64,000 nucleotides of DNA from Candidatus Dormiibacterota bacterium. GTDB taxonomy: Bacteria > Chloroflexota > Dormibacteria > Aeolococcales > Aeolococcaceae. A program made the position numbers and the translations under genes. The notes under the pieces are model-generated. The model had not been told where the DNA came from. It searched no databases and was given only the letters and a program-made list of their open reading frames with translations. Shown here piece by piece: positions 1 through 64,000 of the stretch. The stretch is from positions 11,085 through 75,084 of the forward strand of contig DAIUFS010000002.1 of assembly GCA_036844485.1 (NCBI GenBank). The letters run 5' to 3'. Positions within the stretch are counted from its first letter, which is position 1, and each line of letters begins with the position of its first letter.

Positions 1-6
1 GACCGG

Positions 7-552
7 ATGCTCGACCTGCTTGCGCGGGCCGAGCCTGAGGGAATCGAGATGCTCTACGACCGGTATTCGGGCCTTGCCTACACGCTGGCATTCCGGATCC
101 TCGAAGACGCCGGCGCTGCCGAGGATGTCGTCCAGGAGGCCTTCCTGAGCGTCTGGCGGCGGGCGTCGACCTACCGCAGCGACCGCGGCAGCCTGCGCAC
201 CTGAGTCTGCTCGATCGTCCACCACCGCGCTCTCGATCGGCTGCGAGGGCGTGCCGGCCGAACGCGGCAGGACGTGGCGCTGGAGCATGCTCCGGCGGCG
301 GTGACCTCGGTCTCGGACACCTGGGACCAGGTCGCGGACGCTCTCGAGCGCGAGGCTGTGCGCACGGCGCTGGATCAGCTGTCCGTCGAGCAGCGGGAGA
401 CGATCGAGCTCGCCTACTTCGGCGGCTACTCCCAAACCGAGATCAGTGACCTCATGAACGTCCCGCTGGGAACGGTGAAGGGCCGCACCCGGTTGGCGCT
501 TCGCAAGCTTCGCGGAGCGCTCGAGTTCCAGGGGGCGGAGGGTATGGCGTGA
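7..552 (+). pseudogene. ECF-type sigma-70 family sigma factor; frame interrupted by an in-frame TGA at 202-204
   Basis: ORFs 7..204 and 274..552 are in the same frame. The N-part has a region-2 motif (AEDVVQEAFLSVWRRASTY). The C-part has a region-4 HTH (SVEQRETIELAYFGGYSQTEISDLMNVPLGTVKGRTRLALRKLR). Reading through gives RGSLRT*VCSIVHHRALDRLRG, where the stop sits at the conserved Trp position. The N-terminus may extend beyond the window edge. Confidence 0.7.
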
Positions 553-1289
553 TCACCTGTCACGACGCCGATGTCCTCGCCGCCGCGCTCTCCGTCGGCT
601 CGATCGATGCGGAGGACCAGTCGACCCTCCAACAGCACCTCAGCACGTGTGCGGACTGCCGGCGTGTTGCCAGCGAATACCTCGCCGCCGCCGCCCGGCT
701 GCCTCTGGCGCTCGAGCCGCGACAGCCGTCGCCGGAGTTGCGGGGCCGGCTGATGCGCGCCGTGTATGCGGAGGCCGAGCAGCTTGACCGGCAGGCAGCG
801 GCAAGCGAGAGAGGGGAGGGGTGGCGGCGCTTGTGGGCGCGCGTGCCGTCGGCGCGCGGGTTCACGGTGCTGGCTGCGGCCGCGATGGTGGCGGTCATCG
901 CCGTCACCGCATGGTCGGTCTCCAACGGGCAGAAAGCAGCTCCCACGCCGGTCGCGGTGACGGTCGCGGGCACCACAACGGCACCCGCGGCACATGGGCA
1001 GGTGGTGTACGACCGGGGTGGCACCACAGCGGTCCTCACCGTGGCCGGGCTCCCCGCGCCGGCGACGATCGCCGGGGGTGATGCCGTCTACGAGGTCTGG
1101 CTGGTGCGAGCCAACGGCACCGTGGTTGCAGCGGCCTTTCTCAACGAGGAACCCGACGGAAGCTGGCGCGCCGCCATGCACGCCGACCTGACGCAGTACA
1201 CGACTGTGGCCGCCACCGTGGAACCGCCGGGCGGGAGCCACTCTCCAACCGGTGCGCGGGTTATCCAGGCAGTGCTCAGCGGTTCCTGA
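549..1289 (+). CDS. anti-sigma factor: zf-HC2 N-terminal domain, one TM segment, RskA-like extracytoplasmic domain
   Basis: GTG start overlaps the sigma-factor stop (GTGA). HxxxCxxC-type motif (QQHLSTCADCRRV). Central hydrophobic segment FTVLAAAAMVAVIAVTAW. C-terminal YEVWLV...TVEPPGGS is typical of anti-sigma-K/RskA. Confidence 0.8.
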   Translation: MITCHDADVLAAALSVGSIDAEDQSTLQQHLSTCADCRRVASEYLAAAARLPLALEPRQPSPELRGRLMRAVYAEAEQLDRQAAASERGEGWRRLWARVPSARGFTVLAAAAMVAVIAVTAWSVSNGQKAAPTPVAVTVAGTTTAPAAHGQVVYDRGGTTAVLTVAGLPAPATIAGGDAVYEVWLVRANGTVVAAAFLNEEPDGSWRAAMHADLTQYTTVAATVEPPGGSHSPTGARVIQAVLSGS

Positions 1290-1461
1290 TCGCCGCGGCG
1301 GCGCGAGGGTGCGACGGAGCCGAGTGATCCATGCGCTCGGCGGCCGCGTACACAACCACAGCGGCACCGCAGCCATCGGGATGCGCGGCCGGCTGAACTG
1401 AATCCGCATTGCGATCGGGACCGGGTCTTCGCCCGCCGATCGCGACACATGGAGGTGCGAC

Positions 1462-1722
1462 ATGCCGTTCGTTGGGACCGGTCACGTGTGGCTCCTGGGC
1501 ATCCTGCTGGTGGTCGTCTTGATCATCTGGGGGCCGGGCAAGCTCCCCGACGTCGGATCCGGCCTGGGCCGCGCCATCCGTGAGTTCCGCAAGGCGTCCA
1601 GCGAGACCCGCGAGCAGTTCGCCGTCGCCGGTCGCGCGGACACCGGAGCACCGACCTCCACCGCGACCGACGCAGTCGCTCAGCCGGCCAGCACACCGCC
1701 GAGCCACCCCGGCACCGCCTGA
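1462..1722 (+). CDS. tatA: twin-arginine translocase subunit TatA/E
   Basis: N-terminal TM followed by an amphipathic helix ([36 protein letters not shown]). GGAGG precedes the ATG. tatC follows. Confidence 0.85.
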
Positions 1723-1754
1723 TCCTGGACGCCTTCACGCGGAGGCGATGAGAG

Positions 1755-2498
1755 ATGCAGGGAGTGGCCGGCGACGCACGCCGGATGACAGTCGTCGAGC
1801 ACCTCGAGGAGTTGCGCCGCGTCCTGCTCATCTCCGCGGTTGCCTGGCTGGTGGCGACGGTCGTCGCCTTCATCTTCCATGGCGCGATCTTCGAGTTCCT
1901 GCTCCGCCCGCTGACGATCGTGCTCGGCAAGACCAATCACATCACCTCGGCCGCGATCTTCACGACGCCCACCGAGGGGCTCACCATCCCCATCAAGGTC
2001 TCGGCGATCGCGGGGTTGATCGGTGCTCTGCCGGTGATCCTCTGGCAGGTATGGGGCTTCGTCGCCCCCGGGCTGCGCCCGGTGGAGAGAAGGTTCGTCG
2101 GACCGTTGGTCGCGTCGGCCTCCCTGCTCTTCGTGGCCGGCGCAGCGTTCGCCTACTTCGTGACGCCAATCGGGCTCAACTTTCTGGCAGCGTTCCTCGG
2201 CAACAGCGCCGTCTACCTGCCCGACGTCAACTCCTACCTCTCCTTTCTCCTGCTCCTGATCGTCGCGTTCGGGGTCACGTTCGAGCTGCCTGTGGTGGTC
2301 GTCCTGCTCGGCATCGCCGGCATCGTCTCGTCGCGCCGGCTGCGCAGGCAGCGAAAGGTCATCTGGGTGGGAATCATCGTCGCCGCTCTCGTCGTCACAC
2401 CCGGCGCCGATCCGTACACTCCAACCGCGCTGTTCGTGCCATTGATCGTCTTCTTCGAAGCTGCCGTCCTCGTCCTCGACAAGGTGTTCAAGCGCTGA
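1755..2498 (+). CDS. tatC: twin-arginine translocase subunit TatC
   Basis: MTVVEHLEELRRVL motif, six predicted TM segments, directly downstream of tatA. The start could instead be the internal ATG at 1785. Confidence 0.9.
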   Translation: MQGVAGDARRMTVVEHLEELRRVLLISAVAWLVATVVAFIFHGAIFEFLLRPLTIVLGKTNHITSAAIFTTPTEGLTIPIKVSAIAGLIGALPVILWQVWGFVAPGLRPVERRFVGPLVASASLLFVAGAAFAYFVTPIGLNFLAAFLGNSAVYLPDVNSYLSFLLLLIVAFGVTFELPVVVVLLGIAGIVSSRRLRRQRKVIWVGIIVAALVVTPGADPYTPTALFVPLIVFFEAAVLVLDKVFKR

Positions 2499-2513
2499 GC
2501 TCCTGACGGATGG

Positions 2514-3806
2514 TCAGGCGTACCAGTCGTCCCTGGTCAGCGGCAGGTGCGCATCACCTTGGTGGTCGGGCTTGACGGCGAGGAATTGGTGCACGGCGGT
2601 GGTGTCACGCCGGAAGCCGATCTCGGCGCCGGTGAGGTAGAGCCGCCATATCCGCAGGCGCTCGGCGCCGACCAGGCGCTCGGCCTCCCGCGAGCGTGCC
2701 TGGAACCGCTCCCGCCAGTGGCGCAGTGTGAGCGCGTAGTGCTCCCGGAGGTTCTCGTCGTCGCGGACCTCGAGCCCGGCGTTCTCGATCTGCAGGCTGA
2801 GAAACCCGGTCTCCTCGAGCTCGCCGTCCGGGAAGATGAACGCGTCGACGAAAGAGCCGCGAGAGATGCCGTGTCCCGGCGGCGCGGTAATGCCGTGGAG
2901 CAGGGCGCGACCCTGCGGCCGCAGCGCTGCACTGACGGCTCGGGCGTAGCGCAGCATTTTGGCACGGCCCACGTGCTCGAGCATCCCGATGCTGGCCACC
3001 GCATCGAAGGTGCGGCCGAGCGGGTCGCGGTAATCGGCGAGGCGCACCTCGACGCGGTCGTCCAGGCCGAGCTCGTGGACGCGCTGGCGAGCCACGGTCG
3101 CCTGCCTGGGGCTCAGCGTGATGCCCACTGCGTTGACGCCGTAGTGCTGTGCGGCGTGGATCACGAAGCTGCCCCAACCGCAGCCGATGTCGAGAACATG
3201 CTCGCCCGGCTGGAGGCGCAGCTTGCGACAGACCAGGTCGAGCTTGTTGCGCTGGGCGGTCTCGAGGTCATCCTGCGGGGTGCGGAAATACGCGCAGGAG
3301 TAGGTCAGGGAGCTGTCGAGCCAGAGGCGATAGAACTCGAGCGGGACGTCGTAGTGGTGCCGGATCGCCTGGGCGTCACGGCGTTGGCTGTGCCGGATGC
3401 CCCGCAGGCGGGCCTCAACGGTACGCGCGGAGGAACGGGCGGGACGGGCCCCCAGCGCCAGCCCGGCGAAGAGAAGCGCCGGCGTGGCACGCAGCAGCTG
3501 GGCGGGCGCGACCTGCGACAGGAGATCGATGAAAGGCTCCAGCGGCTCGACGTCGATGAGCCCCTCCGCATACGCTCGCCCGAACGCCTTCTCCGGGGTC
3601 GCGGTCAGCAGCAGATCCAGCCCCCGCCGGGCATGAAAGGTGAGCTCGAAGCGACTGTCCGCGGCGTCGGGACCGACGGAGCGGCCATCCCACAGCCGCA
3701 GCGTCCAGTCGCGACGGCCGATGGCTGTCCCGATGGCGGTAGCAAGGCGGCCGGCCGCCTCCTGACCGGTCGAGGTCGTCCGCGACCAGGCGCGTGTCCC
3801 GTCCAT
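2514..3806 (-). CDS. cfa: cyclopropane-fatty-acyl-phospholipid synthase family SAM methyltransferase
   Basis: HYDVPLEFYRLWLDSSLTYSCAYF and the SAM motif VLDIGCGWGSF. I moved the start to the ATG at 3806 (MDGTRAW), which is preceded by GGAGGG. The longer ORF (to 3953) has no support. Confidence 0.88.
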   Translation of the reverse strand: MDGTRAWSRTTSTGQEAAGRLATAIGTAIGRRDWTLRLWDGRSVGPDAADSRFELTFHARRGLDLLLTATPEKAFGRAYAEGLIDVEPLEPFIDLLSQVAPAQLLRATPALLFAGLALGARPARSSARTVEARLRGIRHSQRRDAQAIRHHYDVPLEFYRLWLDSSLTYSCAYFRTPQDDLETAQRNKLDLVCRKLRLQPGEHVLDIGCGWGSFVIHAAQHYGVNAVGITLSPRQATVARQRVHELGLDDRVEVRLADYRDPLGRTFDAVASIGMLEHVGRAKMLRYARAVSAALRPQGRALLHGITAPPGHGISRGSFVDAFIFPDGELEETGFLSLQIENAGLEVRDDENLREHYALTLRHWRERFQARSREAERLVGAERLRIWRLYLTGAEIGFRRDTTAVHQFLAVKPDHQGDAHLPLTRDDWYA

Positions 3807-3943
3807 ACGTTTCCCTCCATGCCAGACCCCCCATGGAAGATACACTCCCGAACCGGCGGGGCGGCCGGGGCATCCGGCGACACCTCGGTTCCCACGCTGC
3901 GGTGGCGCGTGCGCCAATGAGTCCCCGGGGGCGTCAATCCAGC

Positions 3944-4180
3944 CGCGGGGCACTGCTGGCCTTCGCGCTCTCGTTCGACGAGATCGTGGTGACGACGTTC
4001 ACCGCGGGCTCTCACGAGACGTTGCCGATCTGGATCTTCGCCAACCTCTCGCGGCCCAACCAACCGCCCATCGTGAACGCGGTTGCGTTCGGCGTCATCA
4101 TCCTCTCCGCGATCCCGGTGTACATCGCGCAGCGGCTGGCCGGTGACGCGGTGAGCATTGGAGAGGCGGCGCGGCCGTGA
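3944..4180 (+). pseudogene. C-terminal remnant (about 78 aa) of an ABC transporter inner-membrane permease (PotC/binding-protein-dependent type)
   Basis: GALLAFALSFDEIVVTTFTAG...TLPIWIFANLSRPNQPPIVNAVAFGVIILSAIPVYIAQRL matches only the last two helices of such permeases. The space upstream is occupied by the cfa start on the other strand. Confidence 0.6.
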
Positions 4181-4279
4181 GGATCGGCTAGCCAGGCAAC
4201 CACCTCGCCGGACAGCGTGACGTGAGCGTGACCGGGTATCTCTGGTCTGCGACTTGCCGCGCGTAGGCTGGGCTCCGAC

Positions 4280-5110
4280 ATGTCCGGCCTCCTGCTCGAA
4301 CCCATCGCGGTCCGGCCATCTGGAGCCGCTTCGTGGTCCGGACCTTCGGCGATCAGGCGGGTCACCAGCCGCGCGTCCGACGCCGCCCCCCTGGCCACGC
4401 TCTGCGTGGTGGCGAGCCTCGTCGTGGTTTGGATCCTCGAGCGCGTCCTGTCGGGCCAGGTGCACCGGGGCCTGACCATCGGCTACCTGGCCTTCGGCGG
4501 CCTCCCCAACGCCGGCATCGTCGGCCGCGGTGATCCATCCCAGCTGTGGCGCTGGGTCAGCAGCGGCCTGGTCCACGACCGCAGCACCCCACTGCATGTG
4601 ATCAGCAATTCGCTGGCGCTGATCATGGTGGGATCGGTGATCGAGCGGCTGTACGGGCGAGTGGCGCTGCTCGCCTGCGTGGCTCTCGGCGTGGTTGCCG
4701 GATCGTTCACGTGGCTGGAGGCGTCCGCCCTTGGCCTCGCCGGCGAATCCGAATACACGATCGGCCTGTCGCCCGGGATCTGCGCCCTCATCGGCGTCCT
4801 CCTGGTCTACGGGTATCGCAGGCGCGGCGACCTGTCCCGGGAGCTGTCGCAAGCGATGAGAGCCCAGGCCACAGTGGGCATCGGGTTGATGGCTCTGCTC
4901 GGTCTGGTGGTGCCGAACCTCAACAACCTCGCCCATGCGGGCGGCCTGGTGGCTGGGGTGATGATCGGCGTCTGCCTCCCGGTCACACAACCGGGAAGGC
5001 CACTCACCCTGAGCTGGCGCACCCGGATGGTTTTCTCGGTGGTGCTGGCCGCTTCCGCCGCCGCCATCCTCTTCGCCGGAGAGAACCTCATCTGGCGATT
5101 GAACGGGTGA
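4280..5110 (+). CDS. rhomboid family intramembrane serine protease
   Basis: HVISN (HxxxN), GLSPGICALIG (GxSx catalytic Ser region) and LAHAGGLVAG (catalytic His) motifs in a polytopic membrane protein. Confidence 0.8.
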   Translation: MSGLLLEPIAVRPSGAASWSGPSAIRRVTSRASDAAPLATLCVVASLVVVWILERVLSGQVHRGLTIGYLAFGGLPNAGIVGRGDPSQLWRWVSSGLVHDRSTPLHVISNSLALIMVGSVIERLYGRVALLACVALGVVAGSFTWLEASALGLAGESEYTIGLSPGICALIGVLLVYGYRRRGDLSRELSQAMRAQATVGIGLMALLGLVVPNLNNLAHAGGLVAGVMIGVCLPVTQPGRPLTLSWRTRMVFSVVLAASAAAILFAGENLIWRLNG

Positions 5111-5224
5111 CCTCCCACAGCACATCCGGACCGTCTGACGCGCGGCGCCGCTAGGCTTCGCGCCGGCTGACCGCGCCACCCTCGCGGGCAGAGCCGGCTC
5201 CGGCCATGAACTTGTGGAGGACGT

Positions 5225-5977
5225 GTGATGCTCGATCCCTTGCTGGCTGAGACGGTGACGATCTGGGGCCATGGGGGCGATGCCATCCCAGCCCACCTGG
5301 CGCGGCTCGGTGCCGGGCCGCACCCGGGCATGGTGGTCATTCACCACATGCCGGGGTGGGATGAGAGCACCCGCGAGATCACCCGGCGTTTCGCCGCCCA
5401 CGGGTACATCGCGGTCTGCCCGAACCTGCATCACCGCGATGCGCCGGGGGCCGCTCCTGACGATGGCGCCGCCGCCGCCCGCGCCAACGGGGGCGTGCCC
5501 GACGAGCGCTTTCTCGGCGACTGCGAGGGGGCGCTGCGGTATCTGCGCGCCATGCCGTCGTGCTCGGGGCGAGTGGCGACGATCGGGTACTGCTCCGGCG
5601 GCCGCCAGAGCTTTCTCGCAGCCTGCGAGCTCGATCCCGACGCGGCGGTGGTGTGCTATGGCGCCTTCATCGTGGGCACCCCGCCCGCCGGCATGGCCAC
5701 CAGCGTGGTCCCCGTCATCGCCCGTGCCGCCGGCATCACCTGTCCGGTGCTCGGGCTGTTCGGCGCAGAGGACTCACACCCATCACCCGACGAGGTGGGT
5801 GAGATTGACGCCGAGTTGACCCGCCTCGGCAAGCCCCACGAGTTCCACACGTTCGACGGAGCCGGGCATGGCTTTTTCGCGACCGACCGTCCCTCGTATC
5901 GACCCGAGGCCGCGACGGAGGGCTGGCGCCGGATCTGGGATTTCCTCGACCGCGTGCTCCAGCCGGGGGGTGACTGA
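5225..5977 (+). CDS. dienelactone hydrolase family protein
   Basis: GMVVIHHMPGWDE, nucleophile elbow IGYCSGG, and C-terminal GAGHGF are typical of the DLH fold. Confidence 0.85.
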   Translation: MMLDPLLAETVTIWGHGGDAIPAHLARLGAGPHPGMVVIHHMPGWDESTREITRRFAAHGYIAVCPNLHHRDAPGAAPDDGAAAARANGGVPDERFLGDCEGALRYLRAMPSCSGRVATIGYCSGGRQSFLAACELDPDAAVVCYGAFIVGTPPAGMATSVVPVIARAAGITCPVLGLFGAEDSHPSPDEVGEIDAELTRLGKPHEFHTFDGAGHGFFATDRPSYRPEAATEGWRRIWDFLDRVLQPGGD

Positions 5978-5978
5978 G

Positions 5979-6245
5979 GTGTGCACGTACGCGACCGAGC
6001 GCGTGGCCGTGCGAGGGAGCGCCAAGGCGGCGGGGCGGTGGGCGACGGTGGGGGAGGCCACGGTGTACCTCGACCACCCCTACACGACACCACTCGATCA
6101 CACGCTGAACATCGACTTCTTCACCGACTCCGCCGAGCGGTCGCGCCACATCGCCCTGGAACTGTCGCCTGAGTCCGCTGAGCTGCTGCTCAGGGCCATC
6201 CGCAGGGCCCTACAGACTGATCCGGCCAGCTGCTCGGCGTCGTGA
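5979..6245 (+). CDS. small hypothetical protein (88 aa)
   Basis: In-frame GTG at 5979 lies directly after the DLH stop and a G-rich SD. The sequence (VCTYATERVAVRGSAKAAGRWATVGEATVYLDHPY...) resembles small actinobacterial DUF proteins from memory only. Confidence 0.45.
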   Translation: MCTYATERVAVRGSAKAAGRWATVGEATVYLDHPYTTPLDHTLNIDFFTDSAERSRHIALELSPESAELLLRAIRRALQTDPASCSAS

Positions 6246-6258
6246 AATGTTCGACGGA

Positions 6259-6717
6259 TCAGCAGCACGCGCCCCCCGTCGCAGCGGCGTCCGGTGCGCA
6301 CGCACCCGCGCCGCAGCTGGTCTCGCCACGCAAGGTCGAGGTGTGCGCAGCGTCGCTCTCGGCGAGGACGGTGTACACCTCCCAGGGGGCGCCGTCGGGG
6401 TCGCTGACCCAGACCTTGTCCTGGAGCGCGTAGCAGCATTCGACGCCGGCCTCGGTGGTCGTCTGGAGTCCGGAGTCGGAGAGCCGTCGGGTTGCGGCGA
6501 TCACCTCGTCCGTCGACGAGACCTCGACTCCGAGATGGTTGAGCGTCGCACCGCCACCCTCCGACTCGATGAGCACCAGCTTCAGCGGTGGCTCGTCGAT
6601 GGCGAAGTTGGCGTATCCGGGCCGGCGCTTGGCCGGCTCGGCCGCGAAGAGCTTGGAGTAGAAGGCGACCGCCGCCTCCATGTCGGTGACGTTGAGGGCG
6701 AGTTGGACTCGAGACAC
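6259..6717 (-). CDS. ArsI/CadI family VOC (glyoxalase-fold) protein with a vicinal Cys pair and a Cys-rich tail
   Basis: The family-typical N-terminus MSRVQLALNV starts at the GTG at 6717. Also GVECCYALQDKVWVSDPDGAPWEVY and the C-terminal CGAGACAPDAAATGGACC. Divergent from an ArsR gene. Confidence 0.8.
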   Translation of the reverse strand: MSRVQLALNVTDMEAAVAFYSKLFAAEPAKRRPGYANFAIDEPPLKLVLIESEGGGATLNHLGVEVSSTDEVIAATRRLSDSGLQTTTEAGVECCYALQDKVWVSDPDGAPWEVYTVLAESDAAHTSTLRGETSCGAGACAPDAAATGGACC

Positions 6718-6719
6718 GG

Positions 6720-6767
6720 TCAGACTGTGATTCCGGCCGGGCAGGGACACGGGTAATCGCAGGGCAT
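6720..6767 (-). CDS. 15-codon Cys-rich upstream ORF (MPCDYPCPCPAGITV) coupled to the ArsI/CadI gene
   Basis: AGGAGGA lies 7 nt upstream of the ATG at 6767. Its TGA (6722-6720) is 2 nt from the GTG start of the downstream gene, which has no SD of its own. Too short for the ORF track. Confidence 0.35.
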   Translation of the reverse strand: MPCDYPCPCPAGITV

Positions 6768-6829
6768 GGTTCTCATCCTCCTATCGATGAGCGTCGATTG
6801 ATGTTGCACGATGGTACACAGCTCCATCG

Positions 6830-7198
6830 ATGGCTGTCAATGGGTATGATCGAGGCATGACTGCGCTGCATATGGCGACAACCCGCGTCAAGGGCTGCTG
6901 CCAGGAGCTCGCCGACCCCCTGCCCGCCGGCGTGGTCGATGACGCAGCGGCGCTGCTCCGGGCGCTCGCCGACCCCACCCGGCTGCAGATGCTGGCGATG
7001 CTGGCGAAGAGCACCGAGCCCATCTGCGTGTGCGATTTCACCGCCGCGTTCGACCTCGGACAGCCGACCGTCAGCCACCATCTCGGCAAGCTGCGGGACG
7101 CCGGCCTGGTCACCAGCGCCAAGCACGGCATCTGGGCCTTCTACGCGCTGGCGCCTCGTCTGCCCGCCGTCGCCGAGGCCGTGCTCGCCGCCCTGTAG
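6830..7198 (+). CDS. ArsR/SmtB family metalloregulatory transcription factor
   Basis: LADPTRLQMLAMLA..ICVCDF....LGQPTVSHHLGKLRDAGLV (winged HTH with a CVC metal/metalloid site). Confidence 0.88.
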   Translation: MAVNGYDRGMTALHMATTRVKGCCQELADPLPAGVVDDAAALLRALADPTRLQMLAMLAKSTEPICVCDFTAAFDLGQPTVSHHLGKLRDAGLVTSAKHGIWAFYALAPRLPAVAEAVLAAL

Positions 7199-8590
7199 TC
7201 AGCGTCCCTGCAGGCGCGTGACCCATCGCGCGCGCCGCGAGCGGCGCCCGGTGCGACGTTCGACATCGTCCGCGCTGCGCATCGCGCGCACGCTGAGATT
7301 GACGGCGAGCCATCGCAGCGGTTCAGGCTCCCAGCGGCGCGAGCGATGCTGCACCCACGGCAGGCGGGTCAGGTCCGTCTCGCGCGAGAGAATGAGATCG
7401 GCGAGCGTTCGGCCCGCCACGTTGCTGGCGGTCACGCCGTCGCCCACGTATCCCCCGGCCGAGGCGATGCCGCGCTCCCGGTCGATGGTCACCGATGGCC
7501 ACCAGTCCCTGGCGACCCCGATCGGTCCGCCCCAGCGATGGGTCACGGGCACATCCCGCGACTGCGGTATCAACTCGTGGAGCGCTTGCTCGAGAGCCGC
7601 AAAGACCCCGGGCTCGCGATCGAAACCGTCGGCGACGCGCGACCCGATGTGGTACGGCGCCCCGCGCCCTCCAAAAGCGATCCGACCGTCTGCGGTGCGC
7701 TGCGCGTAGATGATCAGGTGACGTCCGTCGTTGAGCGTCTCTCCCCGGGACCAGCGGATCTCCGCCCACGCCCGGTCCGGCAGCGGCGCGGTGGCGATCA
7801 TCAACGAGTAGAGGGGAAGGACAGAGCGACGCTCGCCCCTCAGGGCGGAGGTGTACGCCTCGGTGGCGCGGACCACGGTCTGGGCGCGGGCGGTTCCCCG
7901 TGTGGTGACAGCCGCGTGCGCCCTCAACTCGGTCACAGTCGTCTGCTCGACGATGCGTCCGCCGAGGCCCTCCACCGCACGTGCCAGGCCGCGCACCAGC
8001 TTGGCGGGATGAAGACGTGCACAGTGCGGTGTGTACTGCGCTCCCCGGCAGCCCGGCACGTGAATCCGCTGAGACACCTGGTCCGCGTCGAGCCAGCGCA
8101 CCCCCAGGTCGGCACCGTCCCGCGCCTGTGAGCTCACCGCCTCCGCACGAAGCTCCGCCTCCTGCAGGGCGGTCATCGCCAGGGTCAGGCAACCGCCTCT
8201 GACCAGGTCGGCGTCAAGGTGCTCGCGCCGAAGCGTGGCGGCGATGTCGTCGATCCCCTCGACGAGGGCATCGTGCATGGCCTGCGCGCTATCCAAGCCC
8301 ACCTCCGCGACCACGCGGTCCCACGACACAGGAAAGAGGTCGCTGCACCACCCGCCGTTGCGTCCGCTCGCGCCGAAGCCGGCTATCTCGCGCTCCAGGA
8401 TCAGAACCCGCAAGGTGGGGTCCTGTCGCAGCAGGGCATACGCCGTCCATAAGCCCGTGTAGCCCGCTCCCACGATGGCCACGTCGACAGTGCAGTCGCC
8501 GTCGAGCGCCGCTCGCGGCGACAGGTCGTCCTCCACTGTGTCGAGCCACAGGCTGAGCCGGCGATACCGCTGTGAGCCGGCGGCGGTCAC
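7199..8590 (-). CDS. FAD-dependent oxidoreductase (DAO family, gamma-glutamylputrescine/amine oxidase-like)
   Basis: VDVAIVGAGYTGLWTA dinucleotide-binding motif, plus FGASGRNGGW. The GTG start overlaps the stop of the upstream aldehyde dehydrogenase (GTGA). Confidence 0.85.
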   Translation of the reverse strand: MTAAGSQRYRRLSLWLDTVEDDLSPRAALDGDCTVDVAIVGAGYTGLWTAYALLRQDPTLRVLILEREIAGFGASGRNGGWCSDLFPVSWDRVVAEVGLDSAQAMHDALVEGIDDIAATLRREHLDADLVRGGCLTLAMTALQEAELRAEAVSSQARDGADLGVRWLDADQVSQRIHVPGCRGAQYTPHCARLHPAKLVRGLARAVEGLGGRIVEQTTVTELRAHAAVTTRGTARAQTVVRATEAYTSALRGERRSVLPLYSLMIATAPLPDRAWAEIRWSRGETLNDGRHLIIYAQRTADGRIAFGGRGAPYHIGSRVADGFDREPGVFAALEQALHELIPQSRDVPVTHRWGGPIGVARDWWPSVTIDRERGIASAGGYVGDGVTASNVAGRTLADLILSRETDLTRLPWVQHRSRRWEPEPLRWLAVNLSVRAMRSADDVERRTGRRSRRARWVTRLQGR

Positions 8591-10032
8591 GCCCCGATGT
8601 TCGACATCACGTGCTTGATGCGGGTGTAGTCGTTGAACCCGTACATGGACAGATCCTTGCCGTACCCGGAATGCTTGAACCCCCCATGCGGCATCTCCGA
8701 AACCAGCGGGATGTGGGTGTTGATCCAGACGCAGCCGAAATCGAGCAGCCGCGACATCCGCATGGCACGGCCGTGGTCACGCGTCCACACACTGGCCGCC
8801 AGCCCGTACTCCACTCCGTTCGCCCAGCGCAGTGCCTCGTCCTCGTCGGCGAAGCGCTGCACGGTGACCACCGGGCCGAAGATCTCCTGCTGGATCATGT
8901 CGTCTTCCTGGCGCAGCCCGGATACGACCGTGGCCTCCTGGAAGAATCCGGGCCCGTGCGCCGCACCGCCACCCGCGGCGAGAGAGGCATGGTCGGGCAT
9001 CCGGTCGAGAAAGCTGCGCACCCGGGCGAGCTGGTCGCGGTTGTTGAGTGGACCGTACGCGGCGTCGACATCCGAAGGCGGTCCCGTGTGGACGGTCTTG
9101 GCCTGCGCCGCCAGCGCGCTGAGAAAGTCGTCGTGCACGCGCGGACCGGCGAGGACGCGCGTGGCCGCTGTGCAATCCTGCCCGGCGTTGAAGTACGCGG
9201 CTCCCGCGATCAGCTCGGCGGCCGCCTCGACGTCGGCGTCGTCGAAGACGATGACGGGCGCCTTGCCGCCAAGCTCGAGATGGACACGCTTGAGGTCAGC
9301 CGCGGCCGCCTGGGCAACCTCGCGACCGGCGCGCACGCTGCCCGTGATCGATACCATCGCCGGGATGGGGTGGGACACGACCGCGGCCCCGGTGCTGCGG
9401 TCACCGCAGACCACGTTGAGGACGCCGGGTGGGAGCGCCTCGCGGGCGAGCTCCGCCATCCGCACGGTGGTCAGGGGCGTGGTCTCTGACGGCTTCAGCA
9501 CCACCGTGTTGCCCGCCGCGATCGCCGGAGCGAACTTCCACGCCGCCATCAGCATCGGGTAGTTCCACGGGGTCACCTGGCCGCAGACACCGACCGGTTC
9601 GCGACGGATCCAGCTGGTATGCCCGGCCATGTATTCGGTCGAGGCCGAGCCTTCCAGACAGCGCGCCGCGCCCGCCATGAATCGGAGCGTGTCGTACAGC
9701 ATGGGCATCTCTTCGCTCTCGGTGAGAGCGATTGGCTTGCCGGTGTTGCGGCACTCCAGCTCCACCAGCTCGCGACCGTGCGCCTCGAGGATCTCCGCGA
9801 AGCGCAGCAGCGCCAGGCTGCGCTCCTTGGGTGTGGCATCGCGCCATGCCGGGAAGGCGCTGTGAGCGGCGCGGTAGGCGGCGTCCACGTCGTCGGCCCC
9901 GGACAGAGGAGAGTGGGCGAAGACCTCGCCGGTGGATGGGTCGACAATCGAGAGCGTGGTTCCACCACGCGGCTCCACCAGCTCGCCGCCCACCACGTTG
10001 CGCACCGTGTCCAACGTCACAGCCATGTCCAA
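8587..10032 (-). CDS. NAD(P)-dependent aldehyde dehydrogenase (aminobutyraldehyde dehydrogenase-like)
   Basis: Full-length ALDH with ELGGKAP, a FNAGQDCTA catalytic-Cys region, and PHGGFKHSGYG. Confidence 0.9.
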   Translation of the reverse strand: MDMAVTLDTVRNVVGGELVEPRGGTTLSIVDPSTGEVFAHSPLSGADDVDAAYRAAHSAFPAWRDATPKERSLALLRFAEILEAHGRELVELECRNTGKPIALTESEEMPMLYDTLRFMAGAARCLEGSASTEYMAGHTSWIRREPVGVCGQVTPWNYPMLMAAWKFAPAIAAGNTVVLKPSETTPLTTVRMAELAREALPPGVLNVVCGDRSTGAAVVSHPIPAMVSITGSVRAGREVAQAAAADLKRVHLELGGKAPVIVFDDADVEAAAELIAGAAYFNAGQDCTAATRVLAGPRVHDDFLSALAAQAKTVHTGPPSDVDAAYGPLNNRDQLARVRSFLDRMPDHASLAAGGGAAHGPGFFQEATVVSGLRQEDDMIQQEIFGPVVTVQRFADEDEALRWANGVEYGLAASVWTRDHGRAMRMSRLLDFGCVWINTHIPLVSEMPHGGFKHSGYGKDLSMYGFNDYTRIKHVMSNIGA

Positions 10033-10053
10033 CCCCCGATGTGAGTGACCGCG

Positions 10054-10914
10054 TCAGAAGCTGCGCGGAGTGTTGATCCAGAGCACCCGGGTGACAACGC
10101 TGCCCGGGTTCCACCAGCGGTGCCGGCGATGCGATTCAAAACACAGCGACATCCCGGCCTCGATATCGAACTGTTCGCGACCGTCCAGTGTGATCGACAG
10201 CGTGCCTTCGACGACGTACAGGAACTCCTCACCGTCGTGAGCGTATTCCTCACCGCTACCATGGCCCGGCTCGACACTGAAGCGTTGCGGCTCGAGAAGC
10301 CGAGCCGTCCCTGAGAGGTCTTCGATGCGCACGCCGGGCACAGGGAGGTCGAGCGGCACCACCTCGCCTCCGAGCACCTGGCAAGCGGGCGCGCGGACGG
10401 CGACGAGCTCGGCAACGCTCGTTCCCAGTGCCGCGCTCAGCTTCTGCAGTGACGCCACTGAAGGCTGCACCGCGCCGCGCTCAACGCCCGAGACCAGCGA
10501 CGGCGAGAGGCCGGCGGCGCCGGCAAGCGCGCGCAGCGAGAGCTCACGCTCGATGCGCTTCTCGCGAAGGCGGGCGCCCAAGTTGGACACGGGGGCGGTC
10601 GCCGCGGTCGCCGCACGAGGGCGTGACCGTCCCCTCGCGCCGTGAAGGCGGCGGCGGATGGCATGGACCGCGAGACCCTCGACCTCGCGAAGGCGGTGCA
10701 CCTCGCGAGCCCGCACCACGTCGCCGGTGTCGTAGGTCCGCCAGCCGGAGGCATTGCGCGATGAGCGCACCAAGCCGTGCTGCTCCCAGGCGCGGAGCGT
10801 GGACGGGCTGATCCCGACCATGCGCGCCACCTCGCTCACCGAGTAGCGACCCACCCCCGAGGTGCTCACGACCCACTCCAACGCCGTGGTGGACCCACTT
10901 GACGAGCGTACCAC
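10054..10914 (-). CDS. three-domain transcriptional regulator: MerR-type HTH + XRE-type HTH + cupin
   Basis: MerR-like YSVSEVARMVGISPSTLRAWEQHGLV. XRE-like LREKRIERELSLRALAGAAGLSPSLVSGVERG. Cupin-like HDGEEFLYVVEGTLSITLDG...ESHRRHRWWN. Confidence 0.75.
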   Translation of the reverse strand: MVRSSSGSTTALEWVVSTSGVGRYSVSEVARMVGISPSTLRAWEQHGLVRSSRNASGWRTYDTGDVVRAREVHRLREVEGLAVHAIRRRLHGARGRSRPRAATAATAPVSNLGARLREKRIERELSLRALAGAAGLSPSLVSGVERGAVQPSVASLQKLSAALGTSVAELVAVRAPACQVLGGEVVPLDLPVPGVRIEDLSGTARLLEPQRFSVEPGHGSGEEYAHDGEEFLYVVEGTLSITLDGREQFDIEAGMSLCFESHRRHRWWNPGSVVTRVLWINTPRSF

Positions 10915-10987
10915 CCGCCGCTAGGGTGTGCACCGCTCCTTGCAGATGTTCTGCAAGATGAGACGGCCACGCCCGGGGGAGGAGACA

Positions 10988-12526
10988 ATGGCTACGGTCG
11001 CAGAACCAGTGGTCCACGGAAAGCCCGTGGTCTCGCAGCTGAAGACGAACACGCTCAACCTCTTCGACACGACAGTCATCGCGACCTCCAGCGTTGCCCC
11101 CGCTTACACGTTGGCGGCTACCGCGGCGATACTGATCGCCGCCGTCGGCCTGCAGTCGCCGGCGGCGCTCCTGGTCGGGTTCTTTCCGGTTCTGTTCATC
11201 GCCATCGCGTACTACTACCTGAACCGGATGGATCCGAACTGCGGCGCGTCCTACTCCTGGGTGAGCCGCACCCTCAACCCGTACATCGGCTGGATATCCG
11301 GGTGGGTCCAGCTCGCGGCCAACGTGCTGTTCTGCGCGGCGGCACCGATCGTGGCAGGCACGTACACGCTGCAGCTGCTCAACAGCCTCTTCCCCGGCCA
11401 GATCAGCTCTACGGCGGCCGGCGACGCCCACCTGATCGCGGTGATCGGCATCGCCTGGCTGCTGTTTGTCACCTTCATGGTGGTGCGCGGCATCCGCGTT
11501 ACCGCAAATTTCCAGTGGATCCTCGTGTTCATCGAATACCTAATCGTCCTCGGCTTCGCCGTGTACGCGATCATCAAGGTGGTGACGGGCAACGCGCCGA
11601 CCGCAAGCCACGTGGCCAGCAACTGGTTCAACCCCTTCTCACTGGGGAGCCTGGACAGCGTCGTGATCGGCGGACTGCTCGCCGTCTTCTTCTTCTGGGG
11701 TTGGGACACAGCCGCGAACGTCAATGAGGAGTCAAAGGACGCCAACACCTCACCAGGCCTCGCCGGCATCTTCAGCATGTTCATCCTGCTCTTCATCTTC
11801 CTGATCGCTGCCACGGCGATTCAGGTCTTCCTCTCTCAAACGGCGATCAACGACCCCAACAACCAGGGTGACATCCTCTACTTTTTCGCGCAGCAGCTCA
11901 CAGGGACACCGATCGCCTACTTCATGATCCTGGCGGTGCTGTCGTCGACTGTCGCAACCACGCAGACGACTCTGCTGCCCTCGAGCAGGCTCTCGTTCTC
12001 CATGGCGCGCGACGGCGTGTTTCCCAAGTGGTTTGGCCTCGTCCACCCTTCGTGGAAGACGCCCTGGCTGGGAACGATCATCTCCTCGGCACTCGCCATC
12101 GCGATCATCGTCGTGACCCTCCTGGTCAGCTCAGTCAACACCGTGTTCAGTAACCTCATCCTGGACATCGGAGTGCTGGTCGCCGTGTACTACGGCATCA
12201 CCGGGTTCGCTTCCGCGTGGGCCTTCCGCAAGGTGCTCCTCACGAGCTTCAGCAGGTTCGTCTTCGCTGGACTCCTGCCTGTCGTCGGGGGCCTGGCACT
12301 CTTCTTCTTCGCCTACTCGGACCTCGTTCCATCCGGGGTGCTCCCCTTCGCCAACGCGACGGACTGGGGAACGGGCCTGCCCATCCTCATCACCATCGGC
12401 CTCGGCGTACCGCTCGTGCTCATCGCGAAGGTCGCCGACCGCTCGGGCTTCTTCCGCGAGAAGACGGTGTCGTATGTCACGGTGGACGGCAGGCTGACGG
12501 CGTCGCCGGCGGCCCCGATCAGCTAG
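10988..12526 (+). CDS. APC superfamily amino acid/polyamine permease
   Basis: About 12 TM segments with the APC-style N-terminus LNLFDTTVIATSSVAPAYTLA. Start set at the ATG at 10988, which follows GGAGGAG. Confidence 0.85.
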   Translation: MATVAEPVVHGKPVVSQLKTNTLNLFDTTVIATSSVAPAYTLAATAAILIAAVGLQSPAALLVGFFPVLFIAIAYYYLNRMDPNCGASYSWVSRTLNPYIGWISGWVQLAANVLFCAAAPIVAGTYTLQLLNSLFPGQISSTAAGDAHLIAVIGIAWLLFVTFMVVRGIRVTANFQWILVFIEYLIVLGFAVYAIIKVVTGNAPTASHVASNWFNPFSLGSLDSVVIGGLLAVFFFWGWDTAANVNEESKDANTSPGLAGIFSMFILLFIFLIAATAIQVFLSQTAINDPNNQGDILYFFAQQLTGTPIAYFMILAVLSSTVATTQTTLLPSSRLSFSMARDGVFPKWFGLVHPSWKTPWLGTIISSALAIAIIVVTLLVSSVNTVFSNLILDIGVLVAVYYGITGFASAWAFRKVLLTSFSRFVFAGLLPVVGGLALFFFAYSDLVPSGVLPFANATDWGTGLPILITIGLGVPLVLIAKVADRSGFFREKTVSYVTVDGRLTASPAAPIS

Positions 12527-12531
12527 CCCCC

Positions 12532-13860
12532 ATGCCCAACGCTGAGCTTCAGCAGCAGAGGGAGAGCTCGGTGGCCCGCGGCATGGGTTCCACCATGGCC
12601 GGGTTCGCGCACTCCGCCGAGGGTGCGACGCTGGTCGATGCGGACGGTCGGCGCTATCTCGACTTCGCCAGCGGTATCAGCGTGACCAACCTCGGCCACG
12701 GGCACCCCGACGTGCTCGCGGCCATCCACGCGCAGGTGGACCTCCTCATCAACTCGGGCGGCCCGGTGATGCTGCCGGACGTGTACGTCCAGCTCTGTGC
12801 GCGCCTCTGCGCCCTCGCCCCGGTTCGCGCGCCGGCGCGAGCTCTGCTCGTCAACAGCGGCGCGGAAGCTGTCGAGAATGCTGTGAAGATCGTGCGCCAG
12901 GCAACGGGGCGGCCGGCCATCATCAGCTTCCACAACAGCTTCCACGGCCGCACGCTGATGGCGATGAGCCTCACCGGCAAGGTGCACCCCTACAAGCAGA
13001 ACTTCGGACCCTACGCAGCCGAGGTGTACCAGGCGCCGTATCCGTACTCGTACCACGACCAGACGGCCGACGAGAGCCTGGACGCGCTCCAGACGCTGTT
13101 CGCTTCGCAGGTCCCTCCCGACCGCGTGGCGGGGGTGATCGTCGAGCCGATCCAGGGCGAGGGCGGATTCGTCGTGCCCCCGCCGGACTTTCTGCCCCGG
13201 CTGGCGGGGCTGCTCGGCGAGCTCGACATCCCGCTCATCGCCGATGAGATCCAGACCGGCATCGGCCGCACCGGCGAGCTCTTCGCGGTGACTCATTTCG
13301 GCGTGGAGCCGGACCTGGTGCTGCTCGCCAAATCGCTGGGCGGGGGCCTGCCCCTGGCGGCGGTGGTGGGTCGCGCCGAGTTGATGGACGCAACCGCGCC
13401 GGGCGGGCTCGGCGGGACGTTCGGCGGCAATCCCGTCGCCTGTGCCGCGGCGCTGGCAGTGCTCGAGGTGATCGAGCGGGACGGCATCTGCGCACGCGCG
13501 CGTGACATCGGTGCCATCGCGATCCGGCGTATGCAGGCCATGCAGGAGCGGTATACGTGCATCGGCGACGTGCGCGGGATCGGCGCCATGACTGCCATGG
13601 AGCTGGTCAACAACGGCTCCAGCCGTGAGCCGGCGCCTGCTCTCACCGCCGCCGTGCTGCGCGAGGCGCACGCCCGCGGCCTGGTATTGCTCCGTGCCGG
13701 GCTGTATGACAATGTCATCCGACTGCTGATGCCGCTGACGATCGGCGATACGGAGCTGGCAGCCGGGTTGGACATCATCGAGCAGGCACTCGAGGCCGCC
13801 CTCGCCGCCACCACAGCCGCCGAGGTGGCGGCCACCACGAGGAGTGACCATGGCAACTGA
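12532..13860 (+). CDS. gabT: class-III PLP aminotransferase, 4-aminobutyrate aminotransferase-like
   Basis: YLDFASGISVTNLGHGHPDV, FHGRT, ADEIQTGIGRTG and LAKSLGGGLP motifs. ATG at 12532 lies just after the permease stop. Confidence 0.8.
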   Translation: MPNAELQQQRESSVARGMGSTMAGFAHSAEGATLVDADGRRYLDFASGISVTNLGHGHPDVLAAIHAQVDLLINSGGPVMLPDVYVQLCARLCALAPVRAPARALLVNSGAEAVENAVKIVRQATGRPAIISFHNSFHGRTLMAMSLTGKVHPYKQNFGPYAAEVYQAPYPYSYHDQTADESLDALQTLFASQVPPDRVAGVIVEPIQGEGGFVVPPPDFLPRLAGLLGELDIPLIADEIQTGIGRTGELFAVTHFGVEPDLVLLAKSLGGGLPLAAVVGRAELMDATAPGGLGGTFGGNPVACAAALAVLEVIERDGICARARDIGAIAIRRMQAMQERYTCIGDVRGIGAMTAMELVNNGSSREPAPALTAAVLREAHARGLVLLRAGLYDNVIRLLMPLTIGDTELAAGLDIIEQALEAALAATTAAEVAATTRSDHGN

Positions 13861-15226
13861 CGTGCACGTCGCCGCCATCGACCCGAAGCGAATCGCTGAG
13901 CTCACTGAGCACGAGGAGCGCGAGTTCATCTCCAAGCGGCAGAGGTCGCGCGAGCTCTGGGAGCGTGCGTCAAAGGCGATGCCGCGGGGGGTCCCGTCGT
14001 CGTTCCAGGACACCCCGCCGCAGCCGGTGTTCATCGACCGCGGCCAGGGCAGCCGCGCCTGGGACGTCGACGGCAACGAGTACATCGACTTCCACAACGG
14101 GTTCGGCGTCATGGTGGTGGGACACGCTCACCCCGCCGTGGTGGCGGCGGTCACCGACCGCATCGCGCGCGGATCCCATTTCGCCCAACCCGTCGCCGAG
14201 GACATCGCTGTCGCCGAGGAGCTGTCGCGCCGGTTCTCTCTGCCGCAATGGAGGTTCACCAACAGCGGCACGGAATCGACACTCGATGCGGTGCGGCTGG
14301 CGCGCGGCTTCACCGGCCGCGAACGCCTGGTGAAGATCGAGGCGTCGTATCACGGCCACCACGATTCGCTTCTGGTCAGCGTCGAGCCGCCTCGCGAGCT
14401 CATGGGCCCGGCCGACATGCCCAACTCCGTGCGCTATTGCGAGGGCATTCCCCAGGCCAGTGTGGATCTGGTCACGGTTGTCCCCTTCAATGATCTCGAT
14501 GCGATGGAGCGCGCGTTCGCCGCCCACGACGACATCGCGGCGGTCGTCGTCGAGCCGGTGATGATGAACATCGGTATCGTCATGCCCGACGACGGCTACC
14601 TCGCCGCGATCCGCGATATCGCCCACCGCCACGGCGCGCTTCTGATCTTCGACGAGGTGAAGACGGGGGTGACCATCTCGGCGGGCGGAGCCACCGAGCG
14701 GTTCGGGGTGGTGCCGGACATCGTCTGCCTGGCCAAGGCGATCGGCGGAGGCCTTCCCTGTGGTGCCATCGGCGGTCGTGAGGATGTGATGGCCGTGATC
14801 ACCGATGGCCGGGTGGCCCAGATGGGCACCTTCAACGGCAACCCTCTGACCATTGCCGCGGCCCACGCTACGCTCTTCGAGGTGCTGACGCCGGCGGCGT
14901 ACTCGCACTTCGACGCTCTGGCCGAGGAGTTGCAGGGTGGACTCGAGGGTGTCATCGCGGAGCACGGGCTGCCCTTCCACGCTCTCACCCTGGCGGCGCG
15001 CGGCTGTGTCACGTACCGCAAGGACCGGGTGCGCAATTACCGCGACTACCTCGACATCGACAAGGCGGTGCCGTACCTCTCCTGGCTCTACCAGAGCAAC
15101 CGTGGCGTGCTCATGGCTCCGGGGGCGGAAGAGAACTGGACGCTCTCAGTCCAGCACAGTGACGGCGATGTGCGCCGCTACGTCGACAACTTCGCGGAAT
15201 TCGCCAGGGACCTGGTCGGATCCTGA
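13844..15226 (+). CDS. class-III PLP aminotransferase (glutamate-1-semialdehyde aminomutase-like subfamily)
   Basis: YIDFHNGFGVMVVGHAHP, NSGTESTLDAVRLAR, FDEVKTG and CLAKAIGGGLP. Overlaps the end of gabT. Confidence 0.8.
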   Translation: MTMATDVHVAAIDPKRIAELTEHEEREFISKRQRSRELWERASKAMPRGVPSSFQDTPPQPVFIDRGQGSRAWDVDGNEYIDFHNGFGVMVVGHAHPAVVAAVTDRIARGSHFAQPVAEDIAVAEELSRRFSLPQWRFTNSGTESTLDAVRLARGFTGRERLVKIEASYHGHHDSLLVSVEPPRELMGPADMPNSVRYCEGIPQASVDLVTVVPFNDLDAMERAFAAHDDIAAVVVEPVMMNIGIVMPDDGYLAAIRDIAHRHGALLIFDEVKTGVTISAGGATERFGVVPDIVCLAKAIGGGLPCGAIGGREDVMAVITDGRVAQMGTFNGNPLTIAAAHATLFEVLTPAAYSHFDALAEELQGGLEGVIAEHGLPFHALTLAARGCVTYRKDRVRNYRDYLDIDKAVPYLSWLYQSNRGVLMAPGAEENWTLSVQHSDGDVRRYVDNFAEFARDLVGS

Positions 15227-15240
15227 CTGGCAGGGAGGTG

Positions 15241-15279
15241 GCGGGGGAGGAGAGCGGGAGTGCATGCTCCCCTCCCCCT
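15241..15279. terminator. GC-rich hairpin between convergent genes (possible bidirectional terminator)
   Basis: GGGGGAGG-AGAGC-GGGAG-TGCATG-CTCCC-CTCCCCC, nested in a longer imperfect repeat (CCTGAC..CAGGGAGG / CCTCCCCCTGTCAGG). No T-tract. Confidence 0.45.
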
Positions 15280-15300
15280 GTCAGGACTGGCTGAGGATGG

Positions 15301-15492
15301 TTACGCGGCGTGCCAGCCGAGCGCTGGACCTGCCCGTTCCGCTGCGGCTGCTCGTTCCACCGATTCGATGATCTCCGCATCGCACCACAGGGCAACATCG
15401 CCGGCGCAGGCGGTGTCTCGGTCTACGAGTCCTCCATATGACACCGACACGTCGCTGCGGTCGAGTGGTGTCACGTTCGTCAGTGACTTCAT
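15301..15492 (-). CDS. possible small hypothetical protein (63 aa)
   Basis: MKSLTNVTPLDRSD... fills the gap downstream of phzF. Weak SD and no recognisable family. Confidence 0.25.
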   Translation of the reverse strand: MKSLTNVTPLDRSDVSVSYGGLVDRDTACAGDVALWCDAEIIESVERAAAAERAGPALGWHAA

Positions 15493-15608
15493 CTCTTGTG
15501 CTCCCAGCGTGTTGCGGTTGCTGAGTGCATCATGAGCCGAGCCGGTGCGCGAATCATCGTGCGCCGTACACCAACTTCTGCGCGGCCAGGTTGGGCGTGG
15601 GTACGGGC

Positions 15609-16481
15609 TCAGAGCGGAAGCGGGACGGCGGTTCCCGAGACCCGGATCCCTCCCCGACCGGGATCGATCGCCACCGTCAGCAGGCTGGGGCGGCCCATGT
15701 CGTCGCCCTGGTGGATGGTCACCGTCGCAGGCGGTCTGACCAGCCCCAACTCGCGCAGGTACGCACCCAGGGCGGCGGCGGCGGCTCCCGTGGCGGGGTC
15801 CTCGACCACCCCGCCCACCGGAAACGGCACGCGGGCGTGGAACTTCGTCGGATCCTCGCGCCAGACCAGCTGTACGGTCGTCCAGCCCTCGCTGGTCATG
15901 AGCGCCCGCAGCCGTTCGAAGTCGTAGGCGAGACCGGCGAGCACGGCGCGCGAACGGACGCCGAAGACGAGGTGATGGGCTCCGGCGAAGCTGTCGCGCG
16001 GCGGCAGGTGGGGGTCGATGTCGGCACCCGTCCACCCCAGCGCCGCGAGCGCTTCGGTGACGACCGGCTCGGACACGTCGGTGACCGCCGGCGTGACACT
16101 GGTCAGGGTGGCAGTCGTCCGTCCCTGATGGTCGGCGCTGACGCTGACTGCGACCTCTCCGCTCTGCGTCTGGAAACGCAGGTCGCCGCCGCGGTCGTGG
16201 TCGGCGAGCGCCACCGCAGAGGCAATGGTGGCGTGCCCGCAGAACGGCACCTCGGCAGCGGGGCTGAAGTAGCGGATCCGGTAGTCGCCCGGGCGCTCGA
16301 GCGGCCACAGGAACGCGGTCTCGCTGTACCCAACCTCGCGCGCGATGTCGAGCATGGTGGTCTCATCGAGGCCCTCGGCGTCCAGCACAATGCCCGCGGG
16401 GTTTCCCCCGGCGGGGTCATCGGAGAAGGCCGTGTAGCGGAGCACGTCGACGCCGTGAATCGGGCTGGTGACCGCGGTCAT
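15609..16481 (-). CDS. PhzF family isomerase/epimerase-fold protein
   Basis: FSDDPAGGNPAGIVLDAEGL...EVGYSETAFL and a C-terminal repeat of the DAP-epimerase-like fold. Start set at the ATG at 16481. Confidence 0.85.
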   Translation of the reverse strand: MTAVTSPIHGVDVLRYTAFSDDPAGGNPAGIVLDAEGLDETTMLDIAREVGYSETAFLWPLERPGDYRIRYFSPAAEVPFCGHATIASAVALADHDRGGDLRFQTQSGEVAVSVSADHQGRTTATLTSVTPAVTDVSEPVVTEALAALGWTGADIDPHLPPRDSFAGAHHLVFGVRSRAVLAGLAYDFERLRALMTSEGWTTVQLVWREDPTKFHARVPFPVGGVVEDPATGAAAAALGAYLRELGLVRPPATVTIHQGDDMGRPSLLTVAIDPGRGGIRVSGTAVPLPL

Positions 16482-16518
16482 CCGGCAATGATGCGCCGCG
16501 CCCCGCGGCGCGCGACCG

Positions 16519-17577
16519 TCAGGGAAGGAAGAGCATCGAGTCACCGAACTCGTGCCAGAGGTAGCCGGCCTCGATGGCCGCGGCGTACGCGGAGCAGACC
16601 AGGCTGGGGCCGGCGACGGCCTCGAGGAGCAGGAGGTGACTCGATTCCGGCAGATGCAAGCCCGTGACGAGGCCAGTCACGACGCGCGCCGGACGCCCTG
16701 GTCCGAGCACCAGGTCCGTCCAGCCGCTCGCCCCGCGGATGTCGCCGTCAACGCCGGCGACCGTCTCCAGCGCGCGCACCACCGTGGTGCCGACGGCGAC
16801 CACACGCCCGCCCGCGTCGCGAGTCGCGGCCACGAGACGGGCGGTATGCGCGGGGACGGAGTACCGCTCCGGAGCGGGGGGCTCATGGAACTCCGGGCTG
16901 GATACCCCGGCATGCAGGGTTATGGGAGCAACCGTGACCCCGGCTGAGGTGAGCCGTCTCAGCACGTTGGTGGTGAAGGGCCTGCCCGCGCTCGCCATCT
17001 CGGCGCTTCCCGGCTGCTCCGCATACACGGTCTGGTAATCGCTCAGTGGCGTAGCGCTGAAGGAGTGCCTGTAGACGATGGGATGGCCGTGCTCACTCAG
17101 GTAGGCCACCAGCTCGGTTGGCGGGCTCACACTCACCCGCCAGAGACGTGACACCACCGCCGTCGGATCGGGGTAAGCGCTCGCCACGGTGAGGGTTATT
17201 CCGGCGGGGAGATGAAACGCGTCAGCGCGGCGAACGCCGAGATCGGGGCCGCCGTTGCCGGCGCGTCGCACCTCGACCATCCACGTCGTGTCGTCAAGCC
17301 AGCCGGACACGTGGACACCGATACGCCGTCCGTTGGCGTCGCCTGCCGTCAGGGCGGCCGGTAGGGTGGCCGAGGTGTTGACCACGACCAGGTCGCCTGG
17401 CTTGAGCAATTGCGGCAGGTCGGAGAAACGATGGTGGGACAGGCCGGTGGGGCTGGCCACGAGGAGGCGCACCCCGTCGCGGGACAGACCGCGGCGCTCA
17501 GGCGGGAGCGCGGCCTCGAGCCCTGCGGGGAGCTCGAATTTCGCGTGCGGCCGCGGCGACGCGGGGGGCGCGATCAT
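16519..17577 (-). CDS. queA: S-adenosylmethionine:tRNA ribosyltransferase-isomerase (QueA) family protein
   Basis: GDLVVVNTSATLPAAL, YQTVYA, VAVGTTVVRALE and LVTGLHLPESSHLLLL...YLWHEFGDSMLF. The ATG overlaps the SDR stop (ATGA). Confidence 0.78.
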   Translation of the reverse strand: MIAPPASPRPHAKFELPAGLEAALPPERRGLSRDGVRLLVASPTGLSHHRFSDLPQLLKPGDLVVVNTSATLPAALTAGDANGRRIGVHVSGWLDDTTWMVEVRRAGNGGPDLGVRRADAFHLPAGITLTVASAYPDPTAVVSRLWRVSVSPPTELVAYLSEHGHPIVYRHSFSATPLSDYQTVYAEQPGSAEMASAGRPFTTNVLRRLTSAGVTVAPITLHAGVSSPEFHEPPAPERYSVPAHTARLVAATRDAGGRVVAVGTTVVRALETVAGVDGDIRGASGWTDLVLGPGRPARVVTGLVTGLHLPESSHLLLLEAVAGPSLVCSAYAAAIEAGYLWHEFGDSMLFLP

Positions 17578-18305
17578 GCGGAGACGGCCGCACCGGTCAG
17601 GTCGCCGACCCGGTAGCGACCACTGGGATGTCGAGCGCTGATCAGCTCAAGCAGCGCGGGCACGACGCTCTCCGGGGCGGGACGGTCGCTGATGTCTTCA
17701 CCGGGAAACGCCTCCTGCTGCAGCGCGGTACGCATGTCACCGGGGTCGAATGCGTAGACCAGGAGCTGTGGGTGCTCGGCCGCGAGGATCGAGGTGATGT
17801 GGTCGAGGGCGGCCTTGGAGGAGCCGTATCCGCCCCAGCCCTCGTACGCCTCGACGGCAGCGTCCGAGGAGACATTGATGATCCGCCCTTTGCGGCGGAT
17901 GAGGTGGGGGAGGAGGAGCTGGAGGAGCGCCAGAGGCGCGAAGGTGTTGACCGCGTACACCTGCTCGAGCATGTCGAGCGGATAGTCGGCGAGGCGTGGC
18001 TGCGGGCTGGGGCCGAGGATGCTGGCGTTGTTGACGGCGACGTCCAGACCGCCGGACGACGCCACCGCCTCTGCGATGTGGCGCCGGTGCTCCGGGTCGG
18101 CGACGTCGCCGGGAATGGCCGTCACCGTGCCGGAGATGTCAAGCCGCGCGACACTGGCGGTGAGGGCTTTGGCGTCGCGACCGTCGACGATGACGTGCCA
18201 GCCGCGGCGCGCAAGCTCGGCGGTGAGTGCCTGGCCGAGGCCCCGGGAACCACCGGTGACGAGCGCTGTTGGAGGAGAGGATGCAGAGTCTTGATGTGTT
18301 GCCAT
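17574..18305 (-). CDS. short-chain dehydrogenase/reductase (SDR)
   Basis: ALVTGGSRGLG cofactor motif, NNAS, and YGSSK active-site region. Confidence 0.85.
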   Translation of the reverse strand: MATHQDSASSPPTALVTGGSRGLGQALTAELARRGWHVIVDGRDAKALTASVARLDISGTVTAIPGDVADPEHRRHIAEAVASSGGLDVAVNNASILGPSPQPRLADYPLDMLEQVYAVNTFAPLALLQLLLPHLIRRKGRIINVSSDAAVEAYEGWGGYGSSKAALDHITSILAAEHPQLLVYAFDPGDMRTALQQEAFPGEDISDRPAPESVVPALLELISARHPSGRYRVGDLTGAAVSA

Positions 18306-18342
18306 GAAGTCATCCTAGAAGCTAAAGTGAACTTCATGTCAA
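18306..18342 (-). promoter_or_regulatory. candidate SoxR-controlled promoter of the SDR-queA-phzF operon
   Basis: On the minus strand: TTGACA (18342-18337), a 19-nt spacer containing the near-palindrome AAGTTCACTT (similar to the SoxR-box core AAGTTAACTT), then TAGGAT (18317-18312) only 6 nt from the ATG. Confidence 0.45.
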
Positions 18343-18809
18343 GTGGAGCTTCCGCACGGACCACCGACCTGCTCCCCATCGGCGAGGTGGCACGCCGCGC
18401 CGGTTTCGCGGCATCGGCTCTGCGCTACTACGAGAAGGAGGGGCTGATCAGCGGAGGGCGCACCGATGGGGGACAGCGGCGATACCCGAGGAGCGTGCTC
18501 CGCCGGCTCGCCTTCGTTCGGGCGGCGCAGAACGTCGGACTCTCCCTGGAGGAGGTGCGGGCTGCGCTTGCCACCCTGCCCGATTCGCGGGTGCCCACCA
18601 AGTCCGACTGGGCGCGGCTCTCCACCGTGTGGAAAGGACGGCTCGACGAGCAGATCGCCGGGCTGATCGCCCTCCGTGACGGGCTCACCACCTGCATCGG
18701 CTGCGGTTGCCTATCTCTGCGGCGCTGCGCCCTGTCCAACCCCGGCGATGTCGCCGCCGGGGCTGGAGCTGGGGCGCGATACCTTCCCCCTTCCCTCCGT
18801 CGCCGCTAG
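18336..18809 (+). CDS. soxR: redox-sensitive MerR-family regulator SoxR
   Basis: MerR HTH (IGEVARRAGFAASALRYYEKEGLI) and the diagnostic [2Fe-2S] motif CIGCGCLSLRRCAL. Confidence 0.9.
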   Translation: MSSGASARTTDLLPIGEVARRAGFAASALRYYEKEGLISGGRTDGGQRRYPRSVLRRLAFVRAAQNVGLSLEEVRAALATLPDSRVPTKSDWARLSTVWKGRLDEQIAGLIALRDGLTTCIGCGCLSLRRCALSNPGDVAAGAGAGARYLPPSLRRR

Positions 18810-18815
18810 GACATC

Positions 18816-18839
18816 GAGCAACCGCTGATGCGGTTGCTC
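18816..18839 (+). terminator. perfect 10-bp stem / 4-nt loop hairpin after soxR
   Basis: GAGCAACCGC-tgat-GCGGTTGCTC begins 7 nt after the soxR stop. No T-tract. Confidence 0.5.
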
Positions 18840-18960
18840 CACTCCTGTTGAACGATGTAGGGATGGCCGTTGGCGTAGAGGTCGCCGCCGGCGGCGTCGG
18901 TGGGCCCGAAGGTGAAGTTGCACGGGCGCGCCGGCCTAGGCCCGAAGCCGGGCCAAGCGC

Positions 18961-19092
18961 TTAGGCTGCCGGGGTTTGCCCGCTCTGGTGAGCCTTGCGC
19001 GCCGCCTCACGCCGTGCGGCCTTGCCGGTCGAGGGGGCCTTTGGTTTCTTCTGCTGCTTTTTGGGAGCGCCCCGAGTCTTCTCGCTGGCCAT
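18961..19092 (-). CDS. small lysine-rich basic protein (43 aa), not in the ORF track
   Basis: GGAGG lies 8 nt upstream of the ATG at 19092. Product MASEKTRGAPKKQQKKPKAPSTGKAARREAARKAHQSGQTPAA. Followed by the hairpin GGCCCG-gctt-CGGGCC (18939-18954). Confidence 0.4.
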   Translation of the reverse strand: MASEKTRGAPKKQQKKPKAPSTGKAARREAARKAHQSGQTPAA

Positions 19093-19167
19093 GGTCGTCT
19101 GCCTCCGTCCGGGGTGGTGATCGTAGGGTGCACCAGCAACGCTACAACACCGAAGGACGGCGCGACC

Positions 19168-19575
19168 TCACTCGGCTGGACGTACCACCCTTGCGATTGC
19201 TGCCGACCTGATGGCCCGAATCACCGCGTCCGGTGCCGAGTCCTTGGTGAGGTAACTGACCGCGCCGGCGGCCAGCGCCTGGGTGATCTTCTCGCGCTCC
19301 GAGTAGGAGGTGAGCATCACCACCCGCACCGCCGAGTCCATCTCCACCAGCTTCTCGGTTGCCTCGATGCCGTCCATTCCCGGCATTGAGATGTCCATCA
19401 GCACAATGTCCGGCTTCACCGCGTAGGCGAGCGCCACCGCCGCGGCGCCGTCCTCGGCCGCTCCCACCACCTCGATCCCCTCGACGTCCTGGAGAATGTC
19501 AGTGAGGCCCTTGCGCATCAGCGGATGGTCGTCGGCGATGAGCACCCGGATCACGGCCTCGTCGGGTTTCAGCAT
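19168..19575 (-). CDS. stand-alone response-regulator receiver domain (NarL-type REC, no output domain)
   Basis: VLIADDHPLMRKGL...DIVLMDISMPGMDG...VVMLTSY...GAVSYLTKD. Ends after 135 aa, and only 75 nt remain before the next gene. Confidence 0.85.
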   Translation of the reverse strand: MLKPDEAVIRVLIADDHPLMRKGLTDILQDVEGIEVVGAAEDGAAAVALAYAVKPDIVLMDISMPGMDGIEATEKLVEMDSAVRVVMLTSYSEREKITQALAAGAVSYLTKDSAPDAVIRAIRSAAIARVVRPAE

Positions 19576-20978
19576 GGCAGGGTCAGCATAAGCGAGGTCC
19601 CGTGGCCTGGCTCGCTCTCCAGAGACAGGTGCCCGCTCGACGCCTCCACCGCGTTGTTCAGCAGATGCAATCCCACATGACCTTCGTCGCGTCGGCGCGT
19701 GCGGTCTGCTGACGAGAAACCGCGGCCGTTGTCGTTGACCTGGAGTGTCAGCATGCCGTCCACGAAGCGCAGCTTGGCGATGACCTTGGTGGCCTGACTG
19801 TGGTTGACAACGTTGCGGATGGCCTCCTGGGCAACGCGGAACACCAGCGACGTCTTGTCGGCCGGAAGGTCCATGGCCGCGCCGGCCTCAAAGTCGACTT
19901 CGATGCCGTGGGAAGGCAGCGGCTCCAGCAGCTTGCGCAGAGCGCTGTCCATGCCGGTCTCGGCGAGGTCGGGCGGCGCGATCTCGATCATGAGGGTGCG
20001 CAGGTCGGTCACTGATGAGCGCAGGGTGCCGGCCGCTTCGAGGAGGAGCGGATCCGCCGTCGCGTCGGAGCCGCGCGCTGCTAGGGAGAATGCAAGACCG
20101 GCCAGGGTCTGAACGACTCCGTCGTGGAGGTCGCTGGCGATCCGCTTGCGTTCGACATCACTGGCAACGATGGCCTGCTGCAGAAGGGCCTCACGCTCCT
20201 TGGTGTGCTCAGCGCGCTCTAACTCTTGGCCTCGGATCCTCCGTGCGAGGAGAACCATATACCCCTGCAATACGATGACCGGCAGCAGCGTGGTGGTGAA
20301 TCCGACCGTGCCCCCGAAGCGGTTGAGCAGCACCGCGCCGAAGGCCGCCCACCCGTAGCCAATGTAATACAGGACGGACGTCGACGTCATACGTAGATAG
20401 GTGTTCCAGAACTTCGCCTGCCGATGCGATGCCAGATTTATGACGCCAGCCAGAAGTGCCTGGTTGACCATTCCCTGTACGGCTCCGGCGACTGTGGCGG
20501 CCACCGCACCTGCTGTGAGGCCGGGCCACAACCGTGTCAATTCCGAGAAGACGAACCACGCGCAGAGATCGCTGATGAAGTAGTTGGAGAGATTGAACAC
20601 TGCGCGGAACCACCCTGTGTGGGTCCTGGCGGCTACTGCGACAGCCTGAGGGACGGACGCTGCAGCCGCCCCAAGTGGCCCAAACGTAAAAGCCAGCGCG
20701 AGGTGAACAAAGACGCCGGCCGACCAGACGCTGTCCACTCCTTCGGCGATCCGAACGCTGCAATAGGAGCCGGCGAAAACAACTAAGGCGCCAATTGCGA
20801 CGGTTGGTGGATTCGACACGCCGCGAACCGTCAACCCGGCAAGAACGGCCGCAACAGCAGCCATCGCCAATACATACGCCACAAGCGAGGTGGTGTATTG
20901 CACCGGGGCGGCTCGGGTAACCTGGGGCAGCAAGCCGCGGAGCTTTCGAGTTGGTGCGAAGACGTCCGCCAAAGCCAT
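19569..20978 (-). CDS. sensor histidine kinase (HisKA_3/NarX-DesK type) with a polytopic N-terminal membrane domain
   Basis: H-box DLHDGVVQTLAGL and HATPase_c (VNDNGRGF...GHVGL). Start uncertain; I prefer the ATG at 20978 (MALADVF) over 21131. Confidence 0.8.
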   Translation of the reverse strand: MALADVFAPTRKLRGLLPQVTRAAPVQYTTSLVAYVLAMAAVAAVLAGLTVRGVSNPPTVAIGALVVFAGSYCSVRIAEGVDSVWSAGVFVHLALAFTFGPLGAAAASVPQAVAVAARTHTGWFRAVFNLSNYFISDLCAWFVFSELTRLWPGLTAGAVAATVAGAVQGMVNQALLAGVINLASHRQAKFWNTYLRMTSTSVLYYIGYGWAAFGAVLLNRFGGTVGFTTTLLPVIVLQGYMVLLARRIRGQELERAEHTKEREALLQQAIVASDVERKRIASDLHDGVVQTLAGLAFSLAARGSDATADPLLLEAAGTLRSSVTDLRTLMIEIAPPDLAETGMDSALRKLLEPLPSHGIEVDFEAGAAMDLPADKTSLVFRVAQEAIRNVVNHSQATKVIAKLRFVDGMLTLQVNDNGRGFSSADRTRRRDEGHVGLHLLNNAVEASSGHLSLESEPGHGTSLMLTLPC

Positions 20979-21381
20979 CTGCCCGATATGGTGCGGAGAG
21001 TTCACCAAGACGGGTCGATTGCGACACGATCGACACGGGACCGTGGAGCGACGTTCCAGCGGAGTGTGAAGAATAGTGAACGAAATCACAGATGTGTTAC
21101 GGATCTGTGTCGAACGCAGCGGCCACTCCAATCGCGCCCACCAGAACTCTGCGTTGCCGCACAGTCAGGGACGACACCAGGCGTGGCCCTGGTCGGACGG
21201 AGGGTAATGCCGTGGGCACCTGGGACACCCAGTGCAGCTGCTGGTCTTGGGGCTGAGCTGAGTCTTGGTCGATGCAGGGCCCAAGATAGACCGTGTATGT
21301 GACGGTTCCTTGGACACTGTCGTGACGGACCGGTAACGGTCGACGTCACACAGGGGGGCGCCCCTCTGCGAACCTTGCCGC

Positions 21382-22683
21382 GTGGCAATCGATGCAGAGC
21401 CGGGTAGTCCCGTTGAGGGGGTTTCGGGGTTGCCGGTTCTTGCCGGATCGGAAACCCCTGTTTGCACGCAGGCATCTCCGCCGCGAGGTCCCGCGGCGCG
21501 TTTTTTTGTGGCGGTATTCCTGTCGTTGTACGGGGACTGGCTGACCACCGTCGCTCTCCTCGTGGTTCTTTTTGAGGCGACGCACAATCCAGCCGCACCG
21601 GCCGGCTACATGCTCGTAAGGGTTGCACCCCGGGTAATGGGCCCATGGCTGGGGGGCCACCTCTCCGACCACAGATCTCCGCGCGTCGTCATGGTGGTCA
21701 CGTCGGCGCTCCAGGCCATCTTCACCTTGTCGCTCATTGGTTCACATCGGGCGAGTTTGATCTGGGGCATCTACCTCGCCGTGGCGATGGCGCAGTTCAC
21801 CGGAGCTCTTGGGCGGCCTAGCCAGGGAGCCTTGATCCCCAGCCTTGTCGGTGCACGCGGGTTGCCTCGCGCGAATGCCACATATGGCCTCCTTTTCAGC
21901 ACCAGCATGTTCGTCGCGCCGGCCGTCGGCGCTGTCCTGTTGAGTCGCGTGGGGCCAGATCCCCTCTTCGCGATCGACGCCGCAAGTTTTGCCATCTGCG
22001 CTCTCCTGGTCGTAACCCTCCCGACCCCTAGGGCCACCCGGGGGCGCACCGCCGCAGACTGGCGACCGAGGATGCGAAGGACCCGAGCAGTGATGCTCGC
22101 CTTGCGGAACCCGGCGATTCGGATGGTTGCGACAGCGAACTTCGCAGGCGGCCTGACAATTACCGTCACGCAGGCCTTCCTGGTTGTGGCGGCGCACGAG
22201 CGATTTGGCGGTGACGCTGCAGTGGGCTACTTGTACTCCAGCGTCGGAGTGGGTGGGGTGCTCGGCGGTCTGTTCGCTCTTCGATGGATCCCGCCGCGCA
22301 CGTGGACGCGTTTTGCCGTCTTCTTTGTGATCACCAGCCAGGTCGTCGCTACGGCCGCCTTTAGCGCATCGATGGCACTACTCTTCGCGCTGCTCCTACT
22401 GGCCGTCAGCGCGGTAGCGGGAACCTCAATGGACACCTGGGGGATCACCGAGATTCAGCGGTTGGCCCCACCGGGATTCATGGGGCGCTACAACTCGATC
22501 ATCTTCATCTCGTTGTATGCCGGCATGCTCGTCGGAGCAGCCTGGGCGCTCGCGACCGCGCCCCTGCTGCACTGGGACGTGGCCATCCAGATCTCATGCG
22601 CTGCCATGCTCGTCCTCGTCGGCGGTGTGTGGATTGTTCGGGGCGGCTCAAGGGCTATGACGGCAGAACAAGAAGAACCCTGA
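21382..22683 (+). CDS. MFS transporter (MFS_3/EntS-like)
   Basis: FLSLYGDWLTTVAL signature and 12 predicted TM segments. Start uncertain (GTG at 21382 or GTG at 21508). Confidence 0.75.
   Translation: MAIDAEPGSPVEGVSGLPVLAGSETPVCTQASPPRGPAARFFVAVFLSLYGDWLTTVALLVVLFEATHNPAAPAGYMLVRVAPRVMGPWLGGHLSDHRSPRVVMVVTSALQAIFTLSLIGSHRASLIWGIYLAVAMAQFTGALGRPSQGALIPSLVGARGLPRANATYGLLFSTSMFVAPAVGAVLLSRVGPDPLFAIDAASFAICALLVVTLPTPRATRGRTAADWRPRMRRTRAVMLALRNPAIRMVATANFAGGLTITVTQAFLVVAAHERFGGDAAVGYLYSSVGVGGVLGGLFALRWIPPRTWTRFAVFFVITSQVVATAAFSASMALLFALLLLAVSAVAGTSMDTWGITEIQRLAPPGFMGRYNSIIFISLYAGMLVGAAWALATAPLLHWDVAIQISCAAMLVLVGGVWIVRGGSRAMTAEQEEP
21479..21507 (+). terminator. intrinsic-terminator-like element (7-bp all-GC stem, 6-nt loop, T7 run) at the 5' end of the MFS gene
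   Basis: CGCCGCG-aggtcc-CGCGGCG-cg-TTTTTTT. By eye, the longest T run in this GC-rich window. An in-frame GTG follows at 21508. Confidence 0.45.
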
Positions 22684-22855
22684 GGAGGCGATGCCCCCTC
22701 AGGGCGGGGTATCGGGGCGTCAGTTACCTGTCACCTCGATACACGGTCAGCGTCGGATCTACCAAGAGAACCATCGCTGCTCCTCCATGGTCGATCGTCG
22801 TCGACGGTGTCCACATTAGTGCGCTGCACCGCCGCGCGCAACGGGGCGTCCGGCC

Positions 22856-23227
22856 TCAGTCATCCTCTGTCAGGGCGTAGGTCAGGAGGCCACCGATCAG
22901 GCCGACATTCTTGTTGAAATGGACCTGGTGATTGCGCTTCATCGCCGGGTCTGACTGCTCCCAATACCGGTGTGCGACGTACGTGGTCGGCACCAGGGCC
23001 GCTGCCAGCCCCAGGGCAGCAAGACGCGGCTTGATGCCCAGTGCCAGCGCAGTACCCCCCAGGACCATGGAGGCGCCATTCAGGCGCACCAAGAGCTCGG
23101 GTTGGGGGAGGGGCAGGCTCTTGGCCACCAGGTCAACGCGAGCGCCCGGCTTGGTCAGAACGCCGTAGCCCGCGGTGATGAAGATCCAAGCAAAGGCCCC
23201 ACGCGCGATGAATCGTAGAAAGCTCAT
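22856..23227 (-). CDS. DoxX family membrane protein
   Basis: About 123 aa with four TM segments, plus RLNGASMVLGGTALALG and HFNKNVGLIGGLL motifs. Confidence 0.8.
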   Translation of the reverse strand: MSFLRFIARGAFAWIFITAGYGVLTKPGARVDLVAKSLPLPQPELLVRLNGASMVLGGTALALGIKPRLAALGLAAALVPTTYVAHRYWEQSDPAMKRNHQVHFNKNVGLIGGLLTYALTEDD

Positions 23228-23350
23228 GCAGTTCCATCTCCTGTCCATATCATCGAGCCCATCGTAGCCAGCGGGAGCCGACGCCCCATGGTTGGAGGTC
23301 CGGCTGCGCGAGAATGCGAGACCTTGTCAGACCTGTGGAGGAACGTCTGG

Positions 23351-23572
23351 ATGGCCGATTCCGTCTATCGCGTCACCGAGCTCGTCGGGGTCAGCACCGA
23401 GTCCTGGGAGGACGCCGCCCGCCGCGCCGTCGAGACCGCGTCGCAGACCCTGCGCGACCTCCGGGTCGCCGAGGTGGTCAAGCTCGACATGACTGTCGAG
23501 GAGGGCAAGGTCGCGCGTTTCCGGACGCGCGTCGCCCTCTCCTTCAAGTACGAGCCCGGCGCGGAGGGCTAG
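23351..23572 (+). CDS. dodecin family flavin-binding protein
   Basis: MADSVYRVTELVGVSTESWEDAARRAVETASQTLRDLRVAEVVKLD...; 73 aa. GGAGGA precedes the ATG at 23351. Confidence 0.85.
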   Translation: MADSVYRVTELVGVSTESWEDAARRAVETASQTLRDLRVAEVVKLDMTVEEGKVARFRTRVALSFKYEPGAEG

Positions 23573-24666
23573 GCCACCCGCGGTAGCCCGGCGTCGGCGA
23601 GCACGCGGGCCATGGTGTCGAGGCCGAACGCCTCGATCGGCCCGCGCGCACCGGCACCAGGTGCGCTGCCGTCGCGCAGCCGCAGCGCTCCCCAGGCAAG
23701 CAGCCGCGCGGTGAGCGTGTAGCCGTCCACGCCATGAAGGCGGGCGCTGGCCAGTTCCCGTCCGCGGGCGCCGCGAGCCACCGCGACGAAGGTGGAGCGC
23801 GTCTTCCCCCGTGCCTCGGCATCGGGGCCGCCCGACGACCCTGGAGCCAAGCGGGCGGCGGCGCGGTCGATCAGCCCGCCGGCGCCGGGCACCTGCTCGA
23901 GCAGTGCCTGTCCGGCACCGACGGCCCGCACCCCCTTGCTCAGAGGTCCGAACCACCCGAGGTAGGTCCCGACCGTGCGCAGGTGTGGGTAGCTGCGCGG
24001 CAGACCGAAGTGCTCGGATCCCCCGAAGGACAGCCCGTCGGCATGGCGGTCGCCAAGATCAAAGGTGGCGGTGCGGATCCCGCTGCGCTCGGTGACCAGG
24101 ACGCCGTCGCGCCACGAGAAGCTCGGTGCGCGCGCGGCGCCCACCAGCGACGCGAGCGTCCCGCCGCTCCACCGCCCGCCCTCGCTGAAGTAGCCGACAT
24201 CCACCTGGACCGCGCTGGGGCCCGCATCCTCCAGCGCCAGGCCGGCGACGACGTGGCCCGGCACGCAGTCGTAGCCGAATGCGGGCAGCAGGAGGACGCC
24301 GGCCCGGGCGGCGAGGGGCCCGAAGTCCTCGAACACGGTGCGCACGAAGCTCGGCTCGCCGGTGGAGTCGATGTAGCCGACACGCCGTTCGACCGCCGCC
24401 CGTACGGCCGGCTCCCCGTACCTCGCGAACGGACCGACGGTGCTGACCAGGACGTCACCGGGTTCGACGAGCGCTGCCACCGTCGCCGGATCGCCCACGT
24501 CGGCCGTGGCCACTGAGAAGTCTCCGTCCAGACGCGAGGCCAGGTCCTCCAGCCGCCGGCGATCGCGGCCGGCGAGGACCGCGGCGACGCCCTCGGTCGC
24601 CAGTCGCTCGGCCGTCAAGGCTCCGGTGTAGCCGGTCGCCCCGAACAGCACAATCCGCCCGGACAT
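23569..24666 (-). CDS. saccharopine dehydrogenase NADP-binding domain family oxidoreductase
   Basis: IVLFGATGYTGALTAERL Rossmann motif. Start set at the ATG at 24666. Confidence 0.78.
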   Translation of the reverse strand: MSGRIVLFGATGYTGALTAERLATEGVAAVLAGRDRRRLEDLASRLDGDFSVATADVGDPATVAALVEPGDVLVSTVGPFARYGEPAVRAAVERRVGYIDSTGEPSFVRTVFEDFGPLAARAGVLLLPAFGYDCVPGHVVAGLALEDAGPSAVQVDVGYFSEGGRWSGGTLASLVGAARAPSFSWRDGVLVTERSGIRTATFDLGDRHADGLSFGGSEHFGLPRSYPHLRTVGTYLGWFGPLSKGVRAVGAGQALLEQVPGAGGLIDRAAARLAPGSSGGPDAEARGKTRSTFVAVARGARGRELASARLHGVDGYTLTARLLAWGALRLRDGSAPGAGARGPIEAFGLDTMARVLADAGLPRVA

Positions 24667-24769
24667 GGCGGGCAGTCTACGGAGGCGAGCGGCCCCCGAT
24701 ACGCGCGCAATCGGTACAAGCGACGCAAAATCCCCGCTAGCGCTTTCGTCCAACACGGGAGACGAGCAC

Positions 24770-25699
24770 ATGACGCAGACCATTCGCCGCGGCAGCTTCC
24801 GCAGCCGCGGTCAGCGGCTCGCCTACACCATTCACGGCAGCGGAGATCGCCCGTTCGTCCTCCTGCCCGGCCTTCTGCTCCCGGCTCGGATGAACACGCC
24901 GCTGGCTGCGCACCTCGCCGAGCGCGGGCACCGCGTGATCCTGCTCGATCCGCTCGGCCAGGGGGGCTCTGCCCGCCCGATGGACATGTGGCGGTACTCG
25001 ATGACCCAGTTCGCGCGCGACGTGGTCGCCCTGCTCGACCATCTGAAACTCGACCAGGCGGTGGTGGGCGGAACCTCGCTCGGCGCCAACGTCACCCTGG
25101 AGGTCGCCTCGCTGGCCCCCGAACGGCTCCGCGCCATGGTGGTCGAGATGCCCGTCCTCGACAACGGGTTGGTGGCCAGCGCCATCACCTTTGCGCCGCT
25201 GCTCGTCTGGGTCACTCTGGGATGGCGGCTGATGCAGGTGGTGTCCAGATTGGCGCGGTTGATCCCATCGTCGCGGACGCCCTTCAACATCGACGTCCTT
25301 CTCGACGGGGTGCGGCAGGATCCGGGACCGAGCGGGGCGCTTCTCCAGGGGGTCTTCTTCGGTCGCACCGCCCCGCATCGGGATGAGCGGCGCACCTTCA
25401 CCGCCCCGGCCCTGGTGATCGGCCACCACCGTGACCCGGTTCACCCGTTCTCCGACGCCGGCATGCTGTCCCGGGAGCTCCCCAACGGCCGGCTCATCGA
25501 GGCCAGCTCGATCCTGGAGATGCGGATGCGCCCGGATCGCCTCTATGCCGAGATCGACGCCTTCCTCGACGAGGTGTGGGGTCCGCGGATGCGCGTGGTG
25601 CAGCGCCGGCGGCCCCGCGCCACGACCGCGCGCTCGGCGCGGCGGAGCACACGCCGGCCCGCGGTCGCCACGGCGAGGGCTCGGCGACCGACGTCCTGA
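24770..25699 (+). CDS. alpha/beta hydrolase fold protein with an Arg-rich C-terminal tail
   Basis: RPFVLLPGLL, nucleophile elbow VVGGTSLGA, HRDPVHPF. Start at the ATG at 24770. Confidence 0.8.
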   Translation: MTQTIRRGSFRSRGQRLAYTIHGSGDRPFVLLPGLLLPARMNTPLAAHLAERGHRVILLDPLGQGGSARPMDMWRYSMTQFARDVVALLDHLKLDQAVVGGTSLGANVTLEVASLAPERLRAMVVEMPVLDNGLVASAITFAPLLVWVTLGWRLMQVVSRLARLIPSSRTPFNIDVLLDGVRQDPGPSGALLQGVFFGRTAPHRDERRTFTAPALVIGHHRDPVHPFSDAGMLSRELPNGRLIEASSILEMRMRPDRLYAEIDAFLDEVWGPRMRVVQRRRPRATTARSARRSTRRPAVATARARRPTS

Positions 25700-25743
25700 G
25701 CAACCGTGTTGGGCTGGAACCGGGCCGGTATCCTTCGGCGGTC

Positions 25744-26778
25744 GTGTCCACCCGCGCGCCCGCCGACACCATACCGCCGCGCGGAGAGCGTCCCCGCGTG
25801 CTGAGTGGGATCCAGCCCACCTTCCAGCTCCACCTCGGCAACTACCTCGGCGCGCTGCGCCACTGGGCCCGCGAGCAGGACAGCTACGACAATTTCTTCT
25901 GCATCGTCGACCTCCACGCGCTCACCGTGGTGCCGGACCCCGAGCTGGTGCGGAGCAGCGTGCTCGAATTGGCAGCTCTCTATCTGGCGTGCGGGCTGAA
26001 CCCGGAGAAGAGCGTCATCTTCGTGCAGTCCCACGTCGCCGCGCACACTCAGCTGTGCTGGATCCTCGAGTGCCACACCCCGCTCGGGTGGCTGGAGCGG
26101 ATGACGCAGTTTCGAGCCAAGGCGGGAACCGGACGGGAGCGGGAGCGCGTTGCTGCCGGGCTGCTGACCTATCCGGACCTGATGGCGGCGGACATCCTCC
26201 TCTACGACGCCGACCTGGTTCCGGTCGGTGACGACCAGCGCCAGCACGTCGAGATCTGCCGCGACATCGCCCAGCGGATCAACAGCCTGCGCGGCGAGGT
26301 GTTCCGGCTCCCGCAACCCCTGATTCGCAGCACCGGGGCGCGGGTCATGGGCCTCGACGACCCCACCGCCAAGATGAGCAAGAGCACGGCGCTGGTCAAG
26401 CCGGGCCACGCCATCCTCCTGCTCGACCCGCCGGACACCGTCCGCCGCAAGATCGCCCGCGCTACGACGGACAACAATCCCGCCGTGGCCGAGCCGGTCG
26501 GCGCCGGGGTTGGCAACCTGCTCGACATCCATGCCGCCATCAGCGGCAAGACCAGGGCCGAGACGGTCGCGAACTTCAAGGGTGCGAGTTATGGTGCGCT
26601 TAAGGCCGCCGTGGCGGACGCGATCAACGAGGTGCTTGAACCCGTGCAGCGTCGATATCGCGATGTGCGCGCTGACGAAGCAGCCCTGCGCAGCGTCCTC
26701 GAGCGCGGCGCGGAGCATGCGGCCGCAGTCGCCGGCCCCACCCTGCTGCGCGTGCAGCGTGCGGTGGGACTCCGCTGA
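25744..26778 (+). CDS. trpS: tryptophan--tRNA ligase
   Basis: SGIQPTFQLHLGNYLGAL (HIGH-class motif), GDDQRQHVE, KMSKS. Start uncertain (GTG at 25744 chosen). Confidence 0.9.
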   Translation: MSTRAPADTIPPRGERPRVLSGIQPTFQLHLGNYLGALRHWAREQDSYDNFFCIVDLHALTVVPDPELVRSSVLELAALYLACGLNPEKSVIFVQSHVAAHTQLCWILECHTPLGWLERMTQFRAKAGTGRERERVAAGLLTYPDLMAADILLYDADLVPVGDDQRQHVEICRDIAQRINSLRGEVFRLPQPLIRSTGARVMGLDDPTAKMSKSTALVKPGHAILLLDPPDTVRRKIARATTDNNPAVAEPVGAGVGNLLDIHAAISGKTRAETVANFKGASYGALKAAVADAINEVLEPVQRRYRDVRADEAALRSVLERGAEHAAAVAGPTLLRVQRAVGLR

Positions 26779-26819
26779 GCTTCACCATCGCGACCCCGAT
26801 CCCTCATCAGCGCCCACCG

Positions 26820-27311
26820 CTGATCGGCGTCTGTGGAACGTCGCGCGACGACTCCACCACCGATGCGCTGGCAGAGCGCGTGGGGCACCTGATCGCGTCG
26901 CGTGGCGGCATCGTGGTCTGCGGCGGCCTCGGCGGGGTGATGGCGGCGGCGGCACGCGGAGCCGCCCGGGCCGGCGGGTTCAGCATCGGCCTGCTCCCCG
27001 GCGACCGTGCCGAGGATGCCGCCGCGGATGTTTCGCTGGCGATCCCCACCGGGATGGGGGAGATGCGCAATGCTCTGATCGTGCGCGCGTGCCCGGTGAT
27101 CATCGCCATCGGAGGCGCCTACGGCACCATCAGCGAGATCGGGTTGGCGCTGCGCAACCGGCGGCCGGTGATCGGGCTCGACACCTGGGAGATCCGCCCG
27201 CCCCGCGGCCGCGGCCCCGACCCCGGAATTCGGCGCGCGAGCAGCCCTGATGAGGCGGTGACCATGGCGTTCGCGGCGGTCGACAGAGCCGCGGCGAGCG
27301 CGCGCCGCTGA
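26820..27311 (+). CDS. TIGR00725/LOG-like Rossmann-fold protein (DprA/SLOG-related)
   Basis: IGVCGTS...GGIVVCGGLGGVMAAAARGA..GG.SIGLLPG...PTGMGEMRNALIV...IAIGGAYGTISEIGLAL. The conserved N-terminus lies upstream of the first ATG/GTG/TTG (26880), so the true start is unresolved. Confidence 0.65.
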   Translation: MIGVCGTSRDDSTTDALAERVGHLIASRGGIVVCGGLGGVMAAAARGAARAGGFSIGLLPGDRAEDAAADVSLAIPTGMGEMRNALIVRACPVIIAIGGAYGTISEIGLALRNRRPVIGLDTWEIRPPRGRGPDPGIRRASSPDEAVTMAFAAVDRAAASARR

Positions 27312-27320
27312 GCGGGGCGA

Positions 27321-28457
27321 TCAGCGCCGAGGGGCCAGGGCGGCGTCCACCTCCTCGAGCATGGCGGCCACCTCCGGCCTGGCAAAGTGGGCGCGGGCCG
27401 GCTCGAGGCGGTCGATGAGTCGCGCCGCCAGCGCATTCTTGGCGTCCACCGGGTGCAGCTTGCCGCGACCGTAGGCATCGACGAGCTCCGCGTACGTTTC
27501 GAAGGTGATCGGGCCGCCGTTGGCCGCGCTGCGCTCGACGCGCACCGGGGCGTCGTCGAGGGCGAACACGAGCTGCTCGAACCAGTTGAGCACGGGGTTG
27601 AAGCGCGTTTCGTCAGGGGGGCAGAAGGCCTTGGCGACCCGCCGCCTGATGGTGTCTGGATCATCGTGGATGAACACCGCGGAGGAGGGGTCGGATTTGC
27701 TCATCTTCAATGTCGACGTGTCGACGTCGTCGGGGAGCGGCCACACCGGGGGCTTGCGGAGGCCGAGCAACAGGGGATGGTGCACCGCAGCCGGCTTGAT
27801 GGTGCGTCCCTCGCTGTCGGTCAGCCGGTTGGTTCGGATCTTGGTGGCCACGTCGCGGGCGATGACGTGCGCCTTGCGCTGCTCCGTGCCGGCGTGGGCG
27901 AGGTTGATGCCCTGGGCAAAGATGTCAGCCGCCTGCATCGCCGGATAGATGAGCTTGGCGAAGTCCACCGAGTCGCTCTGATCGCGGCCCAGGATGCTGA
28001 TGCTGCGCAGCATCCGTGCCAGCGTGGTGTGGCGGCTCACCTCGATGACCGTGGCCCAGTAATCGGGGTTGGTCCGGTAGAGGTCGGTGCCGAGCACGAA
28101 GTGCACGCGGGAAGGGTCGGCACCGACCGCCAGCAGCGACGCTCGCATCGCCTCGGTGAAGTAGCCGGTGGCGATGCGCCGGATCACCTCCCGGTCGCCG
28201 CCGAGCTTGTCGTTGATCCAGGTGTGCCAGTCGGCGAGCAGGATATGGCAGTCGATGTCCGCTTCCAGGAAGTCCCGAACCTTGCCCATCGACACCAGCC
28301 CGGTGCCGAGGTGGACCTTGCCGGAGATCTCGAAGCCGATGTAGTGGCGGATGGGTGTCGGAGTGCCGAGCAGCTCGAGCAGCTCGGTGCGTCCCATCAC
28401 CTCAGCGGTGTTGCGCTCGATGAGCGCCATGCGATCGGCGGGACTGAGAGTGGACAT
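27321..28457 (-). CDS. tyrS: tyrosine--tRNA ligase, archaeal/eukaryotic type
   Basis: Collinear with my memory of M. jannaschii TyrRS: LIERNTAEV, HYIGFEISGKVHLGTG, LLADWHTW, IYPAMQAADI, EQRKAHVIARD, KMSKS...FIHDDPDTIRRRVAKAFCPP, LHPVDAKNALA. No bacterial S4-like C-domain. Confidence 0.85.
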   Translation of the reverse strand: MSTLSPADRMALIERNTAEVMGRTELLELLGTPTPIRHYIGFEISGKVHLGTGLVSMGKVRDFLEADIDCHILLADWHTWINDKLGGDREVIRRIATGYFTEAMRASLLAVGADPSRVHFVLGTDLYRTNPDYWATVIEVSRHTTLARMLRSISILGRDQSDSVDFAKLIYPAMQAADIFAQGINLAHAGTEQRKAHVIARDVATKIRTNRLTDSEGRTIKPAAVHHPLLLGLRKPPVWPLPDDVDTSTLKMSKSDPSSAVFIHDDPDTIRRRVAKAFCPPDETRFNPVLNWFEQLVFALDDAPVRVERSAANGGPITFETYAELVDAYGRGKLHPVDAKNALAARLIDRLEPARAHFARPEVAAMLEEVDAALAPRR

Positions 28458-28469
28458 GGGCGACGGAGT

Positions 28470-29825
28470 CTAGAGATTGCCCGGCTCTGCCCGATCGGCC
28501 GGCCTCTCTGCGCGGAAGCTCCAGAAGCGCGGCAGCAGCGCGCTGAGAGCGAGCGTTCCCAGCACACACAGCACGCCACCGCTGACCACCGAGGCGCGCA
28601 CGCCGGCGAGCGCGCCGACAACACCGGCCTCGAGATTGCCGAGCGCGGGTCCGGACGAGTAGCTGATCATCTCGATGCCCGCCAGCCGGCCGCGCATGGC
28701 ATCGGGAATCGTCTGGTTCCACAGGGTCATGCGGAACAGCCCGCTGATCATGTCCGCTGCGCCCGCGGCGGCCAGCGCGATGAGCGCCAGCCAGAGGGAC
28801 GGTGCCAGCCCGAAGCCGACGATCGCGACGCCCCAGGCCCCGGCAGCGCAGGCGATGGCGCGCCCGTGATGGCGCACCGCCCTCGTCCAGCCGCTTGTGA
28901 GAGTGGCGAGCAACGACCCCACCGACGGCGCCGTGTAGAGCAGCCCGAGCACCGCGGGGCCGCCGAAAGCCACTGCGATCTGCGGGAAGAGCGCCATCGG
29001 CATGCCGAAGAACATGGCGTTCATGTCGATGAGATAGGAACCGAGCAGGTCCTGGCGGCGCGACGCATAGCGCAGCCCGCTGAGCACGGCCCGAACGCTC
29101 ACACCCTCCGCGTTGGGCGCCGGAGGAACGGCGCGCATCAGGCTGAGAACCACCAGGGAGATGACGAACGTGGCCGCGTCGACGCCGAATGCGGCGGGCA
29201 GTCCGGCGGTGGCGATGATGATCCCGGCGAGCGGCGGCCCCACCACCTGGCCGAGGTTGCCGCGCAGCGACTCGAGCGCAGCAGCCGCGGAGAGTCTGTC
29301 GCGCGCAACCAAGCGAGGCACCAAGGCATCCAGCGACGGTCGCTGCAACGCGTCGAGGCCCGCCGCCACCGCGACGGCGGCGAACAGCACCCACAGCCGG
29401 GGGTGGGGCAGCAGCGCGTTGACGACGAGAGCACCGACCACGGCGCAGAGACCGAGCTCGGTCAGCCGGACCATGCGACGGCGGTCGACCGCGTCGGCGA
29501 GCGCACCACCCACGAACGACATCAGCAGGATTGGCGCCAGCTCCGTGAGGCTGACGAGCCCGACCACGAGCGATGAACGGCTCAACGCGTAGGCCTGAAA
29601 GGGGATGGCGACGTACGTGATCATGCTGCCGGCAAAGGACACCGCCTGTCCGATGAAGAGCAACCGGAAGTCGCGCGACTCGCGCAGCGGCGATGTGTCG
29701 ACCGCAACCCTGGAGACCGCGCGTCGCAGTGCGGACCCGGGGGCTCGGATCGTCGAAGCGCTGGATGCCGGTTCGCCGAGCGGATCCGGGGTCGCGCGCG
29801 TGCGCGGCGGAATGGGCTCAGGCAC
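28470..29825 (-). CDS. MFS transporter (MFS_3/EntS-like)
   Basis: RDFRLLFIGQAVSFAGSMITYVAIPFQ and 12 TM segments. The start is inferred at the GTG at 29825, overlapping the S51 gene end; the longer 604-aa ORF overlaps the upstream gene. Confidence 0.72.
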   Translation of the reverse strand: MPEPIPPRTRATPDPLGEPASSASTIRAPGSALRRAVSRVAVDTSPLRESRDFRLLFIGQAVSFAGSMITYVAIPFQAYALSRSSLVVGLVSLTELAPILLMSFVGGALADAVDRRRMVRLTELGLCAVVGALVVNALLPHPRLWVLFAAVAVAAGLDALQRPSLDALVPRLVARDRLSAAAALESLRGNLGQVVGPPLAGIIIATAGLPAAFGVDAATFVISLVVLSLMRAVPPAPNAEGVSVRAVLSGLRYASRRQDLLGSYLIDMNAMFFGMPMALFPQIAVAFGGPAVLGLLYTAPSVGSLLATLTSGWTRAVRHHGRAIACAAGAWGVAIVGFGLAPSLWLALIALAAAGAADMISGLFRMTLWNQTIPDAMRGRLAGIEMISYSSGPALGNLEAGVVGALAGVRASVVSGGVLCVLGTLALSALLPRFWSFRAERPADRAEPGNL

Positions 29826-30525
29826 CGGGCGCAGGGATCCCGGCGATTGACTCGCCGGAGGCGAAGCGGCTGTGCCCTTTCCCAATGACCACGGTGACGA
29901 CGCCCGGCCCGGCCGCCCACCAGTGGCCGGCGCGCCAGACCGCGGCAGTGCGCTCGTCCACCCCGACCAAGGTGGTGCCACCTCCAAGTGCCTGCTGCGC
30001 TGATGGAATCCAGCGCTCGCCGAACGTGTCGAAGTGGGGGAGAAGGGCGCAGTCCGGCACCACAGCGAGCGCGTCGGCAGCCCGGCGGGTGGTGTGGTCC
30101 GGCGAGCGGTCGCGCACCAGGGTCCAGCGACACAGCGCCATGGCGCCGGCGGACGAGCCCGCCAGCGCGGCACCAGCCTTCCAGGCGCTGACGATGGCCT
30201 CCCAGACTGGCGTACCGGACAGAAGCTGGACGGTGCGTCCCGGGTCGCCCCCGGCCAGGTACACGAGGCCGGCGGTGTGCGCAACCTCGACCGTGGCCGG
30301 CGCGGCGGCGTCCGACCGGGAGCGCACGCGCAGCTCGGTCACGTCCACGCCGAGCGTGGCGAACCATCGGCGCGCCGTCTCCGCCGCCTGCTCCGGGTGG
30401 GTGCGCACCGCGGCACACACCACGAACGCCGGCCGGCCGCCGGCGGCCTCGGCGAGCACGCGGTCCTGCTCGTCGTTGCCCGGTCCGAACTCGGCGCCGC
30501 CCACGAGCGCAAGAGGTCCGGACAT
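29818..30525 (-). CDS. peptidase S51 (dipeptidase E/cyanophycinase-like) family protein
   Basis: LALVGGAEF...LVYLAGGDP...AGSSAGAMAL (nucleophile Ser context). Confidence 0.72.
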   Translation of the reverse strand: MSGPLALVGGAEFGPGNDEQDRVLAEAAGGRPAFVVCAAVRTHPEQAAETARRWFATLGVDVTELRVRSRSDAAAPATVEVAHTAGLVYLAGGDPGRTVQLLSGTPVWEAIVSAWKAGAALAGSSAGAMALCRWTLVRDRSPDHTTRRAADALAVVPDCALLPHFDTFGERWIPSAQQALGGGTTLVGVDERTAAVWRAGHWWAAGPGVVTVVIGKGHSRFASGESIAGIPAPGA

Positions 30526-30584
30526 GACCGGGAGGATACGGCTCAGTCGGTCGGTCGCCTCCCGCTCCCTACACTGACGCGCGC

Positions 30585-31340
30585 ATGATCGACAGAGACA
30601 AGTACGCGGCGGCGGCCATCGTGTCGCGCCGCGACCTCGCCCCCGACCTCTGGGTGGTGCGGATCCGACCGGACTGCGAGCTGCCGTTCCGCCCCGGCCA
30701 GTACGTGACCCTGGGGCTGGAGCTGGACGGCCACATCGTCGAGCGGCCGTACTCGATCGCCTCCGATCCCGCTGAGGATGAGATCGAGCTCTTCATCGAG
30801 CGCGTCCCCGACGGGGAGCTGTCGGCTCCGCTCCACGACGTTCCCATCGGGGACACCACCCTGGTGCGCAAGCGGTGCAAGGGGCTGTTCCTCAAGGATG
30901 CCCCGGTGCTCGACCAGGCGCACGTGTTCGTGGCGACGGTCACGGGCATCGCGCCCTTCGTCAGCATCCTGCGCAGCCTGGCCCGGCGCCAGGCCAGCGG
31001 CGAGTGGGTCGCTGACCAGCCGGTGGTGGCCCTCCAGGGCGCCAGCCGCTCCGAAGAGCTCGGCTACGAGGAGGAGTTGCGCGCGCTGGACGACGCCTGC
31101 GACTGGTTCACGTACGTGCCCACCATCAGTCGCCCCTGGGACGATCCCGAGTGGTCGGGCGAGACCGGCCGCGTCGAGGATGTCCTGCGCAAGCACGCCG
31201 ACCTGGCTGGGCTGCGCCCCGGCCATGGTGCCATCTATCTGTGCGGGAATCCCGAGATGATCGGCAAGGCCCACGGCATCATGCGGCGCCGCGGGTTTGG
31301 CGACAAGGAGATCCGCGAAGAGCAGTACTGGCCGGACTGA
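30585..31340 (+). CDS. ferredoxin--NADP(+) reductase (Fpr-type FAD/NAD(P)-binding oxidoreductase)
   Basis: RPGQYVTLGL, RPYSIAS (FAD motif), TGIAPF, and LCGNPEMI near a C-terminal aromatic residue. Confidence 0.85.
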   Translation: MIDRDKYAAAAIVSRRDLAPDLWVVRIRPDCELPFRPGQYVTLGLELDGHIVERPYSIASDPAEDEIELFIERVPDGELSAPLHDVPIGDTTLVRKRCKGLFLKDAPVLDQAHVFVATVTGIAPFVSILRSLARRQASGEWVADQPVVALQGASRSEELGYEEELRALDDACDWFTYVPTISRPWDDPEWSGETGRVEDVLRKHADLAGLRPGHGAIYLCGNPEMIGKAHGIMRRRGFGDKEIREEQYWPD

Positions 31341-31366
31341 AAATCTGAGCACGCCCGGTCGGTCGC

Positions 31367-32074
31367 CTATTTGAACCCGTAGCGGCCCTCGTGGAAGTCG
31401 CCGGTCTCGACCCACTGGTCGATGACAAGGTCGACCACCGCGTCGTTGACCTCGGAGAGGCCGAGCGTGCGAGCGTTGCCCTCGACCGCTTCGAGCACCT
31501 GCCCGCGAACGAAGTCGGGGATGCGCTCGAAGCGGCTCCGCGCCGAGTCCGTCCACGGCAGCGCGTCGCGGTCACGCTCTTCGATGGCGTGCGACACCCG
31601 GCCCCAGAGCTCGTACTTGACCTCCATCTCGACCGGGGTGATGGTGGTGCCCAGCCCCAGCTTGCGAGCCGTCCATTCGACTCGCCATCGGGTCAGGTCA
31701 CGGCAGAACTCGGGCACCTCCGCCAACCTCGCCTCTGCCTCCGGCGTCCAGCTGAACACCACCTCGGTGCCGGTGCGGTCACTGAGTGGGTGGCCATAGC
31801 CGAGCTTCTTGCCGAGCGTCCGGACGAAGAGGTCGGTGATCTCTTCGACGCGATCGCGCTGGGCACGGGCTTCCACCACCCGTTCGGCCATGCCCGCGGC
31901 GCGCTCCGGGTCGATCCGGCTCACTGCCGCGCGATCGCGTCCCGTCTCAGCCGCGCGGTGGGCGTCCGCGGTCCAGGTGAGGGGCGGGTGGGCGGCGCCG
32001 ACGTGCACCGGACAGCCGGCCTGGTCGGCGTCGTGCACCACCGGGCAGCCAGGCTCGTCTCGCGTTTCGGACAT
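31367..32074 (-). CDS. PCP_red-domain protein (two protochlorophyllide-reductase-B C-terminal-like domains) with an N-terminal double GCPV motif
   Basis: FSWTPEAEARLAEVPEFCRDLTRW... and LPWTDSARSRFERIPDFVRGQVLEAVEGNARTLGL match the W-T-x-E-A...IP-x-F-V-R pattern. The N-terminus has GCPVVH and GCPVHV. Confidence 0.7.
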   Translation of the reverse strand: MSETRDEPGCPVVHDADQAGCPVHVGAAHPPLTWTADAHRAAETGRDRAAVSRIDPERAAGMAERVVEARAQRDRVEEITDLFVRTLGKKLGYGHPLSDRTGTEVVFSWTPEAEARLAEVPEFCRDLTRWRVEWTARKLGLGTTITPVEMEVKYELWGRVSHAIEERDRDALPWTDSARSRFERIPDFVRGQVLEAVEGNARTLGLSEVNDAVVDLVIDQWVETGDFHEGRYGFK

Positions 32075-32255
32075 CGGTCAACCCTCCCACGTGTCGCCGC
32101 GCTCGAGGTGATTCTACGCTGAGGTCGGCGGCGTCCCGACGCGGGCGCTCAGGCCCATGACCCCGCTCGCTATCATCGGACGACGCGGTTGCGAGTGGCG
32201 CTCCGGACCGGTCGCGCGCGGCGGTCGACGTTGCATCTGCCTGGCAGGGGAGCGG

Positions 32256-34325
32256 ATGTACTCCACCCTCTACGTCGCCCTCGACAACTCCGAGCACTCG
32301 GACGCCGCCAGCACGGTCGCCCTGGAGCTCGCCTCCGCCTTCGATGCCCGCGTCATCGGCATGCACGTGTACGCGGCGCGGATGCACGACTACCGGTTCA
32401 AGCAGATGGAGTACACGCTCCCCGAGGAGTACCAGGACGAGGCCGAGCTGCTCCGCCAGCGGCGCATCCACGACAGCCTGATCAGCACCGGCCTGGAGCT
32501 GATCAGCGACAGCTACACCGACGTGCTCCGCTACCGCTGTCTGGAGCGCGACGTGCGCTTCGAGGCGCGCATGCGCGACGGGCGCAACTGGGAGGAGCTG
32601 GTCGCCGACGTCGACGAGAGCAGCGACGTCGACCTGGTGATCATGGGCGCGCTCGGCACCGGCGCGGTCAAGGAGTCGCAGCTGGGCAGCGTCACCGACA
32701 GGGTGGCGCGACGCATCCGGCGCGATCTGCTCATCATCCGCAGCACCGGCGACGCCGCCATGGAGGGCGGCATCCTGGTGGCCGTCGACGGCTCACCGCA
32801 GTCGTTCGCCGGCCTGCGCACCGCCCTCGTCCTCGGCAAAGCGCTCGGCAAGCGCGTCGAGGCGGTGGCCGTCTACGACCCCTACCTGCACTACGCCGTC
32901 TTCAACGGCATCGTCGACGTGCTCTCGGAGAAGGCCTCGAAGATCTTCCGGTTCAAGGAGCAGGAGGCGCTCCACGAGGAGATCATCGACACCGGGCTCG
33001 CCAAGATCTACGAGTCCCACCTCCGCGTGGCCCGTGCCACCGCCGCCGAGGAGGGGGTCGACCTGCCCATCACCCTTCTCGACGGCAAGGCGTTCGAGAG
33101 GATCCTGCGCCACGCTCGCGAGACCCGCCCCTGGCTGCTGGTGCTCGGCCGCATCGGCGTCCACTCGGACGCCGCGATGGACATGGGCAGCAACACCGAG
33201 CAGCTGCTCCGGCTCGCTCCCTGCAACGTTCTGGTCAGCAGTGGCACGTTCACCCCACCCATCGACGTCCGCGCCGACGCCTCGGTGGTGTGGACACCGG
33301 AGGCCGAGGAGCGGATGGCAGCGGTGCCGGGCGGGGCGAGGGGCCTGGCACGGACCGCCGTGCTGCGCTGGGCGATGGAGCGAGGCCACAGCGTGGTCTC
33401 GTCCGGCGACGTGGCCACCGCGCTCGACGAGCTGATGCCGTTCGCACGCACCATGCGCCGCATCGCCGAGACCGCGGCCACCGTCGACTCCGCTCAGCGG
33501 GCCATGGTCGACGAGCCGCAGATCCAGGATGCACGCGCCGTCTGTCGCACCTGCGGGTACGCGGCGAGGAGCGACACCCCGCATCGCTGCCCGGTGTGCG
33601 ACAGCGACGCCGGGGCGTTCGAGCGCCTCGACAGCGACGCGCTCCGGGCCACGGCGGCCGGGGAGGGGGACGCGGCGCAGATCGCTTTTGACGGCGCCAA
33701 GCTGGGCTGGACAGTCGAGGCGCGCCGGCTGCTGCAGCAGCTCCCCGCCGGCTACCTGCGCCGCCGCGTCAAGGCGATCGTCGAGAAGCATGCGCGGACG
33801 CGGCGGCTGCCGGCGATCACCGCCGAGGTGGCCGAGCCGTTCGTGGCGCCCGAGCTCGACGCTCTCGACGTGAATGCCGGGCCGCATCGAGCCCCCTTGG
33901 GCGTCGAGGGGCACACCGGACCGCACGTCGACCAGCGCCGGCGCCTTCCCTGGACCGATGAGGCAGACGACCGCATCGAGCGCATTCCCGCGGGCTTCCT
34001 GCGCAACCTCGCCACCGAGCAGATCGAGCGCCTCGCCGTTGCCCTGGGCGCTCCGGAAGTGGGCGTGCTGCACGTCGAGGCCGGCATCGCTGAGGCGCGC
34101 GCCCGGATGCAGCGCGACGGTGTCGGGGCCGATCCCGCGGCGACCTGTCCCGTCGGGGCCGAGGGGGCGCAGGCTGCACCTGGGTGTCCGGTCCATCACC
34201 AGGCGGAGGGCACGGGGCGTTCCGGCGGTGCGGCGGCACCCCGAGGTGGCTCTCTCAACGAGATAACCGCCCCGGTCATCGACGACCTCGGCAGACGCAC
34301 GACCACGGCGCTGCCAGACGCCTGA
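32256..34325 (+). CDS. multidomain protein: 2 x universal stress protein domain + 3 x PCP_red-like domain + rubredoxin-like zinc ribbon + C-terminal double CPV motif
   Basis: USP motifs: LYVALDNSEHS...VIMGALGTG; ILVAVDGSPQS...LLVLGRIGVHS. PCP_red-like: VVWTPEAEERMAAVP, LGWTVEARRLLQQLPAGYLRRRV, LPWTDEADDRIERIPAGFLRN. Zinc ribbon: CRTCGY..x10..CPVCDS. Start set at the ATG at 32256. Confidence 0.75.
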   Translation: MYSTLYVALDNSEHSDAASTVALELASAFDARVIGMHVYAARMHDYRFKQMEYTLPEEYQDEAELLRQRRIHDSLISTGLELISDSYTDVLRYRCLERDVRFEARMRDGRNWEELVADVDESSDVDLVIMGALGTGAVKESQLGSVTDRVARRIRRDLLIIRSTGDAAMEGGILVAVDGSPQSFAGLRTALVLGKALGKRVEAVAVYDPYLHYAVFNGIVDVLSEKASKIFRFKEQEALHEEIIDTGLAKIYESHLRVARATAAEEGVDLPITLLDGKAFERILRHARETRPWLLVLGRIGVHSDAAMDMGSNTEQLLRLAPCNVLVSSGTFTPPIDVRADASVVWTPEAEERMAAVPGGARGLARTAVLRWAMERGHSVVSSGDVATALDELMPFARTMRRIAETAATVDSAQRAMVDEPQIQDARAVCRTCGYAARSDTPHRCPVCDSDAGAFERLDSDALRATAAGEGDAAQIAFDGAKLGWTVEARRLLQQLPAGYLRRRVKAIVEKHARTRRLPAITAEVAEPFVAPELDALDVNAGPHRAPLGVEGHTGPHVDQRRRLPWTDEADDRIERIPAGFLRNLATEQIERLAVALGAPEVGVLHVEAGIAEARARMQRDGVGADPAATCPVGAEGAQAAPGCPVHHQAEGTGRSGGAAAPRGGSLNEITAPVIDDLGRRTTTALPDA

Positions 34326-34326
34326 C

Positions 34327-35580
34327 ATGCTCGGCCTCCAGGTCACCACGCCCGATTTCCCCGGCATCGGCAACAACGCGTCGGTGGGAATCGTCTTCCT
34401 GGTCCACATTCTCATCGCCGAGTTCAGCCTCGGGGCCATCACTCTGGCGGTGGCGGCGGAGTGGCACCACGTGCGCACCGGCGACGAGCGCACCGCCCGA
34501 TACGCGCGCAGTCTGGCCAACACCTATTACCTGGTCTTCAGCCTGGGTGCCACCTTCGCGGTGTTCGCCGTCGTGCTGCTCACCGGCCTGTGGGCCAACG
34601 AGTTCGGACAGCTGGTCAACAAGTTCGTCTGGCTGGTGGCGTTCGCCTTCAGCCTGTTCTTCGTGCTGGTGCCGCTCCTGGTCTGGTATCGCAATACCTT
34701 CACATCCATGGCTCCGCGCCGTCACGTCCTCCTCGGGACGGCGGTGGGCGTTCTCCAGAGCATGTTCATGGTGCTCATCGTTGGCATCGACGCGTACCTC
34801 ATCAATCCCGTCAACGCCGGGCTCACGGAACCGGCGTTCAACCCGGTGTACTGGCCGCTGCTCATCCACCGTCTCATCGGCAACGTGAGCTGGACCGCGC
34901 TGTTCTGCGCGGCGTACGCGGCTGTCCGGCTGCGCGGAGGTCGCGGTGACGCCCCAGAGCGCGCGTTCCAATCCTGGGCGGCCCGGGTCAACCTGCGCAT
35001 CGGCCTGCTCACCGGCCTGCTCATGCCGATCGTGGGCTTTGCGCTCATCGAGGTGATCCGCCAGAGCGAGCCGGGCTACTTCGACAACCTTCTCAGCGGC
35101 GGGACCGCCGCGTTCATGGTGGCCCAGGAGTGCCTGGTGGGGGTCATGTTCATCGGCGGCAACATCGCCCTGGCCAGCGAGGACGGCGGCCCGCGCGAGT
35201 GGTCGATGGCCAGCCGGGCAGCGATCGCCGTGTCGGTCGCCGGGATGACGCTGGCCGCCCTTCCCAGCGCGGTGCTCGGTGGCGACCTCAACGTGCTGCG
35301 CTACTGGGGGCTGGGCGCCGCCACCGTGGTGACCGCCGCGCACACGCTCTCACGTCTGCGCGGCCGCCGCCGGCGCCAGGACGACTCGCTGCGCGTCACC
35401 GGCTCGGTGTCGCGGATCGGGCGCAACGCGGTGCTCGCCGTCGGCACCGTTGCGGTGGTCACGTCCCTGCTGATGGGCTACATCAAGGAGCACGCCCGCG
35501 GCGACTACGCGGTGTATGGCGAGCTGCGCCAGGTCGACGCTCATCAGCCCTATCAACCCCCGCAGAGCCTCTACCCGTGA
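34327..35580 (+). CDS. cytochrome bd subunit I (CydA)-like membrane protein, paralogue 1, short Q-loop
   Basis: LVHILIAEF (TM1 His), LIHRLIGNV (TM5 His) and C-terminal GYIKEHARGDYAVYGEL (compare the CydA E-GRQPW-x-V-x-G motif). 417 aa, about 9 TM segments. Confidence 0.7.
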   Translation: MLGLQVTTPDFPGIGNNASVGIVFLVHILIAEFSLGAITLAVAAEWHHVRTGDERTARYARSLANTYYLVFSLGATFAVFAVVLLTGLWANEFGQLVNKFVWLVAFAFSLFFVLVPLLVWYRNTFTSMAPRRHVLLGTAVGVLQSMFMVLIVGIDAYLINPVNAGLTEPAFNPVYWPLLIHRLIGNVSWTALFCAAYAAVRLRGGRGDAPERAFQSWAARVNLRIGLLTGLLMPIVGFALIEVIRQSEPGYFDNLLSGGTAAFMVAQECLVGVMFIGGNIALASEDGGPREWSMASRAAIAVSVAGMTLAALPSAVLGGDLNVLRYWGLGAATVVTAAHTLSRLRGRRRRQDDSLRVTGSVSRIGRNAVLAVGTVAVVTSLLMGYIKEHARGDYAVYGELRQVDAHQPYQPPQSLYP

Positions 35581-35834
35581 CCCCGCTGCTGGTCGTCCGA
35601 GCCGCGGAATTCCAGGGCGCCTTGTACTACTCGCTGCTGCTGTTCGTCATCCTCTTTCTCGTCCTGCTGGGCATCGGCTACGCCCTGGTCGGAGTTCGCG
35701 GGCTCTGGCGCAGCGGCGAACGAGGTCCGGCCACAGTTCTCGGCGGAGCCCTCACCGTCGCCTTTCTCGCTCTCGTCGGGATGTACGTCGTCGCCGTCGG
35801 CGGGCTGTTCGCGGCTCCCGGGCTCGGGACGTGA
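35577..35834 (+). CDS. small two/three-TM membrane protein (85 aa), unknown function
   Basis: GTGA overlaps on both ends. Hydrophobic stretches LYYSLLLFVILFLVLLGIGYALV and ALTVAFLALVGMYVVAVGGLF. Confidence 0.5.
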   Translation: MTPLLVVRAAEFQGALYYSLLLFVILFLVLLGIGYALVGVRGLWRSGERGPATVLGGALTVAFLALVGMYVVAVGGLFAAPGLGT

Positions 35835-36328
35835 AGCAGCTCACCCGTCGCGAGATGCTGATCCGGGGCACCGGACTGGGCATGGGGCTGGTCGGGGTGA
35901 TGCTCAGCGTTCCCGCGGTGGGCTTCCTGCTCAGCCCCCTCTTCACCAAGCAGAAGGTTGTGTGGGTGACGGTCGGACCGATCGACAACGTGCCGGTCAA
36001 TCAGCCGACCCCCCTGATCGCGGAGGTCCCGGTTGGAACCGGGTACCCGACGCCGCCCGTCAAGCGAATTGTGTACGTGGTCAAGACCCCGGACGGGCAG
36101 ACCCGCGCGCTCAGCAACATCTGCACGCACATGCAGTGCGACGTGCACTGGGACCCTGCCCTGGGCAATTTTCTCTGCCCGTGCCACGGAGGCCTGTACG
36201 ACATCGAGGGCAGGAACGTTGGTGGGCCTCCCCCGCAACCACTTCCGCAGTGGGTGCACCGAATCCACACCGACGCCGAGGGCCGCACCATCCTCGAGAT
36301 CGAGAACAAGCTCGACGAGTCGATCTGA
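35831..36328 (+). CDS. Rieske [2Fe-2S] subunit with Tat signal
   Basis: Twin-arginine motif TRREMLIRG followed by a TM segment. Cluster ligands CTHMQC and CPCHGG. Confidence 0.88.
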   Translation: MKQLTRREMLIRGTGLGMGLVGVMLSVPAVGFLLSPLFTKQKVVWVTVGPIDNVPVNQPTPLIAEVPVGTGYPTPPVKRIVYVVKTPDGQTRALSNICTHMQCDVHWDPALGNFLCPCHGGLYDIEGRNVGGPPPQPLPQWVHRIHTDAEGRTILEIENKLDESI

Positions 36329-36339
36329 ATGCACCGCTC

Positions 36340-37536
36340 ATGATTGTCAGCCGCTGGCTCACACGACCACTGAAGGCGCGACTGCGCGCGGGGATGGAGT
36401 GGTTCGACGACCGCACCGGAGCCACCGAGCTTCTCCACAAGGGGCTCTATGAGGCAGTCCCCAAGAAGGGTGGCTGGGCGTATGCGCTGGGCAGCGCCAC
36501 CCTGGCGCTGATCCTGCTCCAGCTCTTCAGCGGGATCTTCCTGCTGCTCGACTACGTGCCCTCGGTCACCGACGCCTTCAACAGCCTGGATTACCTGCGC
36601 AGTGGCGACGCCTTCGGCGCCTGGGTGCGCGGGCTCCACCTCTGGGGCTCGTACATGCTCATCTTCGTGATCGGGCTGCACATGCTGCGCACCTTCCTCT
36701 CGGCGAGCTACAAGCGGCCGCGTGAGCTCAACTGGGTGACGGGAGCGCTCCTCTTCTTCCTGGTGCTTGGGCTGGCCATCACCGGCGCGATGCTGCCCTG
36801 GGACGAGGCGGCGTACTGGACGACCACGGTGGTGACCAACATCCCCCACTACCTCCCGGTGATCGGGGACGGCATCCGGACGCTCTGGCGCGGGGGGGAC
36901 TTCGTCGGACCGATCACCCTGACGCGCACCTTCGCCATCCATGTCTGGGTGCTGCCCTTCCTGCTGTTCACCCTCATCGGCGGTCACCTCTACCTTCTCC
37001 GTCGCCACGGCGAGTTCGGTGCCTGGGTCAACTACGACAGCGCTCCCGGCGAGGAAGGGGAGAGGCAGATCGCCGAGCGGATTCGCCGCGCCGAGCCCCC
37101 CTACCCGACCAAGCGGATCTCACGCCGCTACGCGGCGCCGAGCGAGACGGTGCCGTTCTTTCCCGACCAGATCTTCAAGGACGTGGTGTTGAGCACCGCC
37201 CTGGTCGCGGTCATCTTCGTCATGGGACTGATCTCCGGAGCGCCGCTCGACCAGGCCGCCAATCCGGCGACGTTCAGCTACGTGCCCACGCCGGAGTGGT
37301 TCTTCCTCCCCCTCGACCAGTTCATGGTCGTGGCACCGGCCAACCCGCTCATCGCCATTGGGGTCTTCGGCGTTCTCGGCCTGGGCGCAGCCCTGATGGT
37401 GCTCCTGCCGTTCATCGATCGCTCCCCGGAGCGCCGTCCACTGCGCCGCCCTGAGGTGATCGTGCCCGCCCTCTTCATGGCCTTCACGGTGATCTTCTTC
37501 GCTGTTCTCGGCATCAACCGGCTGTACAACCTGTGA
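36340..37536 (+). CDS. cytochrome b (fused b6 + subunit-IV-like) of a Rieske/cyt b complex
   Basis: Two bis-His pairs (HLWGSYMLIFVIGLH; HVWVLPFLLFTLIGGH) and a Qo-site PEWF (PEWY-type) motif. Confidence 0.9.
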   Translation: MIVSRWLTRPLKARLRAGMEWFDDRTGATELLHKGLYEAVPKKGGWAYALGSATLALILLQLFSGIFLLLDYVPSVTDAFNSLDYLRSGDAFGAWVRGLHLWGSYMLIFVIGLHMLRTFLSASYKRPRELNWVTGALLFFLVLGLAITGAMLPWDEAAYWTTTVVTNIPHYLPVIGDGIRTLWRGGDFVGPITLTRTFAIHVWVLPFLLFTLIGGHLYLLRRHGEFGAWVNYDSAPGEEGERQIAERIRRAEPPYPTKRISRRYAAPSETVPFFPDQIFKDVVLSTALVAVIFVMGLISGAPLDQAANPATFSYVPTPEWFFLPLDQFMVVAPANPLIAIGVFGVLGLGAALMVLLPFIDRSPERRPLRRPEVIVPALFMAFTVIFFAVLGINRLYNL

Positions 37537-38978
37537 GCCCGCGCATCCTTCTCTCATCCCTGTCGCCGGTGAGCGGCAACATCGTCACCAACGGCGTCCT
37601 GGTCGCCGTGGTGGCGCTTCTGCACATCCAGATCGCCGCCTTTCTCACCGGATCATCGACGCTGGCGCTGGTCTCCGAAGCGGTTTCGATGGCCCGCGGC
37701 GACGAGCGCCACGGCCGCGTCGCCCACATGCTGGTGAAGGGGCAGGTCTACGTCTTCAGCTTCGGCTCGGCGGTGGCCATCTTCTTCATGATCTTCGTGC
37801 TCCTCGGCCTGTGGGGCATCTTCTGGACCGCCTTGCAGCAGATCGCCTTCTGGGTGCTGGTCTTCGAGGCGGCCATGTTTCTCACCGAGATCGTGCTGCT
37901 GTACAGCCTGTACGCCAACTGGGATCGGCTGCAGGCGCATCGCCGTGCCCGCCTCGCCATGCTGCTCCTGCTCAACATCTCGCTGTGGTGGCAGATGTTC
38001 CTCATCGACGTGGTGGCGTCCTTCATGCTCACGCCCAACGGCGGCGACGTCAGCATCCTCAATCAGATCCTCAACCCCACCAACCTGCCGCTGACCATCC
38101 ATCGCACCATCGGCAACGTCGCCTGGGCGGGCGCGGTGGTCGCCTTCATCGGTGGCTTCAACTACCTGCGTCTCACCAGGCGGCAGCGTGAGCCCACACC
38201 CGACGCTCCGCAGTCGATGCGACCGCTGCGGTCGATCGGCGCCATGGCCGCCGGCCACCTGGAATGGGAGGCACAGCGCACGGAGATTCTCCACTGGGAG
38301 TGGGTGGCGCACTGGGGAGTGATCTGGGCGGTGGCGATGACACTGCTCCAACCATGGGTCGGCTACTCCTACGCCAAGGAGGTCCAGCTCCACGCCTACG
38401 GAGCCTGGTACACGATGATGTTCGGCGACCTCTCCAACGTGTTTCTGCTGCAGATCTTCCTGCTCGGCTCGATCTTCACACTCGGAGCGCTGTACTTCTG
38501 GCGTCGCATGGTGCGCTCCGGTGCCGCGCATGCCCGCCGTCAGCTGATCCTGGCGGTGGCCCTCATCCTCATGACCGTGCTGGCGGTGCAGCCGGCGTGG
38601 TTCGCTCCGACCTACGCGGATGCCATCGCCGCCGCGGGTAACCGGGCATGGTGGGATGGGGGCCTGCTCAACCCCATCGGCGACTTCATCCCCTTCAAGG
38701 CGGCGGCCCTGATCGGCATGGTGCTGTTCGGCCTCTGGTCGGTGACCAGCTATCTGGCGGCGGTGTCGCGCGGCCGGGTCAAGCCCGGCGGCAGCGGCCG
38801 GGGTGCGCAGCGAGCCGCGCTGGTGATCGGCGTGGCGGTGAGCATGATGATGCTGGTCATGGGCGTGATCCGTGAGCATTCACGCCAGCCCTACCTTGTT
38901 TACGGCGAGATCACGCTGCACCAGCAGATCACCAACCACGCGCCGTCGCCGACCTCTCTCCAACAGAGCCAACCGTGA
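37533..38978 (+). CDS. cytochrome bd subunit I (CydA)-like membrane protein, paralogue 2
   Basis: LLHIQIAAF, VFEAAMFLTE, TIHRTIGNV and C-terminal GVIREHSRQPYLVYGEI. Aligns without gaps to paralogue 1 over TM1-TM5. Confidence 0.7.
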   Translation: MSPRILLSSLSPVSGNIVTNGVLVAVVALLHIQIAAFLTGSSTLALVSEAVSMARGDERHGRVAHMLVKGQVYVFSFGSAVAIFFMIFVLLGLWGIFWTALQQIAFWVLVFEAAMFLTEIVLLYSLYANWDRLQAHRRARLAMLLLLNISLWWQMFLIDVVASFMLTPNGGDVSILNQILNPTNLPLTIHRTIGNVAWAGAVVAFIGGFNYLRLTRRQREPTPDAPQSMRPLRSIGAMAAGHLEWEAQRTEILHWEWVAHWGVIWAVAMTLLQPWVGYSYAKEVQLHAYGAWYTMMFGDLSNVFLLQIFLLGSIFTLGALYFWRRMVRSGAAHARRQLILAVALILMTVLAVQPAWFAPTYADAIAAAGNRAWWDGGLLNPIGDFIPFKAAALIGMVLFGLWSVTSYLAAVSRGRVKPGGSGRGAQRAALVIGVAVSMMMLVMGVIREHSRQPYLVYGEITLHQQITNHAPSPTSLQQSQP

Positions 38979-39403
38979 GGATCCCGCTGGGCGCAGTCGC
39001 GCTACGCATTCCCATCTTCCTCTCCGCGCATGAGGAGTTGCGCACAGCCATCGAGCCGCCCTGGCCGCGATGGATGCGTGACCTCTACCAGCTCGAGCAG
39101 GCGCAGGACGAGGGCATCGACGTCGACGCCGAGGAGACCACCGTTCCGGCAGCGCTCGGCGCGCTGTCGTCACGGCTGCGCCAGCGGCTGGAGCTGATCT
39201 CCTCGGTTGCCAGTGGACTGCGGCGCGACGGATGGGCTCTTGACATCGACGGCGACTGTCTGGTGGCCAGCAGGGTGAGCAACCCGCGGCACGCGCTGGA
39301 GATGCTCGAGGACGCGGGACTGGCGGGACCGCTGTGCGCCGTAGCCGACCTCGACGAGTCCGGGTGGCCGCGGCTGTACATCGGTCTGGCGAGCACGGCA
39401 TGA
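38975..39403 (+). CDS. hypothetical protein (142 aa)
   Basis: GTGA overlap upstream and ATGA overlap downstream. No family recognised. Confidence 0.5.
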   Translation: MRIPLGAVALRIPIFLSAHEELRTAIEPPWPRWMRDLYQLEQAQDEGIDVDAEETTVPAALGALSSRLRQRLELISSVASGLRRDGWALDIDGDCLVASRVSNPRHALEMLEDAGLAGPLCAVADLDESGWPRLYIGLASTA

Positions 39404-39771
39404 GCGCCACTGTCCTCATTGCCGAGGACGAACCGATGATCGGGCGGATCCTCGCCGAGAAGCTGACCCGCGAGGGCTATAAGGTGTTGCGGACCGCCAC
39501 CATCGAGGGCTTGATGTCCGCGCTGGCAATCTCTGACGTCGCGCTCGTCGATGCCACTCTCGACGGCGACGGCATCGACGCCATGCAGGGTCTCGCGGCC
39601 GCGGCGATCCATCCCCGCGCCGGCTGGTTCGCCATGGTGGAGAGCCGCGCCGCCGACCAGGGCATCCGTGCGGTTCGCGCCGGCGCCGCGGGGGTGATCA
39701 TCAAGCCGTTCAAGCCGACGGCGGTGGCGGCCAAGGTGGCCACCCTGCTCGCCACGGTGGCGGTGCCGTGA
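39400..39771 (+). CDS. stand-alone response-regulator receiver domain
   Basis: VLIAEDEP (acidic pair), ALVDATLDGDG (acceptor Asp context), VIIKPF (conserved Lys). Confidence 0.8.
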   Translation: MSATVLIAEDEPMIGRILAEKLTREGYKVLRTATIEGLMSALAISDVALVDATLDGDGIDAMQGLAAAAIHPRAGWFAMVESRAADQGIRAVRAGAAGVIIKPFKPTAVAAKVATLLATVAVP

Positions 39772-40742
39772 CCCTGCTCGCCGGCGCCGTCGCGGACGAT
39801 CCCACGGACGAGCACCTGGCCACCGAGGTCGTGCGCGCCCGAGGTGTGCTGCGTCGTTACCGCAATGGCCGTGGGGTGGGCCCGGTGGACCTCTGTCTGC
39901 GGGCCGGCGAGGCGTTCGCTCTGATGGGCCGCAACGGCTCCGGCAAGACCACGCTGCTCCGCCTGCTCGCCACCGTGACGCGTCCGCACAGCGGCGAGCT
40001 GCGCTGGTTCGGCGGCGACGCGACGCGGGCCCGGGCACATCTCGGGCTGGCTCTCGACGCGGCCATGGAGGACGCCGGGCTGACGGGACGGCAGGCGACC
40101 CACTTCTGGTGCGCGCAGTGGATCGCCGATGCGGCGGAGGTGTCGTCCCGCACCGATCTGGTGTTGCGGAGGCTGGGACTGGCCGGGGCCGCCGATGAGC
40201 CCGTCGGCTCGTACTCGTACGGGATGCGCCGCCGCCTCGCCCTTGCCGCCGCCGTTGTCCACGAGCCCGCTCTGGCGCTGCTCGACGAACCCACCGCCGG
40301 GCTCGACCCCGACGGGTGCACCGAGCTGGGCGAGGTGATCGCCGAGCGATCACGGCACGGCCTCAGCACGGTGATCGCCAGCAACGATCCCGGCTTCGTC
40401 GAGGCGGTCGCCGACCGCGTCGCGTTCCTCGAGGAGGGGGCTGTGGTGCGCTGCGCGTCGCCGCGTGACCTGCTCGCCGGCCTCCCCCAGGGACGTGTCG
40501 CGGAGCTTGTCATCGAGGAAGGTTGCTCTTTGGCGGCGCTGCGCGCGGTGCCGGGTGTCGTGGATGTGACCGACGACGGCGGCGCAGCCAGGGTTCGCTT
40601 CGACGGCGACCACACCATCGCCGCCCTGGTTGCGGCGGCCGACGCGCCGGGCGGCCGCCTCCGCGAGCTGCGCCTGCGCCGCCCCGACCTCGCCGACTGC
40701 TTCCATGACCTCACCGGTCGCGCCCTGCGGGAACAGACGTGA
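39768..40742 (+). CDS. ABC transporter ATP-binding protein (ABC-2/DrrA-like)
   Basis: Walker A GRNGSGKTT, signature YSYGMRRRL, Walker B LALLDEPTAGLD. Confidence 0.85.
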   Translation: MTLLAGAVADDPTDEHLATEVVRARGVLRRYRNGRGVGPVDLCLRAGEAFALMGRNGSGKTTLLRLLATVTRPHSGELRWFGGDATRARAHLGLALDAAMEDAGLTGRQATHFWCAQWIADAAEVSSRTDLVLRRLGLAGAADEPVGSYSYGMRRRLALAAAVVHEPALALLDEPTAGLDPDGCTELGEVIAERSRHGLSTVIASNDPGFVEAVADRVAFLEEGAVVRCASPRDLLAGLPQGRVAELVIEEGCSLAALRAVPGVVDVTDDGGAARVRFDGDHTIAALVAAADAPGGRLRELRLRRPDLADCFHDLTGRALREQT

Positions 40743-41497
40743 TCGGAGATGCCGCCGCCCTGCGGGCGACCGCCTGGCGCTCGCGCAGGATGCCGCGCAG
40801 CGTGGCCGCGCGCGAGCTCGCCATCGTGCTCAGCCGGCCACGTGCGCTGGCCATCAAGGCGGGGCTGCCCCTTGCCCTGGCGGTCGTGCTGGTCGCGGGT
40901 CATGCACCGACCTTCTGGGCGGGGATGCTGCTCACCGTCCTGGTCGCCATGGTCGGTGCGGTGGGCACGGCGGTGACGGTGAGCCGGGCCAGGGACGCCG
41001 GTTTTCTGACACGACTGGCAGCAACTCCCGGGTCTCGGCCGCGGTTGCTGGTCGGGTGGGTCCTGGCCGCCGCCGCGGTGGACGTGGTCCAGCTGCTACC
41101 GGTGGCGCTGGCTGCCTGGATCGACGGAGGCGGAGGCGCCACCGAGCTCGTGGTGCTGGTCACCGTTCTCGCCGCCACACTGGTGGTCACCAATGTGCTG
41201 GGCAGTCTCATCACCCTGGCCGCGGCGAGCGCCGCCGAGGTGCTGCTCGATGTCGTCGTCGTGCTCGCGCCCCTTCTCTACCTGGGCGGCCTGTTCACCG
41301 GTGTCCCGGCAGCCGGATGGCGAGCCTGGGTAGCCGCGGTCGACCCGTTCAGCCATCTCCACTCCGCATTCATCGGCGTGCTCGGGGGATCGGCGACGTA
41401 TCCCGGTGGCGTCGATGTGGTCGCGGCGCTGGGAGCGGCAGCGGCGGCGACCGCCGTCCTCGCCGGTCTCAGCCGGCGCATCCTGGAACGTGATTGA
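40739..41497 (+). CDS. ABC-2 type transporter permease
   Basis: Six hydrophobic segments. GTGA overlap with the ATPase gene. Confidence 0.62.
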   Translation: MIGDAAALRATAWRSRRMPRSVAARELAIVLSRPRALAIKAGLPLALAVVLVAGHAPTFWAGMLLTVLVAMVGAVGTAVTVSRARDAGFLTRLAATPGSRPRLLVGWVLAAAAVDVVQLLPVALAAWIDGGGGATELVVLVTVLAATLVVTNVLGSLITLAAASAAEVLLDVVVVLAPLLYLGGLFTGVPAAGWRAWVAAVDPFSHLHSAFIGVLGGSATYPGGVDVVAALGAAAAATAVLAGLSRRILERD

Positions 41498-41498
41498 T

Positions 41499-42161
41499 GT
41501 GCCGCGGCGCGTCCGCCGGGGCGCCGCGCTGCTGGTTGCCATGACCGCGCTGTCCGGTTGTGGGTCTGTGTCCTCCGTCCTCGATGCCGGCGCGCTGGGC
41601 CTGCCGTCGCGCAGCTCACCCGCCGCCCTGGCCACCGCCACCGTGTCGACCAGTCCAGACGGCGGCATCTACCGCAACCCCGACCACCTCGAGGTCATGC
41701 TGGTGGCGCGACACAACGTCGACTCCATCGCCGGCCAGCTCGGATCAGCGTCCTCGACGTGGACGCAGCTGCGCAGCTTCGGCGACTTCACCGTGATCGC
41801 CCTGCGTCTTCGCGATGACGGCAAGGTGAGCTCGGATCCGCAGCTCGCCGACCTGCAGATGGCCAGCGACTACGCCCCCACAGGCACCGCCAGCGGACCG
41901 CTGCGCCACTTCTACCACCCCACCTTTCCGCTGGCGCTGGTCGCCGACTCGAACCCCGGCGACGGCTGCAGCATCCATCTCGATCCCGGCCACAGCGGCG
42001 TCGCCATCCTCATCTACCCGCCGGTCAACCTGCCCAGCACGCTGGTGTGGGGCCGCTTCGGGGACTTCGTGCTCAGCGTGCCCACCGGCGGAGCGCTGCC
42101 GCCGCTGTCGGGCGGGCTGCACGCCGAGGCCTGCACCCGGCCCGCGGCGTCGCCGACGTGA
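41499..42161 (+). CDS. predicted lipoprotein, unknown function
   Basis: Signal peptide with lipobox (RRGAALLVAMTALSGCG). The start could be the GTG at 41490 or at 41499. Confidence 0.6.
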   Translation: MPRRVRRGAALLVAMTALSGCGSVSSVLDAGALGLPSRSSPAALATATVSTSPDGGIYRNPDHLEVMLVARHNVDSIAGQLGSASSTWTQLRSFGDFTVIALRLRDDGKVSSDPQLADLQMASDYAPTGTASGPLRHFYHPTFPLALVADSNPGDGCSIHLDPGHSGVAILIYPPVNLPSTLVWGRFGDFVLSVPTGGALPPLSGGLHAEACTRPAASPT

Positions 42162-42727
42162 GCTCGCGCTCGCGAGCGCGCCGCCGTCAGCGCGTCGAGC
42201 TGCCCAGCGCCGGCCAGACGGTGGTCTCGCTGGTGCTCCACCGCGTGGAGGAGGGTGGCCCCTGGCCGCTGACCCGGGTCCTCACCGCGCTGGGCGGGGA
42301 CGCGGTCGAGCGCATCGGTGTGGCTCGGGCCCTCGGGGATCGCCGCGGTGTGCCGCTGGTGCACTCCCAGGAGGTGCGCTGGCGCGAGCACGCGCTCTTC
42401 CTCGAGGCCCGGCACGGGCGTGACGGTGTCGATGAGCTCAGCCTGGAGATGCCTCCGTGGGACGACCTCGTGGCCACGGTCGCCGATGACGAGGTCTGGC
42501 GGCTCATCGACACCGTCGCGGTCGCCGCCGACGCGCAGTTCGGGTCGATCGGAGACGGCGAGCCGCCTGAGACGGTGCTGCCGGACGACGCCTCGACCCT
42601 CCGCGCCCAGCTGCGACGCCATCTCGCCCTGCTCCTGCCGGAGTGGACGGGGGAGGATGTCGCCGCGGCCGGGGCCACCCCGGCGCGCGTGCTCGACAGC
42701 AGCGGCCTGGTGGTGGTGACCGGGTGA
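42158..42727 (+). CDS. hypothetical protein (189 aa)
   Basis: GTGA overlaps at both ends. Acidic, soluble-looking. No family recognised. Confidence 0.5.
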   Translation: MSSRSRARRRQRVELPSAGQTVVSLVLHRVEEGGPWPLTRVLTALGGDAVERIGVARALGDRRGVPLVHSQEVRWREHALFLEARHGRDGVDELSLEMPPWDDLVATVADDEVWRLIDTVAVAADAQFGSIGDGEPPETVLPDDASTLRAQLRRHLALLLPEWTGEDVAAAGATPARVLDSSGLVVVTG

Positions 42728-43080
42728 GCCTCCACGCCCGCCTGGGGGTTGCGGTGTTGCTTGTGGCAGCGGTGGGAGCCCTCCTCGCTCTGCTCGCGCG
42801 CAACCGTCCGGGTGCCGTTCCCACCGTGCGTGTCTTCGTCAGGCTCTGCGCCGCCGCCGCCGCCGTGGAGGCGTTCATCGGGCTGGCCATGGTGGTCGCC
42901 GGCCAGCGCCCCGCCGAGGCCATCCACTTCTTCTACGGCGCGGCGACCGCCATCCCCATCCCCGCCGCCGACCTGCTGGCACGCCGCGTCCACCCGCAGT
43001 CGGAGATGCTCTACCTGCTCGCCGGGGCAGTCGCCACCGTGCTGTTCGGTCTTCGCGCCGTGGCCACAGGCAGCTCGTAA
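42724..43080 (+). CDS. small four-TM membrane protein (118 aa)
   Basis: The GTGA overlap makes it the last gene of the chain. Hydrophobic profile. Confidence 0.5.
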   Translation: MSLHARLGVAVLLVAAVGALLALLARNRPGAVPTVRVFVRLCAAAAAVEAFIGLAMVVAGQRPAEAIHFFYGAATAIPIPAADLLARRVHPQSEMLYLLAGAVATVLFGLRAVATGSS

Positions 43081-43086
43081 CTCCGC

Positions 43087-43842
43087 TCACGCGGCGACCG
43101 CACCGGGCTCCTCGATGACCACCGTGTGGCGCCGGCGCAGTCGCACCAGGGCACCGAGAACCGGCGCGGCGAGGAGCGCGACCAGGATGGCGTTGCCGGC
43201 CGCACGGAAGCTGTCGTACACCAGCGATGTGGCCGCGTAGAACCGCCCGAAGCGCAGGGCCGTGTCTGCGGCATTGAGGCCGGGCACCCACCCGAAGTCG
43301 GCGGCCCCGCGGAAGAAGGTCCAGTCCCACACGTCCATGACCGCCCCGTATGCGAAGCCGGTGGCGACGCCGACGATGGCGAGGATGACGACGTCACGGG
43401 GCTGCGGGGTGCGGCCGCGCCGGGCGCTGCCGGCGAGGCCAGCGGCCGCACCCACCCAGCCGGCGGCGATCATCTCGTACGGCAACCACGGCCCCACCCC
43501 AGCGGTCACCAGCGCCGACACCAGAAGGGCGGTGGCACCGCAGAGGAACCCGTACTCCGCACCCATCGCGTAGCCGGCGCAGAGGATGAGCAGGAACATC
43601 GGTGAGAAACCACCGATTCCGCTCACCAGCGCCAGTCGCAGCGCGGAGTCGAGCGCGGCGATGACCGCGATCAGCGCCAGGCCGCGGGTGTCGAGGCGGC
43701 GGCTCATGATCTCGATCGCCAGCAGCACCACCACACAGCCGATGCTCACCGCCGCCGCTGCCGCGGTGCCGGGCGGTCCCGGACCAAAGAGCGGCCACAG
43801 GAAGAGCGCGACCCCAGCAGCGCTGATCGCGGCCAGTCTCAC
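43087..43842 (-). CDS. ECF transporter substrate-specific (S) component
   Basis: About 6 TM segments. Last gene of the ECF operon; its start overlaps the ATPase stop. Confidence 0.6.
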   Translation of the reverse strand: MRLAAISAAGVALFLWPLFGPGPPGTAAAAAVSIGCVVVLLAIEIMSRRLDTRGLALIAVIAALDSALRLALVSGIGGFSPMFLLILCAGYAMGAEYGFLCGATALLVSALVTAGVGPWLPYEMIAAGWVGAAAGLAGSARRGRTPQPRDVVILAIVGVATGFAYGAVMDVWDWTFFRGAADFGWVPGLNAADTALRFGRFYAATSLVYDSFRAAGNAILVALLAAPVLGALVRLRRRHTVVIEEPGAVAA

Positions 43843-45434
43843 GGTGCCGTCACCGCCCGGGCGCGCGCCGCCGAGAGCACAGTGGCGACCGCCTCGACCG
43901 TGACCGGACCCGGACTGCTGAAGAGCGCGCCCAACTGTGTGGCGTGGTCGTTTGCCGATCCGCTGAGAGCCATCTCCGGCGGGCCGCTGTCGTGCACCAG
44001 TCCCCCGGCGACGACGAGCACGCGATCGGCGAGGGCGGCGGTGAGGTCGCTGTCGTGAGTGGCCACGATCACCGACGTACCCCGAGCGGCGAGCATGCGA
44101 ACGGCGGCCACCAGGCCGTCGCGCGCCGGGCCGTCCATCCCCCGGGTCGGCTCGTCGAGTAGGGCGATCACCGGCGACCCGCAGAGGATCGCGGCGACCG
44201 CGGCTCGCTGGCGCTCGCCGCTGCTGAGGTCGCGCGGATCGCGGGGGCCGAGCGCGTCGACGCCGAGGGCGCGGAGCAGGCTGGGCAGTGCCTCCTCCTC
44301 GATAGGGCCAGAGCTGCGTCGGTCTGCTCGCATGGTCCAGGCGATCTCCGCAGCGACGGTCTCGCGATGGAGGAGCGCCGCGGGATTCTGCGGCAGGTAG
44401 GCGACGCGGCCCGGCTCACGCCACACGGTCCCCGATCGCGGCGAGGCGAGCCCGGCGATGACGCGGAGCAGGGTGGTCTTGCCGGCGCCGTTGCGTCCCA
44501 TCACAGCCACGACCTCGCCGGCGTGGCCGGCGGCGCCGACCCCGCGGAGCAGGTCGTCGTGGCCTGCGACCACCTCGTCGAGACGCCAGGCCGGAACCCC
44601 CGGCCGGCCCGCGGCGCGCGGCATGACCGGCGGCACTGCATTGGAAAGGTGCGATCGCAGCGAGGCGGGCTCGAGGAGAGGGGGGGTCCATCCCATTGCC
44701 GCGGACAGGCGCACCACCTGGGGAGCACTCTCCAACGAGGCGGCGGCGGCCCGGGCGTCGGCTGGTCCGGTGAGGCGGCCGCCGGCGATGCGCAGCACGG
44801 AATCCGCCACCGGGAGGAGATGGTCGAGGCGGTGCTCGGACACGGCGAGGGCCGTCCCCGCGTCGCGCAGCTCGCGGCAGAGCTCCAGCAGTGCCCGAGC
44901 GCCCGGGGAATCCAGCTGGGAGAACGGTTCGTCGAGCACCAGCAGCCGCGGGCGCAGCACCAGTGCGCCAGCGACGGCGACACGCTGGCGCTCGCCGCCG
45001 CTGAGGCTGGCGATGGTGCGGTCGCGGAGATGGCCGATGCCGAGCCGGTCCATGACCTCGCCGACGCGCCGGCGCATCTCGGCCGGCGACGTCCCCAGGT
45101 TCTCGAGGCCGAAGGCGATGTCTCGTTCGACCGTGGCATGGACCGCGTGGCGCTCGGCGTCCTGGAAGACGAAGCCCACCGAGGTGGCCAGCCGCCGCGG
45201 GGCGGTGCGCAGAACGTCGTGGCCGTCGACCGCCGCGCGCCCGCTGATGCGGCCGCCGTGCAGGTGCGGGACCAGCCCGTTGAGCAGGCGAAGGAGCGTC
45301 GATTTACCGCCCCCCGACGGGCCGGCGACCAGGCAGATGCCGCTGTCGAGGGCGAGGTCGACGCAGTCCAGAGCCGGCCCGGCCATCTCCGGGTAGCTGT
45401 AGCGCAGCGTGGCGATGTCTACGAGCGGTGCCAT
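43839..45434 (-). CDS. ECF transporter fused double ATPase (EcfA1-EcfA2)
   Basis: Two Walker A motifs (GPSGGGKST; GRNGAGKTT), two signatures (LSGGERQRV; LSSGERQRA), two Walker B motifs. The start is the ATG at 45434 or at 45464. Confidence 0.9.
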   Translation of the reverse strand: MAPLVDIATLRYSYPEMAGPALDCVDLALDSGICLVAGPSGGGKSTLLRLLNGLVPHLHGGRISGRAAVDGHDVLRTAPRRLATSVGFVFQDAERHAVHATVERDIAFGLENLGTSPAEMRRRVGEVMDRLGIGHLRDRTIASLSGGERQRVAVAGALVLRPRLLVLDEPFSQLDSPGARALLELCRELRDAGTALAVSEHRLDHLLPVADSVLRIAGGRLTGPADARAAAASLESAPQVVRLSAAMGWTPPLLEPASLRSHLSNAVPPVMPRAAGRPGVPAWRLDEVVAGHDDLLRGVGAAGHAGEVVAVMGRNGAGKTTLLRVIAGLASPRSGTVWREPGRVAYLPQNPAALLHRETVAAEIAWTMRADRRSSGPIEEEALPSLLRALGVDALGPRDPRDLSSGERQRAAVAAILCGSPVIALLDEPTRGMDGPARDGLVAAVRMLAARGTSVIVATHDSDLTAALADRVLVVAGGLVHDSGPPEMALSGSANDHATQLGALFSSPGPVTVEAVATVLSAARARAVTAP

Positions 45435-46246
45435 GCGACCACGGGAACGGCGAGGAGCAGGCACGCCACCACCCCGACGGTGGTGACGGGGGGGACGGTG
45501 GCGACGGGGAACGGGTACCAGTCGGGCAGGGCCCCGGCGACGCGGGCCGCGATGGTGAGCACCACGGCGGCGAGTGCGCTGGTGATCACCGCTGCGCCCG
45601 ACAGCCCGACCCGTGATGCGAGGTAGTGCGTGCGCGGGCCGCTTCCGAACCCGCGAGCGTCCATCGCCTCGGCAAGCTGGAGCGAGTCGTCGAGGGCGGA
45701 GAGAACCACCGGCGCGGCGACCGCGTGCCAGTCGCGCAGGCGGGCCCCGCTGGACCCGCGCATGCGCTGAGCCTCGTTGATGGCGACCGCGTTGCGAGCC
45801 ATCGCTGGAACGAGGTTGAGCGCCGCCCCGGTCAGCGCGGCGGTGCGCTGCAACGATGCGGGGAAGGCGTCGACCAGGTCGTGGGGATGGAGGACACGGC
45901 TGAGCGGTGCGATCGCCAGCACCGCTGCGGCGATGCCGAGCGCGACGTCGGCGCCGTACAGCGCCGCCTCAACGGTGACGGGTCCGCCGATTCCGGGAAG
46001 CTGCTCGGGCACTGTGAACAGGACGTGCTGGCCGGTATGGCTGAGCGCGGCGTTGAGAAGGGCGGCGAGGACGGCGGCCACACCCACCGCGATGAACATC
46101 GGACGCAGGCGCGCATCCGGCCTGCGGAGCGCGACCAGCACGTTGAGGGCGACGAGCAGGACCAGACCGCGATAGACGGGGTTGGTGCTGGTGAGCACGA
46201 CGACCAGCGCCGCGGCGGACCAGGTGGCGAAGGCGCGTGAGCTCAT
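45419..46246 (-). CDS. ECF transporter transmembrane component EcfT/CbiQ
   Basis: Polytopic protein with the coupling-helix region AINEAQRMRG...SLQLAEAMDARGF. Confidence 0.8.
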   Translation of the reverse strand: MSSRAFATWSAAALVVVLTSTNPVYRGLVLLVALNVLVALRRPDARLRPMFIAVGVAAVLAALLNAALSHTGQHVLFTVPEQLPGIGGPVTVEAALYGADVALGIAAAVLAIAPLSRVLHPHDLVDAFPASLQRTAALTGAALNLVPAMARNAVAINEAQRMRGSSGARLRDWHAVAAPVVLSALDDSLQLAEAMDARGFGSGPRTHYLASRVGLSGAAVITSALAAVVLTIAARVAGALPDWYPFPVATVPPVTTVGVVACLLLAVPVVAWHRS

Positions 46247-46249
46247 CCG

Positions 46250-46921
46250 TCAGCCCAGCAGGAGGTCGGCGAAGACGAAGCCGTCCCGCGCCACGACCTC
46301 GCCGGCGGTGACCGGGACAGGACGTTCAAAGCCGGGCCCGTGCCAGGCAAATGTGTGGAACTCGCCGCGCTCCCCGCACGGATCGCAGCTCGGCGGGAGA
46401 CGATCGAGGAGGGTGCTGTCAAAGCTCTGCCCGGCGAAGCCGGCGTCGAGCTGGGCAGGATCGACGCAGGTGAGCACCGCGCGCACGCCGGCGCCCACCA
46501 TCTCGCGAGCAAGCGCGCCGGTGTCGCGTCCCCACAGGGGAAACAGGGGTGAGATCCCGCTACCGGCGAGGCGCTCCTCACGGTACGCACGGATGTCGGC
46601 GAGGAACAGGTCACCGTACGCCAGGTGCGTGATCCCCTCGCGGCGAGCGCGCTCCATCACCTCTGCCATGGCAGCTTCGTACTCCGCGTTCGAGCAGGGC
46701 GAGGGAATGGCGACCTTCCAGACCGGCAGTCCAACCGCTGACGCCTGCAGATCGAGCAACTGCTCGCGCACCGCGTGCATGGCAACACGGCCTGCGGCGG
46801 CGTTCACAGTGGTGACCAGACCGACGACCTCCACCTCATCCGCGTCACGCAGCACCGAGAGCGCGTAGGCGCTGTCCTTGCCACTGCTCCAGGACAGCAG
46901 AGCGCGGGGCCGGCCGCTCAC
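46250..46921 (-). CDS. Dph6/MJ0570-related adenine-nucleotide alpha-hydrolase (ATP pyrophosphatase) family protein
   Basis: PP-loop-like SWSSGKDS, AYGDLFLADIRAYRE, PLFPLWG, GERGEFHTF. The GTG at 46921 overlaps the upstream stop (GTGA). Confidence 0.75.
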   Translation of the reverse strand: MSGRPRALLSWSSGKDSAYALSVLRDADEVEVVGLVTTVNAAAGRVAMHAVREQLLDLQASAVGLPVWKVAIPSPCSNAEYEAAMAEVMERARREGITHLAYGDLFLADIRAYREERLAGSGISPLFPLWGRDTGALAREMVGAGVRAVLTCVDPAQLDAGFAGQSFDSTLLDRLPPSCDPCGERGEFHTFAWHGPGFERPVPVTAGEVVARDGFVFADLLLG

Positions 46922-47793
46922 GGCTGCCACCGCGGGGGCGACCGGCGACGGCGTGGTCGGATCACCTGGACGGCGAGCATGACCAGAAGGACGGCGGCGA
47001 GTCCGGACGCGGCCCATGCTCCGGTGCTGAAGGAGCTCGGCCCGGTGGGGGGAGCCGTGCGGCTGGTGGCGATGCTCGCGCGAGCCGAGGCGCTCGCGGT
47101 TGCCGCGCCGCCGCTGGGACTGCCGGGCGCGGGCTGAACCGCGGAAGGTGGCGAAGCGGAGGTGGCCGCTGTCGCAAGCGAGTGCGATGGCGGGATCACT
47201 GTCGATCGAGACGCACTCGTGGACGTGGCTCTCGGGATCGGCGTGGGCGTTCTCACCGGTACGGGTGTGGGCGAGATGGGGAGCGGACAGACCCCGGCGG
47301 GCAACGGGGGAACGGAGGAAGCGCTCTGGCTTTCGTATCGGAAGCCCTCGGCATCGCCGTCACGGAACGTCTGCGACGAGATGCCGAGGCTGGAGGTCAG
47401 CCAGGATCCACCCGCGCGACTGACGAGCATCGCCCAGTAGGGACTGCTGGCCGTCCAGCAACCGGGGGGGTACGAGGACGGTTCGTAGTCGATCTGGCAG
47501 ACCGCCTTCCCTGTTGAGCCGTAGTCGGCGGTGGCGTACTGGACCCCGCTGCTGGCGAGCAACTGATCGCCGGTGATGGAATCTGCCGTGAACGACACGC
47601 ACACCTTGAGGGTCGCTCCATCACTGTGCTCAACGACCAGCGCTGCGTGGTGCACCGTCGCCGCCTGTGCGCAGCCGGAGACCGCCGGCCCCACCTTGGT
47701 CGCCGCCCCGACCACCGTGACGGCGGCCAGCGCGGGAGCGACCGCGAGGATGCGGGCAAGGACTCGGAATGGCGGACGACCGCTGGTCATCAT
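46918..47793 (-). CDS. secreted DUF4430-like (transcobalamin beta-domain-like) protein with a Pro/Ser/Thr linker and a sortase-type C-terminal anchor
   Basis: Signal peptide, then ITGDQLLASSGVQY...GKAVCQIDY...YWAMLV..GGSWLTS..G.S...RDGDAEGFRY. C-terminus: APPTG + hydrophobic segment + RPRRRR. Confidence 0.6.
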   Translation of the reverse strand: MMTSGRPPFRVLARILAVAPALAAVTVVGAATKVGPAVSGCAQAATVHHAALVVEHSDGATLKVCVSFTADSITGDQLLASSGVQYATADYGSTGKAVCQIDYEPSSYPPGCWTASSPYWAMLVSRAGGSWLTSSLGISSQTFRDGDAEGFRYESQSASSVPPLPAGVCPLPISPTPVPVRTPTPIPRATSTSASRSTVIPPSHSLATAATSASPPSAVQPAPGSPSGGAATASASARASIATSRTAPPTGPSSFSTGAWAASGLAAVLLVMLAVQVIRPRRRRSPPRWQP

Positions 47794-49034
47794 GGAGCGG
47801 ACGAAGGTCGCCTCCCGAGCCGGGCGGCGGCCAGCGCGAGAGCGCCCAGACCGATCAGCGCGAGCGACAGACCGACTCCGGGGCCGGATCCAACCGACGC
47901 CCCCGTCGACGGCACGGTTATCGCAGCAGAACCCCGGGCTGCGGCCGTGGCTGTGGGTGACGGTGACGGTGACGGTGTCGTCGTGACCGCAGGAGGTGGC
48001 GACGTTCCCGCCGCGACGACGGTGGCGGCGACGTACGGCTTGAGCGCGAGCGCCTGCGGAATCCCGCTGGTGGTGAAGGCATCAGGGCCGCTGTTCTCCG
48101 GGAACACGTAGCCACCGCTGCCCTGCGCATCCGCGAACGACTCCATGTCCTTCAACGGGTTTCCTCCACCTGCTGTGGTCCACGCGGTCCCCGTGGGGTC
48201 CTGGCTAACGGCGACCAGCGCCTGGATGACGCCGGCGTCGCTGTCGGGATCGGTGGGACCTGCGCTGAAGCCGAAGCCGCCGCTGGTCTGCTGGATGGAG
48301 CGCAGGTACGTCTCGGCGGCGCTGTCGGCGCTGGTGATCCCGGCCGCACCGAGCGCCTCCAGGATGATCGCCGTGTCGTTGCTGTCGCTGGAGGTGTCAC
48401 CGCATGGCGCCGGCAGGGTGACCGTGTCGTTGATGGCGTATCCGAAACCGCCGCCGGATCGCTGCGCGCAGGTGAGCCATCGCGTGGCATTGGCGGGCAG
48501 GGGCAAGTGCCCGGCGGCGACATCGGCGAGCACCGCCAGCGATTGCGAGAACGCGTTGGCCGTTTCCACCGTCGGGTTGGCGTTGTGGAAGGCACCGTTG
48601 GGCTCCAGGTACCCACCCGCGCCGGTCGCTGTGTTGAGCTTGCTCAGCAGCGCGGTGCCGTCGATGGCGGCCGGTTTGCCCGCCGCCACCCACGCGAGAA
48701 TGTACTTTGCCGCGCCACCCGCGGTGGTGATCGTGGACACGTGCGCGCTCAGGTAGTCATACGCCGAGGTTCCCGAGGAGGAATTCTTCAGCGTCGCCGG
48801 ATCGTACCCGTTGTCTGCGTCGCTGATCACCGTGTCCTCGGTGGCGCCCATCGACCCCGCGATGCTGCCGTCGGTGCCCTCCTGGGCGTACAGGTAGCGC
48901 AGCGCCGCGTTCGCCTGCGATGTCTGGGGTGTCGCCGCCGAGGCCACCAGGCCGGCAGTTCCGAAGATGAGGCCACAGGCGGTCAGAGTCGCGCCGACCG
49001 CTGTCATCTGGCGTCGCATCGAGGTTCTCCTCAC
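47790..49034 (-). CDS. secreted alpha/alpha-toroid (prenyltransferase/terpene-cyclase-repeat-like) protein with a sortase-type C-terminal anchor
   Basis: Signal peptide and repeated xxGGF/GGY motifs (SGGGFGY, TSGGFGF, GSGGYVF, GAGGYLEPNG). C-terminus: VPSTG + hydrophobic segment + RLGRR. Confidence 0.55.
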   Translation of the reverse strand: MRRTSMRRQMTAVGATLTACGLIFGTAGLVASAATPQTSQANAALRYLYAQEGTDGSIAGSMGATEDTVISDADNGYDPATLKNSSSGTSAYDYLSAHVSTITTAGGAAKYILAWVAAGKPAAIDGTALLSKLNTATGAGGYLEPNGAFHNANPTVETANAFSQSLAVLADVAAGHLPLPANATRWLTCAQRSGGGFGYAINDTVTLPAPCGDTSSDSNDTAIILEALGAAGITSADSAAETYLRSIQQTSGGFGFSAGPTDPDSDAGVIQALVAVSQDPTGTAWTTAGGGNPLKDMESFADAQGSGGYVFPENSGPDAFTTSGIPQALALKPYVAATVVAAGTSPPPAVTTTPSPSPSPTATAAARGSAAITVPSTGASVGSGPGVGLSLALIGLGALALAAARLGRRPSSAP

Positions 49035-49111
49035 GGCGCGGGAGTCCCGCGACGATGAGGCCCTCGCCGCGTGAGGGACCCACCTCCCGTTTCGCGCGGG
49101 CTTGCAGTGGT

Positions 49112-49262
49112 TCCGCTCCGACGGAGGTCTCCTGGCTCACGGATCAGTGCAGCTCGGCCGTCTTCCCAGGACGCGCGTCCCAGTGACCGGTGGCCGGCTG
49201 CTCCCCGTTGACAGTTGCGCGACAGCTCCGGATTTCCACCGGATTCCCTGTCGCCAGAGCGC
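49112..49262 (-). promoter_or_regulatory. cobalamin (B12) riboswitch aptamer
   Basis: Minus strand reads ...ACAGGGAATCCGGTGGAAATCCGGAGCTGTCGCGCAACTGTCAACGGGGAG...GCCACCGGTCACTGGGA...CCTGGGAAGACGG...GATCCGTGAGCCAGGAGACCTCCGTCGGAGC. This matches the conserved core and the B12 box. An expression platform (49035-49111) leads to a GAGGAG SD. Confidence 0.85.
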
Positions 49263-49329
49263 GGTTCGGGAAGTGTGCCACACGGCCGTCAGCGCCGGTG
49301 AGGCGTGCGACGTCCCTGCCCCGGTAGGG

Positions 49330-49515
49330 TCAGGCGGCGCGGCGGACCCGGGTCGCCCAGTAGCGGAGGGTCGCAGCCTGCTCAGCCTGCTGTGCCTGCG
49401 CCAGCCAGGTGCGCCACTCGACCTGGTGCTCCGCTGGCGGAGCAAAGAGTGCGACCCATTTCCAGTCGGGGGGCAACTCCTCGGCGTGACGGGTGAGGGG
49501 GGTGGTCGGTTCCAT
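49330..49515 (-). CDS. possible small hypothetical protein (61 aa)
   Basis: Only an ORF with a weak SD between DUF-like gene 49634..50416 and the riboswitch. No family recognised. Confidence 0.2.
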   Translation of the reverse strand: MEPTTPLTRHAEELPPDWKWVALFAPPAEHQVEWRTWLAQAQQAEQAATLRYWATRVRRAA

Positions 49516-49633
49516 GATCCAGTGTCCTGTGGGTGCCGGAGGGGCACAGAGGTATGGTGCCGCGTCGCGGCGATTTCAAAACCACACCTGAGTGGAACCC
49601 GGTATGCGCCGGCGATGCGGCCGCGGTGGAGGG

Positions 49634-50416
49634 CTAGCGGTGCTCGATGGTGATGGTCAGAGGACTCCATTCCCCGGTGAGCCCCTGGCCGTGCAGGCTG
49701 ATGCTGCGATCGTCGTCGACGGGCTTCTCGGTCATCAGTCCGAGCGCCACCAGGAACGACTCCATCTTGAACGGGACCTCGCGATGGTGGTCCACCTCCT
49801 CGCCGTCGATGAACCACCGGAGCTCGTCCCTGGACTTGTCGTAGGTGATTCTGTACAGGTGCGTCTGGCCCGGTGTGGTGGCCACGGGCAGCTCGTTGAA
49901 GATGCAGAAATAGGTGGGGCGGTTGAGGTCGGCGGGCGGCTCCGCGACGACGCCCGGGAAGAGCACGCGACCATACACGGTGGCGAGCTTGTCGTTGCTG
50001 GCGAAGAAGTCGACGGCGGCGCCGGTGTCGAAGTCGAGCAGATTGACGGTGGCCATGCCGTCGTACAGATCGCCGGGGCGGCCGTTGTGACGGCGGCCGG
50101 CGATGCTCAGCTCAACGCTGATGGTGCCGTCGTCGGGAGGGGTGAACCTGGCCGTCGAAAAGTACATGTGCTTGGCGTTGTCGAGCACCTGGATGCGGTC
50201 GTGCGAGCGAGACAGGGGGTTGGCTCTCACCCGCAGCCTCTGATGCTCCACGATCACAGTGGCGTTGGGCTCGCGGTACTTCCACTCGCTGCCATCAGGA
50301 AGTTTGAAGCCACCGATCTGCCACGCCGGATCCTCGCCGGTGATGATGGAGCGGAAGTTGCCATAGGTGCTGGTCTCGATTCGCGCCTTGCTCGGCGCGC
50401 TGGTCGCCTGGGTCAT
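49634..50416 (-). CDS. hypothetical protein (260 aa; possibly the actinobacterial DUF6081 family)
   Basis: GGAGG precedes the ATG at 50416. The family assignment is from memory only. Confidence 0.6.
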   Translation of the reverse strand: MTQATSAPSKARIETSTYGNFRSIITGEDPAWQIGGFKLPDGSEWKYREPNATVIVEHQRLRVRANPLSRSHDRIQVLDNAKHMYFSTARFTPPDDGTISVELSIAGRRHNGRPGDLYDGMATVNLLDFDTGAAVDFFASNDKLATVYGRVLFPGVVAEPPADLNRPTYFCIFNELPVATTPGQTHLYRITYDKSRDELRWFIDGEEVDHHREVPFKMESFLVALGLMTEKPVDDDRSISLHGQGLTGEWSPLTITIEHR

Positions 50417-50489
50417 GAGGGTCCTCCGGTGGGCGAGTAAACCGTAGCAGCCGGGTTCGGACTGCAGGCGTCCGGGTAGACTGGTTGAG

Positions 50490-51782
50490 ATGACACGCAA
50501 CATCTCGGGTCCGGTTGCGGTGATCAGCATGCATGCGTCGCCCCTGGGGGCCCTCGGTCGCGGGGAGAACGGAGGTGGCAACCTCGCCGTCCGCCGCCTG
50601 TGCGAGGGATTGGCGGAGGCGGGCATCCCCACCGATGTGTTCGTCAGGCGCGACGACGCTCAGGCTCCGGCCGAGGAGATGATCGCGCCCATGAGCCGGC
50701 TGGTCCGGCTCCCCGTCGGGCCTCCCCGCGCCCTGCCCAAGCAGGACCTGGTCGGGTATATCGACGCATTCAGCCGTGCGGTGGCCGCCCACGCGACCAG
50801 CGAGGGGCGCCGCTACGTGGTGGTGCATGGCCACTACTGGCTCGGTGGCCTGGTGGCGCAGCAGCTGCGCGAGGTGTGGGGCATCCCCTGGGTCCAGTCC
50901 TTTCACACCCTGGCGCGGGCCAAGGCCCGGGTCGGGCTACCCCTGGACGCGCGACGCTCGGCCGCCGAGGCCCGCCTGGTGGCCGCCGCCGACAGGCTGG
51001 TGAGCGGGAGCGTGGCCGAGGCGCGGGACCTGATGCGGCTCTACGGGGCGTCGCGCAATCGCATCTGCGTTGCCCAGCCCGGCGTCGACCTGCGCGTGCT
51101 CCACCCCCGAGACACCGGGGCGCTCCGTGACGAGCTCGCCCTCGACTGCCATCGCGTCCTGCTGTTCGCCGGCCGCTTGGAACCGCTCAAGGGGGCCGAC
51201 ACGCTCCTGGGGGCGGTGGCGCAGCTGTGCGAGGAGGAGCGGTTCGACGACGTCATCACCCTGGTCATCGGCGAGGACAGCGGGGACGGCTCCCTCGACG
51301 GCGGAGAGCGTCGCCGCCTGGAGGCGGTGGCGGGTGGTCACGGACTGCAGGCGCGGGTGCGCTTCCTCGGCGCCATCGAGCACGAGAACCTGGCCGACTA
51401 CTACGCGCTCGCCGACATCTGCGTGGTGCCGTCGCGCACCGAGACCTTCGGACTGGTCGCGCTCGAGGCACAGGCCCTCGGCACTCCCGTCGTCGCCAGC
51501 GCGGTGGGCGGCCTGACCGAGATCATCGCCGACGGAGAGACGGGCATCCTGGTGGCCGATCGACACCCCCAGGCATTCGCTGAAGCGATCGCGTCACTGC
51601 TCGACGACGCTTCCCTGCGGGAGCGCATGGGCGAGGCGGCACGTGTGCGTGCAGCGACCTTCACCTGGGCTCGAGCGGTGGAACGGATCGCGGCGATCTA
51701 CTCACGCGTCACCCGGCCGGAGATGATCACCGCCACTCCGTGCGGGTACAGCGACAACGAGGTCATGGCCATCGCCGGCTGA
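50490..51782 (+). CDS. GT4 family glycosyltransferase, MshA-like
   Basis: VAVISMHASPLG...GGGN N-terminal motif and the C-terminal GT-B motif PSRTETFGLVALEAQALGTPVVAS.VGGL.E. Confidence 0.85.
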   Translation: MTRNISGPVAVISMHASPLGALGRGENGGGNLAVRRLCEGLAEAGIPTDVFVRRDDAQAPAEEMIAPMSRLVRLPVGPPRALPKQDLVGYIDAFSRAVAAHATSEGRRYVVVHGHYWLGGLVAQQLREVWGIPWVQSFHTLARAKARVGLPLDARRSAAEARLVAAADRLVSGSVAEARDLMRLYGASRNRICVAQPGVDLRVLHPRDTGALRDELALDCHRVLLFAGRLEPLKGADTLLGAVAQLCEEERFDDVITLVIGEDSGDGSLDGGERRRLEAVAGGHGLQARVRFLGAIEHENLADYYALADICVVPSRTETFGLVALEAQALGTPVVASAVGGLTEIIADGETGILVADRHPQAFAEAIASLLDDASLRERMGEAARVRAATFTWARAVERIAAIYSRVTRPEMITATPCGYSDNEVMAIAG

Positions 51783-51864
51783 GCGTGCGGGCGGTCGATG
51801 CGCGCGGCCCAGGTGATCAAGCCGATCGGCGGCACAGCCGGAGGGGCGACGTAGTATTCGGCGG

Positions 51865-52923
51865 GTGACCTGTTCGCACTGCGGCGCTGAGGTACCCGAG
51901 GGCGAGTTCTGCACGCGCTGCGGGGCGCATCGGGTGAGAGGACGTCTGCGCCTGCACCACTATGCGTTGCGCCCCGGCGAGCATGTGGCGACGCCCAGCG
52001 TGATCTCCACCCTCCTGCCGCGGCTCGCCCACGAGCGGATCCACGCCTTCCGCTGGGGGCTGATCGGGGGCGTCGCGGTGGTCGCGCTGCTCGCCGCCAC
52101 CGGGCTGATCATCCCCGCGATCTGGGTGGCCGCTCTGCTGGTGCCGGCGCTGTACATCTCCTACCTCCGCGTGGCGGACGTCTTCGCCGACGCGCCGCTG
52201 CCCGTGCTCTTCGGGACCATCGGCGCCGGCGCCGTCATCGGCGCGGCCGTCACCGCTGTGGCCGACGCTCTCGGCAAGGGGCTCGGGGCCGGCGGGGTGA
52301 TCCTCCTCGCCGTCGGGGTCGCCGTCGTCGCCGAACTGCTCAAGCCGGTGGTCCCGCTGCTGGTGCTCCGTCCACGGTTTCCCAACACCCTGGACGGGCT
52401 CGTGTTCGGCGTCGCCGCGGGCACCGGGTACGCGCTGGCTCAAACGCTGGTCAATCTCACCGGCGCGCTCGGCGGGGTGGCGCTCCGCGTGGACCCGGCC
52501 AACTGGGTGTTCACGCTCTTCAGCGCCGCCCTGCTCATTCCTCTGCTGCACGGGTCGTGCACCGGGCTTGTGGCGGCAGCGCTGTGGCGGCCGCGGGGAG
52601 GTCATGCGGCCGCGTTGCGGGCGGCGGGGCTGCCGCTCGCCGTGATCGCGGACATCTGCTTTGCGGGCGGCAGCGAGGTGCTCGACGACGCCGGTCTCAG
52701 CCCCCTGTTCGTGCTCCTCTGGCAGGCGGTGGTGGTGGCGGCTGTCCTCATCGCCGTGCGCATCCTCATCCACGCCGCCGTGCTCGACGAGGGCGCCACT
52801 CTGGGATTGCGCCAGGTCCGCTGCCAGCACTGCGGCCGGCGCCTCGAGGCCGCCAGGTTCTGCCCGCATTGCGGTGCGCTGCTCGCGGAGTCGAGACCCC
52901 CGCAGGCGGCCTTCAGCCGCTGA
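51865..52923 (+). CDS. PrsW-like intramembrane protease-fold membrane protein flanked by N- and C-terminal zinc ribbons
   Basis: CSHCGAEVPEGEFCTRCG and CQHCGRRLEAARFCPHCG. Membrane core with AELLKP, GVAAGTGYALAQT and LLHGSCTG motifs resembling PrsW. Confidence 0.6.
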   Translation: MTCSHCGAEVPEGEFCTRCGAHRVRGRLRLHHYALRPGEHVATPSVISTLLPRLAHERIHAFRWGLIGGVAVVALLAATGLIIPAIWVAALLVPALYISYLRVADVFADAPLPVLFGTIGAGAVIGAAVTAVADALGKGLGAGGVILLAVGVAVVAELLKPVVPLLVLRPRFPNTLDGLVFGVAAGTGYALAQTLVNLTGALGGVALRVDPANWVFTLFSAALLIPLLHGSCTGLVAAALWRPRGGHAAALRAAGLPLAVIADICFAGGSEVLDDAGLSPLFVLLWQAVVVAAVLIAVRILIHAAVLDEGATLGLRQVRCQHCGRRLEAARFCPHCGALLAESRPPQAAFSR

Positions 52924-53407
52924 CGGTCGCCGCCTCCACCGCCGGCGCACATGCCGGGCCGCCGAGGGCGTCACGAACACGTTCGAGGGTGTCGCGCAGA
53001 GACGCCGCCTCGCTGTCATCGAGATGGCGACCGAAATGGTCCTGGACACCGCGGAGGTGGAGCGCCGCCGCTCGCCGAAATGCCGTCTGTCCTTCGGGGG
53101 TCAGCACCGCGTAGGCTCCCCGGCGGTCGGACGGGCAGCGCTCCGTGCCCAGCAGTCCGTCCCGTTGCAGGCGTTCGACCAGACGGGTGACCCCGCTCTT
53201 GGTCATGCGGGCGTGAGAGGTGAGCTGATTGAGGCGCAGCCGATGTCCGGGCGAGGCGCTGAGGCGGTAGAGCACCTCGTATTCGGCAAGGCTGAGGCCG
53301 TGACTGCGCTCCAGCTCCGCCTCCAGGCGGCCGGTCAGCCGGCTGTGGGCGTCGAGCAGCGCCATCCAGGCGGCCATCCGGCAGGCGTCGGGTCGATCGG
53401 TCTTCAC
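52913..53407 (-). CDS. MarR family transcriptional regulator
   Basis: LSLAEYEVLYRLS....LRLNQLTSHARMTKSGVTRLVERLQRDGLL.....SDRRGAYAVLTPEG. Start is the GTG at 53407 or the ATG at 53377. Confidence 0.82.
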   Translation of the reverse strand: MKTDRPDACRMAAWMALLDAHSRLTGRLEAELERSHGLSLAEYEVLYRLSASPGHRLRLNQLTSHARMTKSGVTRLVERLQRDGLLGTERCPSDRRGAYAVLTPEGQTAFRRAAALHLRGVQDHFGRHLDDSEAASLRDTLERVRDALGGPACAPAVEAATVSG

Positions 53408-53467
53408 TGGGGTTCCTAGCGTCGCGGGGTGGTTGGCTGCCCGCCGCCTCGCCATGATACCGAATCA

Positions 53468-53502
53468 AGTAGTTGACAGCGCAACTACTGGGCGAGTAGG
53501 GT
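53468..53502 (+). promoter_or_regulatory. candidate yceI promoter with overlapping palindromic MarR operator
   Basis: Perfect inverted repeat AGTAGTTG-acagcg-CAACTACT (53468-53489) containing TTGACA (53473-53478). TAGGGT lies 18 nt downstream (53497-53502). Confidence 0.4.
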
Positions 53503-53549
53503 GGGAGGCAGGAAGCGCGACAGCATCCGCGTCGCAGCAGGAGGCAGCC

Positions 53550-54128
53550 ATGACCGATACCACCGTCCAGACCGGCCTGCGGAGTGGGGTGTGGGACCTC
53601 GATCCCGCCCACAGCAGCCTGGAGTTCGTCGCGCGCTACCTCATGGCCACAAAGGTTCGCGGCCGCTTCAACGAGTGGACCGCGACGCTCACGACAGGGG
53701 ACAGCCCGGCCGACGCCCACGTCGAGGCCACCATCCAGGCGGCCAGCATCACGACCCACAACGAGACCCGCGACAACCACCTCCGCACCGCCGACTTCTT
53801 CGAGGTCGAGAAGCACCCCACCATCGACTTCCGCAGCACCTCCGTCGGCGATCTCGACCACGACAACCACTTTCAGGTCACCGGCGACCTGACTGCTCTT
53901 GGGGTGACCAAGCCGGTGACTCTGGACGCGGAGTTTGTGGGGACCGTGACCGACCCGTACGACCGCACCAAGGCCACCTTCAGTGTCACCACCGAGCTGA
54001 AGCGCGACGACTGGGGAGTGAGCTGGAATCAGGCCCTGGTCAACGGAGGGGTCCTGGTCAGCAAGACGATCAAGGTCGAGATCGAGGTGCAGTTCGTGCT
54101 CCGCGAGGAGAAGCCGGACCAGCAGTAA
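53550..54128 (+). CDS. YceI family polyisoprenoid-binding protein
   Basis: WDLDPAHSSLEF..RYLMATKVRGRF, HNETRDNHLRTADFFEVEKHPTIDFRST, DWGVSWN. AGGAGG precedes the ATG at 53550. Confidence 0.85.
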   Translation: MTDTTVQTGLRSGVWDLDPAHSSLEFVARYLMATKVRGRFNEWTATLTTGDSPADAHVEATIQAASITTHNETRDNHLRTADFFEVEKHPTIDFRSTSVGDLDHDNHFQVTGDLTALGVTKPVTLDAEFVGTVTDPYDRTKATFSVTTELKRDDWGVSWNQALVNGGVLVSKTIKVEIEVQFVLREEKPDQQ

Positions 54129-54249
54129 GCACGGGCGATCGTGCCCCGCGCGCCCGAAGCGGGGTACGCGCGGGGCACAATCACAGCGATGACTGGGGGC
54201 GGCCTCAGCAACGCCGGCGCCGCGACGCCCGGAGGTTCATCGGACACAC

Positions 54250-55104
54250 ATGGGCATCCGTGACCTGATGCGACCGCTGCAGGGCTGGGAGGTGCTCGAC
54301 CCTGCCGGCGAGTGGCTGAGCGGCAAGGTCAACCAGATCGTCGGAGCCGGATCTCTCAAGAGCCTGCTCAGCGGCACCTGGCTCGGTCATCCCCTCCATC
54401 CGCTGCTCACCGACGTGCCCATCGGGGCTCTGACCGCGGCCACCGTCATCGACGTCCTCGGCGGTGATGACGCCGCCGCCGCCAGCAATGCGCTGACCGT
54501 CATGGGGCTGCTGGCGGTCGCTCCCACGGCGCTCGCCGGGCTGTCGGACTGGTCCGACACCGTCGGGGCCGAACGACGGCTGGGCATGATCCACGCTCTC
54601 GCCAACGTCGGATCGTCGACGCTATACCTCGCGGCCCTGCTCAGCCGAGCCAGCGGCAATCGCACGGGGGCACGGCTCTTCAGCGCGGCCGGTCTGGGAA
54701 TGCTCGGCGCCGGCGGGTACATCGGCGGCCATCTGGTCTTCGCCCGTGGCATCGGCGTCGACCACACGGTGTTCGACGAGCCACCGGCGGACTGGACGCG
54801 GGTGGCCCGCGAGGGGGATGTGCCGCCCGACGCACCCCTGCTGGTTCATGCCGGCGCCTACGGCGTGCTCCTCTACAGCCATGCCGGCACCGTCCACGCC
54901 ATCGCCGGACGGTGCACTCACGCGGGCGGCCCGCTGGATGAGGGCGAGGTGGATGCCGACCTGTGCGTCACCTGCCCGTGGCACGGCAGCCGGTTTCGGC
55001 TCACCGACGGCGCCGTGGTCGGTGGCCCGGCCACCTCCCCGGAGCCGTCCTTCGAGGTCCGGATCACCGAGGGCAACGTCGAGGTGCGGGTTCGCGCGAG
55101 CTGA
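54250..55104 (+). CDS. membrane DUF2231-like domain fused to a C-terminal Rieske [2Fe-2S] domain
   Basis: N-terminal HPLHPLLTDVPIG membrane domain. C-terminal CTHAGGPL...CPWHGSRF. Confidence 0.75.
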   Translation: MGIRDLMRPLQGWEVLDPAGEWLSGKVNQIVGAGSLKSLLSGTWLGHPLHPLLTDVPIGALTAATVIDVLGGDDAAAASNALTVMGLLAVAPTALAGLSDWSDTVGAERRLGMIHALANVGSSTLYLAALLSRASGNRTGARLFSAAGLGMLGAGGYIGGHLVFARGIGVDHTVFDEPPADWTRVAREGDVPPDAPLLVHAGAYGVLLYSHAGTVHAIAGRCTHAGGPLDEGEVDADLCVTCPWHGSRFRLTDGAVVGGPATSPEPSFEVRITEGNVEVRVRAS

Positions 55105-55225
55105 GGTCGCGGGCTGGCCGGGGCGTTTCGCGCACCGCCGTGGACGCCGTACACTCGGCCGACCACGACAGCGCAGGGGTGTCGGCGGGGTCACAGACGG
55201 CCGCCGAGAGGGAAACGAGCACGCC

Positions 55226-55540
55226 ATGACCGACGAGCGCGCGGAGGAGGCGGCGGAGAAGGTCGCCGACGACGACCGGCTGCTGGAGGGTGAGAACCCG
55301 GAGACGCCCTACCTCGAGGACGCCACCCATTGGGTGACCGTGTACAGCGAGCTGCTGGGGGTCAAGCGCGACCTCGTCGGCGCTTCCGAATCGAGGCTGC
55401 CCGAGCTCTCTGCCGACGCACGCCATGAGGTGGCATCCACAGACCTCGTGGTGCTCGACGAGGAGATGAAGCGGTTCTCGCGCCGCCTCGCGTACTGGCG
55501 AGAGCGGTGCGTTGAGCTCGGGGGATCGTCCCGGGACTGA
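55226..55540 (+). CDS. hypothetical acidic protein (104 aa)
   Basis: ATG at 55226 after GAGAGGGA. No family recognised. Confidence 0.45.
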
Positions 55541-55556
55541 CGCGGACTCGCCCCGA

Positions 55557-56339
55557 TCAGCGGGTGAAGATCGGCGCGATGATCCGGCGCAGCGCCGAGC
55601 GAGGCACCAGGCGTGGAGCCTGGGCGAGGATGAGGTTGTGGGCGCCGGGCACGCAGATCGCGTGGCCGCGGTCGAGAGCATGCAGCCCGCTGCTCACCAC
55701 CGCCTGCACGCTCATCGTCAGGGCCTTGTCAAAGAGCGCCTGCGCCTCGGCCACCTCGGCGAACTCGGTGCGGGTGGGGCCGGGGCACAGGGCCAGAGCA
55801 CGCACCCCGGTCCCATGCAGCTCCTGGGCGAGGGCCTCGGTGAGATGGAGGACGAACGCCTTGGTGGCGGCGTAGGTGGCCATATAGGGGATGGGTTGGT
55901 AGGCGGCTGTGCTGGCCAGGTTGACGATCGCTCCGGCGCCCGCCGCCACATTGCCGTGGACGGCGGCGACCGTGAGCGTGTGCAGCGCCACCACGTTGAG
56001 CTCCACCTCCGCGATCTCACGCTCGGGGTCGAGGTCGGCGAAGCGGCCCCGGCTGCCAGAGCCGGCGTTGTTGACCAGCAGCCACGGGCCCCTGGTGCGC
56101 AGCATGGTCTCCAGCGGGCGGCGCCCGGCAGCCGTGCCGAGATCGGCCCGATGCACCGTTACCTTGACCGAGTGGTCACGCCGCAGCGTCCTGGCAAGGC
56201 TCTGAAGGCGGTCGGAGCGGCGTGCCACCAGGGTCAGATCGTGTCCGCGCGCCGCCAGCTGCCGGGCAAACTCCTCACCGATGCCGCTCGACGCTCCGGT
56301 CACCAGCGCGGGCACCGAGGGTGGCACCGGTCCGCTCAT
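55557..56339 (-). CDS. short-chain dehydrogenase/reductase (SDR)
   Basis: [21 protein letters not shown]. Confidence 0.85.
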
Positions 56340-56484
56340 GTCCTCTCCTCACCGATTCGCGGGAACGCTCGCCACAAGCCTACGGGGTGCGTACTGCGGC
56401 ATCGCGACGCGATTGGCAGACGTGCTGCGGGCGTTCGCGCCGCCGGGAGGCGCCGCGAGGCGGCTTTGTTACGATCACGACACG

Positions 56485-56841
56485 ATGCTCTCGGACTTTG
56501 CGCCGATCCTCGTCTTCCTTGCCGTCTGCGTCGCATTCGGTGCCGGCGTGCAGGCATTGAGCTCCTGGCTCGGCCCGCGCCGGTCCAATCCCGCCAAGGA
56601 TCTGCCGTACGAATGCGGCATCGTGCCGGTGGAGACCGCGCGCCGCCGCTTCTCGGTGAGCTTCTACGTCACCGCGATGCTGTTCATCATCTTCGACGTC
56701 GAGTCCATCTTCCTGCTTCCGTGGGCGACGATCGTGCGCCAGCTGAAGATCTTCGGCATCGTGGAGATGGGCATCTTCATCGCCACGCTGCTGATCGGAC
56801 TGGTCTACATCTGGCGCAAGGGAGCGCTGCGATGGGACTGA
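56485..56841 (+). CDS. nuoA: NADH-quinone oxidoreductase subunit A
   Basis: YECGI...[18 protein letters not shown]. Confidence 0.9.
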
Positions 56842-57401
56842 CCTTCGACAGCGCCAGCGGCGTGCCCCTCCTCAGGGCACAGGGCGACGCTGGGGCCCTG
56901 CCGCTCCCGCGCGTCGGCGACCTCGAGCGAACCGCCGCCAAAGCCGGCGCCATCACCACCAGCATCGAAAAGGTCATCCAGTGGGGCCGCTACAGCTCGT
57001 TGTGGCCGGCGCTCTTCGGCCTGGCCTGCTGCGCCATCGAGATGATGGCGACCGGGGCGGCGCGGTACGACATGTCGCGCTTCGGGTGCGAGGTGTTCCG
57101 TGCGTCGCCTCGCCAGGCGGACCTGATGATCGTCGCCGGTCGCGTCTCCCAGAAGATGGGCCCGGTGCTGCGCCAGATCTACGACCAGATGCCCGAGCCC
57201 AAATGGGTGATCAGCATGGGCGCCTGCGCCTCGAGCGGCGGCATGTTCAACAACTACGCGATCATCCAGGGCGTCGACAAGGTGGTGCCGGTGGACGTCT
57301 ATCTGCCCGGCTGCCCGCCTCGTCCCGAGGGCCTTCTCGACGCAGTTCTCAAGCTGCAGACGAAGATCGCCGCCGAGCGGCCCAGCTCGCTTCGGGGATA
57401 G
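56832..57401 (+). CDS. nuoB: NADH-quinone oxidoreductase subunit B
   Basis: [33 protein letters not shown] (N2 cluster ligands). Confidence 0.93.
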
Positions 57402-57405
57402 AGCC

Positions 57406-57990
57406 GTGACCACGACCCCCGCCCCTGTCGCTTCGGCACGTCCGCCGCGCGGACGCCGCGCCGCCGATCTCCTCGCCAGAGAGCTTCCCGATGCGGTGGT
57501 CCGCACCGAGGAGCATGTGGACGAGGTCACTGTGTACGTGCATGTGGAACACCTGCTGGGCGCGTTGCTCCTGCTCCGTGACCACGACGACGGGTTGTAT
57601 CGCCTGCCGCTCTTCGTGACCGCTGTCGACTGGCCCGATCGCGAGCCGGGGGCGCCACGCTTCGACGTCGTCTACCAGCTGCGCTCGCTGCACCACAACG
57701 ACGAGTGCCGTCTGATCGTCCAGGTGTCCGAGGATGCGCCGCGCGTGCCCAGTGCAGAGCGCATCTTCGCGGGCATGGACTGGCACGAGCGCGAGACCTT
57801 CGACTTCTTCGGCATCGAGTTCGATGGACATCACGACCTCCACCGCATCCTGCTTCCCGAGGATTGGGTTGGTCACCCGCTTCGCAAGGATTACGTCAGC
57901 TTCGGCGAGCCGGTCGCCTTCACCCACAACCTGGAGTGGGCGCTGCCCGCCGCGGAACGCCCTCGCGACATGCCTGGAGAGTCGCGCTGA
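57406..57990 (+). CDS. nuoC: NADH-quinone oxidoreductase subunit C
   Basis: [41 protein letters not shown]. Confidence 0.9.
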
Positions 57991-59285
57991 TGGCGGTGCT
58001 GCCGCCGCCGGGCGCCCCGGGACTGCCCACGCGCGACCCCGAGTCGGACGCCTTCGACCGCGGCCGGGTCCTTCTCGGTGTCGACCCCGCCAACGACGCC
58101 ATCGACATGGTCCAGCTCGATGACCAGACGATGGAGCTGAACATGGGGCCACAGCACCCCAGCACGCACGGCGTTCTCCGGCTGGTGCTGGAGCTCGATG
58201 GGGAGGTGGTGCGCGAATGCCGCCCCGACATCGGCTTCCTGCACACCGGCTTCGAGAAGTCATTCGAGTCGCACACGTGGCAGCAGTGCATCCCCTTCAC
58301 GGATCGTATGGACTACCTTGCCCCCCTGTTCAACAACCTCGGCTTCTCGCTCGCCGCGGAGCGGCTGCTGGGAATCGAGGTGCCCCTGCGCGCCCAGTAC
58401 CTGCGCGTCATCATGTGCGAGCTGACCCGCGTGGCCAGCCATTTTCTGTGGTACGGAACCAGCGCGCTCGACCTCGGCGCCACCACGCCGTTCGTGTATG
58501 CGTGGCGGGAGCGCGAGAAGCTGCTGGACATCAACGAGCTGGTGAGCGGCGTGCGCATGCACACCTCGTTCATTCGCGTCGGCGGTCTGCTCGCCGATGT
58601 CCCGGACGAGTTCTACTCCCTCGTCAACGATGTGGTGCGCACCTTCCCAGCCTTCATCGATCAGTACGAGCTGCTCATCACCAAGAATCCCATCTGGCTG
58701 GAGCGCACCCGGGGGCTCGGTGTGCTCAGCCCCGACGACGCCCTGGCGTACGGCGCCACCGGACCCACCCTGCGCGGCAGCGGCGTTGCCTACGACCTGC
58801 GCAAGGCTCAGCCGTACAGCGCCTACGACCACTTCGATTTCGACATCCCCATCGGCAGCCACGGCGACGTCTATGACCGCTACCTGGTGCGCATGCGCGA
58901 GGCCCGCGAGTCGCTGAAGATCATCGGCCAGGCGATGGACAAGCTTCCGGGGGGCCCGGTCAACACCTCGGATCGCAAGGTAGCGCTGCCTCCGCGCAAC
59001 GAGATCAACACCTCGATGGAGTCGCTCATCCACCATTTCAAGCTGGTGACCGAGGGATTCCACGTGCCCCACGGCCAGGTCTACCAGGCGATCGAATCGC
59101 CACGGGGAGAGCTCGGCTTCTACATCGTGAGCACCGGCAGCAACCGCCCCTACCGTTGCAAGGTCCGCGCGCCCTCGTTCAGCAACCTCTCCGCTCTGCC
59201 GCACATGGTCCGCAACGAGCTGATCGCTGACGTGGTCGCGGTCATCGGGTCGATCGACATCACGCTCGGAGATGTGGACAGGTGA
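57990..59285 (+). CDS. nuoD: NADH-quinone oxidoreductase subunit D
   Basis: MELNMGPQHPSTHGVLRL, HTGFEK, ESPRGELG. ATGA overlap with nuoC. Confidence 0.93.
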   Translation: MAVLPPPGAPGLPTRDPESDAFDRGRVLLGVDPANDAIDMVQLDDQTMELNMGPQHPSTHGVLRLVLELDGEVVRECRPDIGFLHTGFEKSFESHTWQQCIPFTDRMDYLAPLFNNLGFSLAAERLLGIEVPLRAQYLRVIMCELTRVASHFLWYGTSALDLGATTPFVYAWREREKLLDINELVSGVRMHTSFIRVGGLLADVPDEFYSLVNDVVRTFPAFIDQYELLITKNPIWLERTRGLGVLSPDDALAYGATGPTLRGSGVAYDLRKAQPYSAYDHFDFDIPIGSHGDVYDRYLVRMREARESLKIIGQAMDKLPGGPVNTSDRKVALPPRNEINTSMESLIHHFKLVTEGFHVPHGQVYQAIESPRGELGFYIVSTGSNRPYRCKVRAPSFSNLSALPHMVRNELIADVVAVIGSIDITLGDVDR

Positions 59286-60022
59286 CTGCCGTGCTGGCCG
59301 CTGCCACACGCCAGGAGATCGTGGCGCTTCGAGATCGGTACCCGCATCCGCGGAGCGCAATCCTGCCGTGCCTGTGGGCGGTGCAGAACGAGCAGGGGCA
59401 TCTGTCCGTCGAGGGCATGGCGGAGGTGGCCGAGATCCTCGACCTGGCGCCCAGCGAGGTGCAGGCGGTGAGCACCTTCTATTCCATGTACTTCAACAGG
59501 CCGGCCGGCGATCATCACGTGCTCATCTGCGTCAACGTGAGCTGCGCCCTGCGTGGCGCTGACGAGATCGTCAGCCATGTCGAGCGACGGCTGGCATGCC
59601 CGTCCGGGGGCACCACGGCGGACCGGACATTCACGTGGGAGAGCACGATCGAGTGCCTGGGGGCATGCGGTGGGGCTCCCGCGATGCAGGTCGACCACCA
59701 TTTCCACGAGAACCTCACACCCGAGCGCGTCGACGGGATCCTCGAGCGCGTCCGGTCCCAGCCAGGGCCGCACGCCGGCGCCGCCCCGTCAGCGGACGCG
59801 CCTGCCACCGGGCCGCACCCGCCCACGGCGGAAACCCCCCCGGTGGCCACGGCGGAGGGTCCGCCCGCGGACGACGGGCTGGGCGCAGAGCCACCGGCCG
59901 AGGCCGCTCCGATCGCTGAGCACACCGAGATGCCCGGGTCGCGGACCAGTCCCAGCGCCAATCCGCGCGGCAGCCGGAGCCGACCTCGACGGCGACCGCG
60001 TCCCAACGCGGACGATCTGTAG
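59282..60022 (+). CDS. nuoE: NADH-quinone oxidoreductase subunit E with a Pro/Ala-rich C-terminal extension
   Basis: YPHPRSAILPCLW, ICVNVSCALRGADE, ECLGACGGAPAM (2Fe-2S ligands). Confidence 0.9.
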   Translation: MTAVLAAATRQEIVALRDRYPHPRSAILPCLWAVQNEQGHLSVEGMAEVAEILDLAPSEVQAVSTFYSMYFNRPAGDHHVLICVNVSCALRGADEIVSHVERRLACPSGGTTADRTFTWESTIECLGACGGAPAMQVDHHFHENLTPERVDGILERVRSQPGPHAGAAPSADAPATGPHPPTAETPPVATAEGPPADDGLGAEPPAEAAPIAEHTEMPGSRTSPSANPRGSRSRPRRRPRPNADDL

Positions 60023-60034
60023 GATCGCCCGGTC

Positions 60035-61327
60035 ATGGCCGAACACAAGCTGCTCACCAAGGACTTCGGGACCGAGGGAGTGCAGACCCTCGCCGTCTAC
60101 GAGCGTCTTGGTGGGTACCAGGGTTTGCGCGAGGCTTTCCGCCGCTTCACCCCGCAGACCCTGATCGACGAGGTCAAGGCCAGTGGCCTGCGCGGCCGCG
60201 GAGGAGCTGGGTTTCCAACGGGGACGAAGTGGGGATTTCTGCCCAAGGACATCTTCCCACGCTATCTCTGCTGCAACGCCGACGAGTCCGAGCCAGGGTG
60301 CTTCAAGGATCGGGCGCTGATCGACGAGAACCCCCACCAGCTCATCGAGGGACTGCTCATCGCCGCGTACGCGCTCCAGGTCAATGTCGCCTTCATCTAC
60401 ATCCGCGGCGAGTACCTCGACCAGCGGCTGCTGCTGGAGCGCTGTGTCGCCGAGGCGCAGGCCGCCGGTCACATCGGCAATGACATCCACGGGAGCGGGT
60501 TCAGCTGCGACGTCATCGTTCACGGCGGTGCCGGCGCGTACATCTGTGGCGAGGAGACGGCGCTCATCGAGTCACTGGAGGGCCGCCGCGGCGAGCCGCG
60601 GCTGAAGCCGCCGTTTCCCGCGCTCAAAGGGCTCTACGGCAAGCCCACGGTGGTCAACAACGTGGAGACCCTGTCCAACCTGCCCCACATCGTGCAGCGC
60701 GGCGGAGCCTGGTTCAAGGCGCTCGGAACCGAGAAGAGCGCGGGAACACGACTGTTCTGCTGCAGCGGCCACATCAACCGGCCCGGAACCTACGAGATGG
60801 CCATGGGCACACCGATCCGCGAGCTGCTCGAGGAGGAGTGCGGAGGCATGTGGAAGGACCGCACCCTGAAGGCATTCCAGCCCGGTGGCGGCTCCATGCA
60901 GGTGCTCCTTCCCAGCCACATCGATCTGCCACTCGACATGGATGCGGTGGCGCAGGCGGGCTCCTCCCTGGGAGCCGGGGCGATGGTGTTCATGGACGAG
61001 ACCACGTGCTTGGTCAACGTGTCGATGCGCCTTGTCGACTTCTATCACCACGAGTCCTGCGGCAAGTGCGCGCCATGCCGGGAGGGGACGTACTTCGAGT
61101 CCGACCTGATGCATCGTCTCGAGGCCGGACAGTGCGCTCCTGAAGAGCTGAACACCCTGGCCGACATCTGCGACAACATGAATGGCAAGTGCTTCTGCCC
61201 GCTCGGTGACACAGCGACGTGGTTCGTGATGTCGGCGTACCAGGCGTTCCGCGACGAGTTCGAGGCCCACTGCGGGGCAGGGTCCTGCCCGGTGCGCAGC
61301 GCGCGAGCTCAGCTGGTGACGGCGTAG
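60035..61327 (+). CDS. nuoF: NADH-quinone oxidoreductase subunit F
   Basis: GLRGRGGAGFPTG.KW, NADESEPG, ESCGKC.PCREG (N3 cluster). Confidence 0.95.
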   Translation: MAEHKLLTKDFGTEGVQTLAVYERLGGYQGLREAFRRFTPQTLIDEVKASGLRGRGGAGFPTGTKWGFLPKDIFPRYLCCNADESEPGCFKDRALIDENPHQLIEGLLIAAYALQVNVAFIYIRGEYLDQRLLLERCVAEAQAAGHIGNDIHGSGFSCDVIVHGGAGAYICGEETALIESLEGRRGEPRLKPPFPALKGLYGKPTVVNNVETLSNLPHIVQRGGAWFKALGTEKSAGTRLFCCSGHINRPGTYEMAMGTPIRELLEEECGGMWKDRTLKAFQPGGGSMQVLLPSHIDLPLDMDAVAQAGSSLGAGAMVFMDETTCLVNVSMRLVDFYHHESCGKCAPCREGTYFESDLMHRLEAGQCAPEELNTLADICDNMNGKCFCPLGDTATWFVMSAYQAFRDEFEAHCGAGSCPVRSARAQLVTA

Positions 61328-63256
61328 ATGGCCGCCGACACATCGCCGCCGTCGGGTCCCGACGACGGCCTCGTCGGCATATCGATCGACGGCCGGTCGG
61401 CCCGCTTCCCCAAGGGCACCCTGCTCACCGACGCGGCAACCGAGATGGGGGTCCACATCCCCATCTACTGCTCTCACCCCAAGATGGACCCGGTGGCGGT
61501 GTGCCGCATGTGCCTCGTGCACGTCGAGAAGATGCCCAAGCTGCAGCCTGCCTGCGCGACCTACGTGGCCGATGGGATGGTGGTCGACACCACGCGCCCG
61601 GACGTCGCCAAGACCCGTGAGGGCGTGCTCGAGTTCCTCCTCCTCAACCATCCCCTCGACTGTCCCGTCTGTGACCGCGGCGGCGAATGCGATCTCCAGG
61701 ACTTCGCCTTCCGCTACGGGCCGCCGGCCTCGCGATTTCCCATCACCGAGAAGGTTCACTTCAACAAGGCGGTGGTGCTGAGCGACAGGATCGAGCTCGA
61801 TCAGGAGCGCTGCATCCTCTGCTGGCGCTGCACTCGCTACTACGACGAGATCACCGGCGAGAAGGAGCTGGTGCTCCAGGAACGGGGTGTGCACACCCTC
61901 GTCAACACATTCGACGGCGGGCCCTTGCGGTCCGACTTCCAGGGGAACCTCCCCGAGATCTGCCCGGTGGGCGCGCTCACCCATCGCCAGTACCGCTTCA
62001 AGGCGCGGCCGTGGGACCTGCAGCGCACCAGGAGTGTCTGCCCGGAGTGCTCGTACGGGTGCAACATCAACGTCGACACCCGCGATTTCGAGGTGCGTCG
62101 CTTCGCCTCGCGCGACAACCCCCTGGTCGACGACATGTGGCTGTGTGATCGTGGCCGCTACAGCGCCGAGACCTGGAACGACGTCGACCGCATCCGCCGC
62201 CCCGCGGTGCGAAGCAACGGCACCGTCCGCGATGTCTCCGTCAGCGAAGCCATCGCCGCCGCCGCTCGGGCGCTTCGTGAGGTGCGCGCGTTCGGCGGCG
62301 GCGGCTCGATCGCATTCCTCGGGTCCGCCCAGAACACCAATGAGGAGCTCTGGCTGCTCCAGCGCCTTGCCCGCGAGGTTCTCGAGACGCCGCACATCGA
62401 TCACCAGTTGGAGTCCTTCGCCGGCATCAGCCCGGACGAGCACGCGCTGGCGATCGCGGAGATCGAGGAGTGCGCGGCGGTCATCGTGCTCGGCGACGAG
62501 CCCGAGCGGGAGGCGCCGGTGCTGACGCTGCGCCTCCACAAGGCGGCGACCAAGCGCGGCGTCTCCGTGCGGCGCGTCGAGCACACCACCGACGTCAGCG
62601 GGATCGGTGAGCTGCCGGAGCACGGGGTCGTCGGCGTTATCGCCGACGAGATCCACCGCGAGGAGGCGGCGCGGTTGTGCGCCGCCCTGGCCGGAGCACA
62701 TGAGGTGCGCCGGCTCACCATCACACGCGGCGTCAACGGCCGCGGCGCCAAGGATGTCGGTGCGCTGCCCAACAGCGGACCGGGCTACACGGCGGCCGCC
62801 TCCGGGGGAAAGTCAGGCCGCGAGATCCTCGAGGCTGCCGCTGCGGGGGCGGTCAAGGCGCTGGTGGTGATGGGCGGCAGCCTCTGGGCCGATGACGCCG
62901 GCGATCTGCTGGAGCGGGCGCTGACCGGGGTGGAGGTGCTTGTCGTCATCGACACCCGCCCCGGACCACTGAGCCGGGCCGCCACAGTGCTCATCCCCGG
63001 CCACGCATTCTTCGAGAAGGCGGGCACCGTCACCAATGTCGAGGGGCGCCTGCAGCGCATCCGCCCGGCGCTGCCGCCGGCAACTCAGACCCCGACCGAG
63101 ACGCGCATCCTCAGCGCCCTGGCGGCGGAGCTGGGGGCCGGGGGATGGCCCGGTGATCCGCTCCGCGTGCACCGCGAGCTGGCTGCGGCCATTCCGGCGT
63201 ACGGGGTGGCTGCCAACGGCGGTCGCGCCACCTTTCCGTCAACGGTGAGGGCATGA
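61328..63256 (+). CDS. nuoG: NADH-quinone oxidoreductase subunit G (642 aa, comparatively short)
   Basis: IPIYC.HPK....CRMCLV, HPLDCPVCD.GGEC.LQ, C..C.RC.RY, CP.GALT. Confidence 0.92.
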   Translation: MAADTSPPSGPDDGLVGISIDGRSARFPKGTLLTDAATEMGVHIPIYCSHPKMDPVAVCRMCLVHVEKMPKLQPACATYVADGMVVDTTRPDVAKTREGVLEFLLLNHPLDCPVCDRGGECDLQDFAFRYGPPASRFPITEKVHFNKAVVLSDRIELDQERCILCWRCTRYYDEITGEKELVLQERGVHTLVNTFDGGPLRSDFQGNLPEICPVGALTHRQYRFKARPWDLQRTRSVCPECSYGCNINVDTRDFEVRRFASRDNPLVDDMWLCDRGRYSAETWNDVDRIRRPAVRSNGTVRDVSVSEAIAAAARALREVRAFGGGGSIAFLGSAQNTNEELWLLQRLAREVLETPHIDHQLESFAGISPDEHALAIAEIEECAAVIVLGDEPEREAPVLTLRLHKAATKRGVSVRRVEHTTDVSGIGELPEHGVVGVIADEIHREEAARLCAALAGAHEVRRLTITRGVNGRGAKDVGALPNSGPGYTAAASGGKSGREILEAAAAGAVKALVVMGGSLWADDAGDLLERALTGVEVLVVIDTRPGPLSRAATVLIPGHAFFEKAGTVTNVEGRLQRIRPALPPATQTPTETRILSALAAELGAGGWPGDPLRVHRELAAAIPAYGVAANGGRATFPSTVRA

Positions 63257-64000
63257 TCGCCAACTTCTCCGACATCTTCAGCGCCGGCCGCGTCGGCGAG
63301 GACGGGATCATTGTGATTTTGGTCAAGGCGGTGGTCGTGCTCCTCGCCCTGGCGACGGCGGCCGCCTACCTCACGTTCGCGGAGCGCAAGGTGGCAGCCC
63401 GAATTCAGCTGCGCATCGGCCCCAACCGGGTGGGCCCGCAGGGGCTGCTCCAGCCCGCCGCGGACGCGGTCAAGCTGCTCTTCAAGGAGAATGCGGCGCC
63501 GGCGGGACGCGACAAGCTCCTCTATCTGGTGGGCCCCGCGCTCGCCGGTGGTGCTGCCATCTTCGCCTTCGCCGCCATCCCCATCAGCGGCCTCACCTGC
63601 GTGGGCGGGACGATGGTGGGGCAGGGATGTGACGGCGGCTACGCCTTTCATTGGGATCTCATCCACGTCAATGTCAGCCTGCTCTTCGTGCTGGCGGTGA
63701 CCTCGCTGGGGGTGTATTCCCTGTTCCTCGGCGGCTGGTCGGCGAACAGCAAATACTCGCTGCTCGGCGGACTGCGGTCGTCCGCGCAGCTGATCTCCTA
63801 CGAGATGGCGGTCGCGTTCGCGCTGGTCGGAGCCGTGATCCTGGCCGGCTCGCTCGACCTCGAGAAGATCGTGCTCGCCCAGCAGGGGGTGTGGTTCGTG
63901 GTTCTCCAACCGCTCGCCTTCCTCCTCTATTTCACCGCCGCGCTGGCGGAGACCAACCGGCTCCCGTTCGACCTTCCGGAGGCGGAAACCGAGCTGGTGG
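63253..64000 (+). CDS. nuoH: NADH-quinone oxidoreductase subunit H (3' end beyond the window)
   Basis: ATGA overlap with nuoG. Translation reads TFAERKVAARIQLRIGPNRVGPQGLLQP.ADAVKL, GWSANSKYSLLGGLRSSAQLISYE, ETNRLPFDLPEAE. Not in the ORF track because there is no stop in the window. Confidence 0.9.
   Translation, partial: MIANFSDIFSAGRVGEDGIIVILVKAVVVLLALATAAAYLTFAERKVAARIQLRIGPNRVGPQGLLQPAADAVKLLFKENAAPAGRDKLLYLVGPALAGGAAIFAFAAIPISGLTCVGGTMVGQGCDGGYAFHWDLIHVNVSLLFVLAVTSLGVYSLFLGGWSANSKYSLLGGLRSSAQLISYEMAVAFALVGAVILAGSLDLEKIVLAQQGVWFVVLQPLAFLLYFTAALAETNRLPFDLPEAETELV

Follow-up and report, generated by a model that had tools for sequence, protein, structure and literature searches.

The window analysed here, a stretch of 64,000 nucleotides from a Candidatus Dormiibacterota genome, carried five core genes, all on the + strand, in the order CydA-like 1 (34327..35580), an 85-aa two-helix protein (35577..35834), a Rieske 2Fe-2S protein (35831..36328), a fused cytochrome b (36340..37536) and CydA-like 2 (37533..38978). 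The ORF listing confirmed the gene order, coordinates, GTGA overlaps (at 35577, 35831 and 37533) and gaps of at most 11 nt given in the original prediction. The core genes were translationally coupled, with an 11-nt gap between the Rieske and cytochrome b genes. The claimed lack of cytochrome c and CydB was also upheld: no CxxCH motif occurred in the six frames from 30500 to 40000, no CydB gene was found between the core genes, and intergenic gaps of 11 nt or less left no space for one.

The operon extends upstream to a USP/PCP_red gene and downstream through orf142, a receiver domain and an ABC-2 transporter. It is thus longer than reported in the literature, the conserved USP/PCP_red protein and the ABC-2 transporter being the new additions. 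The original prediction had missed this extension in both directions, as well as the non-equivalence of the two CydA paralogues.

The USP/PCP_red protein (32157..34325, + strand; Pfam Usp, E 1.4e-37; PCP_red, E 2e-22) combined two USP domains, similar to Rv2623 (2jax/3cis), with a rubredoxin-like Cys4 ribbon, three PCP_red domains and, at the C-terminus, CPV motifs. Judging from the sequence, translation probably begins with the ATG at 32256, after GGGGAG. A single nucleotide separates the stop of this gene from the start of CydA-like 1 (TGAcATG), which makes it the operon's first gene. Dormibacterota, Ktedonobacterales and further clades had the gene ahead of the core; one clade (loci L076-L086, L091 and L115) has the core without it, so it is dispensable for the core. 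A divergent 235-aa PCP_red protein (31367..32074, - strand; Pfam PCP_red, E 2e-15) had a pair of PCP_red domains and, in its N-terminal part, the Cys-Pro motifs GCPVVH and GCPVHV. Its position was conserved in most Dormibacterota loci and its Cys-Pro motifs were mostly conserved; it is a probable accessory or regulatory protein.

Downstream of the core, all genes were on the + strand. Orf142 (38975..39403), a soluble protein of 142 aa whose gene shows a GTGA overlap with the stop of CydA-like 2, had no relative in Pfam, NCBIfam or PDB searches and was conserved at this position in Dormibacterota loci. It was followed, with an ATGA overlap, by a stand-alone response-regulator receiver domain of 123 aa without output domain (39400..39771; Pfam Response_reg, E 6.6e-10), also conserved in Dormibacterota loci. 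A DrrA-like ABC transporter ATPase (39768..40742; Pfam ABC_tran, E 3.2e-26) overlapped the receiver gene by GTGA and accompanied the cluster in Dormibacterota; its gene is relocated in Ktedonobacterales and one other clade, to a place between USP/PCP_red and the first CydA-like gene. Its partner, an ABC-2-type permease (40739..41497; Pfam ABC2_membrane, E 2.3e-8), was co-conserved with it. A lipoprotein-like protein (41490..42161, start at 41490 or 41499), with a basic/hydrophobic leader followed by an LSGC lipobox, gave no match in Pfam and NCBIfam searches, and the conservation of its gene after the permease was restricted to Dormibacterota.

Characterization of the core proteins

Taken together, Pfam, PDB profile and structure searches placed the two flanking proteins in the cytochrome bd subunit I superfamily. 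CydA-like 1 matched Pfam Cyt_bd_oxida_I (PF01654) with 40.6 bits (cut-off 26.2, E 1.6e-10), and the best ten PDB matches of its AlphaFold model (pLDDT 78.5) were CydA chains. The Pfam search with CydA-like 2 gave no match. This protein was a full-length paralogue of CydA-like 1 (26% identity, E 1e-22), and its family profile matched the solved CydA 5doq_A (E 6.2e-14) with the key residues aligned, the sequence alignment to solved CydA being confined to the first five helices. Its AlphaFold model (pLDDT 86.9, pTM 0.88) had about ten transmembrane helices, and the best ten Foldseek matches in the PDB were all CydA (E 1.5e-7, TM 0.54-0.68). The hmmscan check suggested with the original prediction was thus positive for CydA-like 1, the Rieske protein and both cytochrome b models and negative for CydA-like 2, whose predicted CydA-like nature follows from paralogy, family profile and AlphaFold/Foldseek.

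CydA-like 1 retained H27 (equivalent to H19), H181 (H186), H133, M383 and E388, and lacked the E99/E107 glutamate pair and a Met at the M296 column. CydA-like 2 possessed H31 (H19), E112/E119 (E99/E107), H190 (H186), M296, M443 and E448 (E445). The proton-channel glutamates were kept by CydA-like 2 only, so the two paralogues are not equivalent. In the 'a' subunits (n=20), H31, E112, H190, M296, M443 and E448 were invariant, as were H27, H181 and M383 in the 'b' subunits, and both haem-ligand histidines were present in 41/41 subunits compared. The second proton-channel residue, E119 (E107), was Glu in just 11 of the 20 a-type subunits, which counts against the best explanation given below. Murali et al. 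(2021) give N5a without a Met393 equivalent; M296 of CydA-like 2 is a candidate for it by alignment and predicted topology rather than by coordinates. The AlphaFold models of both bd-like proteins showed short TM6-TM7 loops and no Q-loop. CydA-like 1 joined the upstream subunits in the tree (bipartition in 44/50 bootstraps), which supported the a/b split of the CydA-like proteins, as in OR-N5a/OR-N5b. CydA-like 2 is an OR-N5a subunit with intact oxygen-site residues, presumably the catalytic one, and CydA-like 1 an OR-N5b subunit.

The 85-aa protein, whose gene had a GTGA overlap at each end, showed two hydropathy peaks corresponding to two predicted transmembrane helices, contained neither His nor Cys, and gave no match in Pfam and NCBIfam searches. 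Orthologues were detectable in many loci, and a gene for 78-86 aa occupied the same position in Ktedonobacterales; it is probably a small structural subunit.

The Rieske protein (Pfam PF00355, E 2.2e-11) carried a twin-arginine signal/anchor, TRREML (R6 R7), box I CTHMQC (C98/H100/C103) and box II CPCHGG (C116/C118/H119), the latter in 108/111 cluster Rieske genes. Its closest solved relatives were b6f-type Rieske proteins. Box II has Gly at the position of Ser163 in high-potential bc1 Rieske proteins. This replacement is a pointer to a low-potential, menaquinol-type centre, and such a centre is therefore suggested here. Cytochrome b (Cytochrome_B, E 6.6e-42; Cytochrom_B_C, 22.2 bits, cut-off 20.7) consisted of a b6-like N-terminal part fused to a subunit-IV-like C-terminal part, with haem histidines 100/114/201/216 (b6-type spacing), no Cys, and the Qo motif PEWF (318-321), which was found in 116/123 cluster cytochrome b genes. 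The best PDB matches were cytochrome b6 (E 1.8e-44).

Conservation of the cluster

The core (b-type CydA-like, Rieske, cytochrome b and a-type CydA-like) was present in 101/101 loci with complete cores, these being the loci long enough to judge, from Dormibacterota genomes, metagenomes, Ktedonobacterales and Rubrobacter xylanophilus. Synteny held across phyla, down to 27-30% identity, and CxxCH occurred in 3/101 cores. Genomes of 53 independent species and 80 metagenome contigs shared this gene order, among them the closed chromosomes OY970307.1 and AP019791.1, so the arrangement is not unique to this contig. The residues highlighted in the original prediction proved to be at least 97% conserved among 38-47 orthologues, namely the TM1 and TM5 histidines (H27/H181 in CydA-like 1, H31/H190 in CydA-like 2), the Rieske ligands with R6 R7 of the Tat signal, and H100/H114/H201/H216 with PEWF in cytochrome b.

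Comparison with related systems

The OR-N5a/OR-N5b subfamily was defined by Murali, Gennis and Hemp 2021 (bioRxiv 10.1101/2021.01.16.426971, supplement), who also reported its association with petA/petB/petD, drew the same functional inference and gave Rubrobacter xylanophilus (WP_143528031.1 and WP_143528035.1) as reference organism. The present cluster is of this OR-N5a/OR-N5b + petABD type, already catalogued in the literature. The novelty implied by the original prediction does not stand, in view of that report, the R. xylanophilus gene order and the TO_4 cluster described below. OR-N5a/b shares with this locus two CydA paralogues of about ten helices without quinol site, the E99/E107 pair on the 'a' member, and Rieske and cytochrome b genes in the operon. 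The order in R. xylanophilus is the same (N5b, Rieske, petB, petD, N5a); CydA-like 2 was 33% identical to its N5a-position protein P0419 (E 4e-65) and CydA-like 1 28% identical, over the full length, to its N5b-position protein (E 4e-25). In contrast to R. xylanophilus, petB and petD are fused here (they are split there and in some metagenome loci), an 85-aa subunit lies between the N5b and Rieske genes, the b subunit has His133 and Glu388 instead of Asn and Ser, and the TM5-TM6 loop of the a subunit is extended by an insertion of about 40 aa. The R. xylanophilus cluster also lacks the USP/PCP_red, orf142, receiver and ABC-2 genes.

In Ca. Manganitrophus noduliformans, two clade-V bd-like proteins are encoded with canonical Complex III (TO_4) or with ACIII (TO_3), and both clusters are transcribed in Ca. 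Manganitrophus strain Mn1. In Nitrospirales, OR-N5 CydAA' pairs lie downstream of ACIII, another quinol-oxidising module. These clusters resemble the present locus in the genetic linkage of two bd-like paralogues with a quinol-oxidising module, and differ from it in phylum and in that the partner may be ACIII, the likeness being one of description. CydAA' of Caldivirga maquilingensis (qOR4a/qOR4b) has been studied as an oxygen reductase (bioRxiv 10.1101/2021.01.16.426971). It resembles the heterodimer of two CydA paralogues proposed here, instead of CydA plus CydB, and its second paralogue keeps the His19 equivalent, but qOR4a has its own quinol site and eight helices, with no Rieske/cytochrome b partner.

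Canonical CydAB(X) (6rko, 5doq, 7nkz) and CydA-like 2 share the subunit I fold and the His19, Glu99, Glu107, His186 and Glu445 equivalents. In contrast to CydAB(X), CydB and the Q-loop are absent here, sequence similarity is limited to the first five helices, and the electron donor would not be a bound quinol. Cytochrome b6f shares the b6-type His spacing and was closest for the N-terminal part of cytochrome b and for the Rieske protein; unlike b6f, this cluster lacks both cytochrome f and a Cys for haem ci, has b6 fused to subunit IV, and carries PEWF instead of PEWY as Qo motif. Obligate III-IV supercomplexes operate without soluble cytochrome c in the actinobacterial bcc-aa3 and in the ACIII-aa3 of Flavobacterium johnsoniae; PDB 7rh5 and 6btm, among our PDB search results, are presumably instances of them. 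The proposed analogy is functional, a quinol-oxidising module wired straight to a terminal oxidase, whereas the supercomplexes rely on c-type haems and on a haem-copper oxidase, neither of which is encoded in this cluster.

Proposed function

On the basis of sequence, the most likely function is that of a cytochrome-c-free quinol:O2 oxidoreductase. We consider it probable, with moderate confidence, that the OR-N5a/OR-N5b and petABD products form a single membrane respiratory complex leading from the Rieske protein through the bd-like pair to O2. The b6-like Rieske/cytochrome b module, with its PEWF Qo site, would oxidise a membrane quinol, probably menaquinol, by a Q cycle, and high-potential electrons would pass from the Rieske cluster to a b-type haem of the heterodimer without a c-type cytochrome. 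The two modules would complement each other, because the bd-like proteins, with short TM6-TM7 loops and no Q-loop, need an outside donor, and the Rieske/cytochrome b pair, having no c-type partner, an outside acceptor. CydA-like 2 would reduce O2 to water, since it keeps the His19, Glu99/Glu107, His186 and Glu445 equivalents of the O2 site and proton channel. CydA-like 1 would stand in for CydB and may carry haem, as two haem-ligand histidines are retained. The 85-aa protein would be a structural part of the complex, and the USP/PCP_red protein, orf142, receiver domain and ABC-2 transporter may be regulatory or assembly accessories. Replacement of the cytochrome c branch by the bd-like pair, as originally hypothesised, is therefore what we infer as the best reading of the evidence.

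An unlikely alternative is that two separate co-expressed enzymes are encoded, with the Rieske/cytochrome b pair reducing a diffusible non-haem-c carrier (cupredoxin or HiPIP) encoded elsewhere, which would feed an independent OR-N5a/b oxidase. The oxidase module is indeed portable, since OR-N5 pairs also occur with ACIII instead of Rieske/cytochrome b. However, the core order was invariant and tightly coupled in all complete cores, Pfam and NCBIfam detected no candidate carrier gene in the conserved cluster, and a conserved small membrane subunit stands between the modules. It is similarly improbable, and marginally more so, that the complex exists as proposed with NO, H2O2, peroxynitrite or another oxidant as acceptor, or that its main role is detoxification or survival under stress. 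Side activities against reactive species are known for canonical bd oxidases, which favours such a role, as do the variability of E107 among a-type subunits, the tandem USP protein resembling dormancy-linked Rv2623 at the head of the operon, and the receiver domain. Against it, the His19, Glu99, His186 and Glu445 equivalents of the O2 site were invariant in a-type subunits, and CydAA', a related system, is regarded as an oxygen reductase.

It is very improbable that the cluster encodes no oxidase at all, with CydA-like proteins that act as scaffolds or transporters and bind no haem, or, as a variant, that it works in reverse as a quinone reductase: CydA-like 2 fails the Pfam model and aligns by sequence to solved CydA in just five helices, but the haem-ligand histidines are invariant throughout, the whole-chain fold matches are CydA and not transporters, and no periplasmic electron-input module is encoded. 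An assembly chimera or contig-specific accident, a practically negligible possibility, is refuted by the recovery of the same order in independent species genomes, metagenome contigs and closed chromosomes.

Organization of the operon

The gene order originally predicted at 34327-38978, in which genes are joined by GTGA overlaps or gaps of 11 nt or less, was confirmed in every particular by ORF listing and junction reading. On the plus strand, CydA-like 1 (34327-35580), the upstream of two paralogues of cytochrome bd subunit I, was followed by the genes for an 85-aa two-helix protein (35577-35834), the Rieske protein (35831-36328) and a fused cytochrome b (36340-37536), and by CydA-like 2 (37533-38978); an 11-nt gap precedes cytochrome b, and the other three junctions are GTGA overlaps. 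The translationally coupled plus strand run extends beyond these five genes. It opens with the gene for a USP/PCP_red protein (Pfam Usp and PCP_red), which starts at 32157 or, more probably, at 32256 and stops at 34325, leaving a gap of 1 nt before CydA-like 1. Downstream of CydA-like 2 are orf142 (38975-39403, GTGA overlap), a stand-alone receiver domain of 123 aa without output domain (39400-39771, ATGA overlap, Pfam Response_reg), an ABC ATPase (39768-40742, GTGA overlap, Pfam ABC_tran), an ABC-2 permease (40739-41497, overlapping the ATPase gene, Pfam ABC2_membrane) and a lipoprotein-like ORF (41490 or 41499 to 42161, with an 8-nt overlap or a 1-nt gap), all on the plus strand. A second PCP_red protein (31367-32074, minus strand, Pfam PCP_red) is encoded divergently from the operon.

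Pfam matches were obtained for CydA-like 1 (Cyt_bd_oxida_I), the Rieske protein (Rieske) and cytochrome b (Cytochrome_B and Cytochrom_B_C); neither Pfam nor NCBIfam matches were found for CydA-like 2, the 85-aa protein, orf142 and orf251, and orf142 had no significant PDB sequence match. The predicted lack of a c-type partner and of a CydB-like subunit was upheld. No CxxCH motif was present in the six frames from 30500 to 40000, and among 101 complete cores (b-type CydA-like, Rieske, cytochrome b and a-type CydA-like genes) from the surveyed loci any CxxCH occurred in just three, plus strand ORFs of at least 80 aa being scanned; the absence of haem c is thus a family trait, and an overlooked c-type cytochrome is ruled out. 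An overlooked CydB is likewise ruled out, as no subunit II gene is adjacent, all operon ORFs are assigned, the core gaps do not exceed 11 nt and no unassigned coding space is left.

Superfamily membership and conserved residues of the CydA-like proteins

Both flanking proteins are members of the CydA superfamily, as had been proposed. CydA-like 1 matched PF01654 with 40.6 bits (cut-off 26.2). CydA-like 2 is its full-length paralogue (26% identity, E 1e-22), and the family profile of CydA-like 2 matched the solved CydA of Geobacillus thermodenitrificans (5doq_A, E 6.2e-14) and six further solved CydA chains. The AlphaFold models had pLDDT 86.9 and pTM 0.88 for CydA-like 2, and pLDDT 78.5 and pTM 0.82 for CydA-like 1. 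When compared with the PDB by Foldseek, the best ten matches of both models were all CydA chains (probability 1.00, E down to 6e-8), with CydB chains ranking below; the best CydA chains of E. coli and of M. smegmatis qOR2 gave TM values of 0.54-0.68, and some other chains gave lower ones. Both models have about ten long helices and are devoid of the quinol-binding Q-loop, the TM6-TM7 connection comprising about 30 residues in CydA-like 2 and about 13 in CydA-like 1, consistent with the short Q-loop equivalent noted previously.

In the profile alignment, H31, E112/E119 and H190 of CydA-like 2 corresponded to His21, Glu101/Glu108 and His186 of 5doq_A, and to His19, Glu99/Glu107 and His186 of E. 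coli CydA. The Glu of the EVGRQPW motif was weakly matched by E448, in line with the C-terminal motif that had been said to recall this region. The TM1 and TM5 His residues, also predicted to be kept, proved constant: the His19 equivalents (H27 in CydA-like 1, H31 in CydA-like 2) are invariant in 41/41 subunits compared, as are H181 in the 21 b-type (OR-N5b-type, upstream) and H190 in the 20 a-type (OR-N5a-type, downstream) subunits. Besides H31 and H190, the a-type subunits share invariant E112, M296, K389, M443, R447 and E448, and the E119 column is Glu in 11 of the 20. The b-type subunits, in which H27, H181 and M383 are invariant, are without the Glu pair (A107/L114 in CydA-like 1 versus E112/E119 in CydA-like 2), and the Glu445 equivalent is Glu in 9/21, CydA-like 1 (E388) among them. 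A short periplasmic helix in the CydA-like 2 model ends at M296, directly ahead of the predicted TM7; by established topology, Met393 of canonical CydA, a ligand of haem b558, presumably occupies a similar position. M296 of the a-type subunits is therefore a candidate Met393 equivalent in the modelled fold.

Affiliation to OR-N5a and OR-N5b

The bd superfamily was split into qOR, OR-C and OR-N by Murali, Gennis and Hemp (bioRxiv 10.1101/2021.01.16.426971). There, OR-N5a and OR-N5b are described as proteins of about ten helices without quinol site, an a/b pair arisen from duplication in which OR-N5a has the E99/E107 pair and OR-N5b does not; they are encoded in an operon with petA, petB and petD, and quinol is considered their probable electron donor. 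The preprint lists the Rubrobacter xylanophilus proteins WP_143528031.1 (N5a) and WP_143528035.1 (N5b) as references, and its table of phyla already marks Dormibacterota as OR-N-positive.

The residue numbering of P0132, one of the proteins analysed, agreed exactly with the tabulated N5a set (H24, E104, E111, H183 and E406), and R. xylanophilus proteins were retrieved by search from P0132. The gene order on the chromosome of R. xylanophilus AA3-22, N5b-position (439 aa), Rieske, petB, petD and N5a-position (441 aa), agrees with the accession spacing of four between the reference proteins. CydA-like 2 aligned over its full length with the N5a-position protein, P0419 (33% identity, E 4e-65), and CydA-like 1 with the N5b-position protein (28% identity, E 4e-25). 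Upstream and downstream subunits were separated in 44/50 bootstraps of a neighbour-joining tree of 41 subunits from diverse loci. Simple best-hit orthology was ambiguous for CydA-like 1, whose N-terminal half scores slightly higher against N5a; the N5b assignment therefore relies on the alignment over its full length, its place in the operon, the lost Glu pair and the tree. On these sequence comparisons, CydA-like 2 is assigned to OR-N5a and CydA-like 1 to OR-N5b.

The R. xylanophilus operon (locus L137, AP019791.1, 5197-10460) differs from that of the window in having neither the 85-aa gene, nor USP/PCP_red, nor the ABC pair. It includes an unannotated 206-aa membrane protein ahead of N5b and a 43-aa hydrophobic ORF 3' of N5a. 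Among similar clusters already described, Candidatus Manganitrophus TO_4 comprises two clade-V bd-like proteins and a canonical Complex III, and TO_3 the same bd-like pair with ACIII, both being transcribed; the OR-N5 CydAA' of Nitrospirales is located directly downstream of ACIII.

The original prediction knew of no characterised precedent. In this respect it stands, since the literature search retrieved no biochemical work on an OR-N5 enzyme; the arrangement itself, however, is already published by Murali et al. No paper combining Dormibacterota, cytochrome bd and Rieske was found among the matches listed in the literature search. The operon type and the family are thus published and biochemically uncharacterised, and the window contains a further member. 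Compared with canonical cydAB operons of qOR type, it has neither CydB nor Q-loop.

Rieske protein and cytochrome b

In comparison with bc1, b6f and bcc complexes, the operon retains the Rieske boxes (CTHMQC and CPCHGG), the four haem-ligand His residues of cytochrome b (H100/H114/H201/H216) and a Qo motif, and is without a c-type subunit (c1, f or dihaem c). PEWF, a variant of PEWY, forms the Qo motif (37291-37302, residues 318-321 of cytochrome b) and is found instead of PEWY or PDWY in 116/123 cytochrome b genes of this cluster type; it has no occurrence in the main text of the 2014 survey of Qo motifs (PMC4122944). Rieske box II (36176-36193, residues 116-121) is CPCHGG in 108/111 Rieske genes of this type.

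Cytochrome b6 was the closest relative of the N-terminal part of cytochrome b (E 1.8e-44), the His spacing being b6-type, and the closest relatives of the Rieske protein were likewise b6f-type. Cytochrome b has no cysteine and so cannot bind haem ci. The Rieske protein has Gly at the position of Ser163 of high-potential bc1 Rieske proteins. By what is established for Rieske proteins, this substitution suggests a low-potential, menaquinol-type centre.

Distribution and conservation of the gene cluster

NCBI lists a protein of 100% identity from a Candidatus Dormibacteraeota MAG. A genome scan with one genome per species yielded 53 loci, nearly all from Dormibacterota, and a metagenome scan with the family profile yielded 80 additional loci. 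Gene order was identical in every sufficiently long genome locus: divergent PCP_red, USP/PCP_red, CydA-like 1, the gene for the small protein, Rieske, cytochrome b, CydA-like 2, orf142 and receiver. Further downstream come the two ABC genes and the one for the lipoprotein-like protein. In the metagenome loci the core was kept, with cytochrome b split into petB and petD in some of them. Even where identity falls to 27-30%, an upstream CydA-like gene is followed by Rieske, cytochrome b and a downstream CydA-like gene, and the 101 complete cores all have the Rieske and cytochrome b genes between the paralogues. Two Ktedonobacterales contigs carry USP/PCP_red, (ABC pair), CydA-like, a 78-86-aa gene, Rieske, cytochrome b and CydA-like. 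The synteny, whose conservation the original prediction left to be checked, is therefore not contig-specific, and an assembly chimera is ruled out by these 53 genome and 80 metagenome loci. An exhaustive search of 1.84 billion cluster representatives gave 210 relatives of CydA-like 2 at E ≤0.001, and its family is consequently small.

Accessory genes

The USP/PCP_red protein is composed of two USP domains, resembling the tandem USP protein Rv2623, a Cys4 ribbon and three PCP_red domains, PCP_red being the C-terminal domain of the DPOR subunit BchB. Its gene is found with the core in several phyla (in Dormibacterota, in Ktedonobacterales and in further clades), and one clade lacks it. Cys-Pro motifs (CPV with H or G as the next residue) occur in pairs, C-terminally in this protein and N-terminally in the divergent PCP_red protein; they are mostly conserved in the orthologues of both and resemble haem regulatory motifs. 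Nothing relevant to the PCP_red/USP combination was found in the literature search.

The pair of ABC ATPase and ABC-2 permease (39768-41497, +), overlap-coupled to the operon and conserved with the cluster, also occurs in loci L054, L087-L112 and L123. In Dormibacterota it is downstream, whereas other lineages have it between USP/PCP_red and their first CydA-like gene. That the pair stays with the cluster at differing positions is what a functional partner would be expected to show, and suggests a functional link; one may speculate, by analogy with CydDC or CcmAB, on cofactor handling or export, or on assembly. The accessible text of the family-defining papers has no mention of the USP/PCP_red and ABC-2 set, and these conserved accessory genes are, as far as can be told, new.

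Conservation of orf142 and the receiver domain is restricted to Dormibacterota. The lipoprotein-like ORF, with the leader RRVRRGAALLVAMTALSGC, is kept 3' of the ABC-2 permease in the same phylum.

Proposed function of the complex

The bd-like pair is without a quinol site and the Rieske/cytochrome b pair without cytochrome c; these complementary gaps, the invariant synteny and the translational coupling argue for a single complex, which most likely would carry electrons from quinol to O2. Quinol would be oxidised at the Qo site, one electron being recycled via the two b haems of cytochrome b and the other leaving the Rieske cluster for a b haem in the bd-like heterodimer, from which it would reach an O2 site in the a-subunit. 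Two separate enzymes, joined by a carrier encoded elsewhere, are improbable beside the synteny and coupling just mentioned. A single complex whose acceptor is other than O2 is also quite improbable, the a-type subunits having invariant H31, E112, H190 and E448.

An ordinary bd oxidase has a charge yield of 1 per electron. For the single complex ending in O2, about 2 charges per electron may be expected by analogy, if, as in bd oxidases, the Glu channel delivers cytoplasmic protons for water formation. The b-type residues H27, H181 and M383 are kept in every lineage. A wider proposal, possible but doubtful as a whole, is that the enzyme is a copper-free, haem-c-free Q-cycle oxidase conserving about twice the energy per electron of bd, that both CydA paralogues hold haem, the b-type one replacing cytochrome c1/f as acceptor for the Rieske head, and that USP/PCP_red and ABC-2 together make up a system dedicated to tetrapyrrole sensing and to assembly of this enzyme.

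OR-N is a large uncharacterised branch within one of only three oxygen-reductase superfamilies. Should the wiring be true, it would represent a third route joining complex III chemistry to oxygen reduction, without cytochrome c or copper, and would bear on the respiration of Dormibacterota, Ktedonobacteria and Rubrobacter in nutrient-poor or low-oxygen soils. The role of OR-N enzymes is made more tractable by the list of invariant, mutable residues, by the accessory genes and by the presence of the same core in Rubrobacter xylanophilus, which can be cultivated.

Other genes of the window

No further terminal oxidase was seen among the scanned genes of the window. At its end (60023-63256, +), part of a complex I operon is represented by NuoF-like and NuoG-like genes. 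A ferredoxin-NADP reductase-like gene (30585-31340, +; FAD_binding_6 and NAD_binding_1) adjoins the divergent PCP_red gene, a position kept only in some Dormibacterota loci, mainly of nearer relatives. Two class I tRNA synthetase-type genes lie on opposite strands less than 2 kb apart, one matching Pfam tRNA-synt_1b (25435-26778, +) and the other assigned by eye alone (27321-28457, -).

Follow-up and report, generated by a model that had tools for sequence, protein, structure and literature searches.

Two CydA-like paralogues in one five-gene locus

The window analysed here, a 64,000-nucleotide stretch of a Candidatus Dormiibacterota genome (GCA_036844485.1, DAIUFS010000002.1:11085-75084), contains five consecutive genes in which two CydA-like paralogues enclose genes for a small protein with two transmembrane (TM) helices, a Rieske protein and a cytochrome b (Table 1). 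The GTG start codon of the 85-residue reading frame overlaps the stop codon of paralogue 1 (GTGA), and its own stop codon overlaps the GTG start of the Rieske gene in the same way (GTGA). By tblastn, this small reading frame was found at the equivalent position in at least 53 loci, and a Pfam search with it returned no match. The Rieske protein has a twin-arginine N-terminus and a CTH...CPCH motif, while the cytochrome b sequence lacks a CxxCH motif. The order of the five genes was fixed in all 65 loci with enough sequence, and a synteny comparison found it invariant across Dormibacterota and Chloroflexota. Paralogue 1 is 100% identical to HEY8756563.1, and HEY8756567.1 falls in the same 90%-identity cluster as paralogue 2, so that the accession numbers of this pair from a metagenome-assembled genome lie four apart. 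Conserved stress and regulatory genes, coding for USP-PCP_red, orf142 and a receiver protein, flank the operon.

Table 1 Genes, segments and residues of the locus, numbered from the first nucleotide of the window.
Feature	Position	Strand	Evidence
Paralogue 1, probable OR-N5b-type CydA-like subunit, 417 aa, ~10 helices	34327..35580	+	Pfam PF01654 E=1.6e-10; AF2/Foldseek
Paralogue 1 H27	34405-34407
Paralogue 1 TM3 string, residues 87-121	34585-34689
Paralogue 1 TM3 A107 to L114, opposite the paralogue 2 Glu pair	34645..34668	+	hhalign paralogue 1 vs paralogue 2
Paralogue 1 H133; H181; E388	34723-34725; 34867-34869; 35488-35490
Small two-TM reading frame, 85 aa	35577..35834	+	read from sequence; tblastn
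Rieske [2Fe-2S] protein, petA-like	35831..36328	+	Pfam PF00355 E=6.6e-11; NCBIfam b6f/bc1 Rieske models
Cytochrome b, fused cytochrome b6-like and subunit-IV-like parts (petB/petD)	36340..37536	+	Pfam PF00033 E=6.6e-42, PF13631, PF00032; NCBIfam cytochrome b6 E=1.4e-60
Paralogue 2, probable OR-N5a-type CydA-like subunit, 481 aa, ~10 helices, without Q-loop	37533..38978	+	AF2/Foldseek; hhalign; conservation
Paralogue 2 H31	37623-37625
Paralogue 2 TM3 string, residues 92-126	37806-37910
Paralogue 2 FEAAMFLTE, containing E112 and E119	37863-37889
Paralogue 2 TM3 Glu pair E112 to E119 (i, i+7), then W130-D131-R132 anchor	37866..37889	+	conservation; Geobacillus alignment
Paralogue 2 Q154; H190	37992-37994; 38100-38102
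Paralogue 2 Arg-rich loop insertion, ~32-35 aa, residues ~216-250, between TM5 and TM6	38178..38282	+	gap in paralogue 1
Paralogue 2 ILHWEWVAHWGVIW, His/Trp-rich, N-terminal part of TM6	38286-38327	+
Paralogue 2 H287; E448	38391-38393; 38874-38876

A TM3 glutamate pair in paralogue 2

The paralogy of the two CydA-like proteins is clear both from pairwise comparison (BLASTP, 26% identity, E=1e-22) and from comparison of their profiles (hhalign, probability 99.9%, E=1e-35). An earlier sequence-only reading had placed the two TM3 regions in an ungapped register, with a Glu pair in paralogue 2 against Ala and Leu in paralogue 1. Both 35-residue strings are found in the proteins, and the profile alignment reproduced the register, with E112 opposite A107 and E119 opposite L114. 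Conservation among orthologues bears out the pair: among the paralogue 2 orthologues of 77 other loci (39-93% identity), 77/77 have E112 and 76/77 have E119 (Gln in L079), and in every paralogue 2 locus the two glutamates are spaced by 7 and the Glu and Gln by 35. In paralogue 1, 64 of the 71 aligned orthologue sequences have Ala at position 107 and four have Glu; these four are most likely tblastn cross-hits to paralogue 2 on contigs without paralogue 1.

The low identity of the paralogues is the sole support for viewing Glu/Glu versus Ala/Leu as the functionally meaningless drift of two TM helices, and this view, to which we give almost no weight, is refuted by the conservation of both the Glu pair and Ala107. 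The glutamates are essentially invariant down to 39% identity, against a mean column identity of 57%; they align to Geobacillus E101/E108 within a stretch where H21 and the WDR anchor are common to both proteins; and elsewhere in the superfamily, duplications that arose independently show the same dichotomy of 'a' and 'b' copies.

The profile of the paralogue 2 family aligned to Geobacillus CydA (hhalign, probability 91%, E=9e-7), pairing H31 with H21, E112 with E101 and E119 with E108 free of gaps, which confirmed that the Glu pair lies at the canonical proton-channel and haem-pocket positions. Direct reading of the sequences shows an E-x10-WDR anchor common to all three proteins compared. 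Against E. coli CydA, in an alignment of low confidence, a one-residue gap falls between the glutamates and H190 stands opposite H186. The one-residue difference in spacing had been taken as a peculiarity of this protein; it arises only in comparison with E. coli-type (qOR1) enzymes, in which an insertion is known, seven residues between the glutamates being a feature of qOR1 and six the rule in qOR2/3/4a, OR-C and OR-N (Murali, Gennis & Hemp 2021). A HMMER search with the paralogue 2 profile did not reach the CydA sequences of the PDB, the similarity being too low.

Structural models generated using AlphaFold 2 (pLDDT 84 for paralogue 1 and 76 for paralogue 2) support a CydA fold, in that the best 10 Foldseek matches in the PDB were all CydA for both proteins, with moderate TM-scores of 0.35-0.63 and the residue mapping taken from the profile alignments. 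Each model has ten long helices, where a crude hydropathy count was ambiguous, and in both the TM6-TM7 connection is shorter than 15 residues, so that there is no Q-loop. Pfam PF01654 (Cyt_bd_oxida_I) matches paralogue 1, with a better score than paralogue 2, and many paralogue 2 orthologues. Haem c (CxxCH) motifs are absent from both paralogues: paralogue 2 has no Cys, and paralogue 1 has two non-adjacent ones.

Beyond TM3, H31, Q154, H190 and E448 of paralogue 2 are, like E112 and E119, invariant or nearly so in the orthologue alignment. By this mapping, paralogue 2 retains counterparts of the haem ligands at the active site (H31 for H19, E448 for E445), a His of the H186 type (H190) and the residues of the proton channel (E112/E119 for Geobacillus E101/E108, with Q154 at the S140 position). 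At the H126 position, Geobacillus H128 stands opposite A139 within R137-R138-A139-R140, and paralogue 2 thus lacks the His found there in the OR-N5a reference (H132); the neighbouring H136 is variable (H n=31, Y n=26, V n=17). Since proton-channel residues are reported to vary among OR-N subfamilies (Murali et al. 2021), we treat this position as variable rather than defining. Paralogue 2 also has a K282...H287 pair spaced as in a K252/E257-type site, in a region that no alignment to the E. coli Q-loop reached.

The His/Trp-rich segment ILHWEWVAHWGVIW had been described as extra in paralogue 2. The string is present, but paralogue 1 residues ~212-225 align to it, so it is not an addition. Its W257, W261, G262 and W265 are conserved; H254 (Y49/H18/F10 among orthologues) and H260 (Q52/H19) are not, and both His residues are lineage-specific. 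The segment that is truly extra relative to paralogue 1 is the Arg-rich loop directly preceding it, which occurs in 52 of 78 aligned sequences, is missing from a divergent clade, has low pLDDT (53-56) and is probably cytoplasmic.

Relation to the OR-N5 family and to other cytochrome bd-like enzymes

[quoted passage not shown] OR-N 'a' subunits keep E99/E107 and 'b' subunits do not, and Dormibacterota were scored as OR-N-positive (Murali et al. 2021). The subfamily naming follows that work; PMC12342949 speaks of 'CydAA' of the OR-N5 type'. A direct tie to the published family is provided by one locus of our set (L045), whose paralogue 1 orthologue is TMC47996.1. Suppl. Table 6 of Murali et al. 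2021 pairs this protein with TMC48000.1 as cydA/cydA' and gives no explicit N5 label, the N5 designation coming from the phrase 'Chloroflexi (N5a/b)' in the paper's text. The TMC locus has identical synteny and shares 51% (paralogue 1) and 59% (paralogue 2) identity with the locus described here.

We therefore consider it highly probable (roughly 0.85 for the joint reading) that paralogue 2 is the 'a' and paralogue 1 the 'b' subunit of an OR-N5-type, CydAA'-type cytochrome bd-like oxygen reductase, encoded by a tightly coupled operon in which the genes for the two CydA paralogues, the two-TM protein, the Rieske protein and the fused cytochrome b6/subunit IV are co-transcribed. The OR-N5 assignment is based not on a phylogenetic tree but on four lines of evidence: the TMC pair, the operon context, the number of helices and the residue signature. 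The asymmetry between the copies is real but already known, one copy with and the other without proton-channel glutamates being a published hallmark of the family. Nor are the Rieske/cytochrome b genes between the paralogues the exception they had seemed, as this is the typical OR-N5a/b operon and published accession pairs are likewise four apart.

The OR-N5a/b references (R. xylanophilus WP_143528031.1/WP_143528035.1 and Chloroflexi TMC48000.1/TMC47996.1) likewise comprise two ~10-helix CydA paralogues without a Q-loop, with petA/petB/petD-like genes between them. The OR-N5a reference resembles paralogue 2 in its H19, E99/E107 (six residues between), H186 and E445 equivalents and in the Gln at the S140 position, and the Rubrobacter residues E104/E111/Q146 have the same spacings of 7 and 35. 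The OR-N5b reference (A115/T122/H34/H202) resembles paralogue 1 in having Ala at the first Glu position and in keeping H19 and H186. There are differences, however: the paralogue 2 clade has the additional ~32-residue TM5-TM6 loop and an Arg-rich sequence (RRAR) in place of H132, while paralogue 1 has an invariant H133 and Q144 where the OR-N5b reference has N137 and W151 (Gln rather than Trp at the S140 position), and Glu rather than Ser at the E445 position.

Canonical CydAB (E. coli 6RKO, G. thermodenitrificans 5DOQ) has the same fold as both paralogues and shares with paralogue 2 the H19, E99/E107 (E101/E108), WDR, H186 and E445-GRQP equivalents. It differs in having a Q-loop, an identifiable Met393-type ligand and a CydB subunit, in place of which the partner here is a CydA paralogue, and the quinol site would presumably come from the Rieske/cytochrome b module. 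Archaeal CydAA' (qOR4a/qOR4b, Caldivirga maquilingensis), which arose by an independent duplication, is also a heterodimer of two CydA paralogues, as the proteins described here may be. Its A subunit has a Glu pair (E109/E116) with the spacing of paralogue 2 and keeps the haem ligands, whereas A' has lost the pair and keeps His19; the enzyme is reported to contain b-type haems alone and to reduce O2. Unlike the system described here, it oxidises quinol itself through a quinol-binding site on CydA, has 8 helices and adjacent genes, and lacks a Rieske/cytochrome b partner. OR-N1 and OR-N2 of Nitrospirota belong to the same OR-N family, lack a quinol site and conserve H19, and OR-N1 is found in petA/petB/petD operons, but they have 14 helices, 550-890 residues, and Y/E or Y/G instead of E/E at the Glu positions.

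Possible roles of the two paralogues

The proposal of a catalytic subunit paired with a degenerate structural one, as in CydAA', holds as an analogy that is embodied in the field's own naming. It fails in calling paralogue 1 plainly degenerate, since this protein keeps equivalents of H19 (H27), H186 (H181) and E445 (E388) together with H133, which aligns to Geobacillus H128 (= E. coli H126), where paralogue 2 has Arg. H27, H133 and H181 are invariant and E388 is present in 68/71 orthologues. These residues, with the better Cyt_bd_oxida_I score, argue against simple degeneracy.

Two further explanations bear on these observations. A serious contender, though one we rate somewhat below even odds, is that both paralogues are functional and bind cofactors, with one or more haems of paralogue 1 on H27/H181/E388 serving electron transfer or a second reaction. 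The asymmetry would then reflect a division of labour between the copies and not a catalytic subunit with a degenerate scaffold. The retained residues and Pfam score favour it, as does an evolutionary rate only slightly above that of paralogue 2 (median orthologue identity 51% against 54%); furthermore, His19 is reported to be retained in every duplicated paralogue, and an additional haem might be bound by cydA' (Murali et al. 2021). Paralogue 1 nevertheless has neither the Glu pair nor the WDR motif needed for proton delivery to an O2-reducing site, and canonical CydB sets a precedent for a haem-free partner subunit. We think it unlikely that the pair is instead a membrane module that contains haem and serves a different acceptor, such as NO, H2O2 or some other periplasmic oxidant, or a mere electron exit for the Rieske/cytochrome b proteins. 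No OR-N enzyme has been purified or characterised in the literature (Murali et al. 2021; PMC12342949), so that activity is unmeasured, and O2 affinity is stated to be unknown (PMC12342949); the family is rare (453 clusters at 50% identity among 1.84 billion), and the USP-PCP_red, orf142 and receiver genes beside the operon would also fit such a role. Set against this, the complete set of active-site residues that defines O2-reducing cytochrome bd (H19, E445 and E99/E107 equivalents) is strictly conserved in paralogue 2, and the all-haem-b CydAA' is reported to reduce O2.

For the oxygen reductase favoured here, the two paralogues would pair as a heterodimer in the manner of CydA/CydB or CydA/CydA'. 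Quinol would be oxidised at the Qo site of the Rieske/cytochrome b module rather than on CydA, the Rieske cluster would hand electrons to a b-type haem of paralogue 2, from which they would reach a di-haem O2-reducing site, and protons would enter that site through the E112/E119 channel, which only paralogue 2 retains. More tentatively, and with rather less confidence than we give to two cofactor-binding paralogues, the operon could encode a single obligate 'bc-bd' supercomplex free of cytochrome c and copper, in which the Rieske cluster would reduce a low-spin haem of paralogue 2 ligated by H190 and the family-invariant H287 (YSYAKEIQLH motif) replacing Met393, paralogue 1 would carry its haem(s) on H27/H181, and the 85-residue protein would be a CydX-like assembly subunit.

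Taken alone, these features carry little weight, since work from 2021 already described the a/b asymmetry, the six-residue Glu spacing and the operon context with Rieske/cytochrome b, and the phylum is already a recorded carrier. What remains of value is a well-resolved example, with strong conservation, of an enzyme class not yet characterised biochemically. It is syntenic in 65/65 loci and has clear invariant residues: H31, E112, E119, Q154, H190, H287 and E448 in 'a', and H27, H133, H181 and the near-invariant E388 in 'b'. Were the supercomplex to exist, soil Dormibacterota and Chloroflexota would possess a Q-cycle-coupled quinol oxidase with an H+/e- ratio above that of canonical cytochrome bd. 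If the suggested path from the Rieske/cytochrome b module to the bd-like pair is real, it would couple the Q cycle to O2 reduction independently of cytochrome c, and would bear on how oligotrophic soil bacteria, Dormibacterota among them, conserve energy.

Conservation and placement of the TM3 glutamate pair

The two CydA-like proteins share 26% identity (BLASTP, E=1e-22), and a profile-profile comparison pairs them with a probability of 99.9%. All strings quoted in the sequence-only reading were found at their positions in the window, and the ungapped register it proposed for TM3 was reproduced by the profile alignment, in which A107 of paralogue 1 faces E112 of paralogue 2 and L114 faces E119. 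Conservation was assessed in about 113 orthologues of each paralogue, together with 79 genomic loci (best 80 listed, every one belonging to Dormibacterota, Chloroflexota or a similar group, the Rubrobacter OR-N5 references lying outside this set). Among the loci listed, paralogue 2 orthologues down to 39% identity retain E112 in 77/77 and E119 in 76/77 cases, with an E112-E119 spacing of 7 in every one; 64 of the 71 aligned paralogue 1 sequences have Ala at the first position, and the few with Glu there are best explained as cross-hits from contigs that are truncated. Because it is conserved across the orthologues of both paralogues, the proposed asymmetry, with a Glu pair in paralogue 2 and Ala/Leu in paralogue 1, is real, ancient and under selection, and chance was rejected as its source.

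Since sequence and profile (HMMER) searches of the PDB reached no CydA with paralogue 2, and gave only marginal matches to 5DOQ with paralogue 1, residues were mapped using hhalign to residues 11-212 of Geobacillus CydA, the sequence being taken from the 5DOQ alignments. The paralogue 2 family aligned to this fragment with a probability of 91% (E=9e-7), pairing H31/H21, E112/E101 and E119/E108 without gaps, so that at the level of sequence alignment the pair appears to occupy the canonical CydA site, as had been suggested. An E-x10-W-D-R anchor is common to paralogue 2 (E119...W130DR), Geobacillus (E108...W119DR) and E. coli (E107...W118DR). Single-sequence alignments with E. coli CydA, whose sequence was checked against 6RKO, reached probabilities of 1.4% and 0.8% and serve as a consistency check only; in this low-confidence alignment exactly one gap falls between the glutamates and H190 lies opposite H186. 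The spacing previously described as off by one is therefore off with respect to E. coli, but is no peculiarity of paralogue 2: six intervening residues are the norm in qOR2/3/4a, OR-C and OR-N, and seven reflect a qOR1-specific insertion (Murali, Gennis & Hemp, bioRxiv 10.1101/2021.01.16.426971), which explains the difference.

AF2 models of both proteins (pLDDT 76 for paralogue 2 and 84 for paralogue 1) contain ten long helices each, and their top ten Foldseek PDB matches were CydA chains only; a Kyte-Doolittle count of transmembrane segments was too noisy to give a helix number. In both models the TM6-TM7 connection is shorter than 15 residues, so neither paralogue has a Q-loop.

A probable OR-N5a/OR-N5b pair and its operon

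The arrangement in the window is that of OR-N5a and OR-N5b, subfamilies of the cytochrome bd superfamily defined by Murali, Gennis & Hemp. In their scheme OR-N enzymes are without a quinol site, OR-N5a/b have about 10 helices, E99/E107 are retained in 'a' and not in 'b' subfamilies, and His19 is retained in all paralogues (10.1101/2021.01.16.426971). Their Table S6 lists H24/E104/E111/Q146/H183/E406 for OR-N5a and H34/A115/T122/H202 for OR-N5b, and pairs TMC47996.1 with TMC48000.1 as duplicated cydA/cydA' (10.1101/2021.01.16.426971). Paralogue 2 has H31/E112/E119/Q154/H190/E448, with E-E and E-Q spacings identical to the OR-N5a reference, and paralogue 1 has H27/A107/L114/H181 against that for OR-N5b. 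TMC47996.1 is exactly the paralogue 1 orthologue of one of our loci (L045); compared with this TMC47996.1/TMC48000.1 locus, the window has the same synteny, with identities of 51% (paralogue 1) and 59% (paralogue 2). Dormibacterota were already scored OR-N-positive in Table S3 (10.1101/2021.01.16.426971), and such enzymes have been named 'CydAA' of the OR-N5 type', their O2 affinity being stated as unknown (PMC12342949). In essence, the interpretation offered from sequence had already been published; three points of it need correction.

Features of the operon region and its surroundings
Feature	Position	Strand
FNR-like reductase	30585-31340	+
235-aa PCP_red protein	31367-32074	-
722-aa protein: 2 Usp domains, rubredoxin-like Zn ribbon, 3 PCP_red domains	32157-34325	+
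Paralogue 1, 417 aa	34327-35580	+
85-aa two-TM ORF	35577-35834	+
Rieske protein	35831-36328	+
Cytochrome b, b6 and subunit-IV parts fused	36340-37536	+
Paralogue 2, 481 aa	37533-38978	+
Arg-rich loop of paralogue 2, residues ~216-250	38178-38282	+
Paralogue 2 residues 282-287, within YSYAKE(I/V)QLH	38376-38393	+
142-aa ORF, no family match	38975-39403	+
Receiver-domain protein, stand-alone	39334-39771	+

Genes of the 32-40 kb region (G+C 66-71%) are closely packed and all on the plus strand, and GTGA start/stop overlaps, read from the sequence at four junctions, indicate translational coupling; a promoter and terminator scan of this DNA (70% GC) gave nothing informative. The Rieske and cytochrome b genes between the two paralogues, earlier taken as an exception, are the rule: the order paralogue 1, small ORF, Rieske, cytochrome b, paralogue 2 holds in 65/65 of the loci reaching far enough upstream among the best 80 listed, as in the published OR-N5 arrangement. 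These 65 cover Dormibacterota, Chloroflexota and a divergent clade (~40% identity).

The 85-aa ORF, which looks unannotated, has GTGA overlaps at both ends. Its place in the operon is unchanged in at least 53 related loci, and Pfam offers no match for it; the product may serve the complex as a small subunit akin to CydX/CydS. The 722-aa Usp/PCP_red protein, whose gene stops 1 nt ahead of paralogue 1, is syntenic in most main-clade loci, whereas most loci of the divergent clade (L058-L078) lack it; it may regulate the operon in response to redox state or stress. It is accompanied by the divergently transcribed 235-aa PCP_red gene, and the FNR-like reductase is part of the same synteny in the closest relatives. 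Downstream, the 142-aa ORF overlaps the paralogue 2 stop (GTGA) and is followed by the receiver-domain gene; both are kept there in the main clade, at 36-88% identity. Three typical Dormibacterota-type operons (L068, L071 and L074) lie in MAGs labelled 'Candidatus Micrarchaeaceae/Micrarchaeia archaeon' and 'Acidiferrales', and are probably mis-binned contigs or come from mislabelled bins.

Distinct features of the two paralogues

The description of paralogue 1 as a degenerate subunit holds for the Glu pair (A107/L114), but not for H27, H133 and H181, which are invariant in its orthologues, or E388, kept in 68/71. The counterpart of H133 in Geobacillus is H128 (H126 in E. coli), a position at which paralogue 2 carries RRAR; the Pfam CydA model (Cyt_bd_oxida_I) detects paralogue 1 and misses paralogue 2 at E<=0.1; and the two evolve at similar rates. 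Together, these observations argue that the loss is site-specific and partly complementary.

The His/Trp-rich ILHWEWVAHWGVIW, thought to be an extra segment of paralogue 2, turned out to be the start of TM6, with a counterpart in paralogue 1. W257, W261, G262 and W265 are conserved in paralogue 2 orthologues, but its His are lineage-specific (H254 column Y49/H18/F10; H260 column Q52/H19), so the idea of an additional site for metal or haem was discarded. What is truly extra is an Arg-rich loop of ~32 aa between TM5 and TM6, modelled with low confidence by AF2; it is found in 52 of 78 aligned sequences, only within the main Dormibacterota/Chloroflexota clade, and the divergent clade lacks it.

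The most conserved stretch of paralogue 2 is YSYAKE(I/V)QLH, at the outer end of TM6. K282, Q285 and H287 are invariant in the family, the motif is absent from paralogue 1, and the K282...H287 spacing equals that of the E. coli quinol-site residues K252...E257. H287 might instead provide a second axial ligand in place of Met393, or a docking element.

Proposed electron path, annotation and spread

The sequence of the Rieske/cytochrome b module shows a PEWF motif and four haem-ligand His, and quinol would be oxidised at its Qo site. Since no c-type haem is encoded, the probable electron acceptor of the Rieske cluster is a b-type haem on paralogue 2 (H190); from there electrons would move on to the di-haem site of O2 reduction (H31, E448), with protons delivered via an E112/E119/Q154 path. 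Paralogue 1 would take the CydB/CydA' role.

HMMER, run over all 1.84 billion representatives, found no more than 453 clusters with E<=1e-3, of which 41 reached E<=1e-30. Three signatures seen among the representatives agree with the published subfamily table: 'H-EE-W...H' (a-type), 'H-YE-W...H' (OR-N2-like proteins of 550-890 aa) and 'H-A/I/L-x' (b-type). A 95-kb contig from a Candidatus Dormibacteraeota MAG carries both HEY8756563.1, which is 100% identical to paralogue 1, and HEY8756567.1, which is near-identical to paralogue 2 and falls in the same 90%-identity cluster as its best match; in GenBank the first bears the name 'cytochrome ubiquinol oxidase subunit I' and the second 'hypothetical protein'. 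With the Glu-less copy labelled an oxidase and the catalytic-type copy hypothetical and missed by Pfam, OR-N5a is under-called by automatic annotation. OR-N5 enzymes are of a kind already known yet biochemically uncharacterised, and the window pair adds one more member to a family whose a/b asymmetry and gene arrangement have already been published.

What the first reader, a model, noticed from the sequence alone, without database searches (positions are those of the whole stretch)
38975..43080. Uncharacterised accessory module: unknown 142-aa protein, receiver-only regulator, ABC-2 exporter, lipoprotein, unknown 189-aa protein and a 4-TM protein
Seven genes are translationally coupled to the respiratory core. 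Three of them (38975-39403, 42158-42727, 42724-43080) and the lipoprotein (41499-42161) match no family I can recognise.

A receiver domain with an intact acidic pocket, acceptor Asp and Lys (39400-39771) has no output domain and no kinase in the operon.

ABC-2 systems next to respiratory genes are usually cofactor or lipid exporters or maturation factors; CydDC and Ccm are the precedents. This may be a dedicated maturation/export system for the bd-like complex.
Basis: inference. Interest (0 to 1): 0.5.

Follow-up and report, generated by a model that had tools for sequence, protein, structure and literature searches.

The report
Accessory genes of Dormibacterota bd-like oxidase
Seven tightly packed genes (an odd ABC-2 transporter, a lipoprotein, an atypical receiver domain and four proteins with no known relatives) always travel with an uncharacterised cytochrome bd-like/Rieske-cytochrome b respiratory enzyme in the soil phylum Dormibacterota, so they almost certainly serve that enzyme, but what they do for it is still unknown.

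Summary
All seven genes are real, lie at the stated coordinates and are chained by 4-nt GTGA/ATGA overlaps. They form the 3' half of a 13-gene operon (32157-43080) from a Candidatus Dormibacteraeota MAG.

- **Core:** it fits the published OR-N5 layout, two CydA-like genes flanking Rieske and cytochrome b.
- **Co-inheritance:** g1-g6 sit beside the core in 52 related loci, down to about 37% identity. The one exception is an internally deleted contig. The 4-TM gene g7 is clade-variable (17 of 26 loci with room).
- **Orphans:** g1, g5, g6 and g7 match no Pfam, NCBIfam or PDB family. The AlphaFold models of g1 and g6 are confident and have no significant Foldseek match. g5 has only 23 relatives among 1.84 billion representative proteins.

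Two points are new:
- **ABC ATPase:** it keeps Walker A and B but carries invariant non-canonical residues: Q-loop Asp, signature S-Y/F-G, H-loop Asn.
- **Receiver domain:** it lacks the conserved Thr/Ser throughout. In 8 of 32 orthologues the acceptor Asp is Glu.

"Dedicated to the complex" is well supported. "Maturation/export" stays an inference; a regulatory or structural role is a serious rival. I rate this a new variant of a known kind, of moderate interest.

The parts
38975..39403 (+). g1: 142-aa soluble orphan protein with an invariant PPWP-x-W motif (residues 28-33). It always lies directly downstream of the second CydA-like gene.
   Evidence: No Pfam, NCBIfam or PDB match. Homology search found 71 clusters, named ones all Dormibacter*, lowest identity 46%. 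The metagenome scan reached 38%. AF2 best model pLDDT 87.7, but the other four models scored 54-68. Best Foldseek PDB hit E 0.013, TM 0.39 or lower. Start overlaps the upstream stop as GTGA.
39400..39771 (+). g2: 123-aa stand-alone receiver (REC) domain, atypical.
   Evidence: Pfam Response_reg 6.6e-10. This copy has E9, D10, D51 and K102. Among 32 distinct orthologues D51 is D23/E8/N1 and D10 is D22/G8. The CheY-T87 position (V80) is L, V, C or I, never T or S. KPFKP is nearly invariant.
39768..40742 (+). g3: 324-aa ABC ATPase of the DrrA/ABCA class, with a C-terminal domain and a non-canonical catalytic site.
   Evidence: ABC_tran 3.2e-26. TIGR01188 drrA scores 155 bits, below its 312-bit cut-off. 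Nearest PDB entries: ABCA7/ABCA4 NBD2 (1e-40 to 1e-36), 4yer over the full length (6e-31), NosF (9e-28). Walker A, Walker B with catalytic Glu, and the D-loop are invariant. Q-loop Asp97, signature [YLF]-S-[YF]-G-[ML] and H-loop Asn206 are invariant in 32 orthologues. The ECF ATPase of the same window is canonical.
40739..41497 (+). g4: 252-aa ABC-2 permease with six hydrophobic segments.
   Evidence: ABC2_membrane 2.3e-8 and ABC2_membrane_3 3.3e-6. Hydropathy profile. The loop R-D-A-G-x-L-x-R-L-x-x-T-P after TM2 is conserved. No PDB sequence match.
41499..42161 (+). g5: 220-aa lipoprotein (223 aa if it starts at 41490), extracytoplasmic orphan.
   Evidence: Signal peptide plus lipobox L-S-G-C; Cys21 is nearly invariant. 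TSPDGGIY-NPD is invariant or nearly so. Two further Cys are largely conserved. Only 23 relatives at E<=1e-3 among 1.84 billion representatives. No Pfam or PDB match.
42158..42727 (+). g6: 189-aa soluble orphan alpha/beta protein with a cluster of invariant polar residues (H69, S70, E93, D118, D133, E135, R154, H155).
   Evidence: 76 clusters, named ones all Dormibacter*, lowest identity 39%. Alignment A1. AF2 pLDDT 87.9, pTM 0.85, five concordant models. No Foldseek match better than E 1e-3 in PDB or BFVD, TM 0.42 or lower; weak recurring AdoMetDC-like and PsbP/Mog1/Eag-like hits. No Pfam or PDB sequence match.
42724..43080 (+). g7: 118-aa membrane protein with 3-4 hydrophobic segments and invariant His4 and His68. 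Last gene of the operon, and clade-variable.
   Evidence: Hydropathy; alignment A4. Only sub-threshold hits from hydrophobic segments. Present in 17 of 26 loci with room. Absent in the L017-L019 clade. The next gene is convergent.
32157..38978 (+). Context, the respiratory core of the same operon: USP-USP-rubredoxin-like-PCP_red protein (32157-34325), CydA-like 1 (34327-35580), 85-aa 2-TM ORF (35577-35834), Rieske (35831-36328), cytochrome b (36340-37536), CydA-like 2 (37533-38978).
   Evidence: Pfam hits; gene starts and overlaps. [quoted passage not shown] CydA-like 2 has His31, Glu112/Glu119, His136 and His190.

Best explanation
The seven genes are the accessory half of a 13-gene operon. 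The operon encodes an OR-N5-type quinol oxidase: two cytochrome bd-like subunits with a Rieske protein and cytochrome b.

I think the module is a dedicated service machine for that enzyme, built around a type-V (ABC-2) transporter.
- The ATPase g3 and permease g4 form the transporter.
- They hand a hydrophobic ligand (haem, quinone or a lipid), or remove one, at the outer face of the membrane.
- The membrane-anchored lipoprotein g5 receives or presents that ligand there.
- On the cytoplasmic side, the atypical receiver g2 and the two orphan proteins g1 and g6 dock on the ATPase or on the oxidase and set its slow, gated ATP cycle.
- g7 is an optional small membrane partner, possibly haem-binding.

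Shown: the genes are real, co-transcribed by arrangement, co-inherited with the core, and have the domain features described.

Inferred: that anything is transported, what the cargo is, and who touches whom.
For: **Arrangement and co-inheritance**
- Tight 4-nt overlaps run from the core through g7. They are kept in loci where the accessory proteins are only 37-59% identical.
- Co-inheritance holds in 44/44, 39/41 and 25/26 testable loci. It spans 15 Dormibacterota species genomes plus metagenome contigs.
- No homologue of g1 or g6 was seen elsewhere.

**Transporter features**
- g3 keeps Walker A, Walker B with the catalytic Glu, and the D-loop.
- g3 aligns over its full length with the DrrA-class protein 4yer. 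Its best solved relatives are lipid-exporting ABCA NBDs and NosF.
- g4 is a typical six-TM ABC-2 permease.
- g5 has a lipobox and extra conserved Cys, which places it on the outer face.

**Precedents (established knowledge)**
- CcmAB and NosFY with the lipoprotein NosL are ABC-2-type systems that mature respiratory enzymes.
- LprG with Rv1410c pairs a lipoprotein with a transporter for lipid export.
Against: - No cargo, binding site or assembly phenotype is known.
- g3 scores below the curated cut-offs of DrrA, CcmA and every other named family.
- Its invariant Q-loop Asp, signature S-Y/F-G and H-loop Asn replace residues that canonical ABC pumps need for fast hydrolysis.
- g5 has no invariant His, Met or Cys ligand set.
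- The OR-N paper does not mention such genes for OR-N5 operons. I could not inspect OR-N5 operons outside Dormibacterota.
Confidence: 0.35

Rival explanations
1. The module is an energy- or stress-sensing regulatory and structural attachment, not a transporter. The degenerate ATPase dimer acts as an ATP-binding switch. Together with the pseudo-receiver, g1, g6 and the USP protein encoded first in the operon, it gates or stabilises the oxidase, for example during dormancy. g4, g5 and g7 are simply membrane subunits of the supercomplex.
For: - g3 has invariant non-canonical Q-loop, signature and H-loop residues, while another ABC ATPase in the same window is canonical.
- The receiver lacks the conserved Thr/Ser. 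In 8 of 32 orthologues it has Glu at the acceptor position and Gly in the acidic pocket. No kinase is nearby.
- Translational coupling fits co-produced subunits.
- The accessory proteins diverge at rates similar to the CydA-like subunits.
- Precedent from general knowledge: the lipoprotein LpqE is a structural subunit of the mycobacterial CIII2CIV2 supercomplex.
Against: - The catalytic Glu, Walker A and D-loop are strictly kept, which fits real turnover.
- g4 keeps the ABC-2 hallmark loop.
- As far as I know, no ABC-2 pair is a fixed subunit of a respiratory complex.
Confidence: 0.25
2. The module is an ordinary DrrAB/NatAB-type efflux or self-protection pump that merely shares the operon. 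It would export a toxic by-product or a xenobiotic under the conditions in which this oxidase is expressed. The orphan proteins would be lineage-specific add-ons.
For: The best family scores of g3 and g4 are DrrA and DrrB (TIGR01188 2.4e-45; TIGR00025 3.2e-7). ABC-2 efflux pairs are very common.
Against: - Strict co-inheritance and overlap-coupling with the core in every testable locus, across deep divergence.
- Four dedicated orphan partners that are never found elsewhere.
- Non-canonical catalytic motifs.
- Scores lie far below the family cut-offs.
Confidence: 0.12
3. g6, possibly with g1, is an enzyme that modifies a cofactor of the oxidase in the cytoplasm, for example a haem or quinone modification. 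The ABC-2 system then exports or inserts the product.
For: g6 has a confident compact fold with invariant His, Ser, Glu, Asp and Arg residues (H69, S70, E93, D133, E135, R154, H155), typical of an active or metal site. Weak similarity to the AdoMetDC-like sandwich recurs in two structure libraries.
Against: All structural matches are non-significant (TM 0.42 or lower). No sequence family was found. I could not measure whether the invariant residues cluster in space.
Confidence: 0.1

Closest known systems
NosDFYL (maturation system of nitrous oxide reductase)
   Same: An ABC ATPase and an ABC-2-type permease, plus a membrane-anchored lipoprotein, encoded next to the respiratory enzyme they serve. 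NosF is among the closest solved relatives of g3 (7o0y_B, 8.6e-28).
   Different: No NosD-like periplasmic protein. g4 hits ABC2_membrane and ABC2_membrane_3 only; no other family reached E<=1. g5 shows no NosL match and no conserved metal ligands. g3 has non-canonical catalytic motifs. There are three extra cytoplasmic proteins.
CcmAB (haem-handling ABC system of cytochrome c maturation, System I)
   Same: A separate ATPase and a six-TM ABC-2-clan permease dedicated to a respiratory cofactor. g3 matches TIGR01189 ccmA at 3.9e-28.
   Different: The score of 98.5 bits is below the 131.6-bit cut-off. No CcmB-family hit for g4. No ccmC/D/E-like genes among the operon's products.
DrrAB / NatAB-type ABC-2 efflux pumps
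   Same: Best-scoring curated families for both g3 (TIGR01188) and g4 (TIGR00025, TIGR01247). A DrrA-like C-terminal domain and a C-terminal motif (PDLADCFHDLTG) resembling the LEDVF-type motif of ABC-2 ATPases that I recall from memory.
   Different: Scores are about half the cut-offs. The Q-loop Gln, first signature Gly and H-loop His are replaced family-wide. The genes are embedded in, and co-inherited with, a respiratory operon.
Atypical or pseudo-receiver domains (plant PRR/TOC1, Streptomyces atypical response regulators, FrzS)
   Same: REC fold with the phospho-acceptor Asp replaced by Glu in some members, loss of other switch residues, and no cognate kinase.
   Different: Here the domain stands alone at 123 aa. 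Most members, including this window's, still have the Asp. Whether it is phosphorylated is untested.
OR-N5a/b cytochrome bd-like enzymes (Murali, Gennis and Hemp, bioRxiv 10.1101/2021.01.16.426971)
   Same: The core upstream of the module has the published layout: two CydA-like paralogues with petA and petB/D between them.
   Different: The parts of that paper I read do not mention accessory genes such as an ABC-2 system, receiver or lipoprotein. The reference example is Rubrobacter, not Dormibacterota.

Membership tests
ABC transporter ATPase (canonical catalytic NBD) | Walker A, Walker B with catalytic Glu, and D-loop | tested here: met
   GxNGxGK[TS], LLDEP and AGLD are invariant in 32 orthologues. 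Pfam ABC_tran 3.2e-26.
ABC transporter ATPase (canonical catalytic NBD) | Q-loop Gln, signature LSGGQ and H-loop His | tested here: not met
   Asp97, [YLF]-S-[YF]-G-[ML] and Asn206 are invariant. The residue correspondence is confirmed by alignment to ABCA7/ABCA4 NBDs.
ABC-2 (type V) exporter, DrrAB subfamily | ABC-2 permease with six TM segments | tested here: met
   PF01061 34.3 bits, above its 26.9-bit cut-off. Six hydrophobic segments.
ABC-2 (type V) exporter, DrrAB subfamily | Scores above the curated DrrA/DrrB model cut-offs | tested here: not met
   TIGR01188 155.1 against 312.45 bits; TIGR00025 30.1 against 146.9; TIGR01247 19.4 against 223.
CcmAB haem exporter | CcmA equivalog score, CcmB-family permease, and ccmCDE partners | tested here: not met
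   TIGR01189 98.5 against 131.6 bits. No CcmB hit for g4. No such genes among the operon's products.
NosDFYL | NosY-type permease, NosD periplasmic protein and NosL copper lipoprotein | tested here: not met
   Only the ATPase resembles NosF. g4, g5 and the other products give no NosY, NosD or NosL hit at E<=1. g5 has no invariant Met, His or Cys ligand set.
CydDC | Heterodimer of fused TMD-NBD half-transporters (type IV fold) | tested here: not met
   Here the NBD and an ABC-2 TMD are separate genes. The family definition is from general knowledge.
Phosphorylatable response-regulator receiver domain | REC fold above the Pfam threshold | tested here: met
   PF00072 39.6 bits, above its 30.2-bit cut-off.
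Phosphorylatable response-regulator receiver domain | Conserved acidic pocket, acceptor Asp, Thr/Ser and Lys | tested here: not met
   The window copy has E9, D10, D51 and K102. The Thr/Ser position is V/L/C/I in all 32 orthologues. D51 is Glu in 8 and Asn in 1; D10 is Gly in 8.
Phosphorylatable response-regulator receiver domain | Cognate histidine kinase | tested here: inconclusive
   None among the Pfam-scanned genes from 23.6 to 49.0 kb. Orphan kinases elsewhere in the genome cannot be excluded. A hybrid kinase lies about 3 kb upstream of the operon in L017, separated by divergent genes.
Bacterial lipoprotein | Signal peptide with lipobox Cys | tested here: met
   RRVRR, then a hydrophobic stretch, then L-S-G-C. 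The Cys is nearly invariant in 13 relatives. Hydrophobic segment 10-28.
OR-N5 cytochrome bd-like operon (context) | Two CydA-like paralogues in one operon with petA and petB/D | tested here: met
   Pfam Cyt_bd_oxida_I, Rieske and Cytochrome_B hits, and the gene order. Definition. Phylogenetic placement among the OR-N subfamilies was not tested.

The most novel reading that the evidence does not exclude
The ABC-2 pair has a family-wide re-engineered catalytic site. Together with the pseudo-receiver, the two orphan cytoplasmic proteins and the lipoprotein, it could be a permanent part of a new respiratory supercomplex. In that complex, ATP binding (not transport) would gate a bd-like/Rieske-cytochrome b quinol oxidase, or electron flow would drive the transporter. 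Either way it would be an ABC module physically and functionally fused to a terminal oxidase, with at least two previously unseen protein folds.
Probability: 0.1. Interest if true: 0.8.

Novelty: new variant of a known kind. Interest (0 to 1): 0.45.

Why it matters
**The organisms.** From general knowledge, Dormibacterota are abundant in nutrient-poor soils, including Antarctic desert soils. They are uncultured and are thought to persist on trace gases. How they respire at low energy flux is therefore of interest.

**The enzyme.** The operon is present in all 15 species-level Dormibacterota genomes recovered here. It encodes an OR-N5-type bd-like enzyme for which the literature I read reports no biochemical characterisation.

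**What was added.**
- Half of the operon is a co-inherited accessory set. This defines what has to be co-expressed to reconstitute the enzyme.
- Four protein families without any known relative are flagged, two of them with confident new-looking folds.
- An ABC ATPase is identified whose Q-loop, signature and H-loop are all replaced yet strictly conserved. That is a natural experiment on the ABC catalytic cycle.

**If the maturation reading is right,** this would be a third example, after Ccm and Nos, of an ABC-2 system dedicated to building a respiratory enzyme.

Tried and rejected
- **Family scans.** Pfam and NCBIfam scans of the seven proteins, and of every member of the g1, g5, g6 and g7 alignments, gave no family for the four unknowns. 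The weak Cytochrom_B561 and COX15-CtaA hits of g7 cover only hydrophobic stretches and were set aside as noise.
- **PDB sequence profiles.** Searches with A1-A4 gave nothing meaningful.
- **Structure searches.** Foldseek of g6 (PDB and BFVD) and g1 (PDB) gave no match better than E 1e-3, TM 0.42 or lower. The AdoMetDC-like and PsbP/Mog1/Eag-like resemblances of g6, and the ACT/ferredoxin-like resemblance of g1, are too weak to use.
- **g1 against g6.** A profile-profile comparison shows they are unrelated.
- **Apparent fusion proteins.** P0278 (CydA-like + g1 + REC) and P0347 (g5 + g6) looked like evidence of physical association. They are frameshifted assembly artefacts.
- **Caldilineae locus L016.** The hit is spurious.
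- **Plasmids.** A tblastn of the CydA-like protein against plasmids, hoping for an annotated OR-N5 locus, found no match.
- **Literature.** Searches for Dormibacterota respiration, or for accessory genes of bd-like/Rieske operons, found nothing specific.
- **NosL-like metallochaperone idea for g5.** Rejected because no ligand-type residues are invariant.
- **ECF transporter downstream.** Considered as part of the module and rejected. It is convergent, sits in a separate operon behind a cobalamin riboswitch, and is absent downstream in L009 and L013.
- **Not possible.** I could not inspect OR-N5 operons of other phyla such as Rubrobacter.

Full report
**1. What is there**

The window has about 70% G+C. 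The exact protein sequences of the seven genes are in public collections under a Candidatus Dormibacteraeota MAG. NCBI accessions HEY8756568-574 directly follow the core proteins HEY8756563-567.

They are protein-coding on three counts:
- GC3 is 0.82-0.91 in the called frames.
- Differences from orthologues concentrate at codon position 3, to the same degree as in the CydA-like gene upstream.
- Each has many conserved orthologues.

Six of the seven junctions are 4-nt GTGA/ATGA overlaps. The permease/lipoprotein junction is a 1-nt gap, or an 8-nt overlap with NCBI's 223-aa start.

| Coordinates | Product |
|---|---|
| 32157-34325 | USP-USP-rubredoxin-like-PCP_red protein |
| 34327-35580 | CydA-like 1 |
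| 35577-35834 | previously unnoticed 85-aa 2-TM ORF |
| 35831-36328 | Rieske protein with a twin-arginine-like N-terminus |
| 36340-37536 | cytochrome b |
| 37533-38978 | CydA-like 2 |

These assignments rest. The unit is therefore a 13-gene operon, 32157-43080. It has no internal promoter-like site, and terminator-like sites do not exceed chance.

The operon ends at g7. The next gene is convergent and belongs to a minus-strand operon that starts behind a cobalamin riboswitch at 49106-49305 and ends with an ECF transporter.

**2. The core is a known kind**

Murali, Gennis and Hemp (bioRxiv 10.1101/2021.01.16.426971) define an OR-N family of CydA-like proteins that lack the quinol site. [quoted passage not shown] The window's core has that layout.

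CydA-like 2 carries His31, Glu112/Glu119, His136 and His190. This resembles the a-type residue pattern in their Table S6. CydA-like 1 has no paired glutamates. The parts of that paper I read do not mention accessory genes.

**3. The module is inherited with the core**

Four sources of related loci all showed the same collinear cluster:
- A genome scan with CydA-like 2 returned 15 Dormibacterota species genomes. Every contig long enough carries the full collinear set.
- More distant relatives, 53-56% identical in CydA-like 2, have the same order including the small 2-TM ORF, and again with 4-nt overlaps. One of these is labelled Candidatus Angelobacter, Acidobacteriota, by NCBI.
- A metagenome scan seeded with the g1 alignment found 33 contigs, with g1 down to 38% identity.
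- The most divergent g6 homologue (39%) also sits in the complete cluster.

Tally over 52 loci, some of them redundant:

| Test | Result |
|---|---|
| CydA-like 2 with room downstream, followed by g1 | 44 of 44 |
| g1 with room upstream, preceded by CydA-like 2 | 39 of 41 |
| Loci with at least 3.9 kb downstream that have g2-g6 | 25 of 26 |
| Loci with room that have g7 | 17 of 26 |

The two misses upstream of g1 are L014 and L022. L014 is a frameshifted long-read assembly. L022 is an internally deleted or chimeric contig, in which core and module are both truncated.

No g1 or g6 homologue was seen in any other context. The ECF genes downstream are not part of the unit; they are absent downstream in L009 and L013.

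**4. The four unknowns are true orphans**

- **g1 (142 aa).** No Pfam, NCBIfam or PDB sequence match. It has an invariant PPWP-x-W motif. The best AlphaFold model has pLDDT 87.7, but the other four models score 54-68. No Foldseek hit is better than E 0.013.
- **g6 (189 aa).** No family match. The model is confident and reproducible: pLDDT 87.9, pTM 0.85. Invariant polar residues (H69, S70, E93, D118, D133, E135, R154, H155) look like an active or binding site. Nothing in PDB or BFVD is better than E 1e-3, and TM is 0.42 or lower. Only weak AdoMetDC-like and PsbP/Mog1/Eag-like resemblances recur.
- **g5 (220 aa).** It has a signal peptide and lipobox, an invariant TSPDGGIY-NPD motif and two further, largely conserved Cys. 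This fits an extracytoplasmic, disulfide-bonded protein, with no invariant metal-ligand set. An exhaustive phmmer search of 1.84 billion representatives found only 23 relatives.
- **g7 (118 aa).** A small membrane protein with invariant His4 and His68 and no credible family.
- g1 and g6 are unrelated to each other.

**5.

*(a) The ABC ATPase g3.* It belongs to the DrrA/ABCA class. Its nearest solved relatives are ABCA7/ABCA4 NBD2, the full-length DrrA-class protein 4yer, and NosF. It scores below every curated family cut-off.

Across 32 distinct orthologues:
- Walker A, Walker B with the catalytic Glu, and the D-loop are invariant.
- The Q-loop Gln is always Asp (D97).
- The signature is [YLF]-S-[YF]-G-[ML] instead of LSGGQ.
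- The H-loop His is always Asn (N206).

The ECF ATPase in the same window is canonical, so this is gene-specific. From what is established about ABC motifs, these three positions contact Mg2+/water and the gamma-phosphate, and the H-loop His is needed for fast hydrolysis in several ABC transporters. Conserved replacements point to a remodelled, probably slow or gated cycle, not to decay.

*(b) The receiver g2.* This copy has the acidic pair, D51 and K102. Across the family the picture differs:
- The CheY-T87 position is always hydrophobic.
- D51 is Glu in 8 and Asn in 1 of 32 orthologues.
- D10 is Gly in the same 8 sequences.
- The best-conserved surfaces are alpha1 and beta5-alpha5.

No kinase turned up among the scanned genes flanking the operon. 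A phosphorylation-independent adaptor role is therefore plausible, at least in part of the family.

**6. How it most likely works**

Shown: one co-transcribed, co-inherited unit, with three membrane or surface components and four cytoplasmic ones.
- Membrane or surface: ABC-2 permease, lipoprotein, small His-bearing membrane protein.
- Cytoplasmic: ATPase, receiver, g1, g6.

Inferred, about 0.35 confidence: a dedicated ABC-2 machine services the oxidase. It moves a hydrophobic ligand (haem, quinone or lipid) to or from the outer face. The lipoprotein acts there, and the cytoplasmic trio controls a slow ATP cycle. The precedents are CcmAB and NosFY-NosL (general knowledge).

The main rival, about 0.25, is that nothing is transported. 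The degenerate ATPase and pseudo-receiver would form an ATP- or stress-sensing regulatory or structural attachment of the supercomplex. That would fit the USP protein encoded first in the operon. It also fits the precedent of LpqE, a lipoprotein that is a structural subunit of the mycobacterial CIII2CIV2 supercomplex (general knowledge).

Two less likely readings remain:
- An ordinary efflux pump that merely shares the operon (0.12).
- A cofactor-modifying enzyme role for g6 (0.10).

**7. Comparison with known systems and verdict**

The module works most like NosDFYL or CcmAB but is a member of neither. The CcmA cut-off is not reached, there is no CcmB- or NosY-type permease, and there are no NosD, NosL or CcmCDE equivalents. 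It is not CydDC-like at all, because CydDC consists of fused type-IV half-transporters.

It is a new variant of the general kind "ABC-2 system attached to a respiratory enzyme". It comes with four orphan protein families and an unusual ATPase.

Interest is moderate at 0.45. The parts are novel and the host enzyme is uncharacterised, but no function is established and the organisms are uncultured.

**8. Limits**

- The homology searches for g1 and g6 were word-seeded and could miss very distant relatives.
- The single genome-collection scan reached only Dormibacterota, so OR-N5 operons in other phyla were not inspected.
- No structure could be predicted for g5 or g7.
- Model coordinates could not be analysed for residue clustering.

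Noticed in passing
window 35577-35834 (+): An 85-aa ORF with two hydrophobic segments lies between CydA-like 1 and the Rieske gene, with GTGA overlaps on both sides. It is conserved as an 85-90-aa gene in distant loci (L017, L019, L053).
   Followed up: partly
window 32157-34325 (+), 31367-32074 (-), 30585-31340 (+): The first gene of the operon encodes a 722-aa protein with two USP domains, a rubredoxin-like Cys4 motif and three PCP_red domains (the C-terminal domain of protochlorophyllide reductase BchB). A second protein with two PCP_red domains is transcribed divergently just upstream. A ferredoxin-NADP-reductase-like gene about 0.8 kb upstream of the operon is syntenic in several genomes. 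PCP_red domains in a non-phototroph next to a haem enzyme are unexplained.
   Followed up: partly
window 49106-49305 (-), operon down to 43087: A cobalamin riboswitch (Rfam RF00174, 98.5 bits) heads a minus-strand operon: two unknown proteins, a diphthamide-synthase-like protein, and ECF T, A and S components. That operon converges on g7 and marks the 3' boundary of the respiratory operon.
   Followed up: partly
window 37533-38978 and 34327-35580: CydA-like 2 carries the paired glutamates (E112/E119) and His31, His136 and His190 of the a-type OR-N5 residue pattern. CydA-like 1 has no paired glutamates. Going by the accession order of the Rubrobacter reference pair, the a-type gene comes first there, so the order here may be reversed.
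   Followed up: partly
L017 (GCA_035569495.1, DATMMX010000039.1): A MAG labelled Candidatus Angelobacter (Acidobacteriota) by NCBI carries the same cluster at 45-68% identity. This is either horizontal transfer or a taxonomic or binning mislabel of a Dormibacterota genome.
   Followed up: no
L022 782-4301: One metagenome contig joins a complete USP gene and the first 78 codons of CydA-like 1 directly to g1, g2 and a truncated g3. It lacks the rest of the core and g4-g7. It is either a decayed locus, with core and module lost together, or an assembly chimera.
   Followed up: partly
proteins P0278 and P0347: Database proteins that look like fusions (CydA-like 2 + g1 + REC, 744 aa; g5 + g6, 334 aa) contain stretches of out-of-frame sequence. 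They are frameshift artefacts of error-prone assemblies, not real fusions.
   Followed up: yes
L017 1-1722: In the distant clade, a hybrid histidine kinase (GAF-HisKA-HATPase-REC) and an OmpR-type regulator lie about 2.4-4 kb upstream of the operon, separated from it by three divergent genes. No equivalent was found near the operon in the window.
   Followed up: no
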